From positions 69,485-133,484 of the forward strand of contig CAWGYG010000008.1 of NCBI GenBank assembly GCA_963826915.1: 64,000 nucleotides of DNA, read 5' to 3'. Both the position numbers and the translations under genes were made by a program. Under the pieces are notes generated by a model. The model did no database searches and was not told where the DNA came from. It saw only the letters and a list, made by a program, of their open reading frames with translations. Of the stretch, positions 1 through 64,000 are shown piece after piece (the first letter of the stretch is position 1; the number at the start of each line of letters is the position of its first letter). The DNA is from an uncultured Acidobacteriaceae bacterium (GTDB lineage: Bacteria; Acidobacteriota; Terriglobia; Terriglobales; Acidobacteriaceae).

Positions 1-2010
1 GACGAACTGGCGAATGCCGGTCTGGAAGGATGTTTGATCGGAGACTTTACCATCGACAACGAAGCTGATTGAGACCGGATAAAGATTTGGCTCTCCGTAG
101 CCCACCGGCCACCAGAGCTTTGGATTTGTGAGTCGGAGGGTCGGCTGCGTTGAAGGAGAGAGCTCTATGTTCTTTGTTGAAGATGGCTCGATCGTTACCG
201 GTGTTTCGACGGTTATGTCACCGAAGCGTGCGCGTAGAGTGCCGGAGACGGCCTTCGCATCCTGATTGAGCAGCGCTGCACGGATAGTGATTTCGGCGTA
301 CGTGGTATCGGGCAGAGGCAGGGCGGTTGTGACCAGCGGGTCTTCGATGGTGACAGAACCGCTGGTGGTGAGGGAGACATTGCTCCAAATACCGGTGTTG
401 CGCCCTCGAATAGTAGAGATCCAGTCCCATCCAGCAGAGGCATGATAGGTCGGGTTGTCGCGACCAAGCGCGCCGCCATTTACGGTCATACCGGCCTTGT
501 CTTTTGTACTTCCGGGATTGGCTGCGCGAATTATGCGAACGGCGAGCGCATTTGCGGCTCCAGGGCGCACCAGGCTTGTCACATCAAATCGCCCACGCAT
601 GAACCCGCCATCGATTCGTCCAACAGCGTGGCCATTGAGATAAACCTCGGCTTTCCAATTAATTCCGTCGAAGTTCAGCCAGAAATGTTGCCCAGGCCGC
701 TGAACCGGCGCGGCCACAAACTCATTGCGATACCAGAAATCCGCGCAAAAGAACGAATCAGAGACAGCGTATTGGTTATCGCCAAAGTCAGGGTTGGGAA
801 TTGCGCCGTCGTTCAGATAGCTGGTTAGCACGGTTCCGGGGACGGTGGCAATCATCCACTCTTTATCAGCAAACCCGGGCACCGAAAGTTGCTCGCCGTC
901 GGCGCTCACTAGCGAGGCGCGTTGCAGGCGCCAGTTACCGCCGGCAAGAGTGAGCATGCCATCCGATCGCGCTGCTGCCGCTGCATGCGGTTGGGCGACT
1001 GGACCACCGCGACCGAAGACCTCAAGCTCGCTAAGGATGTACCGCCCTCCTCGCTCTCCAGGCTTGGTCATCAAAACGCGAACATAGCGACCGTGAGCAG
1101 GTTTGACGAGATGAATGTCGTCGTCAAGTCCGTTGCCTGCCGTCAGTTGTTGCAGAGTCCGCCATTGCGCCGCGTCGTTTGAAACCTGGATAGCACCCTC
1201 GGCGGCGCGCTGAATCCAGGCAAGTGCGACGCGGTCAAAGGTGCAGTTAGCACCAAGATCAACATAGACCCACTCTTCGCCGCTGCCCTCGCTCATCCAA
1301 GCGCTCGAAAAGATGTCAGGCCCGGCCACGCGCACTTCCTGACCCTTGTCGAAGAGAGCAATTTCGGCAATTCCCCAGGTGCGCACGTTGGACGCGGACA
1401 GTTGTACCCGAAAATCGTGGAATCTTGCAGGCGCATTGAATGAAACTGACTGCTTAAAGCTCGGGCCCGAAGCGCTCATGTCGGGCCACTCAGAACCGAC
1501 GGCGCGACCGAGTTCCTTCCAGTTTTGATGGTCATCAGATCCGGACACTATGTAGGTCCAGGTTCCGGATAGAGCCCGCCCGTTGATTTTGCGCAGATAC
1601 AAGTCGACGTGGTCAATTTCGGGAGGATCGCCACTGCCCTCTATATTGAACTCAACCCAAGGATTATCGCCCGAGATGTTGATTGAGGAGGTAACGTTGC
1701 CATCGAGGAAGACTTCGCGTTGATTCTTTGGCAATAACCCACCGTCGCTGGTGGAGGTAACAATCCACTGAGGCAGAGCCCTTTGTTTTATGCCGTCCGT
1801 AACTAGTTGAGCGGTTAAGTTGTAATCGTAAGCGCTGGATTGGTAGGCAGGCCGATGCAAGGCGAGATTACGATAGGTGTTCGAATCTGAAACGAGCGTG
1901 GGACCGAAGAATTCTTTGGGATCCCCTGGGTAGACGCCGATGCCTCGAGTATATTGCTGGGCCTGAGAAACCAAGGCGGCAGAAAGAACCAGTAGTGCAA
2001 GTCGTTTCAT
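1..2010 (-). CDS. Secreted glycoside hydrolase family 2-like enzyme with N-terminal F5/8 type C (discoidin/CBM32-like) domain; C-terminus lies beyond window start
   Basis: Absent from the ORF track because it has no in-window stop. Hand translation of the minus strand from ATG 2010 (GGAG about 6 nt upstream) gives 670 uninterrupted codons. These include the signal peptide MKRLALLVLSAALVSQAQQ, a discoidin-like segment (GRYVRVLMTKPGERGGRYILSELEVFG), and GH2 hallmarks FWLNFDGINWKAEVYLNGHAVG and PKLWWPVGYGEPNLY. Confidence 0.75.
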   Translation of the reverse strand, partial: MKRLALLVLSAALVSQAQQYTRGIGVYPGDPKEFFGPTLVSDSNTYRNLALHRPAYQSSAYDYNLTAQLVTDGIKQRALPQWIVTSTSDGGLLPKNQREVFLDGNVTSSINISGDNPWVEFNIEGSGDPPEIDHVDLYLRKINGRALSGTWTYIVSGSDDHQNWKELGRAVGSEWPDMSASGPSFKQSVSFNAPARFHDFRVQLSASNVRTWGIAEIALFDKGQEVRVAGPDIFSSAWMSEGSGEEWVYVDLGANCTFDRVALAWIQRAAEGAIQVSNDAAQWRTLQQLTAGNGLDDDIHLVKPAHGRYVRVLMTKPGERGGRYILSELEVFGRGGPVAQPHAAAAARSDGMLTLAGGNWRLQRASLVSADGEQLSVPGFADKEWMIATVPGTVLTSYLNDGAIPNPDFGDNQYAVSDSFFCADFWYRNEFVAAPVQRPGQHFWLNFDGINWKAEVYLNGHAVGRIDGGFMRGRFDVTSLVRPGAANALAVRIIRAANPGSTKDKAGMTVNGGALGRDNPTYHASAGWDWISTIRGRNTGIWSNVSLTTSGSVTIEDPLVTTALPLPDTTYAEITIRAALLNQDAKAVSGTLRARFGDITVETPVTIEPSSTKNIELSPSTQPTLRLTNPKLWWPVGYGEPNLYPVSISFVVDGKVSDQTSFQTGIRQFV

Positions 2011-2153
2011 TTTCGCTCCGGAGACACATGGTGAGCACAACAACTGGTGGGCCGAGAGATTGTGCCCAGTTGGGCGCAGCCAGGCTTGAGAATTCATGAA
2101 CCCGCAAGTCTAACTCTGCCCTTGCGCGAGCCGCAATGAACCCCGGAGCTGGA

Positions 2154-2387
2154 TCAAGTGTCTTTGCGATAAAGGAGATCGCGGATCGCGCGCCGCCTGG
2201 CCTCGTTCGCCTCACTCTCGGCCTTCCGTTCCTCGGCGCTAAGGTGCTGCTTTTCGGCTGAATCCGCGGATTCGGGGGTACTGCACTCGGGGCAACGATT
2301 TGCGAACCCCGGCTTATCCGGCCTGAGTTCAAACTCTTCACCGCAAACCACGCATGTTTTGATGGGAAAAGTCATCAGAAATATCAT
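2154..2387 (-). CDS. Small zinc-ribbon protein (two CxxC pairs), function unknown
   Basis: 77-aa ORF containing CVVCGEEF...CPEC followed by a charged helical tail. The start could instead be the internal ATG at 2375. No clear SD. Confidence 0.4.
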   Translation of the reverse strand: MIFLMTFPIKTCVVCGEEFELRPDKPGFANRCPECSTPESADSAEKQHLSAEERKAESEANEARRRAIRDLLYRKDT

Positions 2388-2481
2388 AAGCCAGATAACT
2401 TCAGCCAGATGACTTCGCTGATCGCCTGAGTGGAGGGAAGATCTTTGAGACCCGCTGTGTAGGCGTGGATATGAGTGCGGC

Positions 2482-3504
2482 CTACCTTGCCTCCCGGCGG
2501 CCCCAGTATCCCTTGTTCAATCCGAGATGGTACTTTACCCTCGGTGCGATCTGACTCTCGTGTTTCCCGATCTTGTATCCGAGGTACTTGGCTCCGGTCC
2601 GAATTAACGAGGATGGAATGTGTTGAGGCCCATGTTTCAGAAGGTATTTGAGCTCGGATAGAACAAATTTTCGGCCCTCTCCCGATGCACTGCCGAAGTT
2701 ACGAATCAACCAATTCTCCCGGGAGTGCAATACGCCAATGTCGAAATACCGCCTGAACTCTTCAGCAATGGAATATGCGTGGGAATGCGTCACGATTGCC
2801 TCCGCCACATAGGCGGTTCGCCATCCTGCCCTATGCAACATTGCTACTACCAGTGTATCTTCACCGAAAATCACATCGGATGAGAACCCCCCGACACTCG
2901 TGAGGGCATCCCGTCGATAGGCTCCAAATGAATTTGAAAAGAAAATTGATTTGAAGCCGAAAGTTTTCCTGCTTTCCCACGAGCGCATCCGAGATGTAGG
3001 CGGATAGTTGAAGCTTCGGGCGTGGGCTTCAATTAGATTTGCTGTGTCGCGCGGGAGTTGACGACCAAATGCCGCACCAATCAATGGGTCATCAAATGCG
3101 GCCACAAGGTGCTTGAAAGCATCCGGATCACGTGGGATAGCATCCTGGGTAAGGTAGAGGAGAATATCCGCGTCAGTAGCGCACTCGGCACCAAACTGCC
3201 GGGTACGCCCATGGTCGAAATCGCGTTCGTTGATCAAGAGGACCTTGAAGCCCGCGCGACCAGCTTCGTTGGCGGTCTCATCCGTTGAGGCTGAATCAAT
3301 GACTATTACTTGATCCGGAGCTAGACTCTGGTTGCGAATACCCTCGGAGAGCGCACGCCAATGTTGCATTGCATTATGGGTCGGAATGATCAAGGCGATT
3401 TTGAAACTTCGTGATTTGGGAATCAGGCTTTCCTCTCCTTTCTCTGCGAAAAGTGCCATACGGAACCTCGGGCGCGTCGATGCGGACACAAACAATGTCG
3501 TCAA
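2482..3504 (-). CDS. Glycosyltransferase family 2 (rhamnosyltransferase-like)
   Basis: IALIIPTHNAMQHW...VIVIDSASTDET...LTQDAIP is typical of the GT-A/GT2 N-terminal fold. Last gene of the EPS operon. Confidence 0.8.
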   Translation of the reverse strand: MTTLFVSASTRPRFRMALFAEKGEESLIPKSRSFKIALIIPTHNAMQHWRALSEGIRNQSLAPDQVIVIDSASTDETANEAGRAGFKVLLINERDFDHGRTRQFGAECATDADILLYLTQDAIPRDPDAFKHLVAAFDDPLIGAAFGRQLPRDTANLIEAHARSFNYPPTSRMRSWESRKTFGFKSIFFSNSFGAYRRDALTSVGGFSSDVIFGEDTLVVAMLHRAGWRTAYVAEAIVTHSHAYSIAEEFRRYFDIGVLHSRENWLIRNFGSASGEGRKFVLSELKYLLKHGPQHIPSSLIRTGAKYLGYKIGKHESQIAPRVKYHLGLNKGYWGRREAR

Positions 3505-3555
3505 CGCGCTAAGTCTTTGTTTGGATTTCGTTGGGTCACGCCCGGGGGCGGGTAG

Positions 3556-5289
3556 TCAAACCCGGGTGTTGGAAGCGCGTCGGTCTAAGTGTGAAGTGGG
3601 GCGCAACAAATGCGAAACGTGCGCCAACAGCAACTCGATCCGCGAAAGTATCTGATGCGACAGAGGTTTTTTCTGACTCGCGTTTTGTGAGTGCCTTCGG
3701 TAGAACAACAAGTCCTCGTCGATGAATGCAGTCTTACCACCGGATATTTCGTTTCGTGTGCCGATCCATGCGTCGTGCAGAAACGAATTGCGCTTTGGAA
3801 AAGGAAGCACACGGCCGAGTAGCGTCGAACGGATTGCCATCGCAGAACCCTGATAGTGATTCTTGAACAGGTTTTGCCAAAATCCTGGGAGGAACTTGCC
3901 GTTACGGTTGACATGAGAGTTCGGTAATTGCTTGTCCTGTTCATCGATGAGATGCGCCCGGCTGGTGACGATTTCAACATCTGGGAATGCTGCAAACACA
4001 TCAAGAAACCGCTGCACCTTTGTGAGGGCCCACACGTCGTCGTCGTCACACAAGAAAATGATGTCGCCAGTGGAGCATCGAAGCGCATCTTCGAACGTCC
4101 TCATCACTCCTGCATTCCTGGTATGCTTGAGAACCTGGATGCGCTGGTCATTTGCTCCGGCAATACGTTCGACCGTTTCATCCTGGGAACAGTCATCAAC
4201 CACGATCACTTCATCTTCATTGTGAAGCTGCGGCAGAATTGATCGGAGCTGGGCATCAACGAATTTTCCGCCGTTGTATGCGGCCATGCACACTGACACC
4301 TTGAGGCGCCTCATTGCCTGCGATGGCGGGAAACGGTTGCCAAACTGCTGCAGCGTTTTCTGCCTCCACTCTTCAATCCGCTTGCACTTGGACATCATTA
4401 GTCGTCTTGTAAGTGCGCTCCAAGTGATACGCCGCAACTCTTTGCTGTCATTTCGCATGCGATGCTTAGCCATGCGCAGCAGAAGTCTGAAATTGCGCTC
4501 CCATCCTGCCACTCGATTCATCCTCAGATCCCAGAATGCAGACTCTGCCAAAAGGACATTCCGATATCGTTCAGCACTCATCCGGTGACTCATGTCCTTC
4601 ATAGAGAACTCATGCTGAATTTGGATATCGCCGGCGACGAAGACCCGCTTGCCGTGTTCGTTGAGTTTGCTGAATATCATCGCGTCGCTGTTATCAAGCC
4701 AGAACCATGGGTTGTATCCGCCAACCTGCTGAAGAGCCGCGACTCTTAGCATTGCGCCTGAATTGAAGGCGAATACAGCTTCATTCGGAACACCGCAATA
4801 GCCTCGGTCATACCAGCGAGGAATCGCACCCAACAAGAAACGATTCGGTGACAGCAACTTTCCGTCGGCTTCAATCTGCGGGACGATTGCGCCCACCCCT
4901 GCAAAGCGAGTGGACATCTGCGCGGCGGAAGCCATCTTCGCGAAGTAGTTGAACGGAAGCGCCGTGTCCTGATCGAGCGTGATGAGCCACTCTGAATGCC
5001 ACTCATTTGCCCCTGCAAGCGCCCAATTGTAGGCGTTTGCCAAGCCTGCGTTCCGAGGCTCGCTTCTGTAGATCACACCTGTGGGTAGATCGTTCACGGG
5101 TTGGGGCACTGGGCTGTTATCCCAGAGTAGAACTTGCGTTGAACCAGCCTGGATGTCGTGCCCTACGAGCGCATTCATGACGCTGCGAAACGCTGGCGAG
5201 TCCGCAGGGGCGATCCGGTAAAGGACAATGATGACGGTCGCGCGAAACGGCCTGCCTTGCTCTTGAAAGATTGGCTCAACCAAGCTCAT
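3556..5289 (-). CDS. Two-domain glycosyltransferase (tandem GT2 modules)
   Basis: The track ORF runs to 5484, but the internal ATG at 5289 forms an ATGA overlap with the stop of the upstream polymerase gene. N-terminal module: ATVIIVLYRIAP...LWDNSP...TLDQDT. C-terminal module: KVSVCMAAYNGGKFVDAQLRSI...VIVVDDCSQDET...FLCDDDDVW. Confidence 0.8.
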   Translation of the reverse strand: MSLVEPIFQEQGRPFRATVIIVLYRIAPADSPAFRSVMNALVGHDIQAGSTQVLLWDNSPVPQPVNDLPTGVIYRSEPRNAGLANAYNWALAGANEWHSEWLITLDQDTALPFNYFAKMASAAQMSTRFAGVGAIVPQIEADGKLLSPNRFLLGAIPRWYDRGYCGVPNEAVFAFNSGAMLRVAALQQVGGYNPWFWLDNSDAMIFSKLNEHGKRVFVAGDIQIQHEFSMKDMSHRMSAERYRNVLLAESAFWDLRMNRVAGWERNFRLLLRMAKHRMRNDSKELRRITWSALTRRLMMSKCKRIEEWRQKTLQQFGNRFPPSQAMRRLKVSVCMAAYNGGKFVDAQLRSILPQLHNEDEVIVVDDCSQDETVERIAGANDQRIQVLKHTRNAGVMRTFEDALRCSTGDIIFLCDDDDVWALTKVQRFLDVFAAFPDVEIVTSRAHLIDEQDKQLPNSHVNRNGKFLPGFWQNLFKNHYQGSAMAIRSTLLGRVLPFPKRNSFLHDAWIGTRNEISGGKTAFIDEDLLFYRRHSQNASQKKPLSHQILSRIELLLAHVSHLLRPTSHLDRRASNTRV

Positions 5290-6566
5290 GCGGGCTCCAC
5301 GCTGAGATCTGCGGTGGTTCTCCAACGAAAGCATCTCTTTTGGACAGAGATTTGGATAAGGAGTTGAAGGATCGTGGAAAGAGGTGTGAACATATCGCTG
5401 AAGAAGATCAAAGATAGACACGCGAGGAGTATCCCGGAGACCAGAATCTGCCTTGGAAGCGATCGCTCCCACAGCCATCCGCATCCTAAGCCCAACGCCA
5501 GATTCGCCAGATAGACACCTAGATACGAGAAGTCGAGAGCATACGCTGATAGATAGGTGCTTGCACCATCAATGATGCTTAGGTCGTTATGAATTGAGGC
5601 ATGGGGATCGGAGGGCGTGAGGAACGAAGGAAGCAGCGGATACAAAAAGGCCATTGTCGGCCCGTGGTAATTACCTTTAGCAAACAACCAGCATAGATTC
5701 GAGAAAGGGATTGAAACGTAGGAAACCAACCACAAATACACCGTAGGCCAGTCATAGAACTTTTCGCGGATTTGCAGGTACTCCAGGAACACTTCATGGG
5801 CCGTACGCGCATTCCCAATCATGGTAGTGGCCAGGATGCCAACAACCAGGCACCCAAATGCTAGTGAATAGAGTTTTCGTTTGCTCATATTCGTCCGTAT
5901 TGCGAAGACATAGAACATTTGAAGCAAAGCTACCATCAGCAATCCGCGCGTAATGTAGAGCAACATGCCGGCGATGCCGAACATTGCAAATAGAGCTTTT
6001 CTCCATCGGGACGAATCGAGCGTCGAGTTCACTGTTACGGTGACGAGAAGTGGAAAGAGCACTTGTTTGAACCGACCATAAGTCAAATAGGATGTCGGAT
6101 CGCCTAGCGCGGGAGGAGGCCCACTGGTCACCCAGTTGTACAAAATGATCATGAGGGCCGCGCATGCCATGAGAAGATTGAAGCGCCAAATCATGGTGAC
6201 ATCGAGTGTGTAAGAGAGAGACTCTCCGGCCCTGGCCCCGCGAAGCAGAGTAGTGTGCGCCACCAGATATCCGAAGAAGAACGAGCCTACCGAAAGCGCA
6301 CAAAGCAGAATCGGTATATCCATGAGTGGATATGTCACATAGGTGATCTGTGCGCTGAGCGACGCCATCATGAACGCCCAATTGAACACAAAGAGTGCAA
6401 CGGGATTGCAGAACAAGGGAAGGTCCTTGTGGGCTTTGAGGACACCCTCGACGAGTTTGTGCTTTCCGCGCGTGCCTGCCAGTGCAGGCCAAATCGCCGC
6501 AGCAGCGAGACCGCTTTGAGCAGGTGGGCTTGTGCTGTAAGCAGAGTTCTGTAGCGATTCGTTCAT
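5286..6566 (-). CDS. Polytopic membrane protein, candidate Wzy-type repeat-unit polymerase
   Basis: 426 aa, hydrophobic along nearly the whole length with roughly ten or more predicted helices. Embedded between GT genes, with ATGA overlaps at both ends. No sequence motif is diagnostic, so the call rests on context. Confidence 0.55.
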   Translation of the reverse strand: MNESLQNSAYSTSPPAQSGLAAAAIWPALAGTRGKHKLVEGVLKAHKDLPLFCNPVALFVFNWAFMMASLSAQITYVTYPLMDIPILLCALSVGSFFFGYLVAHTTLLRGARAGESLSYTLDVTMIWRFNLLMACAALMIILYNWVTSGPPPALGDPTSYLTYGRFKQVLFPLLVTVTVNSTLDSSRWRKALFAMFGIAGMLLYITRGLLMVALLQMFYVFAIRTNMSKRKLYSLAFGCLVVGILATTMIGNARTAHEVFLEYLQIREKFYDWPTVYLWLVSYVSIPFSNLCWLFAKGNYHGPTMAFLYPLLPSFLTPSDPHASIHNDLSIIDGASTYLSAYALDFSYLGVYLANLALGLGCGWLWERSLPRQILVSGILLACLSLIFFSDMFTPLSTILQLLIQISVQKRCFRWRTTADLSVEPA

Positions 6567-7558
6567 GGCATCTCCCGGCCCAAGAGCAAGTCAGTCCGCA
6601 GTGAAGCGAGACCTCGCGCGTAGTGGAGGTAGCTGTGCAACTGTCGAGTAACCTGAAGTGTGCGAACCGCCAATCTTTGAGAAAGCATGGATTGGCGTCT
6701 TAGAAACGCTATCTTTTCGCGCACTCTGGCCACGAGCCCGTCTTGCGAATTCCAACCCTCCGACAGAAGGACATTCAATAAGTCCTCGAACTGGTGAGCC
6801 ACCCGGGCGTAGTGCTGACGCCGAGTCTCAGAACACGCATTCCCTGGTTGCACCCCATTCAAGGGACCTACGCCTAGTTGCTGACCGGCATGAACACGAT
6901 AGTCAATGAGAGGCTCAGCAACCAGACCCAACCGGGAATGCAGGGAAATCTTCCAAGTCAACCACCCGTCATGGACCCAAGAGGTGGGTATAGGCAGGCA
7001 AAAGCTCCGCATCGATGCGCGAAAGATGAGTGTCGCGCCGGTAACCACGTCGTGTTTCAAGAGCATTGTGGCCGGATCGCTTAAGAACTTCCGCTGCCGG
7101 ACGGGAGAAAACCCGTGTTTTGCAAAAAGCCTCATCCCGATCGGTTTGGAGTTGCAATCAATCAAATTTGCATCAGAAAACACACCGCCTAGAAATGGGT
7201 TTGCTTCGAGAATTCCAGAAAGCGTCTCCAGTTTGCGTGGTGACCAGGAATCATCCTGGTCGCACAGGGCAATGAATTCTCCTGATGCCAGATAAATGGC
7301 TTGTTCAAAGTTCTTGGTCGGCCCAAGCCTTTGAGGATTCTTGGTGATATGAACAGGAAATGGAGCTTGGGATCGAAATTCCTTGAGGACACCCAGCGTG
7401 CCGTCGATCGAGCCGTCATCGCAGACAACAAGTTCAGCAGGAAGCCGCGATTGAAGCGCAATGCTTTCAAGCTGTTCTTGAAGAAACCTGTGGCCGTTAA
7501 AGGTGCAAAGTACGACCGAGATGCTGGGAATTCGGACATGTGCATCGATCGGTTTCAT
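6563..7558 (-). CDS. Glycosyltransferase family 2
   Basis: ISVVLCTFNGHRFLQEQLESIALQS...LVVCDDGSIDGT...ALCDQDDSW (DxD-type GT2 signature). ATGA overlap with the downstream gene. Confidence 0.85.
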   Translation of the reverse strand: MKPIDAHVRIPSISVVLCTFNGHRFLQEQLESIALQSRLPAELVVCDDGSIDGTLGVLKEFRSQAPFPVHITKNPQRLGPTKNFEQAIYLASGEFIALCDQDDSWSPRKLETLSGILEANPFLGGVFSDANLIDCNSKPIGMRLFAKHGFSPVRQRKFLSDPATMLLKHDVVTGATLIFRASMRSFCLPIPTSWVHDGWLTWKISLHSRLGLVAEPLIDYRVHAGQQLGVGPLNGVQPGNACSETRRQHYARVAHQFEDLLNVLLSEGWNSQDGLVARVREKIAFLRRQSMLSQRLAVRTLQVTRQLHSYLHYARGLASLRTDLLLGREMP

Positions 7559-7561
7559 GTG

Positions 7562-9025
7562 TTAAATCTCCGCCTGCGCCCATTGACTTCGCTTCGTAAA
7601 AAAGATCACAGTCGCTGAAACGACACCTGCGACGCCGAGCACCAGAAAATAGGCAACTGAGACTCCCCATGCACCCGAAAGTTTCGCAAAGACAAAAACG
7701 CATGCAGCTGTTGATGACGCGATGACTACAGATTGAATGAGAAATGGCTCGCATTTATGCGCGCGCAAATAGATTGCTTCGCTTTGAACAACATGGCCGC
7801 CGAGCGCGGTTAGGAGCAGCAGTAGGAATATCGGCCAAGGCTCGATTCTCTGAGAAAGCTTAGGTAGGACCAACGGAGCGATAGTCACTCCGCAGAGAAC
7901 CATTGCCGAGCCAGCGGCGAACAGAGAAATTGATTGTCGCAGGGTGCGGAAGAACATCCTGTCCAATTCTGCGACGTCTTTTCTGGCAATCAAGCTGCCA
8001 AACGGCGCCGCCTTGGTTGTCATCCATGCGAGCATCATGGCGCTCATTTGAGTGACTATGCTCATGGAGAGGCCCATGCGTCCAGCTTCCACCGGACCGC
8101 GAAACGCAAATAGAACCGGTGTGAAGAGTTGAAAGATGAAGTAGTCGCAAAGCCAACTCACTGCAATCTTCCACTGGAATGGCCATACTTCGCGCGCCCA
8201 ACTGATCCCATTTTGAGCGACATCGAGCCTGAGCAGCGGAACGAGCAATCTGCGACGCGAATAGAGAAGGATGCTGGCGACAAGCCCTTGCCCAACCAAG
8301 ACCATCGCGGGTGCATAGAGGCCGTGCCGAGTGAGCATTGCGGTCCACGCCAATGCAACACTAACAGTTGACTGAAAGAAGCGCATACGGGCCACCTGTG
8401 CGACTTGACCGCATCCTTCAAGAAACGACAGCACCGGCCCAATAGAAAAGGTGAGGGCGCAGGCAAATACAGTTACCCGCAATGGGCCTAGCCAGATTTC
8501 CGGTACCCCCGGTTCCTGGCGAATCGCAAAGAAGTGCATGCCGCCAACCAGGAGTGCTACACCCATTAGCAAAGCTGCAAATGTGTACCAGCGCACTGCA
8601 CGCTGCAATACGGAGGCGAGGCGGAAGTGAGCAGTCGCACTCCCCGTGATGGTTCCGTCTGGTTGAAACTCGAGGTGCGCGCGCTCGTGAGCCGCAACCT
8701 GCAAAATGACGAACGAGAATCCCAGTTCGAATACGCTCTGTAAGGCAACGAGGCTCCACAGTGCGTAGTAATAGCCTTGTTCTGCGGCCGTCAGAAAGTG
8801 CACAATCAGCAACACGGTTCCGATGCTGCCGAGCCCCTGCACCAAGCGCCCGAGAACAGTAAATGCGATTGCCCTGTCGAGCCCGATGTAATGCGGAAGT
8901 TTGTGTTTCAAAACATCCCGCATCCTTTGCCAGGCAGTTGGGGAAGGATGCTGAACTATGGGTATCTCTGAAGGCATAGGCACTTTCAAACACCGGACGA
9001 ATGAAGTCGAAGTCTGGTGAAGCAT
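7562..9025 (-). CDS. Polysaccharide flippase (Wzx/MOP-superfamily-like multi-pass membrane protein)
   Basis: 487 aa with about 12-14 hydrophobic helices, located between the PCP and GT genes. The start is uncertain because several in-frame Met codons lie near the N-terminus. Confidence 0.6.
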   Translation of the reverse strand: MLHQTSTSFVRCLKVPMPSEIPIVQHPSPTAWQRMRDVLKHKLPHYIGLDRAIAFTVLGRLVQGLGSIGTVLLIVHFLTAAEQGYYYALWSLVALQSVFELGFSFVILQVAAHERAHLEFQPDGTITGSATAHFRLASVLQRAVRWYTFAALLMGVALLVGGMHFFAIRQEPGVPEIWLGPLRVTVFACALTFSIGPVLSFLEGCGQVAQVARMRFFQSTVSVALAWTAMLTRHGLYAPAMVLVGQGLVASILLYSRRRLLVPLLRLDVAQNGISWAREVWPFQWKIAVSWLCDYFIFQLFTPVLFAFRGPVEAGRMGLSMSIVTQMSAMMLAWMTTKAAPFGSLIARKDVAELDRMFFRTLRQSISLFAAGSAMVLCGVTIAPLVLPKLSQRIEPWPIFLLLLLTALGGHVVQSEAIYLRAHKCEPFLIQSVVIASSTAACVFVFAKLSGAWGVSVAYFLVLGVAGVVSATVIFFTKRSQWAQAEI

Positions 9026-9055
9026 GAAAATCTTTGAAACGATGCTGCTCCGTTT

Positions 9056-10387
9056 TTAGCCAGTAACCTCGGGCCTGACGTGCAAAGGAGGGACGTCGTC
9101 CGGGGCATTCGGCGCTTTCCTCGGCACCGGAGATGGCTTTTGCCAAAGCGATTGCTTCAACAATTCAAGTTTGTATCGGGTTACCGGATTGTGTCGCATG
9201 CGAACTAGCCCGCCTTGCAGCAATGCGAACATGATCCCAAACGTGAATCCAACCGCAAGTCCTGCAATAGTAATGAGACCGCGTTTCGGCGACGACCTTT
9301 GTTCAGGTGGTACAGCGGGATCCACTACCTGGATGAAAGCACCTTCTTTGGCCTCGTCGAGTTTTGCCAATTCAAGCTGCCTGGCCAAAACATCAAATAT
9401 GGCCTCGTAATACTTCACATCACGGAGTCTGCGAATATACTCAAGGCCAGCCTCAGGTACGTTACCTTTGGAGACGAACAAGTCATCGGTACCATTCCCT
9501 TGCGAGCCCACGAGCTTGGCAAATTGGGCTTTGAGCCCCTCAAGCTCGCTCTGAGCCTGTGTCAGAGCGGGGTTTTCGTCTCCCGCATAAGAACGCATGG
9601 CTTCGATTTGCACTTGCTTCGAAACCACCTCCGCTCGTAATCGAGCAGCAGAATCAATCAGCGCTCGCGCCTGGCCATCGACTTGAACCATCCCCGTGGA
9701 GAGTTGTGTCCGCTTGAGCGCCTCGTCCGCGTTCTCAAGATCAGCCTTGGTCTTTTCCAGCTGATTCTCAAAAATCACGCGGCGCTGAGATGCCTCGGTA
9801 ATCGCCAGGTTTTGGGAGAGGCTCCTAAATTGCTCCACGTAGCCATTGGCAATTTCCGAAGCCCGGTCTGGACTTTGATCGGAGAATTTTAGGCGGATTA
9901 GTCCGTCCTTCGTGGAACCATCGATTTGGGCGTGCTTCTCAAGTGCCTTGCGTGCATCAACGAGGTAGTGCTTGTGATACTCGCTCTCAAGGCCATAGCG
10001 CTTGATTACCGCCTCTTCAACCGAACGGCTCTTCATCATTGCTACATACATGTCATTTATGTTTTTTATTCCAAGAGCGCTGCTCGCCATTCCGCTGACA
10101 GCGCTCATGCCTGCCAATTGATTGGCCAACAGTGAGCTCATTGAAGAGTTCCCCTGCGGCGGAAGGATGATCACGGTTGCGGTGAACTCCTGAGGGAGAA
10201 GAAACGCAATTGCGATGGCAGAAGCTGTGACCAAGGCAGTCACAATTCCGATTAGCTTCTTACGTTGCATTACGATGATCAACAAATCGAGAAAGGTAAG
10301 ATCCTCCTGCACGCCTTGAGGGTCAATCGAAGAAGGCATTTCCTCCAACACTCTCTTCGAGGATCCGTCGATGTGCATGTTCGCCAT
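9056..10387 (-). CDS. Polysaccharide co-polymerase (Wzz/GumC-like chain-length determinant) without tyrosine-kinase domain
   Basis: N-terminal Wzz-like segment (LTFLDLLIIVMQRKKLIGIVTALVTASAIAIAFLLPQEFTATVIILPPQ), a long coiled-coil periplasmic region, and a second TM near the C-terminus (ITIAGLAVGFTFGIMFALL). No Walker A/B motifs or Tyr-rich tail. Confidence 0.8.
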   Translation of the reverse strand: MANMHIDGSSKRVLEEMPSSIDPQGVQEDLTFLDLLIIVMQRKKLIGIVTALVTASAIAIAFLLPQEFTATVIILPPQGNSSMSSLLANQLAGMSAVSGMASSALGIKNINDMYVAMMKSRSVEEAVIKRYGLESEYHKHYLVDARKALEKHAQIDGSTKDGLIRLKFSDQSPDRASEIANGYVEQFRSLSQNLAITEASQRRVIFENQLEKTKADLENADEALKRTQLSTGMVQVDGQARALIDSAARLRAEVVSKQVQIEAMRSYAGDENPALTQAQSELEGLKAQFAKLVGSQGNGTDDLFVSKGNVPEAGLEYIRRLRDVKYYEAIFDVLARQLELAKLDEAKEGAFIQVVDPAVPPEQRSSPKRGLITIAGLAVGFTFGIMFALLQGGLVRMRHNPVTRYKLELLKQSLWQKPSPVPRKAPNAPDDVPPLHVRPEVTG

Positions 10388-10502
10388 GATTCGTTACTCC
10401 GATGTGGTCTGAAAATAAACTGATTTGCAGTTCCTTCGATTTGGATCTCGTCAATTCCGTTCGCGCGCCTCCTGACGCTGACTATTTCCGCGAAGGGGCG
10501 AG

Positions 10503-13256
10503 TCACTTAATCACGTTGATAGCAGCGACTCCCAAGGCAAAGTTTGAGAATACCGCCGACCAATCTGTCAGGCCGCGCAGTAACGTGGTCCTGTTGATCG
10601 CTTCGGGCACAACAATCGTGTCGCCAGGATAAATCGGCTGGCGATTGAATTTGTCGTCTGTCCAAATGGTGCGCTCGAGGTACTGGCGGCTTATGACGGA
10701 GCCATCGGCACGAATGATGAAAGTCTGGCGACGATCGGCATTTCGATTTGGACCGCCAGCATTGCGCAAGTAGTCTCCAGCATGTTCGTGCGCTACATAG
10801 AGGAATGAGTTGGGATCGTAAACCGCTCCTACTATTCCCACTGTTGATGGTACGGGAGGGACGACAAAGCGATCGCCATCCTCAAGAGGAAGTTCAGGAA
10901 GAGAGTTTACGCCGGAGTGGAATGGGTCAATGTGCAGGACGATGCGGCCCGTGGCGCGAGCCTCGCGGAGCCGATTAACCAACTCCCGTTGACTCGCAAC
11001 AGAGGCGGAAGTGGTAGCCGCCTCCTGAGGGCTGATAACAGAGGTTGATTTGTTGGCTGCCGAGATTTCAATCTGGTACGAGAGGGCGGATATATATTCA
11101 TCAAGTCGCTGCTGCTGTTCCATTCTTGTGCTTTCACGGCTGAACTGCGAACCGTAGAGGTATGCTTGTGTGGTCAATCCGCCGGCACGAATCACAAGTT
11201 GGTGAAGGGTTTCACCAGGGAGCACGCTATATACGCCGGCATGAACGAACTCGCCTTCAAGCCGAACATACTTTGTCTGCTGAGCTCGCGGCACGCGAAT
11301 GTCTGCATCCGAAAAGATGGTGATCACGTCTCCAGGTTCCAGATTCAAGTCCTGGCTTTCATCCTGATCGAGCACAACAGCTCCAAGATTGAATGGGATG
11401 AGCCGAGTTGCGAGTGTCTTTGCATCTACGCGCTCCACGACCGCATAGCTCCAATCGATGTCGGGAGAGGTTCTCACCACTTGTGTTTGCATAGGAAAAT
11501 GCGGCGAGGTGATCAGGCGAGGACCAACACCGAGGGTCGTGGAAGAGGTGCCGGACGCGGGGGCGCGCTTATTGGTTGCCGCTGAATTTGCGTCGCCGCT
11601 CTTATCGGTTGATGCTGCCAGCGATTGAAACTGCATGGAGCCACCGGATTGCGGTTCGGCATCATTGGGGACGCCGGCAGTAAGTTGCGGAAATAGGCCG
11701 CTGTTTAAGGTCTGGACATCCTGAGGCACCGCCTGGCGACTGACGGTTTGGCCCGCCTCAGAAGGAGGAGCCGTTTGCACCAGCGGGGGCAACATCGGCT
11801 GAAAATCCGCTGTCGGCAGACCAAGCTGTTCGCGACGCAACCAATAGTCTGCGGTCAGCAAAGAACTCTTATCCGGAATCAAATCTCGAATGCGCATGCC
11901 CTCATGCCACGCAAATCTCCCTGGGCTGGCGACATTCCCGCGGAGAGTCACGGTTTTGTCGAAGCGTGGGGCTCCGGCTCGAACCCGCACGATATCTGCA
12001 TTGACCAAAGGCGAAGAAAGTGTGGAGGAATTCATAGCTGCGCTTATCACAACGCGCGCTTTAACTCCAGAGGGTTCGGTTTCAGTGCGCTCGATTTCAA
12101 GCGATGAAGTATCTGCAATTGCCGAAACTCCACCTGCGAGTGCCAGTAGGTCAGCTATGCTCTCCCGACCCCGTAACTCGTAGATGGCAGGCAAATGAAC
12201 ACTTCCGACCACTGCAACCTGCGCTCCCACAGGCGCAAAGTAAATCACGTCTCCGGATTCCAACGATGCATCCTTTGTTTTGTCGCCACGGAGAAGGAGA
12301 TCGTACAGGTCGAAATCGGCGACAAGTTTGCCGTCGCGCTTTAGCTCAATACGGCGCAAAGACCCTTGTGGCTCAGGTCCTCCGCAGGCGAACACAGCGT
12401 TTACGAGGGTGCTTAGGGAGCTGATTGTGTAACTGCCGGGGCGTCGCGCCTCGCCGGTCACAAAGACTTGTATTGAGCGCAGCTGGCCGAGATTTACGTT
12501 CAAGTCATAATTGCGATAAACGCGATCGAACCTCGACTTTAGAAACGGTTGCAGTTGTCCAATTTGAAGTCCTGCAACACGTAGCTCGCCAACCTCAGGA
12601 ATGAATACCGAACCCGACCGGTCTACGGTTAGATGGAGGTTCTGACTGATCTGTCCCCAGGTGCGAATCAGCAGCTCATCTCCGGGGCCCAGGACGTAAT
12701 CCGGAGTCACAGGCAAGTGCTGGACCGGGGCAAAAGTATCTGGAACATCGGCAAAGAGCTCTGCGCCGTAAACAGGGACAATTCGCCCAATGGAACCTGC
12801 AACGAGCATCTGGAATTCTGTCAGCGGCTCAGACTGGGTCGTAAGCCGTTGTTGCCGTCGCATTTCGGGTGAACGATTCAGGCCGTCTGCATCGTCGTGA
12901 TATACAAACGACTGCGAATTGGGATTCCCCGCGTTGATGTTCGGATAAGACCATTGCGCACCGCCACCCATGTCTTCCGTTTGACCTGAAGACGGGGGCG
13001 TAGTTGACTGACAACCGGACATATCCGCGCTGGAAAGGGAGCACCCGGATGTTGAAGAGTCCGAGCCCGTTCCGCTTGGATTCAGCGGCGACTGCGTCGA
13101 TTGCGCACGCGCCGCGCTTAAAGAAAGGGCAACTGAAAAAACAATCAACGTTCTCAAAGTCTTGCCAATGCTCTTACTCATGTCTTTGGTCTTCCGTGGT
13201 GAATTTCCTCGACCGCGAAGAAGTTTTCGTAAACAACGCGGCTTCGGTTTGGCCAC
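10503..13256 (-). CDS. Outer-membrane polysaccharide export protein (Wza/OPX family, multiple SLBB repeats)
   Basis: Poly_export-like core (PDYVLGPGDELLIRTWGQISQNLHLTVDRSGSVFIPEVGELRVAGL) plus repeated SLBB-like modules (GDVIYF.P, GDVITIF, GDRFVVPP, GDTIVVPE). The likely true start is ATG 13181 (MSKSIGKTLRTLIVFSVALSLSAARAQ signal peptide, GGAAGA upstream). Confidence 0.85.
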   Translation of the reverse strand: MAKPKPRCLRKLLRGRGNSPRKTKDMSKSIGKTLRTLIVFSVALSLSAARAQSTQSPLNPSGTGSDSSTSGCSLSSADMSGCQSTTPPSSGQTEDMGGGAQWSYPNINAGNPNSQSFVYHDDADGLNRSPEMRRQQRLTTQSEPLTEFQMLVAGSIGRIVPVYGAELFADVPDTFAPVQHLPVTPDYVLGPGDELLIRTWGQISQNLHLTVDRSGSVFIPEVGELRVAGLQIGQLQPFLKSRFDRVYRNYDLNVNLGQLRSIQVFVTGEARRPGSYTISSLSTLVNAVFACGGPEPQGSLRRIELKRDGKLVADFDLYDLLLRGDKTKDASLESGDVIYFAPVGAQVAVVGSVHLPAIYELRGRESIADLLALAGGVSAIADTSSLEIERTETEPSGVKARVVISAAMNSSTLSSPLVNADIVRVRAGAPRFDKTVTLRGNVASPGRFAWHEGMRIRDLIPDKSSLLTADYWLRREQLGLPTADFQPMLPPLVQTAPPSEAGQTVSRQAVPQDVQTLNSGLFPQLTAGVPNDAEPQSGGSMQFQSLAASTDKSGDANSAATNKRAPASGTSSTTLGVGPRLITSPHFPMQTQVVRTSPDIDWSYAVVERVDAKTLATRLIPFNLGAVVLDQDESQDLNLEPGDVITIFSDADIRVPRAQQTKYVRLEGEFVHAGVYSVLPGETLHQLVIRAGGLTTQAYLYGSQFSRESTRMEQQQRLDEYISALSYQIEISAANKSTSVISPQEAATTSASVASQRELVNRLREARATGRIVLHIDPFHSGVNSLPELPLEDGDRFVVPPVPSTVGIVGAVYDPNSFLYVAHEHAGDYLRNAGGPNRNADRRQTFIIRADGSVISRQYLERTIWTDDKFNRQPIYPGDTIVVPEAINRTTLLRGLTDWSAVFSNFALGVAAINVIK

Positions 13257-13265
13257 AAGTGGCGC

Positions 13266-14033
13266 TCAGTACGCGCCTCTCATGGTCACTACTGCAGGAA
13301 TTGTCCGCGTCAGAATCTTGAAATCAAGCAGACAACTCCACTCGCTCGCATACTCCCGATCAAGCAAGACGCGTTTGTCAAAGGCAACATCGCTGCGTCC
13401 CGAGACTTGCCAGAGGCCGGTGATGCCCGGGCAGAACAGGTCGTAATAGGCGAAGTGCTTTCCGTAGAGACAACGTTCCGCCTCCACGATGGGTCGCGGT
13501 CCTACCAAAGACATATCGCCGGCAAGAACGTTCAGCAGCTGCGGGAGTTCGTCCAGGCTGAGTTTGCGAATCACTCGCCCGACTGGTGTGATGCGAGGAT
13601 CGGGGCCTTCCTTTGCCAAAGGGTAGGTGGCGTGGCTCGCTCGATGATGTCCGTCGATTTCAAGCACGTTGTCTTTGTGCTGTCTGGCGTACATAGAGCG
13701 GAATTTGATGATCCGGAAGGGGGCTCCGAATCGCCCCAGCCGTTCCTGACTGTAGAAAACGGGGCCGGGCGAAGTGAGCGCGACTGCCAAGGCAACAACC
13801 AGCCCAACCGGGGCAAACAAGATGAGCAAGATGGTGGAAAGTACAATGTCCAACGCTCTTTTGATAACTGTGTAACGCAGCGACAAGGATCGGTCGACTG
13901 CGGCGGAAAGTTGTGGTGCATGGCGTCTCCACACATACGCCGAAATTGCTTCATTCATCAATCCGACTGCCGAAACTGTGCTCAGCGCCGGGCCGTCGAC
14001 TTCTAGGATATTTAAAGCACTTCTCCCTGGCAT
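13266..14033 (-). CDS. Initiating phosphoglycosyl transferase (bacterial sugar transferase, small WbaP/EpsL-like)
   Basis: [57 protein letters not shown]...[21 protein letters not shown] is the canonical Bac_transf signature. First gene of the operon. Confidence 0.9.
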
Positions 14034-14615
14034 TCTATATACCCTCTCTTTTCAGTTCCATACCGTGGAATCTCGGAATTGCGGATCTACGAGGCGTGCG
14101 CATGGCCTTGCGATATTGATCTCCCCGGTCCCGCTCTATCGCATTGCCGCGAGCCAGGGAGAGAAAAACTCATAGTTCAAATCAAGGTGCTGAAATTCGT
14201 GCATAGAAAACAAGTCACACCTTCACACTACGAACCAATGCTGAGTAGTTCCTGTTTCCTCCGTTGTCTTGATCGACAACACGACCATAGCTTCGCCATC
14301 CTCACTTGGGTGGGGTGTTCGTCACTTCCGGATGGCAAATCGCGGTTACAGCCTTTGGTTTCTGCCCGCTAAAGACACGTGTGCGTGCACGCTTCTTTCC
14401 GCGCTCATCCGGTATTCAAATTCGCCTTTTTTTCGGGCAACAAATGTTGCAGGTGCTTTCAATTCAATGGACACCGGGTCGCGATGTCCTTTATCGGTTC
14501 CTTATTCAATAGGGTCGTTCTAAGTACAATTTCGCAGTCGCTCAATATCAACCTGACGGTGATCGATGTGGCATGAACGGACGCCACATCCCAGCGGCTA
14601 CAAAGGTAAAGACGC

Positions 14616-14655
14616 AAAAAACCCTCCATGAGTTATCTGGACAAACTCATGGAGG
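14616..14655 (-). terminator. Rho-independent terminator (minus strand)
   Basis: Perfect 12-bp stem (14623-14634 CCTCCATGAGTT / 14644-14655 AACTCATGGAGG) with a 9-nt loop. On the minus strand it is followed by G+TTTTTT (A-run 14616-14621). It lies about 200 nt downstream of the metallophosphoesterase stop. Confidence 0.7.
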
Positions 14656-14854
14656 TGCGAGATATCGAAAGAAATCTCTAATGGGGAGTCAAGGATCCAC
14701 GCTGAACACAAGTGTCTTTTCGCACATGGAGAAAGGCGAATCACAAAAGGGTGCACCCCTGCTGCATAGATCGTTCTTGATCCTCCGAGGATACTAGATC
14801 CTGCGAATGGACGGGAATAACTTACGCCAGTTCTGGCACTTGAAAGCCTCTGGG

Positions 14855-15931
14855 CTAATCCGAGTTATTGACAAAACACTCGTGGATAGCGTCGAGTGGA
14901 GCATCTGGCCAGCGATGCTGCTTGAGATTGTCCTCAGACAATTCATGCAGCTTGAAGTCGATTGAGCCATCCGGGTGGACGATTCCCTGTATAAAACCAT
15001 AAATATGTTGCCGTGCAGTCTTGTCTGCGTTCTTTGGGAGCAGATAGCGATGTGCACCGGCGGTGCCGATAATCAACCCTGGCACGATGTGATTCGAATG
15101 TTGCTTCCAATAGGGTGTATTGAAGACATTCGGCGAGTAATAGTGCGAATGGCTGGCAATCAGATATACGTGTTTACCCGCTGCCTGTGCATCGTAAAAC
15201 CATGTGTAGACCAGATCTCCCGTGCGCTCGCCAAGGTCCCAGTCATCCATCGCGTGCTCTGATCCCTTGGAGTGAGGAAGGGCCTCATGCATGCCTGCGA
15301 CGATCGCGCGAATGCCGGAGTCGGGCGCTAAATCGTGATCGAGGACACCGCGCAGCCACTTTAACTGTTCATGTGAGAATTCCTCGTGGCTGGCATTGTC
15401 AAGGGTGATGAAATCAACTCCGTCGCGAGTCCAGTGATACCAGGGGCCGATTGGACCAGCGTCCACGCCATCGGCTTGGCGCTGCGCAGCGATCTCAGGG
15501 CGATCAAGAAGACTGGAGAATTTGGCAATGTAGTCTGCGCGGGTCATTGGTGGGATATTCTCGTGATTTCCGCGCCCCAGAAACACAGGCATGGAACCGA
15601 ACGCCGCAACCTGCCGGGTCAAGAAATCATCCCACGCGATACGATGATATTCCTCCTTGGAAAGCTTTTTTCCTGCTGGAAGCATCGCGAGGAGATCCTG
15701 ATCAGGCTCCGAAATCCAACGAAAATCGCCCAAATGCCAGTAGAAGGAATCGTGTTCCTCCTTCACGCTGGCTGCGATGGCGGGCATCACAAAGTCGCCG
15801 CAATTGCGGCTGTCTCCCGAGACGCCAAAAGTCCACAACGGGTGGACATTCTGACCGATGAGGTCGGTTGGAGAAAGCACGGAAAGTCCAATTGTGAGGA
15901 AGAGCGCGAAGGGAAGACTCAGCCGAGACAT
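14855..15931 (-). CDS. Secreted calcineurin-like metallophosphoesterase
   Basis: Signal peptide MSRLSLPFALFLTIGLSVLSP. Metallophosphatase motifs GDSRNCGD, GDFR and GRGNHEN, plus later His residues. Confidence 0.8.
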   Translation of the reverse strand: MSRLSLPFALFLTIGLSVLSPTDLIGQNVHPLWTFGVSGDSRNCGDFVMPAIAASVKEEHDSFYWHLGDFRWISEPDQDLLAMLPAGKKLSKEEYHRIAWDDFLTRQVAAFGSMPVFLGRGNHENIPPMTRADYIAKFSSLLDRPEIAAQRQADGVDAGPIGPWYHWTRDGVDFITLDNASHEEFSHEQLKWLRGVLDHDLAPDSGIRAIVAGMHEALPHSKGSEHAMDDWDLGERTGDLVYTWFYDAQAAGKHVYLIASHSHYYSPNVFNTPYWKQHSNHIVPGLIIGTAGAHRYLLPKNADKTARQHIYGFIQGIVHPDGSIDFKLHELSEDNLKQHRWPDAPLDAIHECFVNNSD

Positions 15932-16169
15932 TGTTCCAGCATAACCGGCAATCCCATAAAAGACGATTCATCCCCTCACCTTGCGGGAACAGCCCTCTGC
16001 TGCTTTGAATCTTCGGTTAACCTGGCGCGACGCGATTCGCTGCTCTTCCAGCCGCATCATTCCCCACCGTGTGTGATTCGAGTCACCGAGACTGAGTGCC
16101 CGTGCTGGGTAAGCTAACAGGAAGCACGCGTTAACATCGATTCGCAATCAATCAAGGAGCATTGTCATT

Positions 16170-16421
16170 ATGGCTTACGTAGTTACCGATGCATGCATCA
16201 AGGACTTTGTCTGCGCAACGGAGTGTGCAACGGCTGCAATCTCACCCCAGGCAGCTGATCATGCTGCAGGCACGGTTTCCCAGGTCTACATCAACCCCGA
16301 TGAATGCATTGACTGCGGCAATTGCGCAAATGTCTGCGCGCAAAACGCGATCTTTGCCCAAGACGATCTGCCTGCAGACAAGGCGAAGTTCGCCGAGTTG
16401 AACCGCGCTTATTTTCAGTAA
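16170..16421 (+). CDS. Ferredoxin, 7-Cys ([3Fe-4S][4Fe-4S]-type pattern)
   Basis: C9-x5-C15-x3-C19 ... C46-x2-C49-x2-C52-x3-C56 (CIDCGNCANVC). AAGGAG SD upstream. The residues after the last Cys of each motif are Ala rather than the usual Pro. Confidence 0.8.
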   Translation: MAYVVTDACIKDFVCATECATAAISPQAADHAAGTVSQVYINPDECIDCGNCANVCAQNAIFAQDDLPADKAKFAELNRAYFQ

Positions 16422-16461
16422 CGCGCAAAGGGTCTGCTTGAAACACCGGCGTAGGCGTTGT

Positions 16462-18981
16462 TCAAGGGTCGACTTTGGTTTGAGGCTGCGCGGCTGCCGG
16501 TGCGCTTTGCTGCTCCGCTGGTTCGGCTGTTGCCGCAGGCTTGGGGGCCGCGGACGCCGGCATATACGGCATGACGGTTAAGGCCAGTGTCTGAACAGTA
16601 GCGGGATCGTCTCTCAGTTTCAGGTAAAGCAGTCCATTCACCGGATGAGGCACGGTTAGCTGTGTCCCAGTAAAGTCCTGCGGAACGTCGGTTGCACTAT
16701 CAAAATCCGGCGTTGCTGCGATTGAGGCCGTCAGGAAGAGGTTCGATCCGGTCAAGATGCACGGCTTTGCAACAGCGCGGGGACAGTGCAGCTCTTTGAA
16801 TCCGGGAAGGCGCACAAGCGTCCCCAGTTCCACCCAATCTCCAGCAACTCCATCCGCAGAGATAGCGCGCGCCTCCACCGGCCCATAGGCGGAGGAACCA
16901 AACCGGGATAGAGGCTCTACCACGCCGAGTGCCGTGTTCGCATCCTCCAGCATCAAGCTTCCGTCACTGAGAGACAGGAACGTATTGAAACTTCCATCTG
17001 TCGCCGCTACCTCGACCTTTTCGTCTCGCGGAAAAATCTCAGGTGTTTTCGATTTGAGAAAGAAAACCAGCCTTCGCTGGACAGGTAGATCGTCGGAGCT
17101 TCCCAAGCGGACCGGTGAGGGGTCAGCCGTAGCTTCATCTTGAGTGCCCTTGCTGAGCAACGCCACTTGCGGACGCGGTGGTTCCACCGTGACGGGCACC
17201 TTGAGCTCTCGCCCGTCGTGCAGCTCCACCTTAGCCTGGTATCGTTTGCCTGGCTCGAGCCCCGAAGTTGCGCCGTCGGCTTTCATTTCCAGTCGATCAG
17301 CGTCCTGAACGCGCTTCAGAAGAACGGGCGACCAGGAAATCCCGTTCAACGTGGCTTTCGCCACTTCGTCCAGACGATTCCCGGTCAATGCCGCATCGGG
17401 ATCTCCGGAACTGACCGTCATGCGCTCGAGCGATGCTGCCTCTGAGTACGCGACAAGCGTTAGTTTGTCGGGCTTCTCGATCCCATACTGTTGAATCTTC
17501 AGAGTGACTGCTCCCGGCGCTGCATCTTTCAGCGGTACAGCAAGTTCGAGCACGTCCGGCTTTGGCGACTTCCAGGCGAGAGAGACTGGGCTGGTCCCGG
17601 CTGACTGCTCTTCCACCTTCTGCACGCACAATGTATTCTCGCCCCCAATGTGCAATGTGTCTTCGCGACCCACCACTAGGGCTGACTGATCACTCAGTGG
17701 AATCGTCCACTTCCCTGCTTCGACAGAGCGCAAGTGAAAGCGAGGCCCTTCCCAGTCGTCGAAACCCCATTTGCCCCTTACCACCCCCGTTACTTCGCCG
17801 GGTGGCAATGATGGCGCCGGTTGCTCCAGAACCAGCCCACCTTCGGCAGCGTCCGCCTTGAGTGGCAAATCGAAGGCCCCCGACTTGGTCTCGATGTGAA
17901 GGGTGAGCTTGTAAGCCAACTGAGTAGCCTGAACCAGGGGTGCACCTTCTGCAGGAAGTGCCAGGCCTGGTTTTTGCGCACAGAACTCCTCAGATGGGTT
18001 CGAGGGATGCAGAGGCGGCAACTTGGCGGGACCAACAGGCGGTAAAGCAATCACTACAACTGACTTCGGATCGCGAAAGGACGGCGGGACGTTCAACCGA
18101 ATGTTGAGTGTATCGCTCAATGGGAGTGCCAGGGCGGGAATGTATTGGAAGTGCGCCGTATGCAAAGAGGCAAGAATCCTGGCCGTGTCTACGATCGCGC
18201 CGACATACGGGCTATAGGCCCCGGCCCCTCCAAGCGTGGAGTAGCTCAACTGGTTCATCAAATCGCCGCTTGTTCCGCCAGTGAGTTGCGCCACCCGGTT
18301 GCTCGCATTGGCGTCGTCCAAAACCAAGCCGTCAGTGTGTTGCACAAGACATGGGGCCTGTTGATCTGTCGGTTTGTCGAAACATTGCTGATCCAAGCGA
18401 ATGCCCAATGTTGCAGCTGCCCTTTGGGCACGTTCCTTTAATGCAGCAGGATCTGTCTGCGAGGTAACTTTCACCTCGGCGAGATATGCTTCCAGCCGCA
18501 TTCGGTCCAAGCTTGCCGCCTGAAGATCCTGGGTAGCGCGAACAAAGGTGCCGGGCCGACCTCGAACGGCTGCGCGAAGCGTGCTGAAGTCCCCACCCGT
18601 CTCGGGGGCCAGAAAAACAAGGGCTTGCTGAGCCTCCGCCGGCACAAGCACAAACACGCCTTCTGAGCGTACCTTCGACGTCCAGGTGTCGACTTTTGTA
18701 AACCATTCCGGTGGCGGAGGATTTGTAGCTCCACGCAAGAATGCGACGATAAGGACGTAGTGGGCTGACTGGCTATCTGGCAGGTCGGGGTGTATCCAAA
18801 GCCGGTCGCCGGGCATCAGGTTCGGCACGTTGCCCACAGGCAGCGTAACCTCACCTCTTTTCACGCGCACATCTACTTTCGGACCAATCAGGTCAAATGC
18901 AGGTCCTGCCGCCTGTCCGCCTGCATTTGTACTTGTCCACGCCAACAAAGTGATAAAAAAGGACAGAAAACAACGCCGCAT
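16462..18981 (-). CDS. Large secreted protein of unknown function with Pro/Ala-rich C-terminal tail
   Basis: 839-aa ORF. Signal peptide MRRCFLSFFITLLAWTSTNAGGQAAG and a C-terminus reading PASAAPKPAATAEPAEQQSAPAAAQPQTKVDP. I recognised no family motif. Confidence 0.7.
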   Translation of the reverse strand: MRRCFLSFFITLLAWTSTNAGGQAAGPAFDLIGPKVDVRVKRGEVTLPVGNVPNLMPGDRLWIHPDLPDSQSAHYVLIVAFLRGATNPPPPEWFTKVDTWTSKVRSEGVFVLVPAEAQQALVFLAPETGGDFSTLRAAVRGRPGTFVRATQDLQAASLDRMRLEAYLAEVKVTSQTDPAALKERAQRAAATLGIRLDQQCFDKPTDQQAPCLVQHTDGLVLDDANASNRVAQLTGGTSGDLMNQLSYSTLGGAGAYSPYVGAIVDTARILASLHTAHFQYIPALALPLSDTLNIRLNVPPSFRDPKSVVVIALPPVGPAKLPPLHPSNPSEEFCAQKPGLALPAEGAPLVQATQLAYKLTLHIETKSGAFDLPLKADAAEGGLVLEQPAPSLPPGEVTGVVRGKWGFDDWEGPRFHLRSVEAGKWTIPLSDQSALVVGREDTLHIGGENTLCVQKVEEQSAGTSPVSLAWKSPKPDVLELAVPLKDAAPGAVTLKIQQYGIEKPDKLTLVAYSEAASLERMTVSSGDPDAALTGNRLDEVAKATLNGISWSPVLLKRVQDADRLEMKADGATSGLEPGKRYQAKVELHDGRELKVPVTVEPPRPQVALLSKGTQDEATADPSPVRLGSSDDLPVQRRLVFFLKSKTPEIFPRDEKVEVAATDGSFNTFLSLSDGSLMLEDANTALGVVEPLSRFGSSAYGPVEARAISADGVAGDWVELGTLVRLPGFKELHCPRAVAKPCILTGSNLFLTASIAATPDFDSATDVPQDFTGTQLTVPHPVNGLLYLKLRDDPATVQTLALTVMPYMPASAAPKPAATAEPAEQQSAPAAAQPQTKVDP

Positions 18982-19386
18982 CTAACCATTGTACGAAGAT
19001 CGGCGCGCGAAAAACACCATCGTCAGGCCGCGGCATTTCCTTAACACCCGGGTTTTTGCCGCACTTCGGTCATTTCATGGCTCTTGCGCTTGCATGCTGT
19101 TGGGTTGCACAATCGTTTACACTAGTGCGTGGTTAGTTCTGGCACAGTTTTTAGTTAAAGCATTCTCGGCCCTGTGGGGTAGCAGGAAGAGAGCTAAAGA
19201 TGGCCATCGGCTGAGGCGGGGAATTCGCCAAGGTTTACCTTACATCCGTTCGAGACATTCTCTTGGCGGCGCTTCATGTCGAAGATAGGCGCTCGATACC
19301 GATTCGCACATGTCCTCCCATCCTGCACATTCGCGGAGACATGATGTCAAGGACGAGCTAAAGAAGTTCTATATGGAGAATTGGGA

Positions 19387-20100
19387 ATGAAATCCAACAA
19401 GGCTGCGCAGGGCAGCGAAGACATTAGCAACCTGACCGTACCAGACGCTGAAGAGATTATTGAAGAAGCCTTAAGTGAGCTGGCGTTTTCGCAGGACCCG
19501 GGCATGGCACGTGCACTCCGTTTTCTGGCGCCTGCCGGATATCAGGCTATCGTTGAGTTGTGCAGTGACAATGGCCGCAGCAAGCGCCGCAATGCCTCGG
19601 CCGACACCTGGTCCCCTGAAGAAGATGAGGTGCGCATTTATTTTGAACGCATAGGCGATGCTGAACCGGCTCAGCGTCTGAGTCGTTCGCGCCCCCAGGT
19701 TGACCGGAGCTTCGATGAAGATGACAACCAGGAAGCCCAGATTCCCGCTGACCTCGATGCTCGCGTAAAGGAACTGTGCGCCGCATTAGCAGAGGCGGAG
19801 CGGGGCGGCCATGCTTTCATCGCGCTCAAATGGTTTCGCGACTCATTTCTACCGCGAAAGGCATTTCGTTGGAATCAACACCCCGAATCCCGACAGGCCG
19901 TGCTCGCCGAAGCCATTCAGCGTGGCGTGGTGCTGACCAGCAAGATTGCCAACCCAAAGACCCCCGCTTACCCCACGACAACCATTCGCCTGAATCGCGC
20001 CGAAGCGGGGATGCCCGAAGAAGCCCAACGATTCCACCCCGTGGCGGTGCATGGCGATTCCATCACTGACGCGATTGAAGAGGAGCGGGGAAAACTGTGA
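19387..20100 (+). CDS. Hypothetical 238-aa protein, candidate atypical antitoxin/partner of the downstream PIN protein
   Basis: ATG 19387 preceded by GGAGA. The stop overlaps the GTG start of the PIN gene (GTGA at 20097-20100). Acidic N-terminal half and a basic, possibly winged-helix-like C-terminal half (HAFIALKWFRDSFLPRKAFRW...AIQRGVVLTSKIANPKTPAYPTTTIRLNR). Confidence 0.55.
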   Translation: MKSNKAAQGSEDISNLTVPDAEEIIEEALSELAFSQDPGMARALRFLAPAGYQAIVELCSDNGRSKRRNASADTWSPEEDEVRIYFERIGDAEPAQRLSRSRPQVDRSFDEDDNQEAQIPADLDARVKELCAALAEAERGGHAFIALKWFRDSFLPRKAFRWNQHPESRQAVLAEAIQRGVVLTSKIANPKTPAYPTTTIRLNRAEAGMPEEAQRFHPVAVHGDSITDAIEEERGKL

Positions 20101-20573
20101 GCTGCTACTTCCTCGAATCTACCGCGTTCGCCAAGCTATTTGTGCAAGAGCCGGGCACCGATGCGCTCATCCGTTTGATGGAGGCCGTAGAGGATAACCG
20201 CAAGTTGATTGCGGCGTGCGCACCGTTGGAGGTGTACGCAGCCATCCGGCGCCGGCAACGCACCGGCGACATCAGCAGCGAAGATGCAGCAGCCGCGCTC
20301 GAGATCTTGCGCCTTGAAGCAGCACGCATGGTTCAGGAACCGCTCAACCCCGCAGTTCTAGAAGCCGCTCGCCAACTGCTTGATCGCACCAATCTCCGAT
20401 GGCCCGATGCGCTGCAGTTAGGTGCTGCCCTGGTCGCTCGCGACATGTTCCGTGGCACTGAAATCGTCTTCGTTTCCGCTTCGCAGACTCTTTTGGAGGC
20501 CGCCAAAGCCGAAGGCTTCCACGCGCTTGACCCCGCGAAAGAAGCGACCGAGACCATCGCAGAGCCGGAATGA
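20097..20573 (+). CDS. PIN-domain protein (VapC-like)
   Basis: Matches the VapC family pattern: YFLESTAFAKLFVQEPGTDA...LEVYAAIRRRQRTGDIS...RWPDALQLGAALVAR...IVFVSASQTLLEAAKAEGF. The first and last canonical acidic positions read E and S (see findings). Confidence 0.75.
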   Translation: MSCYFLESTAFAKLFVQEPGTDALIRLMEAVEDNRKLIAACAPLEVYAAIRRRQRTGDISSEDAAAALEILRLEAARMVQEPLNPAVLEAARQLLDRTNLRWPDALQLGAALVARDMFRGTEIVFVSASQTLLEAAKAEGFHALDPAKEATETIAEPE

Positions 20574-20597
20574 GAATCGCGTAAGTCTCACGGGCAA

Positions 20598-21458
20598 CTA
20601 TTCCCGCCGGAACCGGTTCGCCTCTTCAAACTCGTCGCGCAGTTCTGGAGTTTTCAGGTTTTCGCGGATGTGCGAAAGGCGCTGTTCGAGCCTGAGCAGG
20701 GCAGTTTCGATGGGCTTGGTGTTGGTATATGCGATATCGCGCCACATCGAATAAGGGCTTGCGCCCAGGCGCGTCATCTCTCGCAGGGCGCGACCGCCTA
20801 CATCCTTCAATTCCGGTGCAGCACCGACCTCTTCCTCAAGCAGCGCGCTCAGTGCCGTGGCCACGAACTGGGGAAGGTGACTGACCCACGCCACAAGTTC
20901 ATCGTGACGCAACGGATCGAGATCGATGGTTTTGGAGCCCATGGCAACCACCCATTCGCGCCATGTCTTCGCGAGCTCAGCCGACTTAGGCGACCGCTGC
21001 CAGTTGTGATCATCGGTAAACAGCCAAACCGCGCCTCGAAAGAGATCCGGATCAGCCAGGCCGGCACCTCCCCGCTCCTTACCGGCCATGGGATGTCCGG
21101 GCAGAAAGCCCGCGCGCTCTGGGGCATTGAAGAGGCGACCCGCGGCTGCTGTGATCTGCGCCTTGGTACTGCCTACATCCGTAACCAGGTGCTCAGGCCC
21201 AAGCACTCCGGACAACTGTTCCATGTAGTCGAGGGTTGCAAAGATGGGTACTGCGAGGACCACCACCTGGCTTTCGCGCGCGGCTATGAGCGGATCTGCC
21301 GCGACCGAGTCGATCGCATCCATCGAAAGCGCAAGCTCGGCCTGCGCCGGACTCCGATTCCACCCTATTATGGAGCCTCGATAGCCCCCCGAGCGCAAGG
21401 CCAAACCCGCCGATGTGCCCAGCAGGCCCGTGCCAAGGATAGCTATACGCTCGATCAT
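20598..21458 (-). CDS. tyrA: Prephenate/arogenate dehydrogenase
   Basis: Rossmann motif IAILGTGLLGTSAGLAL, then GSTK...HPMAG and a C-terminal dimerisation region typical of TyrA. Confidence 0.85.
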   Translation of the reverse strand: MIERIAILGTGLLGTSAGLALRSGGYRGSIIGWNRSPAQAELALSMDAIDSVAADPLIAARESQVVVLAVPIFATLDYMEQLSGVLGPEHLVTDVGSTKAQITAAAGRLFNAPERAGFLPGHPMAGKERGGAGLADPDLFRGAVWLFTDDHNWQRSPKSAELAKTWREWVVAMGSKTIDLDPLRHDELVAWVSHLPQFVATALSALLEEEVGAAPELKDVGGRALREMTRLGASPYSMWRDIAYTNTKPIETALLRLEQRLSHIRENLKTPELRDEFEEANRFRRE

Positions 21459-21479
21459 GCTTGTCTTCGTCGCTCCATA

Positions 21480-22496
21480 CTACAGTGTTCTGCCAACTGC
21501 CTCGGCAATGACGCGCAACTCGCTCATAAGCTTCTCGAATTGATCTGGATACAGCGTTTGCGCAGCGTCCGAAGCAGCCTTGTCGGCATTCGGATGGACT
21601 TCGACAAGTATGCCGTCGGCTCCCGCAGCGACCGCGGCACGCGCCATGGGAGCAACCATATCGCGGCGACCCGTACCATGCGATGGATCGCCGACAATCG
21701 GCAAATGCGAGAGTTTCTTTACAACTGGGATTGCCGAGATATCCATGGTGTTGCGGGTTGCCGTCTCGTAGGTCCGTATACCGCGCTCACAAAGGATCAC
21801 ATCGTAATTACCACCAGACATGATGTACTCGCTCGACAGAAGGAGTTCTTCAATGGTCGCCGCGATGCCACGCTTCAGCAGCACCGGCTTGCGCACCGAA
21901 CCAAGTTCACGAAGAAGGTTGAAATTCTGCATGTTGCGTGCTCCTACCTGAAAGCAATCGACGAATGGCAGCATCGATTCAATCTGCGAAATTTCCATGA
22001 CCTCGCTTACGACGAGCAAGCCATTTTCCCGGGCCGCATCGTACATCAGCTTCAGTCCAGGAATGCCCATTCCCTGGAACGCGTACGGCGAACTGCGAGG
22101 CTTAAACGCACCACCGCGCAGGAAAGTGCCTCCGGCGGCCTTCACTCGCGTGGCCGTCTCGAAGATCTGAGCTTCGGTTTCGATGGAGCAGGGGCCGGCC
22201 ATCACAATCACTTGGGTGCCGCCCAGCTTTACTCCGGCGGCGAATTCCACCACCGTGCCTTCGGGTCGGAAGCCTCTGCCTGCCAGCTTGTAGGGTGAAC
22301 TGATGCGGTGCACATGCAGCACGCCCGGCAGTAATTCAAACTTGCTCAAGTCAAGGTTGGCAGTGGGGCCGACCCCGGCCAATATGGTTTGCGTGGCGCC
22401 GGTGGTCCGATGCACACCGACTCCAGCTTCCACCATTGCTTCGATCACAAAATCGATCTGCTCTTCGGTGGCCTTCTCCTGCATTGCAACGATCAT
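21480..22496 (-). CDS. 3-deoxy-7-phosphoheptulonate (DAHP) synthase, type I-beta with N-terminal ferredoxin-like regulatory domain
   Basis: N-terminal MIVAMQEKATEEQIDFVIEAMVEAGVGVHRTTG domain, then a KDO8P/DAHPS-like barrel (GPCSIE...KPRSSPY.FQG...VVSEV...QVGARNMQNF...KRG...DPSH). Confidence 0.9.
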   Translation of the reverse strand: MIVAMQEKATEEQIDFVIEAMVEAGVGVHRTTGATQTILAGVGPTANLDLSKFELLPGVLHVHRISSPYKLAGRGFRPEGTVVEFAAGVKLGGTQVIVMAGPCSIETEAQIFETATRVKAAGGTFLRGGAFKPRSSPYAFQGMGIPGLKLMYDAARENGLLVVSEVMEISQIESMLPFVDCFQVGARNMQNFNLLRELGSVRKPVLLKRGIAATIEELLLSSEYIMSGGNYDVILCERGIRTYETATRNTMDISAIPVVKKLSHLPIVGDPSHGTGRRDMVAPMARAAVAAGADGILVEVHPNADKAASDAAQTLYPDQFEKLMSELRVIAEAVGRTL

Positions 22497-22825
22497 TGCT
22501 TGTTCCCTGTCTCGGGCGCATCCGCGCCTGTGCCTTTGCCCTGTAGGGCATTCCGTTCCGATGCCAACTCGTTCCGCTGCAAGGCCCGCATCACGTCGAT
22601 AATGCGCTCGTAAATATGCGTCAATTCGATATCGGGCAAGGGCCCCTTGTTTGCCGCGCGCACGTTCGAGTAAATCACCTTCTCGCGAGCGGGCTCGTAC
22701 ACCGGCAGCGAAGTGGCGACCTTGAGATGACCGATCATCAACGCGGCGCGAGCCCGCTCGCTCAGCAGTTCCACCAGCTGGCGGTCCAGGGCATCGATTT
22801 GACTCCGCAATTCTTCCAGCGTCAT
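22493..22825 (-). CDS. Chorismate mutase (AroQ class)
   Basis: LEELRSQIDALDRQLVELLSERARAALMIGHLK...PVYEPAREKVIYSNV is the canonical AroQ helix pattern. 4-nt overlap with the DAHP synthase start. Confidence 0.85.
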   Translation of the reverse strand: MTLEELRSQIDALDRQLVELLSERARAALMIGHLKVATSLPVYEPAREKVIYSNVRAANKGPLPDIELTHIYERIIDVMRALQRNELASERNALQGKGTGADAPETGNKQ

Positions 22826-22943
22826 TCCATCCTCGTGTGCGATTCGGTCGAGTGAGTTCTCAAACTGAGCTCTCTTCGCTCGAATGCATGGGAACTAAAG
22901 TTGAATCAACCGTACGGCGCAAGCGCCGCCCATTGGCTCTCGT

Positions 22944-23726
22944 TTACCGGGCCAGCGCTGCGTGGGTCAAGCGCAAGCCCTTGATAAATCGTGCGACCTC
23001 TGCGGGCGCTCTTTGCGGAGTTGATCGCTCGATCAGCTCCACAATCGTGCTGCCGATTACCGCTGCATCCGCGAACTCCGCCACCTGTGCGACGTGCTCC
23101 GCATTGGAGATGCCAAAACCGACGGCGACCGGCAGCCTCGTCCATCGCCGGATACGCGCAACCAGCGCAGCTGCGTCGGCAGTCATGCTCTGCTGTTTGC
23201 CGGTTATCCCCACGCGCGATATGGCATACACAAATCCTTTGCTGTTGGCTGCGATGGCTTCGAGACGTTCGTCCGGACTGGTGGGCGCGGCGAGGAAGAT
23301 CGGCGCAAGTTTCACGCGCTCCAACTGGGCCAGATACTCCGCCGCCTCTTCGACAATCATGTCGGTTACCAGCACACCGTCGACTCCGGCAGCCGACGCT
23401 TCATCGGCGAAATGCGGAAGCCCGTAGCGCAGGATCGGGTTGAGATATGTGAATATCACTATCCCCGCGGCAGGTCGCGCCGCCCGAATCTCAGCCGCCA
23501 GCTTCAGTACGTCTTTCAGACGTGTTCCACGAGCCACGGCCCGTTCGCTGGCACGTTGAATAACGGGACCATCGGCCAGCGGATCGCTGAAGGGCACCCC
23601 CAGTTCAATCACGTCCGCACCCGCGTCGATTGCTTCAAGCGCAATGGCGCCTGTGGCATCGAGGGATGGGTCTCCGGCAGTCAAATACACGACCAGCCCC
23701 GGTTTGTGATTGAAATGGATCGCCAT
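22944..23726 (-). CDS. trpA: Tryptophan synthase alpha chain
   Basis: YLTAGDPSLD...GADVIELGVPFSDPLADGPVIQ...GFVYAISRVGITG...PVAVGFGIS. Confidence 0.95.
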   Translation of the reverse strand: MAIHFNHKPGLVVYLTAGDPSLDATGAIALEAIDAGADVIELGVPFSDPLADGPVIQRASERAVARGTRLKDVLKLAAEIRAARPAAGIVIFTYLNPILRYGLPHFADEASAAGVDGVLVTDMIVEEAAEYLAQLERVKLAPIFLAAPTSPDERLEAIAANSKGFVYAISRVGITGKQQSMTADAAALVARIRRWTRLPVAVGFGISNAEHVAQVAEFADAAVIGSTIVELIERSTPQRAPAEVARFIKGLRLTHAALAR

Positions 23727-23736
23727 CGGAATTCGT

Positions 23737-24954
23737 TCAAGCTCCCTGGAGATTCAACTCGCGAGCAAGGATGCCCATATCCTTGTCGCCACGTCCAGAG
23801 AGGTTCACAACCAGTATGTCATGGGCACTGAACATGGGAGCAATACGAAGGCATTCGGCAACCGCATGCGCGCTCTCGAGGGCAGGCAGGATGCCCTCGG
23901 TGCGTGACAGCCGCACCACCGCATCCAGGGTTGCCACGTCGTCTTGCGAAACATACTCCGCGCGCCCGGAATCATGCAGAGCCGCATGTTCTGGCCCGAT
24001 CGACGCATAATCCAGTCCCGCAGAGACGGAGTGCGTTCCTGCGATTTGTCCGTTCTCATCCTGCAACACGTAGGAATACGTTCCCTGCAGCACGCCTGGC
24101 ATTCCACCACTGAACCGTGCCGCGTGTTCTCCCAATTCTGGTCCGCGACCTCCCGCCTCAACGCCGATGAGCCGTACCTGGCGGTCGGGAATGAATTCAT
24201 AGAAGGCGCCAATCGCATTCGATCCGCCGCCCACACACGCTATGACGGCGGTGGGAAGTCGGCCTTCTTTCTCAAGAATCTGTTCTTTCATTTCGCGGCT
24301 GATGCAACGATGAAAATCGCGCACCATGGTCGGATAAGGATGAGCCCCTAACGCGCTACCCAAAAGGTAGTGCGTGGTACGCACATTTGTGACCCAATCG
24401 CGCATTGCTTCGCTGATGGCGTCTTTCAGCGTCTTCGATCCTGATGAGACTCCGCGAACCTCGGCCCCGAGCAGCCGCATGCGCAGCACATTCAACTCCT
24501 GCCGCTCCATGTCCACGTCGCCCATATAGACCACGCATTCCATTCCCAGCAGTGCGCAAACTGTAGCCGTTGCTACACCATGCTGGCCCGCGCCCGTCTC
24601 AGCGATGATCCGCTTCTTGCCCATGCGCTTCGCCAGCAGTCCCTGGCCCAGCGCATTGTTGATTTTGTGCGCCCCGGTATGCAGCAGGTCTTCGCGCTTC
24701 AGGTAAATCTTTGCGCCACCCAACTGTTCGGTCAGACGCTTCGCAAAATAGAGTGGTGTCGGCCTTCCGGCAAAATCCCTGAGAAGTCCGGCGAGCTCAG
24801 TCTGAAACTCGGAGTCTGCCTTCGCAATTTCGTACGCCTTCTCCAGTTCCACAAGCGCCGCCATCAGCGTCTCCGGCACGTAACGCCCGCCGTAGACGCC
24901 AAAGCGCCCGGGGCGCGACTCGGAAGGAACTGATGGAAGAATCACCGATGCCAT
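23737..24954 (-). CDS. trpB: Tryptophan synthase beta chain
   Basis: [16 protein letters not shown]...[16 protein letters not shown] (PLP lysine)...[10 protein letters not shown]...GGGSNAIG. Confidence 0.95.
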
Positions 24955-25047
24955 TGGGAGATCTCCTGTGTGCGCTCGACCGCGGGATCGTGGCTATCTC
25001 TAGTTTACAGGGCGATAGAGCCCCAATTAGAACCTGAAACGTTCCGA

Positions 25048-25722
25048 TTACTTCACCGAGTTCGCAAGCAATGCAGCCGCACGCGCCTTGGTGATGAAGA
25101 TCCGCACTTTGTCTGGATCCTTACGTCCCGGTGCTGCCTCAACGCCTGAAACCACGTCGACCCCCCAAGGATTCAATGTGGAGATGGCCTCGGCGACATT
25201 AGCGGGAGTCAGGCCTCCCGCAGCCAGGAGCTTTCGCTCCCTTGCGCTACTCAGGATGGTGCGACGCGCCTCTCGCCAATCAAAAGTGATGCCCGTGCCT
25301 CCGACGACTGTTGCGGTCCGCGAGTCAAGCAAGATCGCATCTATATTGTTGTCCTGTTCAAGCGCTGCTACCTGTTCGGCGGCGCCCGCACCAAAGTGCA
25401 CCACGTGAAGTATGCGCAGGCGCGGACCAAGACGCCGGCGCAGCTCCGCCGGCGTGTCAGTTCCTGCCTCCGAATGCAATTGCACTCCGGTAAGTCCGCA
25501 GATGCGCACGGTGGACTCAATCTCATCCAACGCCGCGTCGACGAAGACCCCGATCTTTTCGATGGCATCGGGGAGTTTTGGCGTAATGCCGGCGACTTGT
25601 TCCACAGTCACATGTCGCGGGCTCGGCGCGAAGACGAATCCAACCGCGTCGGCACCGGACTCAGCCGCCAGCCACGCATCCTCGAGTGAAGTGTTCCCGC
25701 AGATTTTAATCCAGATGGTCAT
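25048..25722 (-). CDS. trpF: Phosphoribosylanthranilate isomerase
   Basis: IKICGNTSLEDA...GADAVGFVFAPSPRHV...VQLH...LLDS...GGTG..FDW...LAGGL. 4-nt overlap with trpC. Confidence 0.9.
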   Translation of the reverse strand: MTIWIKICGNTSLEDAWLAAESGADAVGFVFAPSPRHVTVEQVAGITPKLPDAIEKIGVFVDAALDEIESTVRICGLTGVQLHSEAGTDTPAELRRRLGPRLRILHVVHFGAGAAEQVAALEQDNNIDAILLDSRTATVVGGTGITFDWREARRTILSSARERKLLAAGGLTPANVAEAISTLNPWGVDVVSGVEAAPGRKDPDKVRIFITKARAAALLANSVK

Positions 25723-26531
25723 GTTACAACTCTCGCGCCTGCCAACAGCGCTGCAAGCGCGGCGCCTGGATCGCGCTGGCGCATCAGGCTCTCACCAATA
25801 AGAAAAGCGTCGTATCCTGCAGCACGCAAGCGCTCCAAATCCACAGAGCTTCTGATTCCACTTTCGGCAACGCGCACCAAGTTAGCGGGGATGCGGTCTA
25901 CAAGTTCGAGCGAAGTCTCCATCCGTACGTCAAAAGTCATCAAATCGCGGTTGTTCACGCCGATGGAATCTGCTCCGGTTTCGCCCAGCGAATCAAGCAC
26001 TCGGTCAAGTTCGGTACTCGTATGTACTTCCACCAGAACATCGAGCGACAGTTCGTGGGCAACCTCCGAGAATCGCTTCATCTCTTGATTCGTCAACGCC
26101 GCGGCGATCAGCAGAACTGCATCAGCGCGATGAGCGCGGGCTTCGACGATCTGATACTCGTCCACCATGAAATCCTTGCGCAGGCAGGGCAGCTGCACCG
26201 CCTCTGAAGCTAGTTCAAGATTCCGCAGACTACCCTCGAAAAAAGGCGCATCGGTAAGCACCGAAAGTGCGGCCGCACCCCCGTCCTGGTACCGACCGGC
26301 CAGCCAGGGCACATCGAAGTCTTTGCGGATCAGTCCTTTGGAAGGAGACGCCTTCTTGATTTCGGCGATCACAGCCGCCTGCGACTCAGCTCCTCGCCGC
26401 AGGGCCAAAACCCAACCCCGCGGCGGGTGCAGACCCGCTCGACGCTCAAGTTCGGCGACCGGCACCTGCCGCTTGGCCGCCGCAACCATGGCTCGTGTTG
26501 AAACAAGAATTGAGTCCAGTCGCGTAGTCAT
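25719..26531 (-). CDS. trpC: Indole-3-glycerol phosphate synthase
   Basis: The track ORF extends to 26825 and overlaps glgP. The plausible start is ATG 26531 (MTTRLDSIL...). Motifs IAEIKKASPSKGLIRKDF, LSVLTD..FF.GS, LRKDF, EVH and GVNNRDL. Confidence 0.9.
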   Translation of the reverse strand: MTTRLDSILVSTRAMVAAAKRQVPVAELERRAGLHPPRGWVLALRRGAESQAAVIAEIKKASPSKGLIRKDFDVPWLAGRYQDGGAAALSVLTDAPFFEGSLRNLELASEAVQLPCLRKDFMVDEYQIVEARAHRADAVLLIAAALTNQEMKRFSEVAHELSLDVLVEVHTSTELDRVLDSLGETGADSIGVNNRDLMTFDVRMETSLELVDRIPANLVRVAESGIRSSVDLERLRAAGYDAFLIGESLMRQRDPGAALAALLAGARVVT

Positions 26532-26665
26532 GCACTGGGTTAAGTATACGAGGTGCCAGCTCCATTGCTGCGTCCCCGCCCAGACCAGAGTCCTGAACCC
26601 GGCATCAACTCGTTGGACCTTGTTGATCCCTTCGCTCTCGAAATCGATGGTCCGCGAACCGTGAA

Positions 26666-29170
26666 CTACAACTGGATTTTCACCGGCCAGGTCCTCCAGA
26701 TGTCGGCACAATAATCCCGAATCGCGCGGTCGGACGAGAACTTTCCAATCCGCGCAACGTTCAGGATTGACATACGCGTCCAATCCTCCTGGTTCAGGTA
26801 GGCCGCGCTCACTGCGTCCTGACAATCAACATAGGATTGGTAGTCGGCAAGCAGCATGTAGTCATCGCTGGTCAAAAGAGCATTGAGCAGTGGTTCGAAC
26901 AAGTATCGATCACCATGAGAGAACTCTCCGCTGGTAAGTGAATCCAGCGTCTCGCGCAGGTTGGAGTTCGACTCGTAAATCAGGCGCGGGTTGTATCCCT
27001 CCTTCTTGCGCTGTTCTACCTGGGAAGCCGTCAGCCCGAAGAGAAAGAAATTTTCTGTACCCACTTCCTCGCGAATTTCGATATTCGCCCCATCCAGCGT
27101 CCCGATAGTGATTGAGCCATTCATGGCGAATTTCATGTTCCCAGTTCCGGACGCTTCTTTCCCTGCCAGCGAAATCTGCTCCGACAGATCGGCAGCCGGA
27201 TACACTCTCTGACCCAGTTTTACGTTGTAATCAGGTAAGAAAACGACTTTCAGCCTCCCCCTCACCAGAGGATCGGAATTGATTGCCTCGCCGACAGAGT
27301 GGATCAACTTGATAATGAGCTTGGCCATCCGATATCCGGGAGCAGCCTTGCCCCCAAATAAAAATGTACGGGGAACTACTTCGGCATTTGGATCGCGTTG
27401 GATGCGCTTCAAGAGTGTCAGGATGTGCAGAATCTGAAGGTGCTGACGCTTGTATTCATGCAGCCGCTTCACCAGCACATCGAACATCGAGTCAGCGTCG
27501 GTCGCGATTCCAAGCCTGTCATGAATGAATGCGGAGAGTTGAAGTTTGTTCCTCTTCTTGATTGCTCTCCATTCCTGGCAAAACTGCGCGTCCTCGACGA
27601 GCGGTTCCAGACGGCGCAGCTTTTCAAGGTCTCGAACCCAACCTGGGCCTAAACGTTCCGTGAGCAGTTGCGCGAGATGGGGATTGCTTAGAACCATCCA
27701 GCGCCGCGGCGTCACTCCATTGGTCTTGTTTGAAAACTTTTCGGGCGTGAGCGTGTAGAAATCATTGAGCACATTTGTTTTGAGCAGTTCCGTGTGAAGT
27801 GCAGCAACCCCATTGACGGCATGGCTCCCCAATGCCGCCAGATGCGCCATGCGCACGTACTTCTCGCCGCTGCCTCCGTTCTCATTGATTAGAGATAGTC
27901 TCTGAACAACTCCGTCATCGCCCGGAAACTGCCTGCGCACGTTTTCCAGATGACGTCGGTTGATCTCCTCGATGATCTCGAGGTGTCGTGGTAAGAGCGT
28001 TCCGAACAGGCCCCACGGCCACTGCTCCAGAGCCTCAGGAAGCAGAGTGTGGTTGGTATAGGAGAGTGCGTGTTGAGTGACATGCCACGCAGCATCCCAT
28101 TCCATGGAGTGTTCGTCGACCAGCAGCCGCATCAGCTCCGCTACCGCGATGGCCGGATGCGTGTCGTTCATCTGGATCGCGAAGCTCCTATGCAATTCGG
28201 CGAGCGGACGATGCTGCGTCGTCTGGATGCGCAGAATATGCTGCAAACTGCACGACACGAAAAAGAATTGCTGCGCAAGACGCAATTCCTTTCCTTGAAT
28301 GCCATCGTCATTGGGATACAGGATCTTCGAGATGTTCTCCGACGATACCTTGTCGGCCACGGCACCCAGAAAATCGCCGTGATTGAAGGTCTCAAAGTCG
28401 AAACTTTCAACCGCCTGCGCTGACCAGAGGCGCATCGTGTTCGCCGTGTTGGTGCGATAGCCCAAAATCGGCGTATCGTGGGGCACTCCGCGCACCACTT
28501 TTTGCGGAATCCACTCCACATGCTGGCGCCCCTTGACATCTGTGTGCCTCTCCGTCCGCCCACCCATCTTCACTTCAAAAGCATCTTCAGGGCGCTCCAG
28601 GGCCCAGGGATTCCCCAGCCGCAGCCACTTGTCGGTTAACTCAACCTGCCATCCGTCGCGGATCTGCTGGTCGAAGATTCCATATTCGTAGCGAATACCG
28701 TACCCAATCGCCGGTATATCCATTGTTGCCAGCGAATCCATGAAACACGCTGCAAGCCGCCCCAGGCCGCCGTTACCGAGCCCTGGCTCTTCTTCCTGTT
28801 CGATCAGGGTGTTCAGATCGATCCCAAGCCGCTTCATGGCCTGGTCGGTCTCGTCGTATATGCCAAGGTTGATGAGGTTATTGGCGAGATGAGGCCCGGT
28901 TAGAAACTCCGCAGACAGGTAACAGACCACCCGCACATCTTGTGCCTGGTAGTTCTGTACTGTCGAAGTCCATCGCTCCACGAGCCGGTCGCGGACTGTA
29001 TGCGCCAGCGCCATATAAAGGTCATTCAGGGTGGCTCTCTCGACTGAGCGGCCCTGCACGAACAACAGGTTGTCTAGAAATGATTGGGTCAGGGCTTCTA
29101 CATCAAGCGCGGTTCTCTGGCTATTCTGCGATTCAGCCCGCAACGCTAACGCAGGAAGTTTTCCCGGCAT
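26666..29170 (-). CDS. glgP: Glycogen/maltodextrin phosphorylase
   Basis: 834 aa. Motifs YLSAEFL.G, EEPGLGNGGLGRLAACF, HTLLPEALE and EASGTGNMKFAMNG (PLP-Lys region). Confidence 0.95.
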   Translation of the reverse strand: MPGKLPALALRAESQNSQRTALDVEALTQSFLDNLLFVQGRSVERATLNDLYMALAHTVRDRLVERWTSTVQNYQAQDVRVVCYLSAEFLTGPHLANNLINLGIYDETDQAMKRLGIDLNTLIEQEEEPGLGNGGLGRLAACFMDSLATMDIPAIGYGIRYEYGIFDQQIRDGWQVELTDKWLRLGNPWALERPEDAFEVKMGGRTERHTDVKGRQHVEWIPQKVVRGVPHDTPILGYRTNTANTMRLWSAQAVESFDFETFNHGDFLGAVADKVSSENISKILYPNDDGIQGKELRLAQQFFFVSCSLQHILRIQTTQHRPLAELHRSFAIQMNDTHPAIAVAELMRLLVDEHSMEWDAAWHVTQHALSYTNHTLLPEALEQWPWGLFGTLLPRHLEIIEEINRRHLENVRRQFPGDDGVVQRLSLINENGGSGEKYVRMAHLAALGSHAVNGVAALHTELLKTNVLNDFYTLTPEKFSNKTNGVTPRRWMVLSNPHLAQLLTERLGPGWVRDLEKLRRLEPLVEDAQFCQEWRAIKKRNKLQLSAFIHDRLGIATDADSMFDVLVKRLHEYKRQHLQILHILTLLKRIQRDPNAEVVPRTFLFGGKAAPGYRMAKLIIKLIHSVGEAINSDPLVRGRLKVVFLPDYNVKLGQRVYPAADLSEQISLAGKEASGTGNMKFAMNGSITIGTLDGANIEIREEVGTENFFLFGLTASQVEQRKKEGYNPRLIYESNSNLRETLDSLTSGEFSHGDRYLFEPLLNALLTSDDYMLLADYQSYVDCQDAVSAAYLNQEDWTRMSILNVARIGKFSSDRAIRDYCADIWRTWPVKIQL

Positions 29171-29402
29171 CTTCCACCTCGCTCCATCATGCGGAGCGGA
29201 CCCCGCTTAAGGGATTCCCTCTCCCACCATAGATTTGAAAGCGGAAGATCTTGCGGAAAAGGAAAACGAATAGCCTAGGGGTAGAATGCTAATCGGCCCA
29301 TTATGGAATGCTGTCCAACAAGGGAATCCTGGATCTGCATTTGGCTTCCAGCCTCAATTTTGGAGGTCGAGTGGAGTCGGCGATCAAGCATATGCGATTC
29401 AA

Positions 29403-29478
<76 letters not shown>

Positions 29479-29778
29479 AGGTTGTCAGTAACTATTGTAA
29501 CTTGTTGATCTTACGTCCATCTACATGCCACCTTCTCCAGCTCATCTTTTGTGCCGGTGTCACTTCTGGTGTCACTTCGTTTTTCGTTTCTTTCGCCAGT
29601 CTTACATAACCGTTCGACGGCGGCTAGTTCGCGGGCCGCCAGTCAGTCGTCTTCATCCGATACAGACTATCCTCTGGCCGCAGACGGCTGCCATGGCCGC
29701 GCTTGGAGTTGGTTTGCTCACCATCGCCATTCTGCGCTTCCACAAAGCACTCGAGTGAGCTTGCCCGGCGGACCTTGA

Positions 29779-31074
29779 TTATGGAATGGCCGCAGAATCT
29801 GCGGAAAGAATGGTTCCTGTGCACTCGCCAAAACCCAATCTCGGCAACCCCGGCTTGCTCGTGTATCCGTGCAATGTAATCTCATCGCCGTCTTCGAGAA
29901 AGGTCCTCGTATCTCCATCCGGTAAGCGGATCGGCTCTCCTCGGTGTTTCATTTCCAGCAAGCAGCCCTCAGATCCCTGCTCCGGCCCGGAAATTGTGCC
30001 AGTGGCAAGCAGATCACCAGGGCGCAGGTTGCAACCGTTGCTGGCGTGATGTGTGAGTAGTTGTGCAATGGACCAATACAAATCGCGCAGGTTGCCGGTT
30101 GATAGCAATAGGGGATGGATGCCTGCTTCGCGCATCTTCTCTGACCGGATGTAAACCTCAAGCGTTAGGTCAAAGCCTTCCTTAATTCCTGCCTTGGGCA
30201 ATAAATACGGCAAGGGTTCCGGATCTCCTTCAGGTCTATTCGTCACGGGAACGCGGTACGGCTCCAACGCCTCAAGCGGAACTACCCAAGGGGAGATTGT
30301 GGTCGCGAAGTTTTTCGCCAGGAACGGCCCGAGCGGCTGGTACTCCCAAGACTGGATATCGCGCGCCGACCAGTCGTTCACGAGGCAGAGACCGAAGATG
30401 TGCTGCTCTGCTTCAGAAATTGGAATGCGTTCGCCGAGATGATTGCCCGCACCTACAAAAATGCCGACCTCTAATTCATAGTCGAGAGAACGTGATGGCC
30501 CATACTCTGGTTCGGCCGCTGAAGTCTTGGTTTGTCCGGACGGCCTTCGAATATCCTGACCGCTCGCGACGATTGAGGAAGCTCGGCCATGGTATCCAAT
30601 CGGTACATATTTGTAGTTCGGCAACAAGGGATTGTCGGGGCGAAAAAGCTTGCCCACCCGCGTAGCGTGATGGATCGATGCATAGAAGTCGGTATAGTCG
30701 CCGATCCGCGCCGGAAGCTGCATCACTGCCTCGTGCATAGGAACCAGCAGAGCCTGGACACGAGATCGCGTGTGCTCATCCGCAGTATCTGCGCCGAGAA
30801 GCGATGTAACTTGGAGCCGCAGAGCCGACCACGCGCGTGGGCCGAGCGACATTAGAAGATTGAGCGATTCAACCTTACAGGATTCCGCAATCTCATCCGA
30901 GAGGCCTGCGAAGAGTCCCTGATCAGTACAAGCGCACAGGTCGAGAATCTGGTCGCCGATCGCGATCCCGATTCGAGTTTGCTCATGATGGCGAAACACG
31001 CCGTAGGGCAGATTCTGTAATGGAAAGTCCGTTTCGGGATCATTTGCCGAAGTAACCCAACTTGTCAGAGCCAT
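29779..31074 (-). CDS. fahA: Fumarylacetoacetase
   Basis: FPLQNLPYGVF, long FAH N- and C-terminal domains, and GDLLATGTISG. Confidence 0.9.
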   Translation of the reverse strand: MALTSWVTSANDPETDFPLQNLPYGVFRHHEQTRIGIAIGDQILDLCACTDQGLFAGLSDEIAESCKVESLNLLMSLGPRAWSALRLQVTSLLGADTADEHTRSRVQALLVPMHEAVMQLPARIGDYTDFYASIHHATRVGKLFRPDNPLLPNYKYVPIGYHGRASSIVASGQDIRRPSGQTKTSAAEPEYGPSRSLDYELEVGIFVGAGNHLGERIPISEAEQHIFGLCLVNDWSARDIQSWEYQPLGPFLAKNFATTISPWVVPLEALEPYRVPVTNRPEGDPEPLPYLLPKAGIKEGFDLTLEVYIRSEKMREAGIHPLLLSTGNLRDLYWSIAQLLTHHASNGCNLRPGDLLATGTISGPEQGSEGCLLEMKHRGEPIRLPDGDTRTFLEDGDEITLHGYTSKPGLPRLGFGECTGTILSADSAAIP

Positions 31075-31919
31075 CCCAGAGCCTCCAGATCGTCTATCGG
31101 CTCTTCAAAGGAGCAGCTTCCAAAGCTGATGAAAAACCGCTCCCGAACCAACTCCAAAATTTCTGCACTCAGATCCAGGGTTCTCCAACGAATTGCGCCA
31201 TCATTGAGGCTCCAGGCGCGTGGATCTTCTTCTTCAAGCAGACGTTGCGCATAGGAGGCTTCACCACCAGAATAGACGAGTGCCGAAGCACACGCGAGAT
31301 TCAAGAAGCCGTGCATCTTTCCGGTGGGGCTGTCGGCCTCATAGGTGAGTCGGTGGTGCGAGCGAATGGGGTGATGCAACCCTGCAGTTGCCTTAAATGG
31401 GATGCGCCGAGCGGCAAGGGCCTTCAACATATTAGCAATTCCAAGGGTTGACGGAAGCGCTTCCGGAATCAACCCACCCATTCTGAGCTTCGCACGCGAC
31501 CCTGTATCCGAAATTGCGTCAAGGATCTCCAAGTTGCGTGATTCAATCGGCACTTCGAAGTACATCGTCACGCTTGATGGAGCTTGCTTGCTGACGCGCA
31601 CGATTTCAGAAGGCTGATCACACTTGATCTCGATCATGTCGACTGGCGGTCCTTTGTCAACTTGCCTGGATATCGAGTCCCAATCAAAAGACGAATTTCG
31701 AATTAAGCTGAACCTAAACTCGCCTTTTGAATCGCCAGTCGCCTCGCAAAGGTCAGTCAGTCGATTTGCATCCACAATGAATCGACCCAGTGCCCAACCG
31801 TGTTTGCTGCGCTTGTATCCAAGATAGTTCTGTGCAGCTGTTTGCAGGTTGAGGCTCGCGGGCGGGTACATACCCGCATAGTCGATTAAGCCTCTGAGCA
31901 AGCTGTCGATTGCGCTCAT
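31065..31919 (-). CDS. Conserved-looking hypothetical protein (284 aa) embedded in the homogentisate operon
   Basis: ATGA overlap with the hmgA stop (31916-31919) and a 10-nt overlap with the fahA start. No family motif recognised. Contains KATAGLHHP and MHGFLN. Confidence 0.7.
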
Positions 31920-33235
31920 TTTCTCTTTGTCTTAGGGTTCGACCCGGGCTTGAAGTGCCGCTTCAGACCCTGCCAACATTCAAAGTATTCATGCTGCAAG
32001 ATCCTGGTGTTCATCGCAAACTCGGTGGGACGCACCACCAACTGCGTTTCAAACATGAACGCTAGGGTATTTGCAAGATACTGCGGTTTCAGATCCGCAG
32101 CCGTCGCCCGTTCGAATGTCTCTGCGTCTGGGCCATGGCCAGCCATGCAGTTGTGAAGGCTGGCTCCTCCGGGCACAAATCCTTCGGCTTTTGCATCGTA
32201 TGCACCGAAGACAAGGCCCATAAACTCATTCATCAGGTTGCGATGAAACCAGGGCGGACGGAATGTGTGTTCCGCGACCATCCATCGCGGTGGAAAAATT
32301 GCAAAGTCACAGTTTGCTGTGCCGGGTACAGAAGACGGCGCACTCAACACCGTGTAGATCGAAGGATCCGGATGATCAAAAGAGACAGTGTTGATGCAGT
32401 TGAAGCGCGCCAGATCATATTTATAAGGAGTGTAGTTTCCATGCCATGCCACGACATCGAGTGGCGAGTGGTTGATTGCTGCCGACCAAAGCCTGCCGAG
32501 AAACTTGGCTGTAATATGAAAGTCTCCTCTGCGATCCACATAGGCTGCCACAGGAGCCTTAAAGTCGCGCGGATTGGCCAGCCCGTTGGCACCGATTGGA
32601 CCCAATTCCGGCAGGCGGAATGGAAGTCCATAGTTCTCGCAGATATACCCGCGAGCTTGCTTCTCCACCAGCGCGACGCGGAATTTGACACCGCGTGGAA
32701 TCACACAGATTTCGCCCGGCGCGACCTCCAGAATTCCTAGCTCCGTGTGGAATTCCAATGCTCCCAGTTGCGGAACAATCAGCATCTCCCCATCGGCGCT
32801 GTAGAAGAAGCGGTCTCGCATGGTCGAGTTGGCTGCATACAAGTGAATGGCCACGCCGGTCTGCATCGCCGGATCGCCATTTCCACCGAGCGTAACGATT
32901 CCGTCAACGAAGTCAGTCTTCTCCGTAGGAATCGGCAGCGGATCCCAGCGCAGTTGGTTCGGACTGGTCGGCGTCTCAAGGAACGGTCCGCTGCGAATCA
33001 GCCGTACAGGTATCTCTTCATAGGGGCGATGAGTTACCGAAGGCCGTATGCGATAGGTCCATGTGCGCCGATTGGTGGCCCGCGGCGCTGTAAAGGGCGT
33101 GCCACTGAACTGCTCGGTATACAAACCGAGTGGATGCTTTTGCGGTGCATTCTGTCCCGCAGGCAGTGCTCCTCGAACTGCCTCGGTAGCGAACTCGTTG
33201 CCGAACCCGCTCTGATATCTAATTTCATCGGACAT
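31916..33235 (-). CDS. hmgA: Homogentisate 1,2-dioxygenase
   Basis: [13 protein letters not shown]...QNAPQK.PLGLY.EQ.SGT.FTAPR...FESCL-type C-terminal region; 439 aa. Confidence 0.95.
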
Positions 33236-33247
33236 GAAAGAAACCTC

Positions 33248-34000
33248 TCACAAACAGCCGGCCGTTGTGCGGCGTTCTGCCTCGTGCATTGCGTCATAGA
33301 TCTGGTCGAAATCCTTCACTGCAAACAACAGCTTGTGTAGCTCGTTGACCTTAACCGGCGTTCGCAGCACCTCGTCCAGCGAGAAATCGTGAATCGCGCA
33401 ATGGCCGTCAATGACATTCTTGCATTCGCCATGCGAACTTATCAGCCCACTGCCGTACACCTTGATCTCGTCCTTTTCACGAATCACGCCAAATTCGACC
33501 GTGTACCAGAACAGGCGTCCCAGTTTTTCTAATACTCCGGCATCTTCAATTGAAGCGCAAACCCGCCCGTAGCGCTCCAGAAAGTCCGCGAATACCGCAT
33601 GCGCATGCATCGGCACATGGCCGAAGACATCATGGAAAATGTCCGGTTCAGGCGTGTACTCCAGCGATTCTCTGCTTCGCAGCCACGTCGTCGTTGGAAA
33701 TTGGCGCGCAGCCAGCATCTCAAAAAACGCGGGCGCCGGCAGAAACCCACTTACTGGGGTCGAGTTCCAACCCGTTCTTGGTTCCAGCCGGGCACTGATC
33801 GCTGTGAGCTCGGGCAGACGATCCTTCCTCAGCCCTATAATCTCAAAACCTTCCAGATACTCGTGTGCCGCATGCTTCTCCAATTCGGGAAGCACGCGCC
33901 CAACCAGTTCAGCCCAGATTGCATGATGCTCATCGGTGTAGGCGCGATAGTCCTGTGTAATGACGTAAGGAGCGGCAGCCGACAGTGTTTCGGTTTTCAT
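33248..34000 (-). CDS. phhA: Phenylalanine 4-hydroxylase (pterin-dependent aromatic amino-acid hydroxylase)
   Basis: The EPDIFHDVFGHVPMH iron-binding His pair and FWYTVEFG. Start moved to ATG 34000 (GGAGAG SD). Confidence 0.9.
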   Translation of the reverse strand: MKTETLSAAAPYVITQDYRAYTDEHHAIWAELVGRVLPELEKHAAHEYLEGFEIIGLRKDRLPELTAISARLEPRTGWNSTPVSGFLPAPAFFEMLAARQFPTTTWLRSRESLEYTPEPDIFHDVFGHVPMHAHAVFADFLERYGRVCASIEDAGVLEKLGRLFWYTVEFGVIREKDEIKVYGSGLISSHGECKNVIDGHCAIHDFSLDEVLRTPVKVNELHKLLFAVKDFDQIYDAMHEAERRTTAGCL

Positions 34001-34021
34001 CTCAGCTCTCCACACGTGTGG

Positions 34022-35182
34022 TTAAAGATTGCCTCGTGCCTTCTGTTCGCGTTCAATGGCCTCAAAGAGCGCCTTGAAATTACCCTTCCCAAAGCTGCGG
34101 CTACCCTTCCGCTGGATGATCTCGAAGAACAACGTCGGGCGATCTTCCACGGGACGGGTAAAGATCTGCAGCATGTAGCCTTCGTCGTCGCGATCCACCA
34201 GGATTCCAAGCTCTTCCAACTCATCCACGGGCTCGTCTATCGTCCCGACACGACCCTGCAGCTCCGTGTAGTAGGTATGCGGAACATGCAGAAATTCGAT
34301 CCCCTGGTTGTGGAGTTTCTTGACCGTGTGCAGAATGTCGTCAGTAGCCAGCGCGATGTGCTGCACGCCTGGTCCGGGATAAAAGTCGAGATACTCCTCG
34401 ATCTGCGATTTTTTCTTGCCCTCGGCCGGCTCGTTGATGGGAAATTTCACATATCCATTGCCGTTGGCCATCACCTTGGACATCAGGGCTGAATATTCAG
34501 TCGAAATATCCTTGTCGTCGAAATGCTGATAGAGCGAGAATCCCATCACATTGGCGTAGAACTGGACCCATTCATCCATCTCATGCCAGCCCACATTGCC
34601 CACCATGTGGTCGATGTGCATCAGGCCAACAGGACGAACGACAGGATCGCTCTCGATTGCGCGAAATCCGGGAAGAAACGGCCCGGAGTAGTTCCCACGT
34701 TCCACAAATGTGTGAATCGTATCCCCATACGTCCGAATACTGGACATCAAAACCTGGCCTTGCTCGTCCGCCAAAACGTAAGGCTGGGCTACGCTCACCG
34801 CGCCACGGCTGGTTGTTTCGCTCCAGGCGCGACGAGCATCGTCAACCCACAGCGCAACCACCCGAACGCCATCTCCATGCCGATTCACGTGTTCGGCAAT
34901 CGCATTGCCAGAGCGCAAGGGAGTGGTAAGCACAAAGCGAATCTTTCCCTGCTGGACTACATAGGAAGCGCGATCGCGCTGGCCGGTTTCAGGCCCGGCA
35001 TAGGCCACCAGTGACATTCCGAATGCAGTCCGGTAAAAGTAAGCCGCCTGACGCGCATTGCCGACATAAAACTCAACATGGTCGGTGCCTTTCAGAGGAA
35101 GAAAATCGCTGCCCGTTTCCTGCGGCCCGGCCAGGGCTTGGGACATGAACGGAGTGGTAGCGGAATGCGCGGATGCGCTCAT
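34022..35182 (-). CDS. hppD: 4-hydroxyphenylpyruvate dioxygenase
   Basis: DHVEFYVGNARQAAYFY, the two VOC barrels, GVQHIAL and the C-terminal FFEIIQRKG...FGKGNFKALFEAIEREQ. Start chosen at ATG 35182 behind AGGAGG. Confidence 0.9.
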   Translation of the reverse strand: MSASAHSATTPFMSQALAGPQETGSDFLPLKGTDHVEFYVGNARQAAYFYRTAFGMSLVAYAGPETGQRDRASYVVQQGKIRFVLTTPLRSGNAIAEHVNRHGDGVRVVALWVDDARRAWSETTSRGAVSVAQPYVLADEQGQVLMSSIRTYGDTIHTFVERGNYSGPFLPGFRAIESDPVVRPVGLMHIDHMVGNVGWHEMDEWVQFYANVMGFSLYQHFDDKDISTEYSALMSKVMANGNGYVKFPINEPAEGKKKSQIEEYLDFYPGPGVQHIALATDDILHTVKKLHNQGIEFLHVPHTYYTELQGRVGTIDEPVDELEELGILVDRDDEGYMLQIFTRPVEDRPTLFFEIIQRKGSRSFGKGNFKALFEAIEREQKARGNL

Positions 35183-35354
35183 TGAGGGTACCTCCTGTGC
35201 CGGAAACGACGAAGTGCAATGGGGATATATTCCCGGCTGTCGCATAAGATAGGCCTCGCGTCACATCGCTGAAAATGGGCATTTACCGAAAAATGGCTAC
35301 CAGGACCTAACAAGATTAAGCATAATATTGATGTACCTTAAGGATGACTGGCCT

Positions 35355-35855
35355 ATGACCCATAAGACCATTCCCAACGTCGTCGAGCTCGATGCGATCG
35401 GCTGGAAGATCCTTGAGGGCTTGCAACAGAACGCCCGCCAGTCCTTTGCGGAACTCGGCCGGAAGATTGGCCTTTCTACACCCGCCGTTGCTGAGCGTGT
35501 CCACCGCCTCGAGGAAGCCGGCGTAATCACCGGGTATCATGCCCATCTGGATTCGGCAAAGCTCGGCGTGCCCGTTCGCGTACTGGTGCGCTTGACGATC
35601 CCCGGCGGCGAGATGCAGATTAGCCGAACCGTCACCGCGCTCAAAGACTTGCCTGAGATCAGCCGCTGCCATCGGATCACTGGCGCCGAATCTTTCGTGA
35701 TCGAAGCGGATGTTGTCTCCATCCGCCATCTTGAGGCCCTGATCGACAGGTTGTCCGCTCTGGGAGCGACGTCCACTTCGACCGTCCTGTCCTCGCCGGT
35801 TGAGCGCCGGGATTATCAATCCAAACAGATCGAGGCCTTCGCCAAGTTCCTCTGA
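35355..35855 (+). CDS. Lrp/AsnC-family transcriptional regulator, divergent from the Phe/Tyr catabolic operon
   Basis: LDAIGWKILEGLQQNARQSFAELGRKIGLSTPAVAERVHRLEEAGVITGY (HTH) followed by a RAM/AsnC-type ligand domain. Confidence 0.9.
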   Translation: MTHKTIPNVVELDAIGWKILEGLQQNARQSFAELGRKIGLSTPAVAERVHRLEEAGVITGYHAHLDSAKLGVPVRVLVRLTIPGGEMQISRTVTALKDLPEISRCHRITGAESFVIEADVVSIRHLEALIDRLSALGATSTSTVLSSPVERRDYQSKQIEAFAKFL

Positions 35856-35858
35856 CGT

Positions 35859-36401
35859 ATGCGTCTGTTCATTGCAGTTCCGTTGCCGCTCGCTCTGATC
35901 CATCAGCTCGAGAAGACCACCAAAGCCCTGCGATCCCCCTCCGACGGCCTGCGCTGGTCGTCGCCTGAATCCTGGCACATCACCTTGCAGTTCCTCGGCA
36001 ACACAACCCAGGGCCGATTCGCCTGCCTCGTCGCAAAACTACGCGCGCTTGAATTCTCGCGTGCGCCCATCCGACTTCAGGCTCTCGGCTTCTTCGATCG
36101 CGCTGGAGTCTTCTTTGCCGGCGTCAGCGTCACACCCGAACTGCTCCTCCTGCAGCAACATGTCACTGCAGCAACGGCACACTGCGGCTTCGTTGCTGAA
36201 ACTCGTCCCTTCCACCCGCACATCACCTTGGCACGCGCAAAGGGTGAAACCCGCGGCTCGGCCCTGCGCGCGTTGAAAGCCAAAGTTCACTTTCAACCGG
36301 AATTCTCCAACTTCGTCGCCACAGAGTTCCTGCTCTACGAAGCCTTTCTTGGCTCTGCTGGTTCCCGCTACGAGGTCCGCGAGCGCTTTCCACTCCGTTG
36401 A
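35859..36401 (+). CDS. thpR: RNA 2',3'-cyclic phosphodiesterase (2H phosphoesterase, LigT/ThpR)
   Basis: MRLFIAVPLP plus two HxT motifs (WHITLQFLG and HPHITLAR). Confidence 0.85.
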   Translation: MRLFIAVPLPLALIHQLEKTTKALRSPSDGLRWSSPESWHITLQFLGNTTQGRFACLVAKLRALEFSRAPIRLQALGFFDRAGVFFAGVSVTPELLLLQQHVTAATAHCGFVAETRPFHPHITLARAKGETRGSALRALKAKVHFQPEFSNFVATEFLLYEAFLGSAGSRYEVRERFPLR

Positions 36402-36512
36402 TGATGCTCCTCACCAGCTTCAGAACATTCAGCTGTTTGTGCCTCTTCTCAAGCCCCTCTATTATGATTTCGGCATGCACACAGAGCTCTGCTCGCAATT
36501 CCCGGTAGCCAG

Positions 36513-37949
36513 ATGACGATCCCTGCGCCTACTCCCCACGAAGCCAAATCGCAGCTGCGCAAAACTATGGGCTTCTGGGATGTGCTGCTCTTCAATATCG
36601 CCACTGTGCTTGGCCCGCGCTGGATCGCCGCCGCCGGACACAACGGAACCTCCTCGATCAGCCTGTGGGCAATCGCGGCCGTCTTCTTTTTCGTCCCCGG
36701 CGCCTTGGTCATCAACGAACTCTCTTCGCGCTTTCCTCAGGAAGGCGGCCTCTATGCGTGGTCGAAGGAAGCCTTCGGCGATTTTCACGGCTTCATTGCC
36801 GGCTGGACTTATTGGATATACACCGTCTTCTATTTTCCAGGGCTGCTTCTGGCCAGCGCCTCAATGGCCGCATACATCATGGGGGGTCGCGGCGCCACGC
36901 TGGCGCAGGACCGCACGTTCCTGCTTTCGGTCTCCCTCTCGATGCTGCTCGTCGCTGTGGTTCTCAACATCATCGGGCTCAACATCGGCAAATGGCTGCA
37001 GAATGCCGGCGGCGTCGGAACCTATGTACCTCTCGTGATGCTTGCGGTGATCGCTGCATTGGTCTGCATTCGCCACGGCTCCGCGACCCACTTCACCCTC
37101 CGCAACATGATGCCCGCCTGGAACTGGGACACCGTGAATTTCTGGTCCCAGATAGCTTTCGCGTTCACTGGCCTCGAACTCGTCTCTGCCATGAGCGAAG
37201 AGGTGCGCGATCCGCGGCGCACCCTGCCACGAGCCGTATTCGGCGCCGGAGCGTTAATCGCTCTGATGTATATCGCCGGGACCTTTGCGATTCTCACGCT
37301 GGTTCCTGCCGCTGACCTCGATCCGCAGAGCGGTGTATTCAGTGCCATCACCATTGGCTCTGTCGCGCTACGACTTGGATTCCTGGGAATCCTTGCCGCC
37401 ATGCTGGTTACGGTAGGCAACGCGGGCGGCGTCGGCAGCACAGTCGCGGGCATCGCGCGCGTTCCGTTCGTCGTCGGCATTGACCGCTATTTGCCTGCCG
37501 CTTTCGGTAAGATCCATCCCCGCTGGAAAACGCCGTACATCTCCATCCTGGTTCAAGCCGGCATCTCCGGGTTGATTCTTCTGCTCAGCCAGATCAAGAG
37601 CAGTACAGTGATTGAGGGCTACCAACTGGTGGTCAATGCGGCCATCATTCTGTATTTCATTCCATTTCTTTATATGTTTGCGGCAGTTATCAAACTGGCG
37701 AGTCGCAAAGACAGAAAAGTGAACACCCACGCCGTTCTCGTACCGGGCGGTATCGCAGGAGTCTGGGTCTGTGGCAGCTTGGGATTCCTGGTGGTCCTCA
37801 TTGGCATTATTTTGTCGTTTGTGCCGCCCGGCGGGACCGCCAGCTGGCTCGGGTGGTGGTTGCAGTTAGGCGGTGGCACGGGCGTTTCGGTTCTGCTTGG
37901 TTTGGGGCTCTATTGGCGAGGGGCGAGGTCAAAAAGACTGGCAAACTAG
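36513..37949 (+). CDS. Amino-acid permease (APC superfamily)
   Basis: 478 aa with about 12 TM helices. N-terminal LRKTMGFWDVLLFNIATVLGPRWI and GGLYAW are typical of APC transporters. Confidence 0.85.
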   Translation: MTIPAPTPHEAKSQLRKTMGFWDVLLFNIATVLGPRWIAAAGHNGTSSISLWAIAAVFFFVPGALVINELSSRFPQEGGLYAWSKEAFGDFHGFIAGWTYWIYTVFYFPGLLLASASMAAYIMGGRGATLAQDRTFLLSVSLSMLLVAVVLNIIGLNIGKWLQNAGGVGTYVPLVMLAVIAALVCIRHGSATHFTLRNMMPAWNWDTVNFWSQIAFAFTGLELVSAMSEEVRDPRRTLPRAVFGAGALIALMYIAGTFAILTLVPAADLDPQSGVFSAITIGSVALRLGFLGILAAMLVTVGNAGGVGSTVAGIARVPFVVGIDRYLPAAFGKIHPRWKTPYISILVQAGISGLILLLSQIKSSTVIEGYQLVVNAAIILYFIPFLYMFAAVIKLASRKDRKVNTHAVLVPGGIAGVWVCGSLGFLVVLIGIILSFVPPGGTASWLGWWLQLGGGTGVSVLLGLGLYWRGARSKRLAN

Positions 37950-38027
37950 CATCCTGCCCAAGCGAGGATTAAAGCGCACCGGCGTAGACGTCTGTACCAT
38001 CGAAAATGCTATAGTCTGCGAGTTTGT

Positions 38028-39773
38028 GTGAGTGAGGAAATGGCCGAGGGTCTGAAACTCCAAAACGTATTGCAGTCGTCGTTCGATTCCCAGTCGGCGC
38101 GTGCAAAGTCGAACCGCGCCGCGCTGCTCGAATTGATGACGGCAATGCGCGCCCAGGAAGATGCGATTCACCGCGGTGGCGGAGCAAAAGCCGCTGCGGC
38201 TCAGCACGCCAAGCGCCGACTTACGGTGCGTGAGCGACTTGACCTGCTGCTCGACAAAGACGCCGAGTTTATGGAATTGGGTCTCTGGGCCGCCCACGAA
38301 ATGTACGCCGAATACGGCGGTGCACCGGGTGCAGGCGTGGTGACCGGATTAGGTCGGGTCAGCGGCCATCTCTGCATGATCATCGCCAATGACGCCACCG
38401 TGAAGGCCGGCGCATTCTTCCCGATGACGGCCAAGAAAGTTTTGCGCGCACAGAACATCGCGCTCGAAAACCGCATACCGACGCTTTACCTCGTGGACTC
38501 GGCCGGCGTTTTTCTACCCCTTCAGGAAGATGTTTTCCCCGACACCGACGACTTTGGACGCGTGTTTAGGAACAATGCCGTAATGAGCTCTCTCGGCATT
38601 CCTCAGATCACAGCAATCATGGGCATGTGCGTAGCCGGCGGCGCGTATCTCCCTGTCATGACCGACACCGTACTGATGACAGAAGGCTCGGGCTTGTTCC
38701 TCGCGGGACCGTCCCTGGTGCAAGCCGCCATTGGGCAGAAGACTGATCCCGAGGAACTCGGAGGCGCGGCTATGCATGCCGAAATCTCCGGCACTGTTGA
38801 CTTCAAAGAGCCGGACGATCACCACTGCCTGGCTCGGCTGCGATCCCTGGTCGAGAAGATCGGCCAACGGCATTCCGCAACTTCGACGCCAGAGCCCTTC
38901 AGCCGAATTCCATTCGACCCCATCCGGGATGCACCGAAGTATCCGGCGGAAGATTTGTATGGCCTCCTCAATCCCGCGCCCGGGGCAAGCAATGTCTACG
39001 ACATGCATGAAGTGATTGCCCGCATCGTCGATCGCAGCGAATTCGATGAATACAAGCAGGACTTCGGCCGAACCATTCTTTGTGGATATGCTCGCGTCGG
39101 TGGCCGCGCCGTAGGTATTGTGGCGAATCAGAAGACCAACCAGAGCCAGATTGTCGCGATGGGTCCGTCCGCAGGAGCGAAACGAATCGAAGTCGGCGGC
39201 GTCATCTATACAGAAGGCGCACAAAAGGCCGCACGATTCATTATGGATTGCAATCAGAACCTCGTCCCGCTGCTATTCTTGCACGACGTAAATGGGTTTA
39301 TGGTCGGCAAAGATGCGGAGTGGTCAGGCATTATTCGCGCCGGAGCAAAGATGGTGACGGCTGTCAGCACCAGTGTCGTACCGAAAATCACCGTAATCGT
39401 TGGCGGCAGCTTCGGCGCCGGCCACTACGCGATGTGCGGTAAAGCCTATGATCCGCGTTTTCTTTTCGCGTGGCCGACAGCACGTTATGCAGTTATGAGC
39501 GGCGCTTCTGCGGCAAACACGCTTGCCGAGGTTCGCGCCAAACAAGTAGAGCGAGGCGGCAAAGTTCTATCGGAAGCTGAGAGAACTGCGCTCCACGATG
39601 AGATCAAGTCAACCTATGACGCACAAGCCGACCCGCGCTATGGCGCTGCGCGCCTTTGGATCGACGCCATCATTGATCCAGGTAAAACGCGGGTTGTACT
39701 AATTCAGGCCTTGGAGGCTTGTGCCATGAACCCAGATATTCCTCGCTTCAACCCGGGAGTGCTGCAAACCTGA
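38028..39773 (+). CDS. Acyl-CoA carboxylase carboxyltransferase (beta) subunit, methylcrotonyl-CoA carboxylase-like
   Basis: RLTVRERLDLLLD...VVTGLGRVSG...IANDATVKAGAFFP...KKVLRAQNIALENRIPTLYLVDSAGVFLP...GMCVAGGAYLP. The start could instead be ATG 38040. Confidence 0.85.
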   Translation: MSEEMAEGLKLQNVLQSSFDSQSARAKSNRAALLELMTAMRAQEDAIHRGGGAKAAAAQHAKRRLTVRERLDLLLDKDAEFMELGLWAAHEMYAEYGGAPGAGVVTGLGRVSGHLCMIIANDATVKAGAFFPMTAKKVLRAQNIALENRIPTLYLVDSAGVFLPLQEDVFPDTDDFGRVFRNNAVMSSLGIPQITAIMGMCVAGGAYLPVMTDTVLMTEGSGLFLAGPSLVQAAIGQKTDPEELGGAAMHAEISGTVDFKEPDDHHCLARLRSLVEKIGQRHSATSTPEPFSRIPFDPIRDAPKYPAEDLYGLLNPAPGASNVYDMHEVIARIVDRSEFDEYKQDFGRTILCGYARVGGRAVGIVANQKTNQSQIVAMGPSAGAKRIEVGGVIYTEGAQKAARFIMDCNQNLVPLLFLHDVNGFMVGKDAEWSGIIRAGAKMVTAVSTSVVPKITVIVGGSFGAGHYAMCGKAYDPRFLFAWPTARYAVMSGASAANTLAEVRAKQVERGGKVLSEAERTALHDEIKSTYDAQADPRYGAARLWIDAIIDPGKTRVVLIQALEACAMNPDIPRFNPGVLQT

Positions 39774-39877
39774 CAAGTTTTTCCCGGGCACTTGCTTGTC
39801 ATTCATGCCGGGCGTGGCATCTTATTCAATCAGCAGGAAGCAGAGCGCGTTGTACATAAGGCACGAAGGAGCAATAC

Positions 39878-41068
39878 ATGAGCGTTGCGCTTGAGACGGC
39901 AGAGAGTTTGTATCCATTCGTACTGACCGAGGATCAGGAACATCTGCGCCGGGAGATTCGGGAGTTTGCCGCCCGCGAGATCGCGCCCAACGTGATGGCC
40001 TGGGACGAGGCCAGCGAGTTCCCTGCGGCCGTGGTCAAGAAACTTGGCCAGATGGGCTTGCTGGGCGTCATCGTTCCGCCGGAGTATGGCGGTGCAGGCC
40101 TTGGCTACGTCGACTATGTCCTGGCAATTGAAGAACTCTCCGCTGTCGATGGCTCCATTGGCATCATCGTCGCGGCGCATAATTCCCTGGGCACCAACCA
40201 CATCTTTCTCGCCGGCAATGAGGCACAGAAGCGCAAGTACATCCCACGCCTCGCCAGCGGAGAATGGCTCGCAGCATGGGGCCTGACCGAGCCCGGGGCA
40301 GGCTCTGACGCCAGTAACTCGCGCACTACAGCGGTTCGCAAGGGTGATCGCTACATTTTGAATGGCAATAAGACCTTCATTACGAACGGCCACTATGCCG
40401 ACGTCGCCGTGGTTATCGCCTCAACCGATAAGAGCAAAGGTACACACGGCCTTTCTGCCTTCGTGGTGGAGAAGGGAACCAAGGGATTCCGCCCCGGCAA
40501 AAAGGAAAACAAGCTCGGCCTGCGCGCCAGCGACACCAGCGAGTTGATCTTCGAAGATTGCGAGATTCCTGCCGAGAATCTTCTCGGCGCCGAAGGCGAA
40601 GGATTTATCGATGCCATGCGTGTCCTGGATGGCGGCAGAATCTCTATTGCCGCCCTCGCGCTTGGAATTGGACGCGGCGCACTCGACGCAGCATTGAAGT
40701 ACGTAAAAGAACGGCGTCAGTTCGGTAAGGCGATCGCCGAGTTCCAGGGAATTCAATGGAAGCTCGCGGACATGGCCACAGAGTTGGACGCAGCGCGCCT
40801 GCTCACCCAGCGCGCAGCAGTCTTGAAGGATGCCGGCCGAAAGGTGACGCGCGAATCGTCCATGGCGAAGCTGTTTTCAAGCGAAGTGGCCGTGCGCATC
40901 TGCGACGATGCCGTACAGCTGTTTGGCGGCTACGGCTTCATCAAGGACTATCCGGCCGAGAAGTACTATCGCGATGTGAAGCTGTGCACCATCGGCGAAG
41001 GCACAAGCGAAATACAGCGGATGGTCATCGCCCGGGAAATCCTGAAGGTTCACCCGTCACGCGGCTGA
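39878..41068 (+). CDS. Acyl-CoA dehydrogenase (isovaleryl-/short-branched-chain-type by context)
   Basis: [14 protein letters not shown], ...[29 protein letters not shown]. Confidence 0.9.
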
Positions 41069-41095
41069 GTGGGCTCGCCGATAATGGAGGGAAGC

Positions 41096-41968
41096 ATGGA
41101 CAATCTCGTCAAGATTATCGAGTGCCCGCGCGACGCCTGGCAGGGACTTCCGGTGCCAATTGCGCCGGAAGCAAAAGCCGATTACCTCCGCAAACTCATC
41201 GATGCCGGGTTTGCGCATATCGACGCAGTCAGTTTCGTCTCACCCGCGGCAGTTCCCCAAATGGCAGACTCCGAACAGGTGCTCGTACATCTCAACCCGC
41301 CGGAGGATGTCGAGATTATTGGCATCGTCGTGAATGAGAAAGGAGCGCACCGCGCCGCCCGCACTGGTGCGGTGCAAACCCTCGGCTTTCCGTACTCCAT
41401 CTCACCTCAGTTTCTTATGCGCAATCAGCATCAAACACCGGAAGAGTCGCTCGATGCGCTGGAGACAATACAGACGCTGGCCATTGATGAGGGCATCGAC
41501 GTAGTCGCATATGTCTCCATGGCTTTTGGCAATCCTTACGGAGATGAGTGGAGCATCGGCGAACTGCTCGATGCGTGCGATCTTCTCGCCGAATCCGGAG
41601 TCAGACAGATTTCGCTTGCCGATACAGTAGGTCTCGCGCAACCCGACCAAATTGGCGAAACAATTACGGCCGTGCTCGCCCAGCACGACGAAATCGAGTT
41701 TGGAGTTCATCTCCACGCAAGGCCCGCTGAGGCGGCAATTCGGATTCGGGCCGCATTTGAAGCAGGCTGTCGACGATTTGATTCTGCAATTGGTGGCCTT
41801 GGTGGATGCCCATTCGCCCAAGACATACTGGTAGGCAATATTGCCACCGAGACACTTTTAGCTGAGTTGACGGCCCGGGGCGCGAAGCTGCCCTCTCTGG
41901 GCTCGCTGGATGATTTGGTACAGGCGAATGCGCAGATTTCCAGTCGTTTTGGAACGCTTGTGCAGTAA
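41096..41968 (+). CDS. Hydroxymethylglutaryl-CoA lyase
   Basis: VKIIECPRDAWQG, the DTVG motif (LADTVGLAQP), HLHARP and GGLGGCPFA. Start at ATG 41096 behind GGAGGGA. Confidence 0.85.
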   Translation: MDNLVKIIECPRDAWQGLPVPIAPEAKADYLRKLIDAGFAHIDAVSFVSPAAVPQMADSEQVLVHLNPPEDVEIIGIVVNEKGAHRAARTGAVQTLGFPYSISPQFLMRNQHQTPEESLDALETIQTLAIDEGIDVVAYVSMAFGNPYGDEWSIGELLDACDLLAESGVRQISLADTVGLAQPDQIGETITAVLAQHDEIEFGVHLHARPAEAAIRIRAAFEAGCRRFDSAIGGLGGCPFAQDILVGNIATETLLAELTARGAKLPSLGSLDDLVQANAQISSRFGTLVQ

Positions 41969-42018
41969 CGAGAACCTTCCGGCTACACCTGCAGCGATTC
42001 AACACCTCGGAGGACGGA

Positions 42019-42798
42019 TTGAGTTACAAAACGATTCTGGTTGTCGACAATCATTCGACCCGTACAATCACTCTGCATCGGCCAGAACGCCGCAACGCGA
42101 TGACGACAGAGATGCAGATAGAGCTGATTGCCGCCCTCGAGGAAGCCTCCACCAGTGAGTGCCGTGTGCTTGTGCTGGCCGGCGCCGGCGATGCCTTCTG
42201 CGCGGGCCTCGATCTATCTGAGTTGCAAGGGATGCGCGACAAGACGCCAGCCGACCATCGAATTGCTGCGGAACGGATTGCCAGATTGTTCCTGGCCCTC
42301 TATGAGCTGCCCATCCCCACAATCGCGGCGGTGCATGGTCCGGCCATCGCGGGTGGATCGGGGTTAGCTACTATCTGTGACGTCACGATCGCAACCCCGG
42401 CGGCCCGGTTTGGCTTCACCGAGACACGCATCGGCTTTGTCCCTGCTATTCTCTCGGCATTCTTGGCATTGCAGATCGGGGACAAGCGAAGCCGGGATCT
42501 CTTGCTCACTGGTCGCATCTTCGACGCCGAAGAAGCTTTCCGACTGGGTTTGGTCAACGAAGTTGTCGCGCCGGAAGATCTCGCGCCACGCATTCAGGCT
42601 CTTGCCGCGGCTCTATCTGCAAACAGCCCGCAATCCCTACGCGCTACCAAACGGTTGCTCGCTGCACAGAATAGGCCATGGCTCGACGCCGCAATTCTCG
42701 TCGCGATGGATGCAAACGCGAAGGCTCGTGAAACCGGCGATTTTCACGAGGGCCTTACGGCATTTCTCGAGAAGAGAAAGCCCGTCTGGAAAAAGTGA
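42019..42798 (+). CDS. Enoyl-CoA hydratase/isomerase family (methylglutaconyl-CoA hydratase by context)
   Basis: RPERRNAM, GAGDAFCAGLDL, AAVHGPAIAGG and the GLVNEVV crotonase fold. TTG start behind GGAGGA. Confidence 0.8.
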   Translation: MSYKTILVVDNHSTRTITLHRPERRNAMTTEMQIELIAALEEASTSECRVLVLAGAGDAFCAGLDLSELQGMRDKTPADHRIAAERIARLFLALYELPIPTIAAVHGPAIAGGSGLATICDVTIATPAARFGFTETRIGFVPAILSAFLALQIGDKRSRDLLLTGRIFDAEEAFRLGLVNEVVAPEDLAPRIQALAAALSANSPQSLRATKRLLAAQNRPWLDAAILVAMDANAKARETGDFHEGLTAFLEKRKPVWKK

Positions 42799-42803
42799 GC
42801 CTC

Positions 42804-43448
42804 CTAGACTGCGGCCATTCGAAATCGTAGCGGCGCATCTGTTTTCTGCAGTACTTGTTCGCGCGTAACCCCATCGGCAAGCTCGAAAATCTCAAACCCA
42901 GACTCCATCACGTCGAGTACACAAAGATCCGTAATCACGCGATGCACAACCCCGCTGCCCGTGAGCGGCAACGTGCAGGTCCGCAATAGCTTGGCGCTGC
43001 CATCCGGTGTCGTGTGTTCCATCAACACGAGCACCCGCTTAACTCCCGAAACAAGGTCCATCGCGCCGCCCATACCCTTTACTCTTTTGCCAGGAATCAT
43101 CCAATTAGCGAGGTCTCCGCGTTCCGAGACTTGCATCGCGCCAAGGATTGCAAGGTCGATGTGCCCGCCACGAATCATTGCAAACGAGTCCGCACTCGAA
43201 AAGGTTGATGCCCCGGGAACAAACGTTACTGTTTCCTTGCCCGCATTGATCAAGTCCGGGTCAATCTCCGCTTCGCGCGGAAAAGGCCCCATTCCCAGAA
43301 GCCCATTCTCCGATTGCAGCGTTACGGTCATTCCATTGGAAATGTGGTTCGCAACAAGTGTCGGAATCCCAATCCCCAAATTGACGTAGAAGCCGTCATG
43401 CAGTTCCCGTGCAGCGCGGGCGGCCATCTGTTGTCGAGTCCATGCCAC
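42804..43448 (-). CDS. scoB: 3-oxoacid CoA-transferase subunit B
   Basis: After trimming to GTG 43448 (GAGAGGGA SD, 4 nt after the scoA stop) the protein starts [35 protein letters not shown] and contains the SENG catalytic-Glu motif ([12 protein letters not shown]). Confidence 0.9.
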
Positions 43449-43452
43449 TGAT

Positions 43453-44151
43453 TTATCCCTCTCGCGTCGTTCTTTTTTCGATCCGCTTCTCAGGATCGGG
43501 AACATGAACCAGCCGCTGGACGTAGATTCCCGGCGTATGAATCTCATCAGGATCGAGTTCGCCTGGCTCCACAATGATCTCCGCCTCGGCCACTGTGATC
43601 TTGCCGCACGCGGCTGCATTGGGATTGAAATTGCGTGCGGTCCGGCGATAGATCAGATTCCCATCGAGATCAGCCTTCCAGGCTTTCACAAGCGCCACAT
43701 CGGCACGAATGCCGCGCTCTAAAATATAGGGTGCCCCGTCGAATTCCATCTGTTCCTTGCCCTCCGCGATCAAGGTGCCAACACCCGTTCGCGTGTAGAA
43801 ACCAGGTATTCCGGCGCCACCCGCTCTCATGCGTTCGGCCAGCGTACCTTGGGGGCTGAATTCCACTTCCAGTTCACCAGCCAGATATTGGCGTTCAAAC
43901 TCGACGTTTTCGCCGACGTAGCTTGAGATCATCTTCTTGATCTGGCGAGTCTCGAGCAGCACGCCCAAACCCCACCCGTCCACACCCGCATTGTTGCTGG
44001 CAACCGTCAGATTGCGTGCCCCCGTGTCGCGCAGCGCAAGGATGAGAGCCTCGGGAATGCCGCAGAGACCAAAACCGCCGATCGCCAGCAGCATTCCATC
44101 CTGAACGATCCCTTCCAGTGCCGCATGCGGATTAGGCCAAAGCTTTTTCAT
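43453..44151 (-). CDS. scoA: 3-oxoacid CoA-transferase subunit A
   Basis: From ATG 44151: [34 protein letters not shown]...SNNAG... Confidence 0.9.
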
Positions 44152-44525
44152 AGCGGAAAAACCCCAAAGGGTAAAGTGCAATCCAGCCGCGCTCTCTTCA
44201 CTCCACCCGCCATTCTTACACCATCAAACCCACCCTAGCCAACTTTCGAATGAGTATCGGCGTCTCGTCGGCATCATATTTCATTCTTCCAGTTCAGATG
44301 CGGGCCTGGCGGCTTGAATCAGATGATGGGTCTGATCCTGATGCATGCTTTTACGACTCCAAATTAATCCTCTCCAGCGTTCTCGCCGATAAAGCAGATG
44401 CCCACTGACGACCGGAAATCCGGTCGCGGAAGGGAGACTGTTCGCACATCCAAACAGACGTGAGAACAAATGCAAAATAACCTGATAAATCGGGAGCAGA
44501 AGACACGATCATCCGCAGAAGCCCG

Positions 44526-46280
44526 TTGGTGTGCCAAGGGGAATTTGTGTTGAAAACCAATGTGCCATCGGCGAATTCTGCACTCCAGACAGCGGCGGGA
44601 AACATCCGTGCAGCGCTGCTTCTCGCCGAGCACGAGATCGACGCCGTAGCTACGGGTTTTGAAGAGCTTGGTCGCACCACAAGCTCCATTCTCGACGATG
44701 CAGCCATCATCGTAGCTTGCGTCGAAGACCATCGCTTCCTCTCGATCCTTGACACTTCTAAGAGCGTCGTCGACGCCACGGGACAATTCGTCCGCCTGAG
44801 GCTGCAATCGGTCGCTGAAGTTCTGGCGGTTCTGAACACTGAGGCCACACTCCTCGACCAACTCTCGTTCCAAACGCGCCAGCAAAAGTCTATTGCCCGC
44901 AAAATCCAGGCGCTCAGTGTCCTTACCAAGATCGAAGTCGCCCGTCTGGGAGGACTGGGGACGGGTTTCGACCACCTGGCGTGCGAACTGGCCAGCTTTG
45001 CGGAATCGATTGCGACCGATACAAGGATCCTGACCAGTCAGACGGATGACAGCAAGACCGTCATTGCAATCACGAAGCACATGCTCGGTGACGAATTCCG
45101 TCGTATTCAACGGGAATCTGCGCGCTTGGATGTTGAGCTGGAAAACGCATTTTCACAAATGAAACAAGGCATTGCCAAACTGTCAGCGATTCCCGACGCT
45201 TTCAGAGACTGCGTGGCGCAAATGGCCGCACAGATTGACGGAGTGATTGCCGCAGTGCAAACCCACGACATTACTCGCCAGCAAATGGAACATGTACAGC
45301 AATCTCTTCAAATGATTGCATCGGCCACCATGGGTGCCCATGATGCTGCACATACAGCAAATGGCAATCTGGCGGATCTGCTTGCAGGTTTGGTTATCCA
45401 GGTATATCAGCTAAAGAACAGTCGGGAAACTATTCATCTCTGGATTGACCAAATCGATCTCTGCCTTGAAGGCATCCTTCGTATCAGTTCCTCAGACGTC
45501 TCCAGGATTGGACCTGATGTTCTTGTTCAAGAGCGGAACCTCTCGTCGCAGTTGGGCGGCATCGCGAAGCTGGAACAAGATTGCCAGGCGGACAATCAAA
45601 GACTCCACGGTGCCCTGGCGCGCCTTGCCGAACTGGTCCAGCTTGTCAGCGAGCACGAGGCTCTCTCGAAGACAGCAAGAGAGCGACTTGAGCTCCTCAG
45701 CTTCAACTCCATCATCGAAGCGAATCGTCTCGGCACCCGTGCCGATGCAATCCTCGAAATATCGCAAAGTATTAAGAGTATTTCGGCTGAATGGACCCAA
45801 TTGACTGCGCTGGCCGGATTGGCAATTGAAAAGATACTCAGCCATGCCATGCAGGCTCAGGAACATGCTAGTACATCTTCTCTTGAAAATCGCGCGCGCA
45901 TGCACGACGCTCACCAGCGCGCTATGCGCAGTCTCGATCACCTTCATACAGTTGCGCTCGATGCTGCTCAAAAAGCGATTCAAATCGAAAATGCAACCTC
46001 GAAAATGCGCAGTTCTGGGATGAAGACGTCCGCTGCGACCAGCCGTCTCGCAGGCTGCCTGGCATCCTTGGAAATGGTGCAACGCGACGTGGAACAGGCT
46101 ACTCAAGAGTTGAAAGGCCATGCTTTGCTCGAACCGGGAGACCCCAAGCAAGTTGAGAGGCTGTTTGCCGCATCCTATACAACCGAAATCGAACGCCAGG
46201 TGCTTCATTCTGCACTTTATGGGACACCCGTCGAAACGAAAAACATCCAGGGAATAGGAAACGATGTTGAGCTCTTCTAA
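44526..46280 (+). CDS. Soluble MCP-related protein with two degenerate signalling-tip motifs (first gene of che operon)
   Basis: 584-aa ORF. The start is more likely GTG 44547 behind AAGGGGA. See findings for the motif alignment with the canonical MCP tip. No TM segment. Confidence 0.6.
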   Translation: MVCQGEFVLKTNVPSANSALQTAAGNIRAALLLAEHEIDAVATGFEELGRTTSSILDDAAIIVACVEDHRFLSILDTSKSVVDATGQFVRLRLQSVAEVLAVLNTEATLLDQLSFQTRQQKSIARKIQALSVLTKIEVARLGGLGTGFDHLACELASFAESIATDTRILTSQTDDSKTVIAITKHMLGDEFRRIQRESARLDVELENAFSQMKQGIAKLSAIPDAFRDCVAQMAAQIDGVIAAVQTHDITRQQMEHVQQSLQMIASATMGAHDAAHTANGNLADLLAGLVIQVYQLKNSRETIHLWIDQIDLCLEGILRISSSDVSRIGPDVLVQERNLSSQLGGIAKLEQDCQADNQRLHGALARLAELVQLVSEHEALSKTARERLELLSFNSIIEANRLGTRADAILEISQSIKSISAEWTQLTALAGLAIEKILSHAMQAQEHASTSSLENRARMHDAHQRAMRSLDHLHTVALDAAQKAIQIENATSKMRSSGMKTSAATSRLAGCLASLEMVQRDVEQATQELKGHALLEPGDPKQVERLFAASYTTEIERQVLHSALYGTPVETKNIQGIGNDVELF

Positions 46281-46339
46281 TATTCCTAGCGTTGTTCGAG
46301 CATGTGCAGTCGTACGAATCAGAAAGATGGGAGCCGGAG

Positions 46340-46702
46340 ATGAAGAAGGTTCTTGCAGTGGATGATTCATCAAGCGTGAGACAGATGGTATGTTTCACAT
46401 TGCGCAAAGCCGGCTATGAAACAGCTGAGGCGGTCGATGGCAGAGATGGCCTGGCCAAGTCTTCCGCTCAAAAGTTCGACCTGGTTATCACCGACCTCAA
46501 CATGCCAAACATAGACGGCATCCAGATGATTTCGGCGATTCGCAAGCTGCCCGGTTATACATTTACACCCATCCTCATGCTGACCACCGAGTCGCAGGCG
46601 GAGAAAAAACACGCTGGCCGTAAGGCCGGAGCAACTGGATGGATCGTGAAGCCCTTCAACCCCGATCAATTGGTCGCTGCGTTGTCGAAGCTAATCAGAT
46701 AA
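46340..46702 (+). CDS. cheY: CheY-like single-domain response regulator
   Basis: MKKVLAVDDSSSVRQM...DLVITDLNMPNIDG...LTTE...KPF. GGAG SD before ATG 46340. Confidence 0.9.
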   Translation: MKKVLAVDDSSSVRQMVCFTLRKAGYETAEAVDGRDGLAKSSAQKFDLVITDLNMPNIDGIQMISAIRKLPGYTFTPILMLTTESQAEKKHAGRKAGATGWIVKPFNPDQLVAALSKLIR

Positions 46703-46917
46703 CGGATATGGCCCTTCTCCGAATCGCAATCCGGGCACCTCATAACGGGACTCCGACTGTCGAACTCGCTCTTTTTGGGAATCCCCGCGAAGGAATAAAG
46801 CCTTCTGCTCCCAAATTGACCAAAACCCTCCGATATAGATGATTCAGCGACAGGTACAGAACGGCCAGGTGTGGCCGGCGTCTTGTGTCATTGGTATCCG
46901 CCTGCGGGGAGTCTCAC

Positions 46918-47259
46918 GTGCCAATCCGCTTAGATCAAAGTCAAACGCCAGAAACCATCTTCTTAGAGGGTGCAATCGACATTTCATCCGCGGCGGAGTT
47001 GAAGCGGGCCCTCATTGAGGCTGTTGATTCAAGAATCGGATTTCTAGTCTCTCTCGCCCGCACGACCGCGCTGGATGTAACGACCTTGCAATTGCTCCAC
47101 GCTGCCGAACGTGAAGCTGAAACTTCAGGAATTGGGTTCCGTATCGTTGGACCCCTATCTGGCGAGATCTTGGCTTCGTTTCGCGATGTCGACTTGCAGC
47201 CTCCTCTTATATGCGAAGAGACAAACCAGGAAAGCGGGGAAGTCTCGTGTCGACCGTAG
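46918..47259 (+). CDS. STAS-domain protein (anti-sigma-factor-antagonist fold)
   Basis: IFLEGAIDISSAAELKRALIEAV...VSLARTTALDVTTLQLLHAAEREAETSGIGFRIVGP. GTG 46918 behind GGGGAG. The track ORF begins at 46885. Confidence 0.7.
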   Translation: MPIRLDQSQTPETIFLEGAIDISSAAELKRALIEAVDSRIGFLVSLARTTALDVTTLQLLHAAEREAETSGIGFRIVGPLSGEILASFRDVDLQPPLICEETNQESGEVSCRP

Positions 47260-49304
47260 GAAACGTTGACAGCTTCAAGCAGGGCTTCCTCGACGAGGCG
47301 AGAGAGATCGTTATCGAGCTCGAGACTGCTCTGCTTGAACTCGGCGAAGCCCGCTCCAACACGCAGCTCACTGGGCAGGTTTTTCGCGGTCTCCATACCC
47401 TTAAAGGGTCCGGCTCCATGTTTGGATTCGACAAGCTTGCCGCTTTTCTGCACGACCTCGAGACCGCCTTCGACGCAGTGCGCAACGGCCGGCTTGCAGT
47501 GACCCCAGAACTAATTGACTTGACCCTTGCCGCTCTTGACCAGGTCAAGGCAATGCTTGAAGAGGGGAGTTGCACAATTACCACAGTTCCCTCGGCATGC
47601 GCGGAGATCCTGGCCGGAGTACGTAACCTCATCGGATTCTCAGAGAGCCGTACAAAAGAAGAAGAGACAAATCAGCCGAGTTCCCCCGTAAAAACCGCGC
47701 TGCAGGAATGGCATATTCATTTCGCTCCAGGCCCGGATTTCATGCGAAGCGGCGCCGACCCACTGCTGCTATTCCGCGAACTCAAACAGCTTGGTGCCCT
47801 TTCTGTCCAGGCAAGCATGGCATTCCTCCCGCCTCTGCGTGAGCTTGACCCAGAGCGGTGTTACGTCAGTTGGGATGCCACACTCACGGCCGCGACCGAT
47901 CGCGATGGAATAAAGGATGTCTTCATCTTCGTTGAAGATCAATGCGAACTGACCATTGAACCTGTTGACATCGTTCCCTCGCCCGCAGCAGCAAGCCCAG
48001 CCTTGCCTTGCGCCGAGAAACGCTCAGCGTCTACTGGCCGGCGAGAATACGAAAAACAGGATAACGCGGCCTCGAACATACGCGTACCCGCTGCCAAGCT
48101 GGATCAGTATGTCGATCTCGTGGGCGAGCTCGTCACGGTGCAGGCACGTCTCAGCGAGATTGCAGTGCGCCGCGACGATCCCGACGTGCTGGCGGTGTCA
48201 GAGGAAGTGGAACGCCTGACAGCAGCACTCCGTGACAACTCCATGAACATCCGAATGCTCCCGATTCGTGGAACCTTCGAACGATTTCGGAGGTTGGTCC
48301 ACGACCTCGCGCGCGACCTTGACAAGGACGTGGAGTTAACCATCGAAGGCGCAGATACCGAACTCGACAAAACCGTAATCGACCAGTTGAGCGACCCATT
48401 GATGCATTTGATTCGCAACAGCATGGATCACGGCATTGAGGCTCACGAAGTTCGCGCCGCTCGTGGCAAGCGGAGTACTGCAAATATTCATCTTTCCGCA
48501 AGGCATTCGGGTGCCAGCGTACTCATTTCCGTCTCCGATGACGGGGCCGGCATCGACAAAGACGCCGTACACAGTCGCGCCGTCAAAAGAGGTTTGGCGT
48601 CTCCCGATACGCCTCTTAGCGAAGCGGATATCTTTGCATTCATCTTCCAGCCCGGTTTTTCTACGGCTAAGCAAATCACCGACGTTTCAGGTCGCGGCGT
48701 AGGTTTGGATGTAGTTCGACAGCGCGTCGATGCGTTGCGAGGAGCGATCGAGATTACGAGTAAGGCAGGCGAGGGAACCGTCATCACGCTGCGGCTGCCT
48801 CTGACTCTCGCCATCATCGATGGTCTTCTTGTGAGCGTGGGATTGTCCTATTTCGTTCTGCCCCTAGCCAACGCGCTGGAGTGCATCGAACTGACTCGTG
48901 ATGACGTTCGACGAACCAACGGGAAGCATATGGCCAACGTCCGGGGTGAAATCGTTCCATACATCTGCCTGCGCGAATACTTTGACATTCGTGCCCCGCG
49001 CCCGGATCGCGAACAAATCATGGTGGTCGAAACCGAGGAGGGGCGCTATGGCTTGGTCATCGATGAAGTGCTGGGCAATTGCCAGACGGTAATCAAGAAT
49101 CTGGGCCGCTTTTATCGCCATGTTCAAGTGGTTTCCGGCGCCACCATTCTTGGGAATGGAACGGTGGCGCTCATACTCGATGCGCATCGCCTTGTGCTCG
49201 AAGCAATACGCGCATCATCACCTGCCAGCCATTCCGGGCACGTCGCCGCTTCCGCAAAGGACAGCGCGCGATCGAGAGAAGGTGCATCACTGAAAGCCCC
49301 TTAA
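47247..49304 (+). CDS. cheA: Chemotaxis histidine kinase CheA (Hpt-P3-HATPase-CheW-like, no receiver)
   Basis: Hpt FRGLHTLKGSGSMFG, N-box HLIRNSMDHGIE, G1 DDGAGID, F-box FQPGFST, G2 GRGVGLDVV, and a P5 CheW-like C-terminus. GTG 47247 behind GGGGAAG. Confidence 0.9.
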   Translation: MSTVGNVDSFKQGFLDEAREIVIELETALLELGEARSNTQLTGQVFRGLHTLKGSGSMFGFDKLAAFLHDLETAFDAVRNGRLAVTPELIDLTLAALDQVKAMLEEGSCTITTVPSACAEILAGVRNLIGFSESRTKEEETNQPSSPVKTALQEWHIHFAPGPDFMRSGADPLLLFRELKQLGALSVQASMAFLPPLRELDPERCYVSWDATLTAATDRDGIKDVFIFVEDQCELTIEPVDIVPSPAAASPALPCAEKRSASTGRREYEKQDNAASNIRVPAAKLDQYVDLVGELVTVQARLSEIAVRRDDPDVLAVSEEVERLTAALRDNSMNIRMLPIRGTFERFRRLVHDLARDLDKDVELTIEGADTELDKTVIDQLSDPLMHLIRNSMDHGIEAHEVRAARGKRSTANIHLSARHSGASVLISVSDDGAGIDKDAVHSRAVKRGLASPDTPLSEADIFAFIFQPGFSTAKQITDVSGRGVGLDVVRQRVDALRGAIEITSKAGEGTVITLRLPLTLAIIDGLLVSVGLSYFVLPLANALECIELTRDDVRRTNGKHMANVRGEIVPYICLREYFDIRAPRPDREQIMVVETEEGRYGLVIDEVLGNCQTVIKNLGRFYRHVQVVSGATILGNGTVALILDAHRLVLEAIRASSPASHSGHVAASAKDSARSREGASLKAP

Positions 49305-49458
49305 GGGCTGAAGTTCGCACTGGGCCGAGTTCCAGTGCCAGTCAAAAACCATTAACCAGTCGGATCCTTTTTCTCCGCAATCCACGTCACCCGGTCAGCG
49401 GTGAACGGAGCGCTGGAGCCGGGGATGGAAGTGATCCGCGCGGAGAGGGGCGAATTTC

Positions 49459-51696
49459 ATGCCGACTACATTGGAAAGTGAAAGCCGGAAGGTGCGCAGT
49501 GGCGGGAACGGACACGGCAACGGACACAGCGCACAAGAGAAACCAATAATTGCAGGACAGTTCGAAGCAGACGAAACGGCGCAGGTACTGGCAGAAATCA
49601 TGCGCCTGGTCGATGCCTCAAAGGAAGGGCGTCTCTCTGAGCGCGGCAAAGCCACGCTGTTCAACGGCCTCCATCGCGAGATGATTCAGGGCGTAAACGA
49701 AATGCTAGATGCAATTCTGGTGCCGATTGGTGAGGGAAACCGCGTACTTGCACAGATTTCATCGGGCAAAATTGACGAGCTGATCAGCCAGACATATAAG
49801 GGCGATCACGAAAAGATGAAGGTGGCCGTCAACAATGTGGCTCACGTTCTTCAGGCCCTCCACAACGGGTTTGCGCGGCTAATGCAATCCGCGAAGGATG
49901 GGAATCTCGCCGATCGGGGAAGAACGGAATTGTTCCAGGGCGCATTCGCCGAAATTGTTAACGACATCAACGCCATTCTCGATGCGATTCTACTCCCCAT
50001 CGGCGAAGGCAACCGTATCCTGGCTCAAGTGTCGAATGGCAAGATCGACGAGCTGATCAACCAGACTTACAAGGGTGATCACGAGAAGATGAAGCAGGCC
50101 ATCAACAATGTTGCCATCGTCGTTCAAAGCCTTCAAAAGGAAATGGCGCGTCTTACCGAAGCATCCAGAGAGGGACAGCTTTCGGACCGTGGAAAGCCGG
50201 AGCAATTTCAGGGTGCCTATGCGGAAATCGTTCGCGGCGTCAACACCATGCTCGATGCGATTCTTCTCCCCATCGGCGAAGGCAATCGCATCCTGGCCCA
50301 AGTGTCGAACGGCAAAATTGACGAACTGATCACCCAGACCTACAAGGGCGATCACGAAAAGATGAAGCAGGCCATCAACAACGTTGCTGAGGTCCTGCAG
50401 GGATTACAGAGAGAACTCGCCCGCCTGACCGAAGCGGCAAATGCGGGAAAGCTGATCGAACGCGGCCAACATGATCAGTTCCGTGGCGCCTACGCTGAAA
50501 TCGTACGCGGCGTAAATGCGGTACTCGATGCCGTGATCAGCCCGCTGAATGTTTCCGCGAAGTACGTTGAATTGATCAGCAAAGGCGACATTCCATCCCA
50601 AATCACCGACACCTACAATGGCGATTTCAACCTCATCAAGAACAACTTGAATTCGCTCATCGTCGCGATGAACGACATCACTGCGGCCGCCGAAGAGATT
50701 GCCAACGGAAACCTGACGGTCGAACTTCGCGAGCGTTCTCAGCAGGACAAGCTCATGCAGGCTCTCGGTTCAATGGTTGGCGGACTCACGCGGACAGTCT
50801 CCGATATCCGTGCGATTGCCGGAGAAGTCTCGGCTGCCAGCCAGTCCATTTCCACGGCCTCCGTGCAGGTGTCGAAGGGCGCAAGCTCCCAGGCGGCCGC
50901 TGCCGAAGAGGCATCTTCCTCGATGGAAGAAATGGTTTCCAATATCAAACAGAATGCCGACAATGCACAACAAACTGACAAGATTGCGAATAAGTCGGCC
51001 AAAGACGCGCAGGAAAGCGGCAAGTCGGTGCTCGAAGCCGTCGCAGCGATGAAGGAGATTGCCAACAAGATCTCCATCATCGAGGAGATTGCGCGCCAGA
51101 CCAATTTGCTGGCTCTGAATGCGGCAATCGAAGCGGCCCGTGCCGGTGAGCATGGCAAGGGATTCGCCGTGGTTGCGGCCGAGGTACGCAAACTGGCCGA
51201 ACGCAGCCAGAAGGCAGCCGCCGAAATCAATCAGCTGTCGGCCACAACGCTCAAGGTCTCTGAAAAATCCGGCGAAATGCTCGACAAACTCGTGCCCGAC
51301 ATCCAGCGCACCGCTGAGTTGGTTCAGGAGATCTCAGCTGCCAGCAAGGAGCAGGACACCGGTGCCGAACAGATAAACAAAGCATTGCAGCAGTTGGAAC
51401 AGGTGATTCAGCAGAATGCGTCTGCTTCAGAAGAAATGGCTTCGACGACTGAAGAGTTGACCGGTCAGTCCGATCAACTAGTAAGTGCGCTGGCCTTCTT
51501 CCACACCGGTGACGAGGATGGAACTCCCGTGCGAAAGGCACCCGGCAAGCCGGCAAGGCATCTGCAAGCCGCACCGGCAAGGAGCGCGAAGCCCGGCGTT
51601 CACACTGCTGCGGCCAAGCCCGGCACGAAAGCCGGAGTTAGTCTCCGGCTCAAAGACAAGAACGATGACCTCGACGGAGAGTTCGAACGCTACTGA
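49459..51696 (+). CDS. Cytoplasmic methyl-accepting chemotaxis protein with four 91-aa N-terminal tandem repeats, HAMP-like segment and canonical signalling domain
   Basis: Tip motif [40 protein letters not shown]. Glu/Gln-rich methylation helices. No hydrophobic TM segment. Confidence 0.9.
49591..50688 (+). repeat. Four in-frame tandem repeats, period 273 nt (91 aa), inside the MCP gene
   Basis: The PIGEGNR / PLNVSAK landmark recurs at aa 89, 180, 271 and 362. Copies 2 and 3 (for example 49990-50115 versus 50263-50388) are about 89 percent identical in DNA, and nearly all differences are synonymous third-position changes. Confidence 0.85.
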
Positions 51697-51795
51697 CCGG
51701 TCGGTCACGGGCCGCATTCATGCGGCCCGTGGCCTGGGCGCCTTTCTTTAATGAGAAAAGCGCCGCTGTCTTCAGAATGCGAAAAGGAGCAGATT

Positions 51796-52308
51796 ATGAG
51801 CGTTACTGAAATCACGGAGACACGGCAGTATCTGACCTTCAAGCTCGGCAACGAGATCTTTGCGACCGATGTTGCAAAGGTAAGGGAAGTGCTCGACCTG
51901 ACCACCATCACCGCGATCCCGCGAACACCCGACTTTATGAGCGGAGTCATCAATCTTCGCGGCAGCGTGGTGCCTGTCGTCGACCTGCGACTGTGCTTTG
52001 AAATGTCAAAGACTGAAAAGACGCGCAATACCTGCATTGTGGTTGTTGAGGTGTTGCTTGAAAACGAATCCACCGTTATCGGCGCGCTTGCCGATTCGGT
52101 GGAGGAGGTGATCGACCTGGAGCCGGACCAGATCCAGCCAGCGCCGCGCATCGGAACCCAGATTCGCACCGACTTCATCAAGGGGATGGGAAAGCGCGAC
52201 ACGCAGTTCATCATGATCCTCGACATAGATCGCGTTTTTTCTGCAGGCGAGCTCACCGCGATTCATGGCCAGGAAACCAGCAAGCCGCCCGCCGATGCGG
52301 CAGCCTGA
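51796..52308 (+). CDS. cheW: CheW coupling protein
   Basis: QYLTFKLGNEIFATDVAKVREVLDL...IPRTPDFMSGVINLRGSVVPVVDLR. AAGGAG SD before ATG 51796. Confidence 0.9.
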   Translation: MSVTEITETRQYLTFKLGNEIFATDVAKVREVLDLTTITAIPRTPDFMSGVINLRGSVVPVVDLRLCFEMSKTEKTRNTCIVVVEVLLENESTVIGALADSVEEVIDLEPDQIQPAPRIGTQIRTDFIKGMGKRDTQFIMILDIDRVFSAGELTAIHGQETSKPPADAAA

Positions 52309-52348
52309 AGGAGGGAGAACGGGGCGCGAACTGCGCTCCGTTCGCACC

Positions 52349-53186
52349 ATGAGCGCCCACGATGAGAGCATCTCCACACGAGACTACACCCGCCTTTGCG
52401 GCCTGATCTATTCCAGCGCCGGAATTCACCTGGGCGACGGGAAAAAGACGATGCTCGAGTCAAGGGTCAGACGCCGGCTGAAAGAACTGAACATCGGCTC
52501 GTTTGCCCAGTATTGCGATTACCTGTTCGGACCAAAATGCGCCAAAGAGGAGATTGTCCACTTCCTCGACGTGGTGACAACCAACAAGACAGATTTCTTT
52601 CGCGAGCCGGGCCACTTCACGTTCCTAACCGAAAAAGCACTCCCGGATTTCTCGGCACGCGCTGACTTTGGAAAGCAATTTCTGATCTGGAGCGCAGGCT
52701 GCTCCAGCGGCGAAGAACCGTACACCATGGCGATGGTGCTCAGCGAGTACGCCCGGACTCATCCCGGATTTCATTTCAGAATTCTGGCAACCGACATCTC
52801 CACCACTGTCCTAAAACATGCCGAACAAGGCGTTTACGCCAACGATTTGGTCGCTCCTGTGCCTGCTGCTCTCCGACGGAAATACTTTATGCGCAGTCGC
52901 GATCCGAATTTCTCAAAGATGCGCATCGTCCCCGAATTGAGAAAACTCGTCGAGTTTCGCCGACTCAATTTCATGGACACAGACTACGGAGTCCATGAGG
53001 AAGCCGACGCGATCTTTTGCAGGAACGTGATTATCTATTTCGATCGCCCTACCCAGGAGCGAATCCTACGTAACCTCTCTTCACACCTCGCACCAGGCGG
53101 ATTCATGTTCGTTGGCCACGCTGAGACCTTGCACGATATGAATCTTCCACTTATTCCGGTTGCTCCAGCGCTCTATAGGAAGCTCG

Positions 53187-53200
<14 letters not shown>
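52349..53200 (+). CDS. cheR: Chemotaxis protein methyltransferase CheR
   Basis: N-terminal helical domain (DYTRLCGLIYSSAGIHL...KKTMLESRVRRRL), TNKTDFFRE, the SAM-binding IWSAGCSSGEEPYTMAM, and FCRNVIIYFD. Confidence 0.9.
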
Positions 53201-54808
<1,608 letters not shown>

Positions 54809-54877
54809 AGTTGCCCTCTTTTCCTGTCTTGCGAATTCCTGCAGGGCCCGAGGTGCGAAATAGTGTAGATTTGCCGC

Positions 54878-55426
54878 ATGCACCGGAGCCATCCGCTTGC
54901 CGGCATCTCAAACCGCGCCATCCGTGCTTTCTTACTTGTACCCCTGTTCGGACTCTGCGCATTCGGCGGTTTCCTGCCAGACAAGCCACTTGAACCTCCC
55001 CAAAAGGCCGATTCCATTCTCATCCTGAAAAAGGCACATACCCTCGAACTGATATCCGGCGGTAAAGTGATCCGAACCTACACGGTAGCTCTAGGCCGAG
55101 GAGGTCTTGCTCCCGGGCAGCGAGAAGGTGACGAGCTTACCCCCGAGGGCCACTACACGATCGACGCCAAAAATGCGAACAGCGCTTATCACCGCGCCCT
55201 CCACATCTCCTATCCCAATTCCGAGGATCGCAAACGCGCCGTGGCTCTCGGTCAGAACCCCGGCGGAGCGGTGATGATCCACGGTCTGCCCAACGGCAAG
55301 GGTTGGGTCGGAGCTTCCCACCGTCTTTACGACTGGACTTTGGGCTGTATTGCCGTCACTGACCAGGAGATCGATGAAATCTGGAATCTTGTTCCCGTTG
55401 GGACCCCGGTGGAGATCCGGCCGTAA
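54878..55426 (+). CDS. L,D-transpeptidase (YkuD/ErfK family)
   Basis: N-terminal hydrophobic signal/anchor, then the catalytic region MIHGLPNG...WTLGCIAVTDQEIDEIW (His...Gly-Cys motif). Confidence 0.8.
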   Translation: MHRSHPLAGISNRAIRAFLLVPLFGLCAFGGFLPDKPLEPPQKADSILILKKAHTLELISGGKVIRTYTVALGRGGLAPGQREGDELTPEGHYTIDAKNANSAYHRALHISYPNSEDRKRAVALGQNPGGAVMIHGLPNGKGWVGASHRLYDWTLGCIAVTDQEIDEIWNLVPVGTPVEIRP

Positions 55427-55457
55427 TGCTCACCTCTCTCTGCGAAAATGGAGTTAA

Positions 55458-57419
55458 ATGCTGTCTCTGCAAAATGCCGGAAAGCGGTTCGGGCCGCGTG
55501 TTCTCTTTCTTGAAGCCAACTGGCTTATCCGCAGCAAGGAGAAAACGGCGCTCGTCGGCGCCAACGGCACCGGCAAGTCCACGCTGATGAAGGTGCTTGC
55601 AGCACTGGAATCGCTCGATTACGGAGCACTGCAACAGACGCGCGGCATGAGCATCGGCTATCTCCCGCAGGAAGGCTTGCGACTAACGGGCCGTACCGTA
55701 TTTGATGAGTGCCTCGCCGTCTTTGACGAGTTGCACGCCATGGAAGGCGAGATTGAGCGCCTTGCCGGACAGCTTGCCGAACTCGATCACGCCACTCCGG
55801 AGTACGAATCCGCCGCTGAACGCTACTCGTTGCTGCAGGAGCGATTTCACGCGCTGGATGGCTATGCGCTCGATGCGCAAGTGGGTACAGTGCTCACTGG
55901 GCTTGGATTTGACAAGGAAGACTGGGCGCGCCAGACCGATGAGTTCTCCGGCGGCTGGCAGATGCGGATTGCGCTGGCCAAGCTTCTTCTCGCCAAGCCC
56001 AACCTGCTCCTTCTCGACGAACCAACCAATCATCTCGACCTTGAAACACGCAACTGGCTTGAGGATTATCTCCGAACTTATCCTTTCGGCTACATCCTCA
56101 TCTCCCACGATCGTTATTTCCTTGATGTCACCATCGACCGTACGGTCGAAATCTGGAACAAGCGACTCACGATCTACCATGGCAACTTCTCAAAGTATTT
56201 AACGCAGAAGGATGAGCGCCGCGCGCAACTCCAGGCTGCGTGGCGCAACCAGCGCGACCAGATCGAGCATCTCGAGGCCTTTATCAACCGCTTCCGCGCC
56301 CAGGCCACGAAAGCTAAACAAGTTCAGAGCCGCATCAAGGAACTCGAGAAGATTGAGCGTATCGAAATTCCTGAAGAAGAGCCTGTCATTCATTTCAAAT
56401 TTCCGCAGCCTCCGCCATCTGGACGCATGGTTGTTGAGGCCGAGGCACTGGCAAAGAGTTACGGCCCCAAGCTTGTATTCTCGGGCGCGCGCTTTTCCAT
56501 TGAACGCGGCGACCGCGTCGCGCTTGTTGGCGTCAACGGAGCGGGCAAGTCCACGCTCATTAAACTGCTCACCGGAGTTGAAGCACCAACGTCAGGGACC
56601 GTGCGTCTCGGTCACAATGTGGTCAGCGAGTACTTTGCACAGGACCAATACAAGGTGCTCGACGGCGACGCACGCATGCTCGACGACATAAGCCGCGCCG
56701 CGCTGAAAGTACCCGAATCTGAGTTGCGTTCCCTTCTGGGCTGCTTTCTCTTCAGTGGCGACGACGTATTCAAACCCCTCGGCGTGCTCTCCGGCGGCGA
56801 ACGCAACCGCTACGCGCTGGCGCGCATTCTCGTCTCTCCGTCAAACTTCCTGCTGCTTGACGAGCCGACGAATCACCTCGACATGCGAGCCAAAGATGTA
56901 TTGCTCGAAGCGATCGCAGCATTTTCCGGCACCGTTGTTTTTGTCTCCCATGACCGATACTTCATAGACCGGCTAGCCACTCGCGTGATCGAAGTGGAAA
57001 GCGGCGCCATCACCACCTACGAAGGCAACTACGAAGATTACCTGCGCAGGAAAGAGGCGCAAGCAGCGGGTAAGACCTCGGCCGAATCCGCCGCAAAACC
57101 CATAATCCACGAACCTGCAGCGCCCTCCGCCACCACCTCGGACTTGCCTGAATCAGACAGCGTGAAAGACCGCCCCCGTCGTCTCAACCCCATCAAGCAG
57201 AAGCAAATGGAAGACCGTTGCGTTTTCCTCGAAGAAGAGATTCCTCGCATCGAAGCCTCCGTCGCGCACACCGAAGAGCAGTTGGGAGTTTACATTTCTG
57301 CGGCTGAAACGCAGCGCCTGACCGATCTCGCCGCCGAGCTACGCGAGCAGCTGACCGCCCTCACCGCGGAGTGGGGAGAGCTGACAGTACAGTTGGACAG
57401 CCAGACGACAATCTCCTGA
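55458..57419 (+). CDS. ABC-F family ATPase (two ABC cassettes, no TM domain; translation-factor class)
   Basis: Two Walker A motifs (GANGTGKST, GVNGAGKST), two signature motifs (FSGGWQMR, LSGGERNR), two Walker B motifs (LLLLDEPTNHLD), an inter-domain linker and a C-terminal coiled coil. Confidence 0.9.
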   Translation: MLSLQNAGKRFGPRVLFLEANWLIRSKEKTALVGANGTGKSTLMKVLAALESLDYGALQQTRGMSIGYLPQEGLRLTGRTVFDECLAVFDELHAMEGEIERLAGQLAELDHATPEYESAAERYSLLQERFHALDGYALDAQVGTVLTGLGFDKEDWARQTDEFSGGWQMRIALAKLLLAKPNLLLLDEPTNHLDLETRNWLEDYLRTYPFGYILISHDRYFLDVTIDRTVEIWNKRLTIYHGNFSKYLTQKDERRAQLQAAWRNQRDQIEHLEAFINRFRAQATKAKQVQSRIKELEKIERIEIPEEEPVIHFKFPQPPPSGRMVVEAEALAKSYGPKLVFSGARFSIERGDRVALVGVNGAGKSTLIKLLTGVEAPTSGTVRLGHNVVSEYFAQDQYKVLDGDARMLDDISRAALKVPESELRSLLGCFLFSGDDVFKPLGVLSGGERNRYALARILVSPSNFLLLDEPTNHLDMRAKDVLLEAIAAFSGTVVFVSHDRYFIDRLATRVIEVESGAITTYEGNYEDYLRRKEAQAAGKTSAESAAKPIIHEPAAPSATTSDLPESDSVKDRPRRLNPIKQKQMEDRCVFLEEEIPRIEASVAHTEEQLGVYISAAETQRLTDLAAELREQLTALTAEWGELTVQLDSQTTIS

Positions 57420-57457
57420 GACGGCCCTCACATCCGGTCGTGCATAATCAAATCAAG

Positions 57458-60298
57458 ATGGCCCTTTTGTGGAACCCCGAAAGCTGGTCGCAACGGCTGG
57501 CTGAACTCGAAGCCCGTTCCGGCGATTTGAAGGAAGCTCCCCTGCGCCGGGACGTGCGTTCGCTGGGCGTGCTCCTCGGAGAAGTTTTGCGCGAGCAGGC
57601 AGGCGAAGACATCTTCGCCCACGTTGAAGCGCTGCGTCAGGGTACGATCCGGCGCCGTGACGCCGAAGCCCGCGGCAAAGATGAGGAAGCCGCCCGCCAC
57701 GCCGCCAAGGCCCTTGAACTCGTTCATTCGCTACCTGTTGAGCGCTCCATTCTACTCACCCGCGCCTTCGCTTTCTATTTCGAGCTGATTAACCTCGCCG
57801 AAACCAATCACCGCAAGCGCCGTCGCATCGCGCTGCAACTTAGTGGAGAAACCACCCGCCAGCGTGGTTCGCTCGCTGGAACACTTTGCGAGATGCGCCG
57901 CGTTGGCATCACCGCGGATGAAGCGATGGACTGGCTTCGCCGCATCCTCATCGTGCCGGTGTTCACGGCTCACCCCACTGAAGTTGCCCGACGCTCAGTG
58001 ATGTTCAAACGCCGTCGCATTGGCGAATTTCTTGCCACGCTCGACCGCATCCCTGTGCCGGAACAGGATCTGGCGCGACTGGAAGAGCTGATTCGGGCCG
58101 AAATTACCAGCCTTTGGCAGACCGACGAAGTTCGCTCGCGCCGTCCCACCGTCTACGACGAAGTGAAGATGGGGCTCGACTACTACGACGTGTCGATCTT
58201 CGCTACCCTTCCCACGCTCTATCGCGAAATCGCCGAGGCCCTCAACGCCACCTACGACCTGAAGATCGAACCACACCAGCTGCCCCTGGTTCTTCGGTTC
58301 GGCTCGTGGATCGGTGGCGACCGCGACGGAAATCCCTTTGTCACGCCCGACGTCACGCGGGACGCTATCCGCCTCGCCCGCGGCCACTTGCTCCTCTACT
58401 ACCAATCCCAGTTCGACGGCATCATCGACCTGCTCACCACCAGCGCTCAGCAGCGTCCCGTCAGCGACGACCTGATGCAGCGCCTCAGCGCCTATGTTGC
58501 ACTCGTGCACACTCCCGAGTCCCAGGTTTTTGGTGCGCAATATGAATTCGAATATTACCGACGCTTCGTTATTTGCCTGAAGGCACGTATTCAGCGCACC
58601 CTCGATCAAGCCGGCAAGCATTCGACCGCTGGACTTCCGGTTACTTCTTTCACCCTGACCCAGGGACAGGAAAAGCTCGCCCAGGTGCTTCCGGCCTACT
58701 CCTCGGTCAACGAATTCCTCGACGATCTCGAAGCGCTGCGCGCCTCGCTCGCTGCCAATGCAGGCTTGCGCATCGCACGCACGCTGATTGACCCACTTAT
58801 CCTGCAGGTGCGCACGCTTGGCCTTCATTTGCATACGCTCGATATTCGGCAACATGCCCGGGTTCACGCTGCGGCCTTGCAGGAGGCCATCTCCGACACC
58901 ATAGCGCCGGTGCTGCCCGGCGGCATGTCCGCCGAGACGTCTTCCGTGCTCGAAACATTCCGCGTCATTGCCGAGATGAAAGACAGCTGCTCACCCGAAG
59001 CCATTCGGCATTACGTCATCAGCGGTGCCTCAAACGTTGAAGATGTACTTGCCGTGGTGCGGCTCGCACGCCTCGGCGGAGTCACAGTCGAGGGCTCCGG
59101 CGCCGACCCGGGCCTGATGCCTGTCCCGCTCTTTGAATCGATCGATGACCTGCGTCAGGCGCCGGCGATCTGCCGCGAACTCTGGTCGCGACCCGATTAT
59201 AAAAAACTCCTCGCTTCGTGGGACAACTGGCAGGAAGTCATGCTCGGCTATTCGGATTCCAATAAAGATGGCGGCATGCTCACCAGCACCTGGGAAATAT
59301 TCCGCGCCCATCGCGATCTGCATAAAGTGGCTCGAGATTCGGGCGTTAAGCTGCGCCTCTTTCATGGCCGCGGCGGAACGGTCGGTCGCGGCGGCGGTCC
59401 CACGCATCGTGCCATTTTTGCCCAGCCCATGGACGCATTCGAAGGCCAGCTCCGCATTACCGAGCAAGGCGAAGTGCTCAATTTCAAATACGCCGACGAA
59501 GTCCTGGCGGAGCGCAATCTCGAACTCATGATCGCGGCATCTCTCGATGCCCTCGCGCGACCCAATGCCCGCGACCCCGAGGGGCACTTCACCGGAGTAT
59601 TGATGCCCGAGTGGGAAGCAGCCCTTGACGAGCTTTCGGCCATTTCATACTCCTTTTACCGCAAGCACATTCTCGAAGATCCCGACGTCGTCACCTACTT
59701 CGAGCAGTCGACGCCTGTTGGCGAACTCGAGCACGCAAAGATTGGATCGCGGCCGGCGCGGCGCAACGCGTCTCCCAAACTGGCTGACCTGCGCGCCATC
59801 CCCTGGGTCTTTGGATGGACGCAGTCGCGGCTGCTTGTTCCCGCTTGGTTTGGCGTGGGCTTTGCGGTCGAACAGTTCACTCAGAAGCCCGGCGCACTCG
59901 CCTTATTGCAGGAGATGGCTGGCGAGTTGCCACTGTTTATTGACCTGCTGCGCAACGTCGAAATGGCACTCGGCAAGGTGGACCTCGCGACAGCACGGCT
60001 CTACTCTTCGCTCGTGGCTGACGCAAAGCTGCGTGAGCGAATCTACGACATATTCGACGCCGAATTCCATCGCAGCGTGCGTGCCGTTCTCGATATCACT
60101 CAGCAGACCGAGCTGCTTCAGACTAACCAGGTTCTTGCTCACTCCATCAAGCTGCGCAATCCGTACGTCGACCCCATGCACTTGATCCAGGTGGACATGC
60201 TTCGCCGCAAGCGCGCCGGCGAAGATACTCCAGAAGTGAACCGCGCCCTCGCCGCGACTATCAGCGGAATTTCGGCGGGACTGCGCAATACCGGGTGA
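57458..60298 (+). CDS. ppc: Phosphoenolpyruvate carboxylase
   Basis: VFTAHPTE, GSWIGGDRDGNP, GYSDSNKDGG, FHGRGG.VGRGGGP and the C-terminal GLRNTG. Start trimmed to ATG 57458. Confidence 0.95.
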   Translation: MALLWNPESWSQRLAELEARSGDLKEAPLRRDVRSLGVLLGEVLREQAGEDIFAHVEALRQGTIRRRDAEARGKDEEAARHAAKALELVHSLPVERSILLTRAFAFYFELINLAETNHRKRRRIALQLSGETTRQRGSLAGTLCEMRRVGITADEAMDWLRRILIVPVFTAHPTEVARRSVMFKRRRIGEFLATLDRIPVPEQDLARLEELIRAEITSLWQTDEVRSRRPTVYDEVKMGLDYYDVSIFATLPTLYREIAEALNATYDLKIEPHQLPLVLRFGSWIGGDRDGNPFVTPDVTRDAIRLARGHLLLYYQSQFDGIIDLLTTSAQQRPVSDDLMQRLSAYVALVHTPESQVFGAQYEFEYYRRFVICLKARIQRTLDQAGKHSTAGLPVTSFTLTQGQEKLAQVLPAYSSVNEFLDDLEALRASLAANAGLRIARTLIDPLILQVRTLGLHLHTLDIRQHARVHAAALQEAISDTIAPVLPGGMSAETSSVLETFRVIAEMKDSCSPEAIRHYVISGASNVEDVLAVVRLARLGGVTVEGSGADPGLMPVPLFESIDDLRQAPAICRELWSRPDYKKLLASWDNWQEVMLGYSDSNKDGGMLTSTWEIFRAHRDLHKVARDSGVKLRLFHGRGGTVGRGGGPTHRAIFAQPMDAFEGQLRITEQGEVLNFKYADEVLAERNLELMIAASLDALARPNARDPEGHFTGVLMPEWEAALDELSAISYSFYRKHILEDPDVVTYFEQSTPVGELEHAKIGSRPARRNASPKLADLRAIPWVFGWTQSRLLVPAWFGVGFAVEQFTQKPGALALLQEMAGELPLFIDLLRNVEMALGKVDLATARLYSSLVADAKLRERIYDIFDAEFHRSVRAVLDITQQTELLQTNQVLAHSIKLRNPYVDPMHLIQVDMLRRKRAGEDTPEVNRALAATISGISAGLRNTG

Positions 60299-60324
60299 AG
60301 ACTATTACAAACGCAAAGCAAAAC

Positions 60325-60350
60325 GAGGGCAGGGATCACTCCCTGTCCTC
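60325..60350. terminator. Stem-loop between convergent ppc and csp genes, likely a bidirectional intrinsic terminator
   Basis: GAGGGCAGGGA-tcac-TCCCTGTCCTC (11 bp with one G-U pair). Read on the minus strand it is followed by a T-rich tract (GTTTTGCTTTGCGTTTG). Confidence 0.6.
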
Positions 60351-60386
60351 GCTTGTGTCTGCTAGATTCTGCCGAATCCCTGTGGC

Positions 60387-60587
60387 TTACAGCGGCTGAA
60401 CGTCCGCAGCCTGCCAGCCCTTGGGCCCCTTCACCACGTTGAACTGCACGGCTTGACCTTCCTGCAGACTCTTGAAACCGCTTGAGTTGATTGCAGAGTA
60501 GTGCACGAAGACATCTTCGCCGTTCTGGCGCGAAATAAAGCCGAAGCCTTTCGCGTCATTAAACCACTTCACAGTGCCTTGTTCCAT
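60387..60587 (-). CDS. cspA: Cold-shock protein (CspA family)
   Basis: [33 protein letters not shown] (RNP1/RNP2 motifs), 66 aa. The track ORF carries a spurious 30-aa N-terminal extension. Confidence 0.95.
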
Positions 60588-60840
60588 TTTGATCGTATTT
60601 CCTGGATTGAATTGCGCTGGATGAATCGGAGCGACCACTGGCAGAATCTTGCTTTTGTTGGGCGAGTTGCTGCTCACGCCCGGTTCGGCTCTAACGCTGC
60701 GGATAGTGTAGCATCCCTGTCAAAAATGGGCGCATAATTCTTCGTCTTTTGCCAATCCCCACGATTCCTGCCTTGGGAAACCATCTCAAAATGAGAAGCT
60801 TACGATGACACTTGTGGCTGTGATACGGTTGTAGGTCGTC

Positions 60841-62217
60841 ATGCCCTTCGATCCAGTCCCCGGCCTGCTCGCCCGCGCCACCGAGGCGCTCGCGGCGAAA
60901 TTCAGTGCGCTACCGGCTATCGATCCGAGCCCGCAAGCCGACTCTGAGATGGCCGCTATGACCCGCGTGCTCGAAATGACCGCGCAGCGGTTGGGCGACA
61001 ACTACCCCTACTTCCACCCACTGTATGCCGGGCAGATGCTGAAACCGCCGCACCCCGTGGCCCGCGCAGCGTATGCCCTGGCCATGAAGATTAACCCCAA
61101 TAATCACGCCCGAGATGGCGGGCGCGCCAGTTCCGAGATGGAGATTGAAGCCGTTGCCGAGATCGCCCGCATGTTTGGTTGGACTGAGTTCCTGGGCCAT
61201 CTCACCTCGAGCGGCACGATCGCCAACTTGGAGGCGCTTTGGGTGGCTGGCCAGTTGGCGCCGCGGAAGCGGATTGTGGGATCGGAGCAGGCGCACTATA
61301 CCCACCAGCGAATCTCCGGCGTGCTCAAACTGGACTTTACGCCCGTCGCTACCGACAATCGCGGGCGCATAAGCCTCGAAGCCCTCGAATCCGAACTGTG
61401 CAAAGGCGATGTTGGTACCGTGGTTGCCACGCTGGGAACTACGGCAGTCGGGGCCGTCGATCCGCTCGACCAGATCCTCACCTTGCGCGAACGTTATGGT
61501 TTTCGAGTGCACATAGACGCAGCCTACGGGGGCTATTTTTGCCTCATTCCAGAGGCACTCGAGGAGCCGGCCCGACGCGCCTACGCCGCCATCGAGCATG
61601 CCGACTCGATCGTCGTCGATCCCCACAAGCACGGCCTGCAACCGTATGGATGTGGCTGCGTGCTCTTCCGTGATCCAGCGGTGGGCCGGTTCTACAAACA
61701 TGACTCGCCCTACACCTACTTCACTTCGAAGGATTTGCATCTCGGCGAGATTAGCCTGGAGTGTTCGCGAGCCGGTGCCGCAGCCGTCGCTCTGTGGGCC
61801 ACTCAGCAACTGTTGCCTCTTTCAGTTGGCGGCAAATTTGCCAGCAGCTTGTCGCAGGGCCGGGCCGCAGCGCTCGAATTGGATCACCGCATTCGGCGCG
61901 ACGATCGTTTTCAGTCCCTCGCAGCTGGATTGCCGGAGCTCGACATCGTTGTCTGGAAGGCGAAGGCGGAGACTTCGACTCACTCCTCGAAGTTGGCGCG
62001 CGCCATTTTTTCCGGCTGTGCAACGCGAAATCTGCACCTCGCCCTTGTACAATTGCCGCATTCCTGGTTCGAGCTGCCGCAAAGCGCTTTCTCTGGAAAT
62101 GCCGAAGAGTATGTCACTTGCCTGCGCTCGGTCCTGATGAAACCCGAGCACGAAGCCTGGTTGGGCAGGATCTGGGAAACGCTAACCGCTGCCTGCGCGG
62201 AAGCGGAGAAGGGGTAG
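60841..62217 (+). CDS. Pyridoxal-phosphate-dependent decarboxylase (group II / fold type I)
   Basis: GHLTSSGTIANLEALWVA, HIDAAYGG and the PLP-Lys context SIVVDPHKHGLQPYGCGCVLF. Substrate not assignable. Confidence 0.75.
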   Translation: MPFDPVPGLLARATEALAAKFSALPAIDPSPQADSEMAAMTRVLEMTAQRLGDNYPYFHPLYAGQMLKPPHPVARAAYALAMKINPNNHARDGGRASSEMEIEAVAEIARMFGWTEFLGHLTSSGTIANLEALWVAGQLAPRKRIVGSEQAHYTHQRISGVLKLDFTPVATDNRGRISLEALESELCKGDVGTVVATLGTTAVGAVDPLDQILTLRERYGFRVHIDAAYGGYFCLIPEALEEPARRAYAAIEHADSIVVDPHKHGLQPYGCGCVLFRDPAVGRFYKHDSPYTYFTSKDLHLGEISLECSRAGAAAVALWATQQLLPLSVGGKFASSLSQGRAAALELDHRIRRDDRFQSLAAGLPELDIVVWKAKAETSTHSSKLARAIFSGCATRNLHLALVQLPHSWFELPQSAFSGNAEEYVTCLRSVLMKPEHEAWLGRIWETLTAACAEAEKG

Positions 62218-62221
62218 AAAG

Positions 62222-63202
62222 ATGGCCGAACATTGTTCTGCCTTGCTTGAAAAAGAAAACGTTCTCATTCAAGCTGGGGCATGCGTCGTCACCATTTGTC
62301 CCCACCTGGGCGGCAAGATCGCATCGATCCGCGTCGAGAATCGAGAATTGCTCCAGGCTCCACTGGCCCCCTTGGCTCCGCGAACCCGATCCATGCCATT
62401 CGACGCCGCGGATGCCAGTGGTTGGGACGAGTGTCTGCCTTCAGTAGCTGCATGTACCGTTGCAACTGATTCTGGACAAACGGAAATTCCTGATCACGGC
62501 GACTTGTGGCGAATCGAGTGGACCAACAGGGATCAGGGTTCAGGGTTCAGCAAACGAGCCAGCGCCCCGGTCACCTTGATCGGACAGTGTTTCTCTCTGC
62601 CGCTAGTACTTGAGCGAACGATTTCGCTGAGCGAGTTGCCTGATCATTGGCACCTTCGTCTCGACTACAAGTTGACCAACACCGGGAAGCAACCGGTGCC
62701 CTGGTCGTGGTCGGCGCATCCCCTTTTTGCGGCTGAATCCGGCGACCGCATCGTTCTTCCCGATTCAATTCACTCATTGCGCCTCGAGGGGTCAGGAGGG
62801 CAAAGACTGGGAGCCGGCGGCGATACTATTGCCTGGCCAATTGCAACCCTCGCCGATAACGGCCTATCTGACCTCCGCATCGCGCAGCCGCCGGAGTCCG
62901 GTATCGGCGACAAGCTCTTTGCCGGCCCGCTCAGCACTTCGGAAAGCTGGTGCGCTCTCGAGCGACCGTCAGCCGGTATACGAATTCGAGTCCGCTTTGA
63001 CTCTTCCGCTACGTCTTACCTCGGCCTGTGGATTTGTTACGGCGGTTGGCCAGTCCGGCCCGGTCCGAAACAAATCTGTGTCGCCCTTGAGCCGTCCACT
63101 GCGCCTGTCGACTCGCTGGCTCAAACCGGCCCATGGTCGCGCATCTTAAATTCGGGCCAGTCCTACTCCTGGCCGATGTTTGTTGACCTTGAACCCATCT
63201 AA
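62222..63202 (+). CDS. Aldose-1-epimerase / galactose-mutarotase-like fold protein
   Basis: ICPHLGGKIASIRV...ELL...DHGDLWRIEW...WSWSAHPLF...ALEP resembles the mutarotase-like beta-sandwich. It lies immediately upstream of galK. Moderate support only. Confidence 0.5.
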   Translation: MAEHCSALLEKENVLIQAGACVVTICPHLGGKIASIRVENRELLQAPLAPLAPRTRSMPFDAADASGWDECLPSVAACTVATDSGQTEIPDHGDLWRIEWTNRDQGSGFSKRASAPVTLIGQCFSLPLVLERTISLSELPDHWHLRLDYKLTNTGKQPVPWSWSAHPLFAAESGDRIVLPDSIHSLRLEGSGGQRLGAGGDTIAWPIATLADNGLSDLRIAQPPESGIGDKLFAGPLSTSESWCALERPSAGIRIRVRFDSSATSYLGLWICYGGWPVRPGPKQICVALEPSTAPVDSLAQTGPWSRILNSGQSYSWPMFVDLEPI

Positions 63203-63215
63203 TGTGTGAGAACTT

Positions 63216-64000
63216 ATGCATGATCCAGAGATTTTGAACTCGTTGCACCTTGCCCGCTTTCAAGTGGAGCCTGTCGTTTTTGCCGCACCGGGACGTGTCA
63301 ACCTAATCGGCGAACATACCGACTATGCCGAAGGCTTCGTCATGCCGGCGGCCATTGATTTCGCCACTCTTGCCGGCATCTCTCCGCGCACCGACGGCAA
63401 GATCGTCATCTACTCTGAGAACTACAAGGAAGACCGCACCTTTGAAGCCGACGACGTGCCTACCCGTGGCTCCAAACACTGGAGCGACTATTCGATGGGA
63501 GTCATCACAATTCTTGCCGGCAAAGGGCACAAGATTCCCGGTTTCAGCCTGAGCCTCCTCGGCGACGTGCCTCTCGGGGCCGGCTTATCCAGTTCAGCCG
63601 CGGTTGAAGTTGCGACCGCTCTTGCCGTCACATCCTTGCTCGGCGTCCAGTATCCAGGGCCGGTGCTCGCCCGTCTCTGCCAGCGCGCTGAGAATGAGTT
63701 CGTTGGCGCCAATTGCGGCATCATGGATCAGTTCATCTCGGCAAATGGAGCTGAGGATCACGCCTTGCTGCTCGATTGTCGCGACCTCAGTTTCAGGCTC
63801 GCACCGATCCCGCCCAGCGTAGCTCTCGTTATCGCCAATACGATGGTCAAGCACTCCGTGGCCGGCGGCGAATACACATCGCGGCGCGCCGAAGTGGAAG
63901 AGGCTGCCACTGTCATTGCACGTCATCGCCCCGAAGTTCGCTTTCTCCGCGATGCCACTGTTGACGACCTCACTCGCTGGGGTTCAGAGATGAGTCCAAA
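63216..64000 (+). CDS. galK: Galactokinase (N-terminal 261 codons; continues past window end)
   Basis: Hand translation from ATG 63216 gives the galactokinase signature APGRVNLIGEHTDYAEGFVMPAAI and the GHMP motif GDVPLGAGLSSSAAVEVA. Absent from the track because it has no in-window stop. Confidence 0.9.
   Translation, partial: MHDPEILNSLHLARFQVEPVVFAAPGRVNLIGEHTDYAEGFVMPAAIDFATLAGISPRTDGKIVIYSENYKEDRTFEADDVPTRGSKHWSDYSMGVITILAGKGHKIPGFSLSLLGDVPLGAGLSSSAAVEVATALAVTSLLGVQYPGPVLARLCQRAENEFVGANCGIMDQFISANGAEDHALLLDCRDLSFRLAPIPPSVALVIANTMVKHSVAGGEYTSRRAEVEEAATVIARHRPEVRFLRDATVDDLTRWGSEMSP

Follow-up and report, generated by a model that had tools for sequence, protein, structure and literature searches.

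The open reading frame between hmgA and fahA in this acidobacterial homogentisate operon, here called X, is probably a maleylacetoacetate cis-trans isomerase that does not belong to the GSTs and that would be a non-homologous replacement of MaiA/HmgC (EC 5.2.1.2). Judged from sequence data, X is the best candidate for the missing isomerase step, as it travels with fahA across phyla without the usual isomerase, and it possibly employs a near-invariant cysteine, Cys269, for catalysis. This role had been put forward in the original prediction, and all computational tests suggested there support it, although the assignment remains that of a candidate. Aerobic breakdown of tyrosine and phenylalanine universally proceeds through the homogentisate pathway. 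Our literature search turned up no paper that deals with the X family or describes a maleylacetoacetate isomerase outside the GSTs, and HmgX of Aspergillus is a separate fungal cluster protein, other than X (PMC3203155).

Operon organization and thiol background of the host

The window, i.e., the whole stretch of 64,000 nucleotides that was analyzed, contains a tight operon on the minus strand with the gene order hppD-phhA-hmgA-X-fahA. The genes and their overlaps are as follows:

34022..35245, minus strand: hppD, 4-hydroxyphenylpyruvate dioxygenase, first gene of the operon; TIGR01263 at 451.7 bits (cut-off 277), Glyoxalase-type Pfam domains
33248..34015, minus strand: phhA, phenylalanine 4-monooxygenase; NF008877 at 301.4 bits (cut-off 247), PF00351
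31916..33235, minus strand: hmgA, homogentisate 1,2-dioxygenase, with maleylacetoacetate as product; TIGR01015 at 695.3 bits (cut-off 510.75), HgmA_N and HgmA_C
31916..31919, minus strand: ATGA overlap of the hmgA stop and the X start, read from the sequence; translational coupling
31065..31919, minus strand: X, candidate non-GST maleylacetoacetate isomerase, 284 aa, ATG start; TIM barrel in the structure model
31065..31074, minus strand: 10-nt overlap of the 3' end of X and the fahA start, read from the sequence
29779..31074, minus strand: fahA, fumarylacetoacetase, last gene of the operon; TIGR01266 at 543.8 bits (cut-off 375.3), FAA_hydrolase_N and FAA_hydrolase

The identities first given to hppD, phhA, hmgA and fahA were confirmed by NCBIfam scores above the cut-offs, and the 284-aa frame with its two overlaps was read from the sequence as described. 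The ATG of X at 31919-31917 overlaps the TGA of hmgA at 31918-31916, while the fahA ATG lies at 31074-31072 and the X stop codon at 31067-31065, giving 10 nt between the fahA start and the end of X. The TIGR01266 alignment begins at residue 5 of the fahA frame. Spacing is 6 nt between hppD and phhA, 12 nt between phhA and hmgA, -4 nt between hmgA and X, and -10 nt between X and fahA. All steps of the pathway but the isomerization have a gene in these operons. No RNA datasets were listed for the operon, and the listed matches were soil and peat DNA metagenomes.

X lies in the same slot between HmgA and FahA as MaiA/HmgC/GSTZ1, the zeta-class GST (EC 5.2.1.2, TIGR01262). The original prediction had placed X in this slot. 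In genome G078, a true maiA sits inside the hmgA-FAH cluster at the place that X or an X-like gene takes in other genomes. The claim that no GST-like gene is present in the window holds also for the host genome at 99.86% completeness, where neither a maiA elsewhere nor GST_N_3 was found. GshA and GshB of glutathione synthesis are likewise absent from this genome (no Glu_cys_ligase, no GSH-S_ATP). BshC and a YfiT bacillithiol transferase are encoded, and the host is predicted from these genes to make bacillithiol in place of glutathione.

Distribution and genomic context of the X family

X is a real gene and no chance frame, given its more than 7000 homologues and its confident fold. The family comprises 4692 clusters at 50% identity and is found in at least 593 species genomes of at least six phyla, where its members are labelled "hypothetical protein" everywhere. 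The 593 species genomes were recovered with the patterns KATAGLHH[PA] and FGSCSFxEP, and X of the window carries both motifs (family size about 280-330 aa).

The co-occurrence profiling suggested in the original prediction found X together with fahA across phyla, and no canonical maiA in the 96 genomes with X that were tested. Among 151 Acidobacteriota genomes, X is present in 20 of the 23 with fahA and in 1 of the 128 without it; among 121 Bacteroidota genomes, the corresponding numbers are 21 of 44 and 0 of 77. Fisher tests give p values of about 9e-21 for Acidobacteriota and about 1e-11 for Bacteroidota, both of which are overstated owing to shared ancestry. The single fahA genome among 121 Cyanobacteriota has X directly upstream of fahA; as fahA is too rare there (1/121), this phylum was dropped as a test of complementarity. 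Since few genomes of these phyla have a canonical maiA at all (1/151 Acidobacteriota, 0/121 Bacteroidota), the mutual exclusivity of X and maiA is weak evidence.

The original prediction had considered that homologues of X might be found mostly outside hmg contexts, and we find them overwhelmingly in homogentisate or fahA contexts. In 95 of 100 loci examined, X precedes fahA on the same strand at a distance of no more than 6 kb, and in 87 the gap between the two genes is below 400 bp. This adjacency holds even where hmgA sits on a separate contig, and the linkage of X to hmgA is looser than that to fahA. Several lineages have fusions within the pathway: X is joined to FahA in six protein clusters, to acetoacetyl-CoA synthetase (AACS-X) in five, and to HmgA in one. 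The AACS-X operons have the order hppD, hmgA-like gene, aminotransferase, AACS-X and fahA, with X as the sole unassigned domain.

X is conserved beside two FAH subtypes, as a distant member of the family (94 bits) adjoins a second, short FAH. With the FAH that accompanies hmgA and the true maiA in G078, this short FAH shares 48% identity. MBL-fold genes are located near the short FAH in both G078 and G184, the two genomes compared, but at 22% identity we rejected their orthology; thus, the FAH (48%) alone supports the comparison of the same cluster with a different isomerase.

X is not the sole way of handling the isomerase step. Neither X nor maiA is present in 3 of the 23 fahA-bearing Acidobacteriota and in 23 of the 44 fahA-bearing Bacteroidota, and one genome of the host's own family (G083) has hppD-phhA-hmgA-fahA with the X slot empty. 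Given this hole in the pathway, these genomes must rely on a different isomerase, on direct hydrolysis or on a route without an enzyme, and whatever handles isomerization in these genomes could serve in the host of the window too. A third analogue was looked for near fahA in 20 X-less Bacteroidota loci, and no neighbor was common to them. The recurrent neighbors were the housekeeping genes for SHMT, MiaE and agmatine deiminase, with a Flavin_Reduct-domain protein at 3 of the 20 loci, and the X profile did not match any recurrent neighbor.

Predicted fold and conserved residues

The original prediction described X as having no GST-like sequence and no recognizable motif, and our searches agree with this. 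X has no Pfam or NCBIfam match at E ≤ 0.01 and does not match TIGR01262 (threshold 171 bits); for 28 diverse relatives, Pfam searches at E ≤ 5 gave only scattered single chance matches. Searches of PDB sequences with phmmer and a profile returned only chance matches (E > 0.3), and the named clusters of the ESM Atlas gave no usable match.

The AF2 model of X is confident (pLDDT 91.6, pTM 0.91) and shows alternating beta and alpha elements that form a TIM barrel, with extra beta-hairpin inserts at residues 187-202 and 236-251. The fold check by Foldseek, as first suggested, thus gave an enzyme-like barrel without GST or DinB features. The best structural match is DERA, a class I aldolase (PF01791) with the same TIM-barrel fold (Z 14.8, rmsd 3.6 Å over 209 residues at about 10% identity; Foldseek E 1.5e-4), and DERA chains score Z 13-14.8. 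However, other TIM families score nearly alike (PdxJ Z 12.9, homocitrate synthase Z 12.6), and on these models no superfamily assignment is justified. X differs from DERA in the low identity and the hairpin inserts, and PF01791 matches neither X nor the 28 relatives. Compared with the host genome's own DeoC, hhalign gave a probability of 0.35%, with the beta-1 motif alone aligned. The invariant K144 and K176 on consecutive late strands, together with the beta-1 Asp, may resemble the catalytic arrangement of DERA with its Schiff-base lysine and second lysine. Prediction of a complex between X and FahA with two alignments scored 0.00, which is neither for nor against binding.

Residue conservation was determined from a wide alignment of 44 family members, in which the following motifs of X stand out:

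31857..31883, minus strand: beta-1 motif D13-Y14-A-G-x-x-P19-P20-A, with Y14, P19 and P20 invariant and D13 in 43/44; strand 12-14 in the model
31473..31490, minus strand: strand motif K144-L-R146-M-G-G, with K144 invariant and R146 in 42/44
31368..31394, minus strand: motif K176-A-T-A-G-L-H182-H183-P, with K176 invariant and both His in 42/44
31098..31121, minus strand: last-strand motif G-S-C269-S270-F-E-E-P, with the Cys in 42/44

The strings KATAGLHHP (176-184), MHGFLN (202-207) and CSFEEP (269-274), which had been singled out before as notable, are indeed present in X and turn out to be the motifs that the family conserves best. Y14, E97, E122, K144 and K176 are invariant among the 44 members, and D13, R146, H182, H183, N207, R259, C269 and S270 are near-invariant; both groups are located on barrel strands. 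C269, H182 and R146 are lost only in two paralogues of the 44, neither of which is encoded beside fahA. With its confident barrel and the conserved polar residues on the barrel strands, X looks like an enzyme in the model.

Alternative roles and a possible mechanism

The tie to fahA, which is closer than that to hmgA, might also be read as a role after FahA. FahA would then cleave the cis compound to maleate and acetoacetate, and X would isomerize maleate to fumarate (or hydrate it) with a Cys nucleophile. Direct hydrolysis of a cis compound is carried out by the maleylpyruvate hydrolases of some gentisate pathways, and such a role would be consistent with the fusion of X both to FahA and to the consumer of the other FahA product, acetoacetyl-CoA synthetase, with the near-invariant Cys, as maleate isomerases use a Cys nucleophile, and with the many genomes that have a lone fahA and no isomerase gene. 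We nevertheless regard it as very improbable. The FahA of the window is a full-score fumarylacetoacetase equivalog (543.8 bits vs 375), and the same family takes the trans substrate in X-less and eukaryotic systems. Moreover, hmgA and fahA flank X in the window as well as in its relatives, an HmgA-X fusion exists, and X-less genomes would still require a maleate-handling enzyme, which leaves the hole in place. It is unlikely, too, that X is a FahA-associated enzyme with other beta-diketo acid chemistry, such as a keto-enol tautomerase, a scavenger of succinylacetoacetate or other reactive by-products, or an obligate partner or channel of FahA. The fold neighbors of X, barrels of the aldolase and DRE-TIM types, handle enolates of keto acids, its invariant Lys and Glu residues would suit such chemistry, many fahA genomes do without X, and X is kept beside both FAH subtypes. 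Yet the similarity in fold is generic, as the identity and the hhalign probability given above show, and no such extra step is known in the homogentisate pathway, in contrast to the isomerization, an established step for which all of these operons lack an assigned gene.

A further explanation would be that isomerization is done elsewhere in the cell, by an MDMPI/DinB-family protein together with bacillithiol or by uncatalyzed thiol addition, and that X is unrelated and hitch-hikes with fahA. MDMPI_N/DinB domains are matched by three host proteins, X not among them; one of these, a 281-aa protein on another contig of the host (C3), matches TIGR03083 (58.1 bits, cut-off 50) and PF11716, and the host has BshC and YfiT. 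A mycothiol-dependent maleylpyruvate isomerase of the DinB type is documented as a non-GST replacement in bacteria without glutathione, and it bears out the precedent of a glutathione-independent maleylpyruvate isomerase on which the original prediction drew (PMC5790435). The gene for the 281-aa protein, however, adjoins a TetR regulator and has no aromatic-catabolic neighbors, and TIGR03083 is a broad, domain-level model. Hitch-hiking also fails to explain why X and fahA stay paired in at least six phyla, why X is kept beside two FAH subtypes, and why three kinds of fusion exist within the pathway. We therefore consider this explanation highly unlikely, and X remains our preferred candidate for the isomerase itself.

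As an isomerase, X would convert cis maleylacetoacetate, the product of HmgA, to trans fumarylacetoacetate, the substrate of FahA, in bacteria without a zeta-class GST and often without glutathione. More tentatively, X might found a new family of cofactor-independent TIM-barrel maleylacetoacetate isomerases, in which its own Cys269 and a Lys/Glu/His cluster replace glutathione. Arg146, Arg186 and Arg259 could hold both carboxylates of the substrate, and the 4,6-dioxo group may be polarized at the mouth of the barrel by the cluster of Lys144, Lys176, Glu97, Glu122, His182 and His183, either through a Schiff base or enolate stabilization or through a bound metal. The Cys269 thiolate would be the counterpart of the glutathione thiolate in MaiA; it would add to C2, after which the C2-C3 bond could rotate and the thiol be eliminated. 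X is found in genomes with and without BshC, and its presence in bacillithiol-type, glutathione-type and other organisms suggests that it probably needs no particular low-molecular-weight thiol. No comparable TIM-barrel cis-trans isomerase is known to us, and the mechanism is therefore one that we infer.

The proposed reaction is the same as that of MaiA, with thiolate addition, rotation and elimination, whereas the two proteins share no kinship in sequence or fold: MaiA has a thioredoxin-like and helical GST fold and X a TIM barrel. In contrast to MaiA, X is present in genomes without glutathione synthesis, and its thiol would be its own Cys269 without a cofactor. A mechanistic model for this Cys269 role is the maleate cis-trans isomerase of the Asp/Glu racemase superfamily, which is cofactor-independent and uses an enzyme Cys as nucleophile. 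It differs from X in fold and sequence and acts on free maleate, and neither X nor the 28 relatives match a Pfam family, the Asp/Glu racemase-type models included. The mycothiol-dependent maleylpyruvate isomerase (DinB/YfiT, PF11716/TIGR03083) sets the precedent for a maleyl isomerase outside the GSTs, as proposed for X (PMC5790435). It is a helical bundle that acts on maleylpyruvate and requires a low-molecular-weight thiol, while X has no match to PF11716 or TIGR03083 and is present whatever the thiol type.

With half of the fahA-bearing Bacteroidota having neither X nor MaiA, at least one more solution to this step exists. To our knowledge, the only known maleylacetoacetate isomerases are glutathione-dependent GSTs, and no gene is therefore assigned to the step in the many phyla of soil and water in which glutathione or GST-zeta is missing. 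Should X be the isomerase, a family of hypothetical proteins spread over 593 or more species-level genomes (4692 clusters at 50% identity) would gain a function, and this would be the first record of cis-trans isomerization by this kind of TIM-barrel catalysis. If it is also cofactor-independent, it would be the third structurally unrelated solution to maleyl cis-trans isomerization, the GST and DinB types being the other two. With X as the isomerase, a gap in the metabolic reconstructions of Acidobacteriota, Gemmatimonadota and Bacteroidota would disappear, and the missing step in tyrosine catabolism would be filled in these phyla as well as in Planctomycetota, some Cyanobacteriota and others.

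Gene X between hmgA and fahA

The original prediction placed a 284-aa ORF, X, between hmgA and fahA and in overlap with both, and the ORF listing and a direct reading of the strand bear this out. The ATG of X (31919-31917) shares the sequence ATGA with the hmgA stop codon (31918-31916), and the fahA ATG (31074-31072) sits within the last codons of X, giving the 10-nt overlap that had been described. The intergenic spacings across the five genes hppD-phhA-hmgA-X-fahA are 6, 12, -4 and -10 nt, and the neighbours are named by curated models, all scoring far over their cut-offs.

31065-31919, minus strand: X, 284 aa, ATG start
operon neighbour: hppD (TIGR01263, 452 bits)
operon neighbour: phhA (NF008877, 301 bits)
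operon neighbour: hmgA (TIGR01015, 695 bits)
operon neighbour: fahA (TIGR01266, 544 bits)

Immediately upstream of hppD lies a 220-aa ORF (35316-35978, minus strand) with no match in Pfam or NCBIfam, whose position is kept in many related operons at 28-49 % identity (loci L036-L039, L042, L043, L053 and L110 among them). It may be an uncharacterised sixth operon gene, e.g., a regulator or a pterin-recycling helper. The operon (29779-35245) is accessory in the genus of the window's genome (5.3 Mb): hmgA, fahA and X are all missing from the three congeneric genomes sampled, which measure 3.4-3.6 Mb, and a gain or loss of the whole block may lie behind this.

Family, predicted fold and conserved residues

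X had been described as lacking a recognisable motif or GST likeness, which agrees with empty searches of both Pfam and NCBIfam. Neither the single sequence nor the family profile matched PDB sequences, 28 diverse relatives matched no Pfam model even at E <= 5, and we found no experimental characterisation of the function of X in the literature. Homologues found by a word-indexed search fall into more than 7000 clusters at 90 % identity, every one unnamed or 'hypothetical', and an exhaustive search gave 4692 representatives at 50 % identity (1171 with E < 1e-30). X is present in at least 593 species-level genomes, spread over Acidobacteriota, Gemmatimonadota, Cyanobacteriota, Bacteroidota, Planctomycetota and Latescibacteria.

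The AlphaFold2 model (24-sequence alignment; pLDDT 91.6, pTM 0.91) has the strand/helix alternation typical of TIM barrels, with two small beta insertions, and the predicted fold is clearly a TIM barrel. Foldseek and VIA-align found only generic TIM barrels as neighbours, with deoxyribose-phosphate aldolases on top (Z 13-14.8, ~10 % identity), followed by PdxJ, homocitrate/isopropylmalate synthases and others (Z 11-13). Because these matches are generic and a profile-profile comparison with DeoC of the window's genome was insignificant (probability 0.35 %), no superfamily assignment is justified.

In an alignment of 44 X sequences, which takes in fusion domains, divergent Bacteroidota forms and a distant member from genome G184, Y14, E97, E122, K144 and K176 are invariant, and D13, R146, H182, H183, N207, R259, C269 and S270 are kept in 42-43. 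The conserved residues fall on, or just past, the predicted barrel strands of the model. C269, H182 and R146 are missing from two sequences, and these are precisely the Bacteroidota copies whose contig is not the one carrying fahA:

L151:283-1263: diverged X paralogue of genome G375, away from fahA
L152:292-1266: diverged X paralogue of genome G347, away from fahA

These two paralogues are probably a subfamily with a different function. As the three residues are lost away from fahA and retained in the distant, FAH-adjacent G184 copy, Cys269, His182 and Arg146 appear to be tied to a FahA-linked role.

Association with fahA

The Acidobacteriota sample comprised 151 genomes with a completeness of 90 % or more, of which 23 carry fahA and 21 carry X; X is found in 20 of the 23 genomes with fahA vs 1 of the 128 without. 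True hmgA is present in 14, 11 of which have X, and most of the remaining X genomes carry a divergent hmgA-like gene, directly upstream of X in two (G058 and G139). At L022:7120-7902, L029:8145-8954, L084, L091, L101 and L107, this shorter gene lies immediately upstream of X. Its product is about 25-27 % identical to HmgA of the window and scores below the TIGR01015 cut-off; the arrangement suggests a second homogentisate-dioxygenase type that would supply the same X-fahA pair. In an independent sample of 121 Bacteroidota genomes, 44 have fahA and 21 have X; all 21 X genomes are among those with fahA, and none of the 77 without it has X. Both genes are rare in the Cyanobacteriota sample, where the only fahA genome (Chlorogloeopsis) has X immediately upstream of fahA.

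Of the 20 Acidobacteriota X genomes other than the window's, 19 have fahA on the same strand no more than 3 kb downstream, and the gap is below 400 bp in 16. At 80 named multi-phylum loci, fahA is on the same strand within 6 kb of X in 76 and the gap is below 400 bp in 71, while hmgA is frequently absent from the vicinity. In the Phycisphaerales exceptions, a long FAH-type gene is still present at another chromosomal site.

A search among longer proteins found three kinds of X fusion: X-FahA (6 clusters, X N-terminal, matching the gene order), acetoacetyl-CoA synthetase (AACS)-X (5 clusters, AACS N-terminal) and HmgA-X (one).

L120:6001-9036: AACS-X fusion gene, 1011 aa
L121:3419-6571: AACS-X fusion gene, 1050 aa

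The AACS-X operons have the order hppD / hmgA-like / aminotransferase / [AACS-X] / fahA, and a single polypeptide therefore combines steps on either side of FahA. They cover tyrosine to acetoacetyl-CoA fully but for the isomerase, and X is the sole unassigned domain. In G184, the distant X member (94 bits) adjoins a short FAH subtype (FAA_hydro_N_2 + FAA_hydrolase) that shares 48 % identity with its counterpart in G078, an Acidobacteriota genome where the short FAH is clustered with hmgA and a true GST-type maiA. Thus, the same kind of hydrolase is partnered by MaiA in one genome and by an X-like protein in the other.

The isomerase step

The absence of a GST-like gene, first claimed for the window, holds across the whole 99.86 %-complete genome, which has no match to maiA, the GST N-domain, glutathione synthetase or glutamate-cysteine ligase; the maiA elsewhere in the genome that would have spoken against the original prediction was thus not found. 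None of 96 X-bearing genomes tested has maiA over the family cut-off, and G078, the only genome of the Acidobacteriota sample with true maiA, carries it within the hmgA cluster and lacks X. This exclusivity says little, as maiA is rare in the sampled phyla.

Neither X nor maiA is found in 3 of 23 Acidobacteriota and 23 of 44 Bacteroidota genomes with fahA. X is therefore not the sole solution to the isomerase step, and the pathway-hole argument is weaker than at first sight. One of the three Acidobacteriota is G083, which belongs to the window genome's own family. Its hppD-phhA-hmgA-fahA operon (L116:7985-12527) is otherwise identical, with an AraC-type regulator upstream and an 87-bp hmgA-fahA gap holding no gene, and no X or maiA is found in the whole genome. 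In the genomes lacking both X and maiA, fahA has mainly unrelated housekeeping genes as neighbours. Three X-less Bacteroidota have, downstream of fahA and in the same orientation, a gene for a Flavin_Reduct-domain protein of about 300 aa (L130:4120-5019, L131:6351-7274, L138:3619-4440), in two of the three inside an hmgA/hppD cluster; it could be a further pathway-linked protein.

Genes for BshC and a YfiT-type bacillithiol transferase (240 bits) are present in the window's genome; the low-molecular-weight thiol of this Acidobacteriaceae member is therefore probably bacillithiol.

G000 C3:188110-189183: BshC
L034:1405-1938: YfiT-type transferase
L033:1138-1983: MDMPI-family protein, 281 aa

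The last of these, encoded beside a TetR gene elsewhere in the genome, matches TIGR03083 (58 bits) and could, by analogy, act with bacillithiol as a DinB-type isomerase, for which the mycothiol-dependent maleylpyruvate isomerase is a precedent (PMC5790435). X itself occurs both in genomes with BshC (the window's genome, Gemmatimonadales) and in genomes without it (three cyanobacteria with ordinary GSTs, one planctomycete), and is thus not bound to one low-molecular-weight thiol. X is also bound more tightly to fahA than to hmgA, which is consistent with a role after hydrolysis, converting maleate to fumarate, or with other FahA-associated chemistry.

X is an enzyme-like conserved barrel that is co-inherited, co-located, translationally coupled and at times fused with the enzymes flanking the one unassigned reaction, and we consider it fairly probable that X isomerises maleylacetoacetate to fumarylacetoacetate. 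In one chemically plausible course of such a reaction, arginines of X would hold the two carboxylates of the substrate, and the Lys/Glu/His cluster would polarise the 4,6-dioxo system by forming a Schiff base, by stabilising an enolate or with the help of a metal. Addition of Cys269 at C2 would come next, followed by bond rotation and departure of the thiol. Isomerisation involves the glutathione thiolate in MaiA and an enzyme cysteine in maleate isomerase, and the Cys269 thiolate would be the counterpart of both. The reaction is already known; the protein family represented by X would be new for it, as would the fold and the probable mechanism.

Follow-up and report, generated by a model that had tools for sequence, protein, structure and literature searches.

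The product of the first gene of the che operon in the window, the 64,000 nt stretch of acidobacterial DNA analysed here, is soluble, derives from a chemoreceptor and has two degenerate receptor tips. It is best explained as a cytoplasmic, sensor-less and non-methylated member of the McpA-like receptors that carries two tandem degenerate MCP signalling modules. The MCP-hairpin homology of both modules, the McpA-like hallmarks, the conservation of the motifs and the linkage to cheY are all established by the data below. Having no methylation consensus, no TM segment and no sensor domain, the protein is not an ordinary receptor. The best reading of its function, which we put forward tentatively, is that of an array-docked, CheZ-type phosphatase of CheY~P. 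The features of the gene and of its operon are collected in Table 1.

Table 1. Positions in the window of the receptor-like gene, of the segments of its product and of the downstream che genes.
Feature	Position	Strand	Remarks
ORF of the receptor-like protein	44526..46280	+	584 codons from TTG; stop 46278-46280
Module 1, diverged MCP signalling domain	44562..45344	+	residues ~13-273; ~130-residue arms flank tip 1
Tip 1, IARKIQALSVLTKIEVARLGGLGTGFDHLACELASFAESI	44892..45011	+	residues 123-162; G-x-x-G-x-G-F turn signature
CheZ-like helix A243-V-Q-T-H-D248-I-T-R-Q252-Q-M-E-H256-V	45252..45296	+	AXXFQ-DXXXQ-type signature
Inter-module linker	45345..45356	+	residues 274-277; variable, indel-prone, conservation minimum 0.28
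Module 2, second, more degenerate MCP signalling domain	45357..46121	+	residues ~278-532
Tip 2, ARERLELLSFNSIIEANRLGTRADAILEISQSIKSISAEW	45675..45794	+	residues 384-423; LLxxNxxIEAxRxG kept; no Gly-rich turn and no Phe
YTTE-x-ER motif	46176..46208	+	residues 551-561; Y551, E556, R557 invariant
C-terminal tail G-N-D-V-E-L-F	46257..46277	+	invariant; xVELF motif; follows disordered linker
CheY	46292..46702	+	12 nt downstream of the receptor-like ORF; Pfam and NCBIfam
STAS-domain protein, anti-sigma-factor antagonist type	46885..47259	+	
CheA	47211..49304	+	
Soluble poly-HAMP MCP, Aer2-like	49459..51696	+	four HAMP_2 repeats + MCPsignal; three methylation consensus sites
CheW	51751-52308	+	
CheR	52265-53200	+	
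CheD	53160-53747	+	
CheB	53744-54808	+	

The ORF claimed by the first-pass annotation is indeed present, and the observation as a whole was confirmed. Of its interpretation, the two diverged tips, the solubility and the place at the head of the che operon are retained, while the rule of one tip per chain and the idea of an undescribed component had to be given up. Because the alignments of the family begin only around residue 8–9 of the 584-codon ORF and because a GTG at 44547 is preceded by GGGGA, the true start is probably this GTG, which gives a product of ~577 aa. The maximum 19-residue Kyte-Doolittle mean (KD19) is 1.18, in agreement with the claim that no hydrophobic stretch is long enough for a TM helix; the protein contains no HAMP either, again as claimed, nor any other Pfam match, and Pfam revealed no recognisable sensor domain. 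The methylation consensus [ASTG][ASTG]xx[EQ][EQ]xx[ASTG][ASTG], for which we scanned as evidence of receptor function, has no site in the protein versus three in the operon MCP, so that the scan was negative for the former; just 31 of 122 family members possess such a site. Relatives occur in at least 330 acidobacterial genomes. A search of 1.84 billion clusters furnished 182 family representatives at E≤1e-30. A repeat homologue search seeded with the family alignment added no new members. Some sources label homologues as methyl-accepting chemotaxis proteins.

Judged by profile comparison, both tip-like segments are true, if diverged, MCP signalling modules. Tip 1 gives a gap-free alignment with the tip of the operon MCP (residues 544–583), as had been noticed earlier, although the segment starts at residue 123 and not at 122. 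The 16 identities in 40 positions exceed chance, since the best gapless 40-mer across 300 shuffles of the protein reached only 8–13. The second segment holds as a tip on the profile level but not on the single sequence, where the register of the first-pass annotation gives 6/40 identities and the HMMER register (one residue later, with A384 opposite I544) 8/40, both within chance. With the profile of residues 276–584 (74 sequences), all top 8 matches in the PDB were MCP signalling domains (2ch7, E=5.4e-7; 3g67, 1.3e-6), and the alignment is gapless across LQLLtFNsiIEAshLG. The N-half profile matched Tm14 (3g67) with E=1.5e-10 over residues 33–231, which covers both arms; both half-profile matches are centred on the tip. 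Using hhalign against operon-type MCPs we obtained P=7e-8 for the N half and P=1.2e-3 for the C half, with reversed-sequence controls at P=0.1–0.2. The Pfam model PF00015 (gathering cut-off 34.6 bits) gave no match at E≤1 in the window protein. Weak matches to it were seen in 45 of 51 homologues, the best member reaching E=5e-9, which was called marginal, and on the C half alone in 19 of 74 members; in a distant sister group, module 2 clears the MCPsignal cut-off with 35–75 bits.

Conservation along the protein is highest at the tips (0.84–0.92). E137, A139, G145 and F148 are invariant in tip 1, as are F393, N394 and E398 in tip 2, where G403 is nearly so. The two IExxRxG cores are 261 residues apart, just as the first-pass annotation had counted. 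The direct comparison of the N-half with the C-half profile was not significant (P ~0.1), hence an internal duplication can be deduced only via the shared similarity to MCPs. The earlier suggestion of an internally duplicated receptor or scaffold can still be entertained, and its core, two diverged modules in one chain, is supported. Each half shows detectable homology to the hairpins of the Thermotoga maritima receptors Tm14 (3G67) and Tm1143 (2CH7), with matches that centre on the tip. Unlike these receptors, the protein has no methylation consensus sites, its tips are degenerate and it holds two modules per chain.

The genes of the window are ordered X-CheY-STAS-CheA-MCP-CheW-CheR-CheD-CheB, with X being the receptor-like protein. 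This gene content, together with the identities to a Vibrio F7 cluster (CheY 58%, CheB 43%, CheA 35%), corresponds to the F7 set cheY-cheA-cheW-aer2-like-cheR-cheD-cheB plus STAS, and STAS proteins are part of the F7 core set in ancestral stages. Apart from the candidate discussed here, the window cluster encodes no recognisable phosphatase. Among 80 loci examined, cheY lies directly 3′ of the receptor-like gene in 74, and the pair moves as a unit: the receptor-like gene stands before cheY at the head of the cluster in 32 loci and after cheB at its tail in 37. F7-like clusters with a single CheW and CheD make up 69 of the 80. The STAS gene next to CheA is conserved across relatives, and distant relatives adjoin STAS-CheY-CheA.

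That the protein is an undescribed component, as the first-pass annotation proposed, does not hold, since it matches McpA-like receptors in its xVELF tail, its gene position and its DxxxQ helix. These receptors, with PA0180/McpA/CttP of Pseudomonas aeruginosa and VCA1088/Mlp44 of Vibrio cholerae as named members (PMC7184735), are encoded in or next to F7 clusters, where their gene neighbours cheY in stage 2 and follows cheB in stage 1 (Ortega 2020). Like our protein, they have a signalling domain outside the standard heptad classes and a conserved C-terminal xVELF, with Val where CheR-tethering pentapeptides carry Trp. In two Vibrio examples we also found an ALQFxDxxxQQ helix (ALQFTDIIVQQ) exactly 112 residues past the tip; the tip+112 AxxFxDxxxQ helix as a McpA-like feature is defined here from these two members. 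By sequence, the window protein would hence belong to the McpA-like family (PA0180, VCA1088) of F7 systems. Strict membership is doubtful: the operational definition is clustering with PA0180 at E<1e-30 (Ortega 2020, PMC7184735), and global hhalign of the family versus a Vibrio McpA-like protein gave only E=3.9e-4, no better than versus any other MCP. We treat the protein as a putative distant, TM-less branch. Indeed, the gamma-proteobacterial proteins do have a TM segment, which is N-terminal and obvious in Vibrio. Moreover, the window protein has an insertion of a ~260-residue degenerate hairpin module together with YTTExER, placed after the DxxxQ helix and before the tail; its tip 1 is degenerate, where the Vibrio tips are canonical; and its family resides in Acidobacteriota, the sister groups elsewhere being found beside STAS-CheY-CheA. 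New here are the missing TM segment, the second hairpin module and the resemblance of the helix to the CheZ active site. McpA-like receptors are a conserved yet unexplained part of the ancestral F7 system, which is the source of the E. coli chemotaxis machine.

The motifs QTHDITRQQMEHV and YTTEIERQVLH, which the first-pass annotation listed just as searchable, rank with the best-conserved stretches of the family, and the helix and the C-terminal region turned out to be the most informative features of the protein. Within the helix, Q245, D248, R251, Q252 and H256 are invariant, D248 and Q252 across more than 100 full-length members. The helix follows the IEVARLG core of tip 1 at a distance of exactly 112 residues, and this distance is constant in the window protein, the homologues P0006, P0177, P0169 and P0204 and the McpA-like protein of Vibrio aquimaris. 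An AXXFQ-DXXXQ signature has been described for CheZ (PMC7750401). The sister group shows it in full (ALQFQDITRQQ), while the acidobacterial branch with the window protein reads AVQTH in place of AXXFQ, keeping Ala alone with F and Q replaced. When we searched a 100-residue segment around the helix, Pfam CheZ (PF04344) was the top family in 5 of 32 relatives (E 3.3e-5 to 0.028). In a constant register, D and Q fall on profile positions 129 and 133, onto which D143 and Q147 of E. coli CheZ map, the catalytic residues of that protein (structure 1KMI). The best score, 24.3 bits for a sister-group segment, is below the cut-off of 30.7; the scoring sequences are sister-group members only, and the window protein itself gave no Pfam CheZ score. 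With hhalign versus an enteric CheZ alignment we obtained P=0.008 (reversed control 0.23), with D248/Q252 again on D143/Q147; the CheZ profile used is of low diversity because the CheZ homologue search gave enteric CheZ only. Searched against the PDB, the profile of the motif segment retrieved coiled-coil noise and not CheZ, and the full-length family profile was not significant against E. coli CheZ. The CheZ similarity is local and sub-threshold.

Beyond the AXXFQ-DXXXQ-type signature, which in both proteins lies on a long helix within an all-helical bundle, the window protein shares with CheZ the flexible linker in front of a short C-terminal peptide of acidic and hydrophobic residues with Phe at its end, the adjacency to cheY and a plausible association with receptor arrays. 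It differs in its length (~580 versus ~214 residues), in being built on MCP-type modules and in the placement of the catalytic-type residues, which are ~104 residues away from the hairpin turn, compared to ~40 residues in CheZ.

At the C-terminus, YTTExER has its counterpart in RYTMExER in the sister group and in YTMVSER in Shinella. The final residues 576–584 are predicted with pLDDT <50. McpA-like tails are given as EVELF, DIELF, DLELF and TVELF (Ortega et al. 2020, PMC7184735, Suppl. Table 12), and the two McpA-like proteins from Vibrio have EVELF or EVEFF at their C-terminus. As García-Fontana 2014 is cited in Ortega 2020, a valine-containing tail binds no P. aeruginosa CheR, which leaves another partner, such as CheY. 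With its disordered linker, its acidic and hydrophobic residues and its terminal Phe, the tail resembles a docking peptide and is a putative CheY binder. The CheD ORF of the Vibrio F7 cluster also ends in ...DDDVELFG; acidobacterial CheD proteins carry no VELF tail.

Our preferred reading joins these elements as follows. The tip modules, which roughly equal the co-encoded Aer2-like poly-HAMP MCP in length, would anchor the protein in the cytoplasmic array of receptors, CheA and CheW. The invariant GNDVELF tail, being flexible, would capture the co-encoded CheY~P, like the C-terminal peptide of CheZ does, and D248/Q252 on the AxxxxDITRQQ helix would then speed up its dephosphorylation, like D143/Q147 of CheZ. 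Docking, capture and dephosphorylation together would make the protein a receptor-shaped, array-localised CheZ-type phosphatase. Of these steps we believe array docking to be rather probable; CheY binding by the tail is proposed, and catalysis is a serious but tentative proposal. Both the report of P. aeruginosa McpA/CttP as a trichloroethylene chemoreceptor that joins F6 arrays (PMC7534058) and the missing Gly-rich turn of tip 2 count against this reading. From Acidobacteria to Vibrio, relatives combine a docking-like tail with a CheZ-type AXXF(Q)-DXXXQ helix whose distance to the tip is fixed, which makes the functional hypothesis testable by mutation.

According to the first-pass annotation, characterised chemoreceptors have one tip per chain. 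This is not the case: DosM of the V. cholerae F9 arrays is a characterised receptor with a double signalling domain, and 98% of the DosM homologues consist of two signalling domains only (PMC7534058, PMC9321776). The window protein would join DosM as the second known chain that carries two receptor tips. Like DosM (VC1403) it has two tandem MCP signalling modules in one soluble chain, no sensor domain, a gene inside a che cluster and a plausible structural role in the array. It could therefore be a DosM-like scaffold without catalysis, whose opposed hairpins in two facing CheA/CheW baseplates staple a sandwich-type array of poly-HAMP MCPs. The lack of a TM segment in both the window protein and the operon MCP, which argues for a cytoplasmic system, and the absent methylation sites would fit this function. 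The ~127–131-residue arms would give a rod of ~38 nm, near the 35 nm spacing of F9 baseplates (Ortega 2020, PMC7184735), and at one locus (L035) the cluster around the homologue is indeed F9-like, its genes including one for a triple-CheW protein and, as the only MCP, a single-domain one. L035 is the only locus with a triple CheW among those whose genes were checked by Pfam, its cluster is unlike the F7-like loci, and the predominance of F7-like over F9 clusters speaks against the scaffold. DosM-type proteins combine a spacing of ~300 residues with a triple-CheW partner, whereas we see 261 residues and an F7-like cluster with single-domain CheW and CheD. A DosM-type protein from Methylosinus contains two canonical MCPsignal domains 300 residues apart (219 bits) and has neither a DITRQQ helix nor an xVELF tail; the window protein has both and stays below the Pfam thresholds. 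BLASTP between the two gave E ~7, and hhalign matched the tips only (N half P 4e-5 and 9e-5, C half 3e-3 and 6e-3), no better than versus ordinary MCPs, so the window protein appears to have no specific sequence relationship to the DosM type. Furthermore, its inter-module linker is variable and indel-prone and has Pro or Gly, unlike a continuous central helix, and a scaffold leaves the invariant DITRQQ helix, the xVELF tail and the obligatory pairing with cheY unexplained. Finally, the single-module McpA-like relatives of Vibrio keep the motifs, so that what the family conserves at its core is the motifs and not the double tip. We consider the scaffold unlikely, though it deserves attention.

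A genuine cytoplasmic chemoreceptor is a quite unlikely alternative. In this case, a tip-distal polar cluster (F45, Q245, D248, R251, Q252, H256, Q295, W306, C313) would bind a ligand, a metal or a redox signal, and the tips would control CheA. The invariant His, Cys, Trp, Asp and Arg are indeed equidistant (~91–111 residues) from their respective tips and could converge at one level of the bundle; the trichloroethylene taxis reported to be mediated by McpA/CttP (PMC7534058) and the annotation of homologues as methyl-accepting proteins point in the same direction. However, methylation sites are missing despite CheR, CheB and CheD alongside, a sensor domain is not recognisable, and the polar cluster coincides with the CheZ-like motif. 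The tips, moreover, are degenerate at positions that hardly vary in signalling receptors, tip 1 lacking the conserved Asn and tip 2 Phe and two Gly.

Tethering peptides typically consist of a conserved tail behind a disordered linker; examples are NWETF for CheR/CheB and the CheZ C-terminus for CheY. One may thus think of a non-catalytic adaptor or decoy, whose tail and helix bind CheY, CheB, CheD, STAS or CheA in order to sequester them or to localise them at the array. The tail of the Vibrio F7 CheD hints at a docking site common to F7 systems, and STAS is always nearby. Nevertheless, the invariant D and Q at CheZ spacing plus AxxF(Q) are more specific than a binding helix needs, and the tail motif is absent from acidobacterial CheD. 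We consider the adaptor slightly less probable still than the chemoreceptor.

For the three-dimensional arrangement, the first-pass annotation had foreseen either two hairpins or a single canonical one. The AlphaFold2 prediction that we ran gave neither: the full-length model (pLDDT 85.5) has helices 69–273 and 328–532 that run through both tips, and its sole turn is at residues 274–277, with low pLDDT. The C half alone, modelled with good pLDDT, likewise shows no turn at the tip. Since AlphaFold2 placed no turn at the tips, the hairpin and array-docking geometry finds no support in the structure prediction. We did not accept the uninterrupted-helix topology, because the input alignments were shallow (51 and 25 sequences) and the heptad phase is continuous across the tips of bona fide MCPs as well, so that a break of the heptad phase does not discriminate as a test for a U-turn. 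Foldseek of the full model against the PDB gave no match at E≤1e-3; the MCP matches, with probability 1.0, TM ~0.3 and huge rmsd, are uninformative for long coiled coils. Raw mutual information (MI) with APC peaked on the diagonals expected of a four-helix bundle but is confounded by entropy, and mean-field DCA was discarded as dominated by gap columns. The entropy-corrected MI keeps the peaks at i+j ~285, 545 and 805 and at j-i ~261, with phylogenetic hubs as top individual pairs. Among the top pairs, hairpin-type pairs are enriched ~2-fold and inter-half pairs ~1.4-fold, values that a side-by-side bundle and a domain-swapped antiparallel dimer would share. The Tm14 homology on both arms, GxxGxGF at tip 1 and the enrichment of hairpin pairs speak for hairpins at the tips, the unbroken helices of AlphaFold2 against them. 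A single long antiparallel coiled coil, in which vestigial tips face each other in mid-helix and engage no CheA/CheW, would agree with the helices threaded through 143–147 and 403–406 in both runs, with the only Gly of tip 2 and with a covariation at i+j ~545 as strong as for the two hairpins, but it is very improbable given that the alignments are shallow, that even a real U-turn can be modelled as continuous helix, that tip 1 keeps the invariant turn signature and matches both arms of a solved hairpin, that hairpin-type pairs are enriched, and that the high conservation of the tips argues for a retained interaction surface.

If the phosphatase reading is extended, the whole McpA-like superfamily, from the gamma-proteobacterial PA0180/VCA1088 proteins via the acidobacterial two-module branch to the sister groups beside STAS-CheY-CheA, would be CheZ-type phosphatases built into receptors, with the task of turning off the F7 CheY at the array. 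Free-standing CheZ may then descend from such a receptor-derived helical hairpin, a possible evolutionary link from receptors to CheZ, and in clusters with CheD and without CheC the protein could be a receptor-mimicking phosphatase partner of CheD. Taken jointly, these extensions are doubtful. Even if the phosphatase hypothesis is wrong, the protein stands for a family that is large (182 clusters at 50% identity), unmodelled by Pfam and inconsistently named in public annotation.

Two minor observations concern the loci. At one of them (L027) the flanking genes are non-F7-like, and no triple CheW was seen there. In V. aquimaris, the first match (H25/L088) was an unrelated MCP and was set aside; the F7 cluster of this species was located via its CheD instead.

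Profile comparisons of the two halves bear out the proposal, made in a first-pass annotation, that this protein carries two diverged copies of the CheA/CheW-binding MCP tip in one chain. Tip 1, in the N-terminal module, indeed aligns without gaps to the tip of the co-encoded poly-HAMP receptor (operon MCP) with 16 of 40 identities, as against a maximum of 13 in 300 shuffles of the window protein; only its start had slipped by one residue and lies at residue 123. The segment proposed for tip 2, in the C-terminal module, is at chance level when the single sequence is compared (6/40) and stays there with the register set one residue later (8/40), while at the profile level it is real. The full-length profile (51 sequences) matches Tm14, a soluble T. 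maritima receptor, along both arms (residues 33-231, E=1.5e-10). With the profile of residues 276-584 alone (74 sequences), the eight best matches in the PDB are all MCP signalling domains (2ch7, E=5.4e-7), and here the tip 2 core LQLLtFNsiIEAshLG aligns without gaps to the MCP tip. In hhalign, the N half matched operon-type MCPs at P=7e-8 and the C half did so at P=1.2e-3, with reversed-sequence controls at P=0.1-0.2; direct similarity between the halves was not significant. No Pfam domain was found on the window protein itself, and it contains no hydrophobic stretch of TM grade, in agreement with the earlier reading.

The same annotation regarded the protein as an undescribed component. This does not hold, since the protein relates to a described family. 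According to Ortega et al. 2020 (PMC7184735), STAS proteins occur in ancestral F7 clusters together with an Aer2-like 36H receptor and a "McpA-like" receptor of uncategorised class. The C-terminus of the latter is highly conserved and carries a valine at the second pentapeptide position; CheR does not bind to it, and it has no known role. The tails listed there in Supplementary Table 12 are EVELF (VCA1088), DIELF, DLELF and TVELF; the window protein likewise ends in GNDVELF, invariant across its family. Via CheD we found two F7 clusters on secondary replicons of two Vibrio, in both of which the McpA-like protein is encoded by the gene after cheB. These two proteins have an N-terminal TM stretch and one canonical tip, whereas the window protein has two modules and no TM stretch; they carry the helix GIRALQFTDIIVQQ and end in EVEFF or EVELF. 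Exactly 112 residues separate the tip's IExxRxG core from the DxxxQ Asp in the window protein and in the V. aquimaris protein; one further acidobacterial member and three members of a sister group of distant full-length relatives have the same spacing. The window CheY shares 58% identity with that of the Vibrio F7 system. Because of the xVELF tail, the +112 DxxxQ helix, the F7 gene setting and this CheY identity, we place the protein, from its sequence, as a probable two-module branch without a TM segment that is related to the McpA-like family; the placement uses these features in place of the E<1e-30 cut-off by which Ortega et al. define membership, and the global profile similarity of the window family to the Vibrio McpA-like protein is not above that to other MCPs. 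In the V. aquimaris F7 cluster (L089), the CheD ORF at 11875-12531 terminates in …HRFHDDDVELFG, which is the DVELF of the McpA-like tail plus one residue; acidobacterial CheD proteins lack this tail. The peptide xVELF hints at docking to a partner shared within F7 systems.

In the family alignment, the motif QTHDITRQQMEHV, already flagged in the first-pass annotation, is the patch ranked second in conservation, tip 1 being first. Q245, D248, R251, Q252 and H256 are invariant, and D-[IVL]-[TS]-R-Q-Q is present in 95 of the 109 full-length members. The sister-group version, ALQFQDITRQQ, resembles AQDFQDLTGQ of E. coli CheZ with its catalytic D143 and Q147, and a composite AXXFQ-DXXXQ signature is conserved across CheZ proteins (PMC7750401); the acidobacterial branch differs in reading AVQTH where CheZ has AXXFQ. 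One full-length sister protein matched Pfam CheZ with E=8e-4. When 100-residue segments around the motif were searched against Pfam, CheZ was top-ranked (5/32 members, best E=3.3e-5); two coiled-coil families equalled it in member count, but their best E was 0.007 or worse. The register is the same in all CheZ segment matches: segment position p lies at profile position p+66, which puts D and Q of the motif on profile positions 129 and 133. Residues 17-214 of E. coli CheZ correspond to profile positions 3-203, which brings D143 and Q147 to roughly these positions too. An hhalign comparison of the segment alignment with an enteric CheZ alignment gave P=0.008 (reversed control 0.23) and set D248 and Q252 opposite D143 and Q147. 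All CheZ scores of family members lie under the Pfam cut-off, the window protein itself has none, and a PDB profile search with the motif segment did not retrieve CheZ. A link between McpA-like receptors and CheZ motifs was not found in the literature searched, which was incomplete, and prior notice elsewhere is possible.

Over the widest phylogenetic range, the conserved features are tip module 1, the +112 DxxxQ helix, the xVELF tail and the cheY/STAS/cheA neighbourhood; the double tip is outside this set. It is for this reason that the sequences point to a role centred on CheY and not on sensing. As the best explanation we tentatively propose a receptor-shaped phosphatase of the CheZ type: the window protein would dock into the receptor array and, docked there, would dephosphorylate the F7 CheY. 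CheZ, CheC and CheX are not recognisable among the genes of the window cluster. The arms of the protein measure ~127-131 residues, roughly 18 heptads, and those of the operon MCP ~117-126; with such similar lengths, the tips of both proteins could sit level in one array. The finding contributes a two-module variant that lacks a TM segment, a tip+112 DxxxQ architecture of fixed spacing common to Acidobacteria and Vibrio, and the CheZ-like reading of the DxxxQ helix and tail; taken together, they open the function of an enigmatic F7 component to direct testing.

A precedent for two tips exists in DosM (VC1403), from the F9 system of V. cholerae, which bridges two baseplates with its two signalling domains (PMC7534058, PMC9321776) and thereby overturns the rule of one tip per chain on which the first reading had relied. 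A Methylosinus protein of DosM type, encoded beside a triple CheW, contains two canonical MCPsignal stretches at a spacing of 300 residues; specific similarity of the window protein to it was not found. A DosM-like scaffold, which would use the two tips directly, appears possible but rather unlikely. A true cytoplasmic sensor working through the conserved His/Cys/Trp cluster is improbable: no sensor domain was found in the window protein, and it has no methylation consensus site, against three in the operon MCP. Below this we rank a non-catalytic tether or decoy, against which the invariance of D248 and Q252 speaks. The segment before the C-terminal tail is disordered in the AlphaFold2 model (pLDDT <50).

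Concerning the fold, this model (full length, 51-sequence alignment, pLDDT 85.5, pTM 0.62) has helices at 13-66, 69-273, 278-319 and 328-532, and fails to give the two hairpins envisaged earlier: the helix is unbroken at both tips, with the sole turn at 274-277. Modelled by itself (25 sequences), the C half likewise formed a single helix running through tip 2, and a Foldseek search with the model was uninformative. Hydrophobic 3.5-residue periodicity holds its phase across the tip in bona fide MCPs and in both modules; this continuous phase may be why AlphaFold2, given shallow alignments, threads a helix through a real U-turn. In diagonal sums of entropy-corrected covariation, peaks occur where hairpin 1, hairpin 2 and the inter-half antiparallel and parallel pairs are expected. 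They are the top windows among ~165, with modest enrichment and with individual pairs being mostly phylogenetic hubs. Three topologies fit the same arithmetic, namely hairpins side by side, hairpins end to end, or one long hairpin pairing domain-swapped. We retain a two-hairpin working model on the strength of the homology, which extends over both arms of a hairpin of solved structure, and of the G-x-x-G-x-G-F that is invariant at tip 1; tip 2, with one Gly only, is the less certain turn. A vestigial coiled coil, as the AlphaFold2 model would have it, is very improbable beside this homology. In the acidobacterial branch, the ascending arm of module 1 has, about midway, a nearly invariant P192 and an invariant P223, neither kept in the sister group. 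The pLDDT falls to 73-79 over residues 221-250 near these prolines, which may form a kink or hinge immediately before the DxxxQ helix.

Features of the window around the receptor-like gene
Feature	Position	Strand	Remarks
Carboxyltransferase, acyl-CoA dehydrogenase, HMGL-like lyase, enoyl-CoA hydratase	within 38028-44181	+	apparent leucine/isovalerate catabolic set; unrelated to che cluster
Two CoA-transferase subunits	within 38028-44181	-	unrelated to che cluster
Window protein ORF	44526-46280	+	584 residues from TTG
CheY		+	begins 12 nt past window protein stop codon
cheY-STAS intergenic gap	46703-46884		183 nt
Promoter-like site, sigma-70-like match	46816-46843	+	within this gap
STAS, longest ORF	46885-47259	+	49-nt overlap with CheA ORF, different frames
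CheA, longest ORF	47211-49304	+	
Operon MCP	49459-51696	+	soluble, 745 aa, four HAMP_2 repeats, Aer2 models closest
3' gene order after CheY		+	STAS protein, CheA, MCP, CheW, CheR, CheD, CheB

The true start of the window protein is probably the GTG at 44547, because the family alignments open at about residue 8-9 and this codon is preceded by GGGGA. On its upstream side are ~345 nt of non-coding sequence and the CoA-transferase genes, which are divergent from it, and the cluster is closed by an L,D-transpeptidase and an ABC-F protein. The true start of either STAS or CheA is probably downstream of the longest-ORF call. In the operon MCP, the tandem HAMP_2 repeats (~60-90 residues each) contain near-identical sequence blocks and a PAS domain is absent; the C-terminus reads …DGEFERY, in contrast to the CheR-tethering pentapeptide xWxxF typical of Aer2-like receptors.

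Homologues were found in 330 species-level genomes, and an exhaustive HMMER search at E<=1e-30 gave 182 clusters, counted at the 50% identity level. The best 80 of the 330, to which the locus counts refer, are Acidobacteriota throughout, chiefly Acidobacteriaceae and Terracidiphilus MAGs. There cheY follows immediately 3' on the same strand in 74 of 80 loci, and in three more the contig ends first. The pair of window protein homologue (X) and CheY stands at the cluster head in 32/80 loci (X-CheY-STAS-CheA-MCP-CheW-CheR-CheD-CheB) and at the tail in 37/80 (STAS-CheA-...-CheB-X-CheY). The pair may form its own transcription unit, apart from STAS-CheA-…-CheB, which agrees with its shifting as a block between head and tail.

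At one locus (L035) the homologue belongs to an F9-like cluster whose MCP is of single-domain type only and which also encodes a HEAT protein and a triple-CheW protein; the family here accompanies a cluster type normally found with DosM. This acidobacterial cluster (1-11900) encodes a soluble single-domain MCP, a 520-aa triple-CheW protein, a frameshift-split CheB, the HEAT-repeat protein, CheR, CheY, STAS and a CheA of 973 aa that has three Hpt stretches; after CheA come the homologue, in two ORFs (9717-10019, 10016-11449), and a second CheY. Sister-group proteins (576-654 aa) score 135-170 bits across the whole profile and have the same architecture; their module 2 exceeds the Pfam MCPsignal cut-off, and their genes have PAS-containing Aer2-like MCPs and STAS-CheY-CheA as neighbours. 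On a Shinella replicon, the gene of an alphaproteobacterial relative is transcribed divergently from STAS-CheY-CheA-CheW-MCP. This relative (S. oryzae pZ25, L087 7728-9500; also H16/H22) carries GDITRQRIEH, YTMVSER and …EDALF. Its sister records are annotated "type VII secretion target", probably a misannotation that apparently stems from a marginal EspC Pfam match on the coiled coil. JGI names for family members are very diverse: chromosome segregation ATPase, SbcCD, FliS, ElaB and YhgE.
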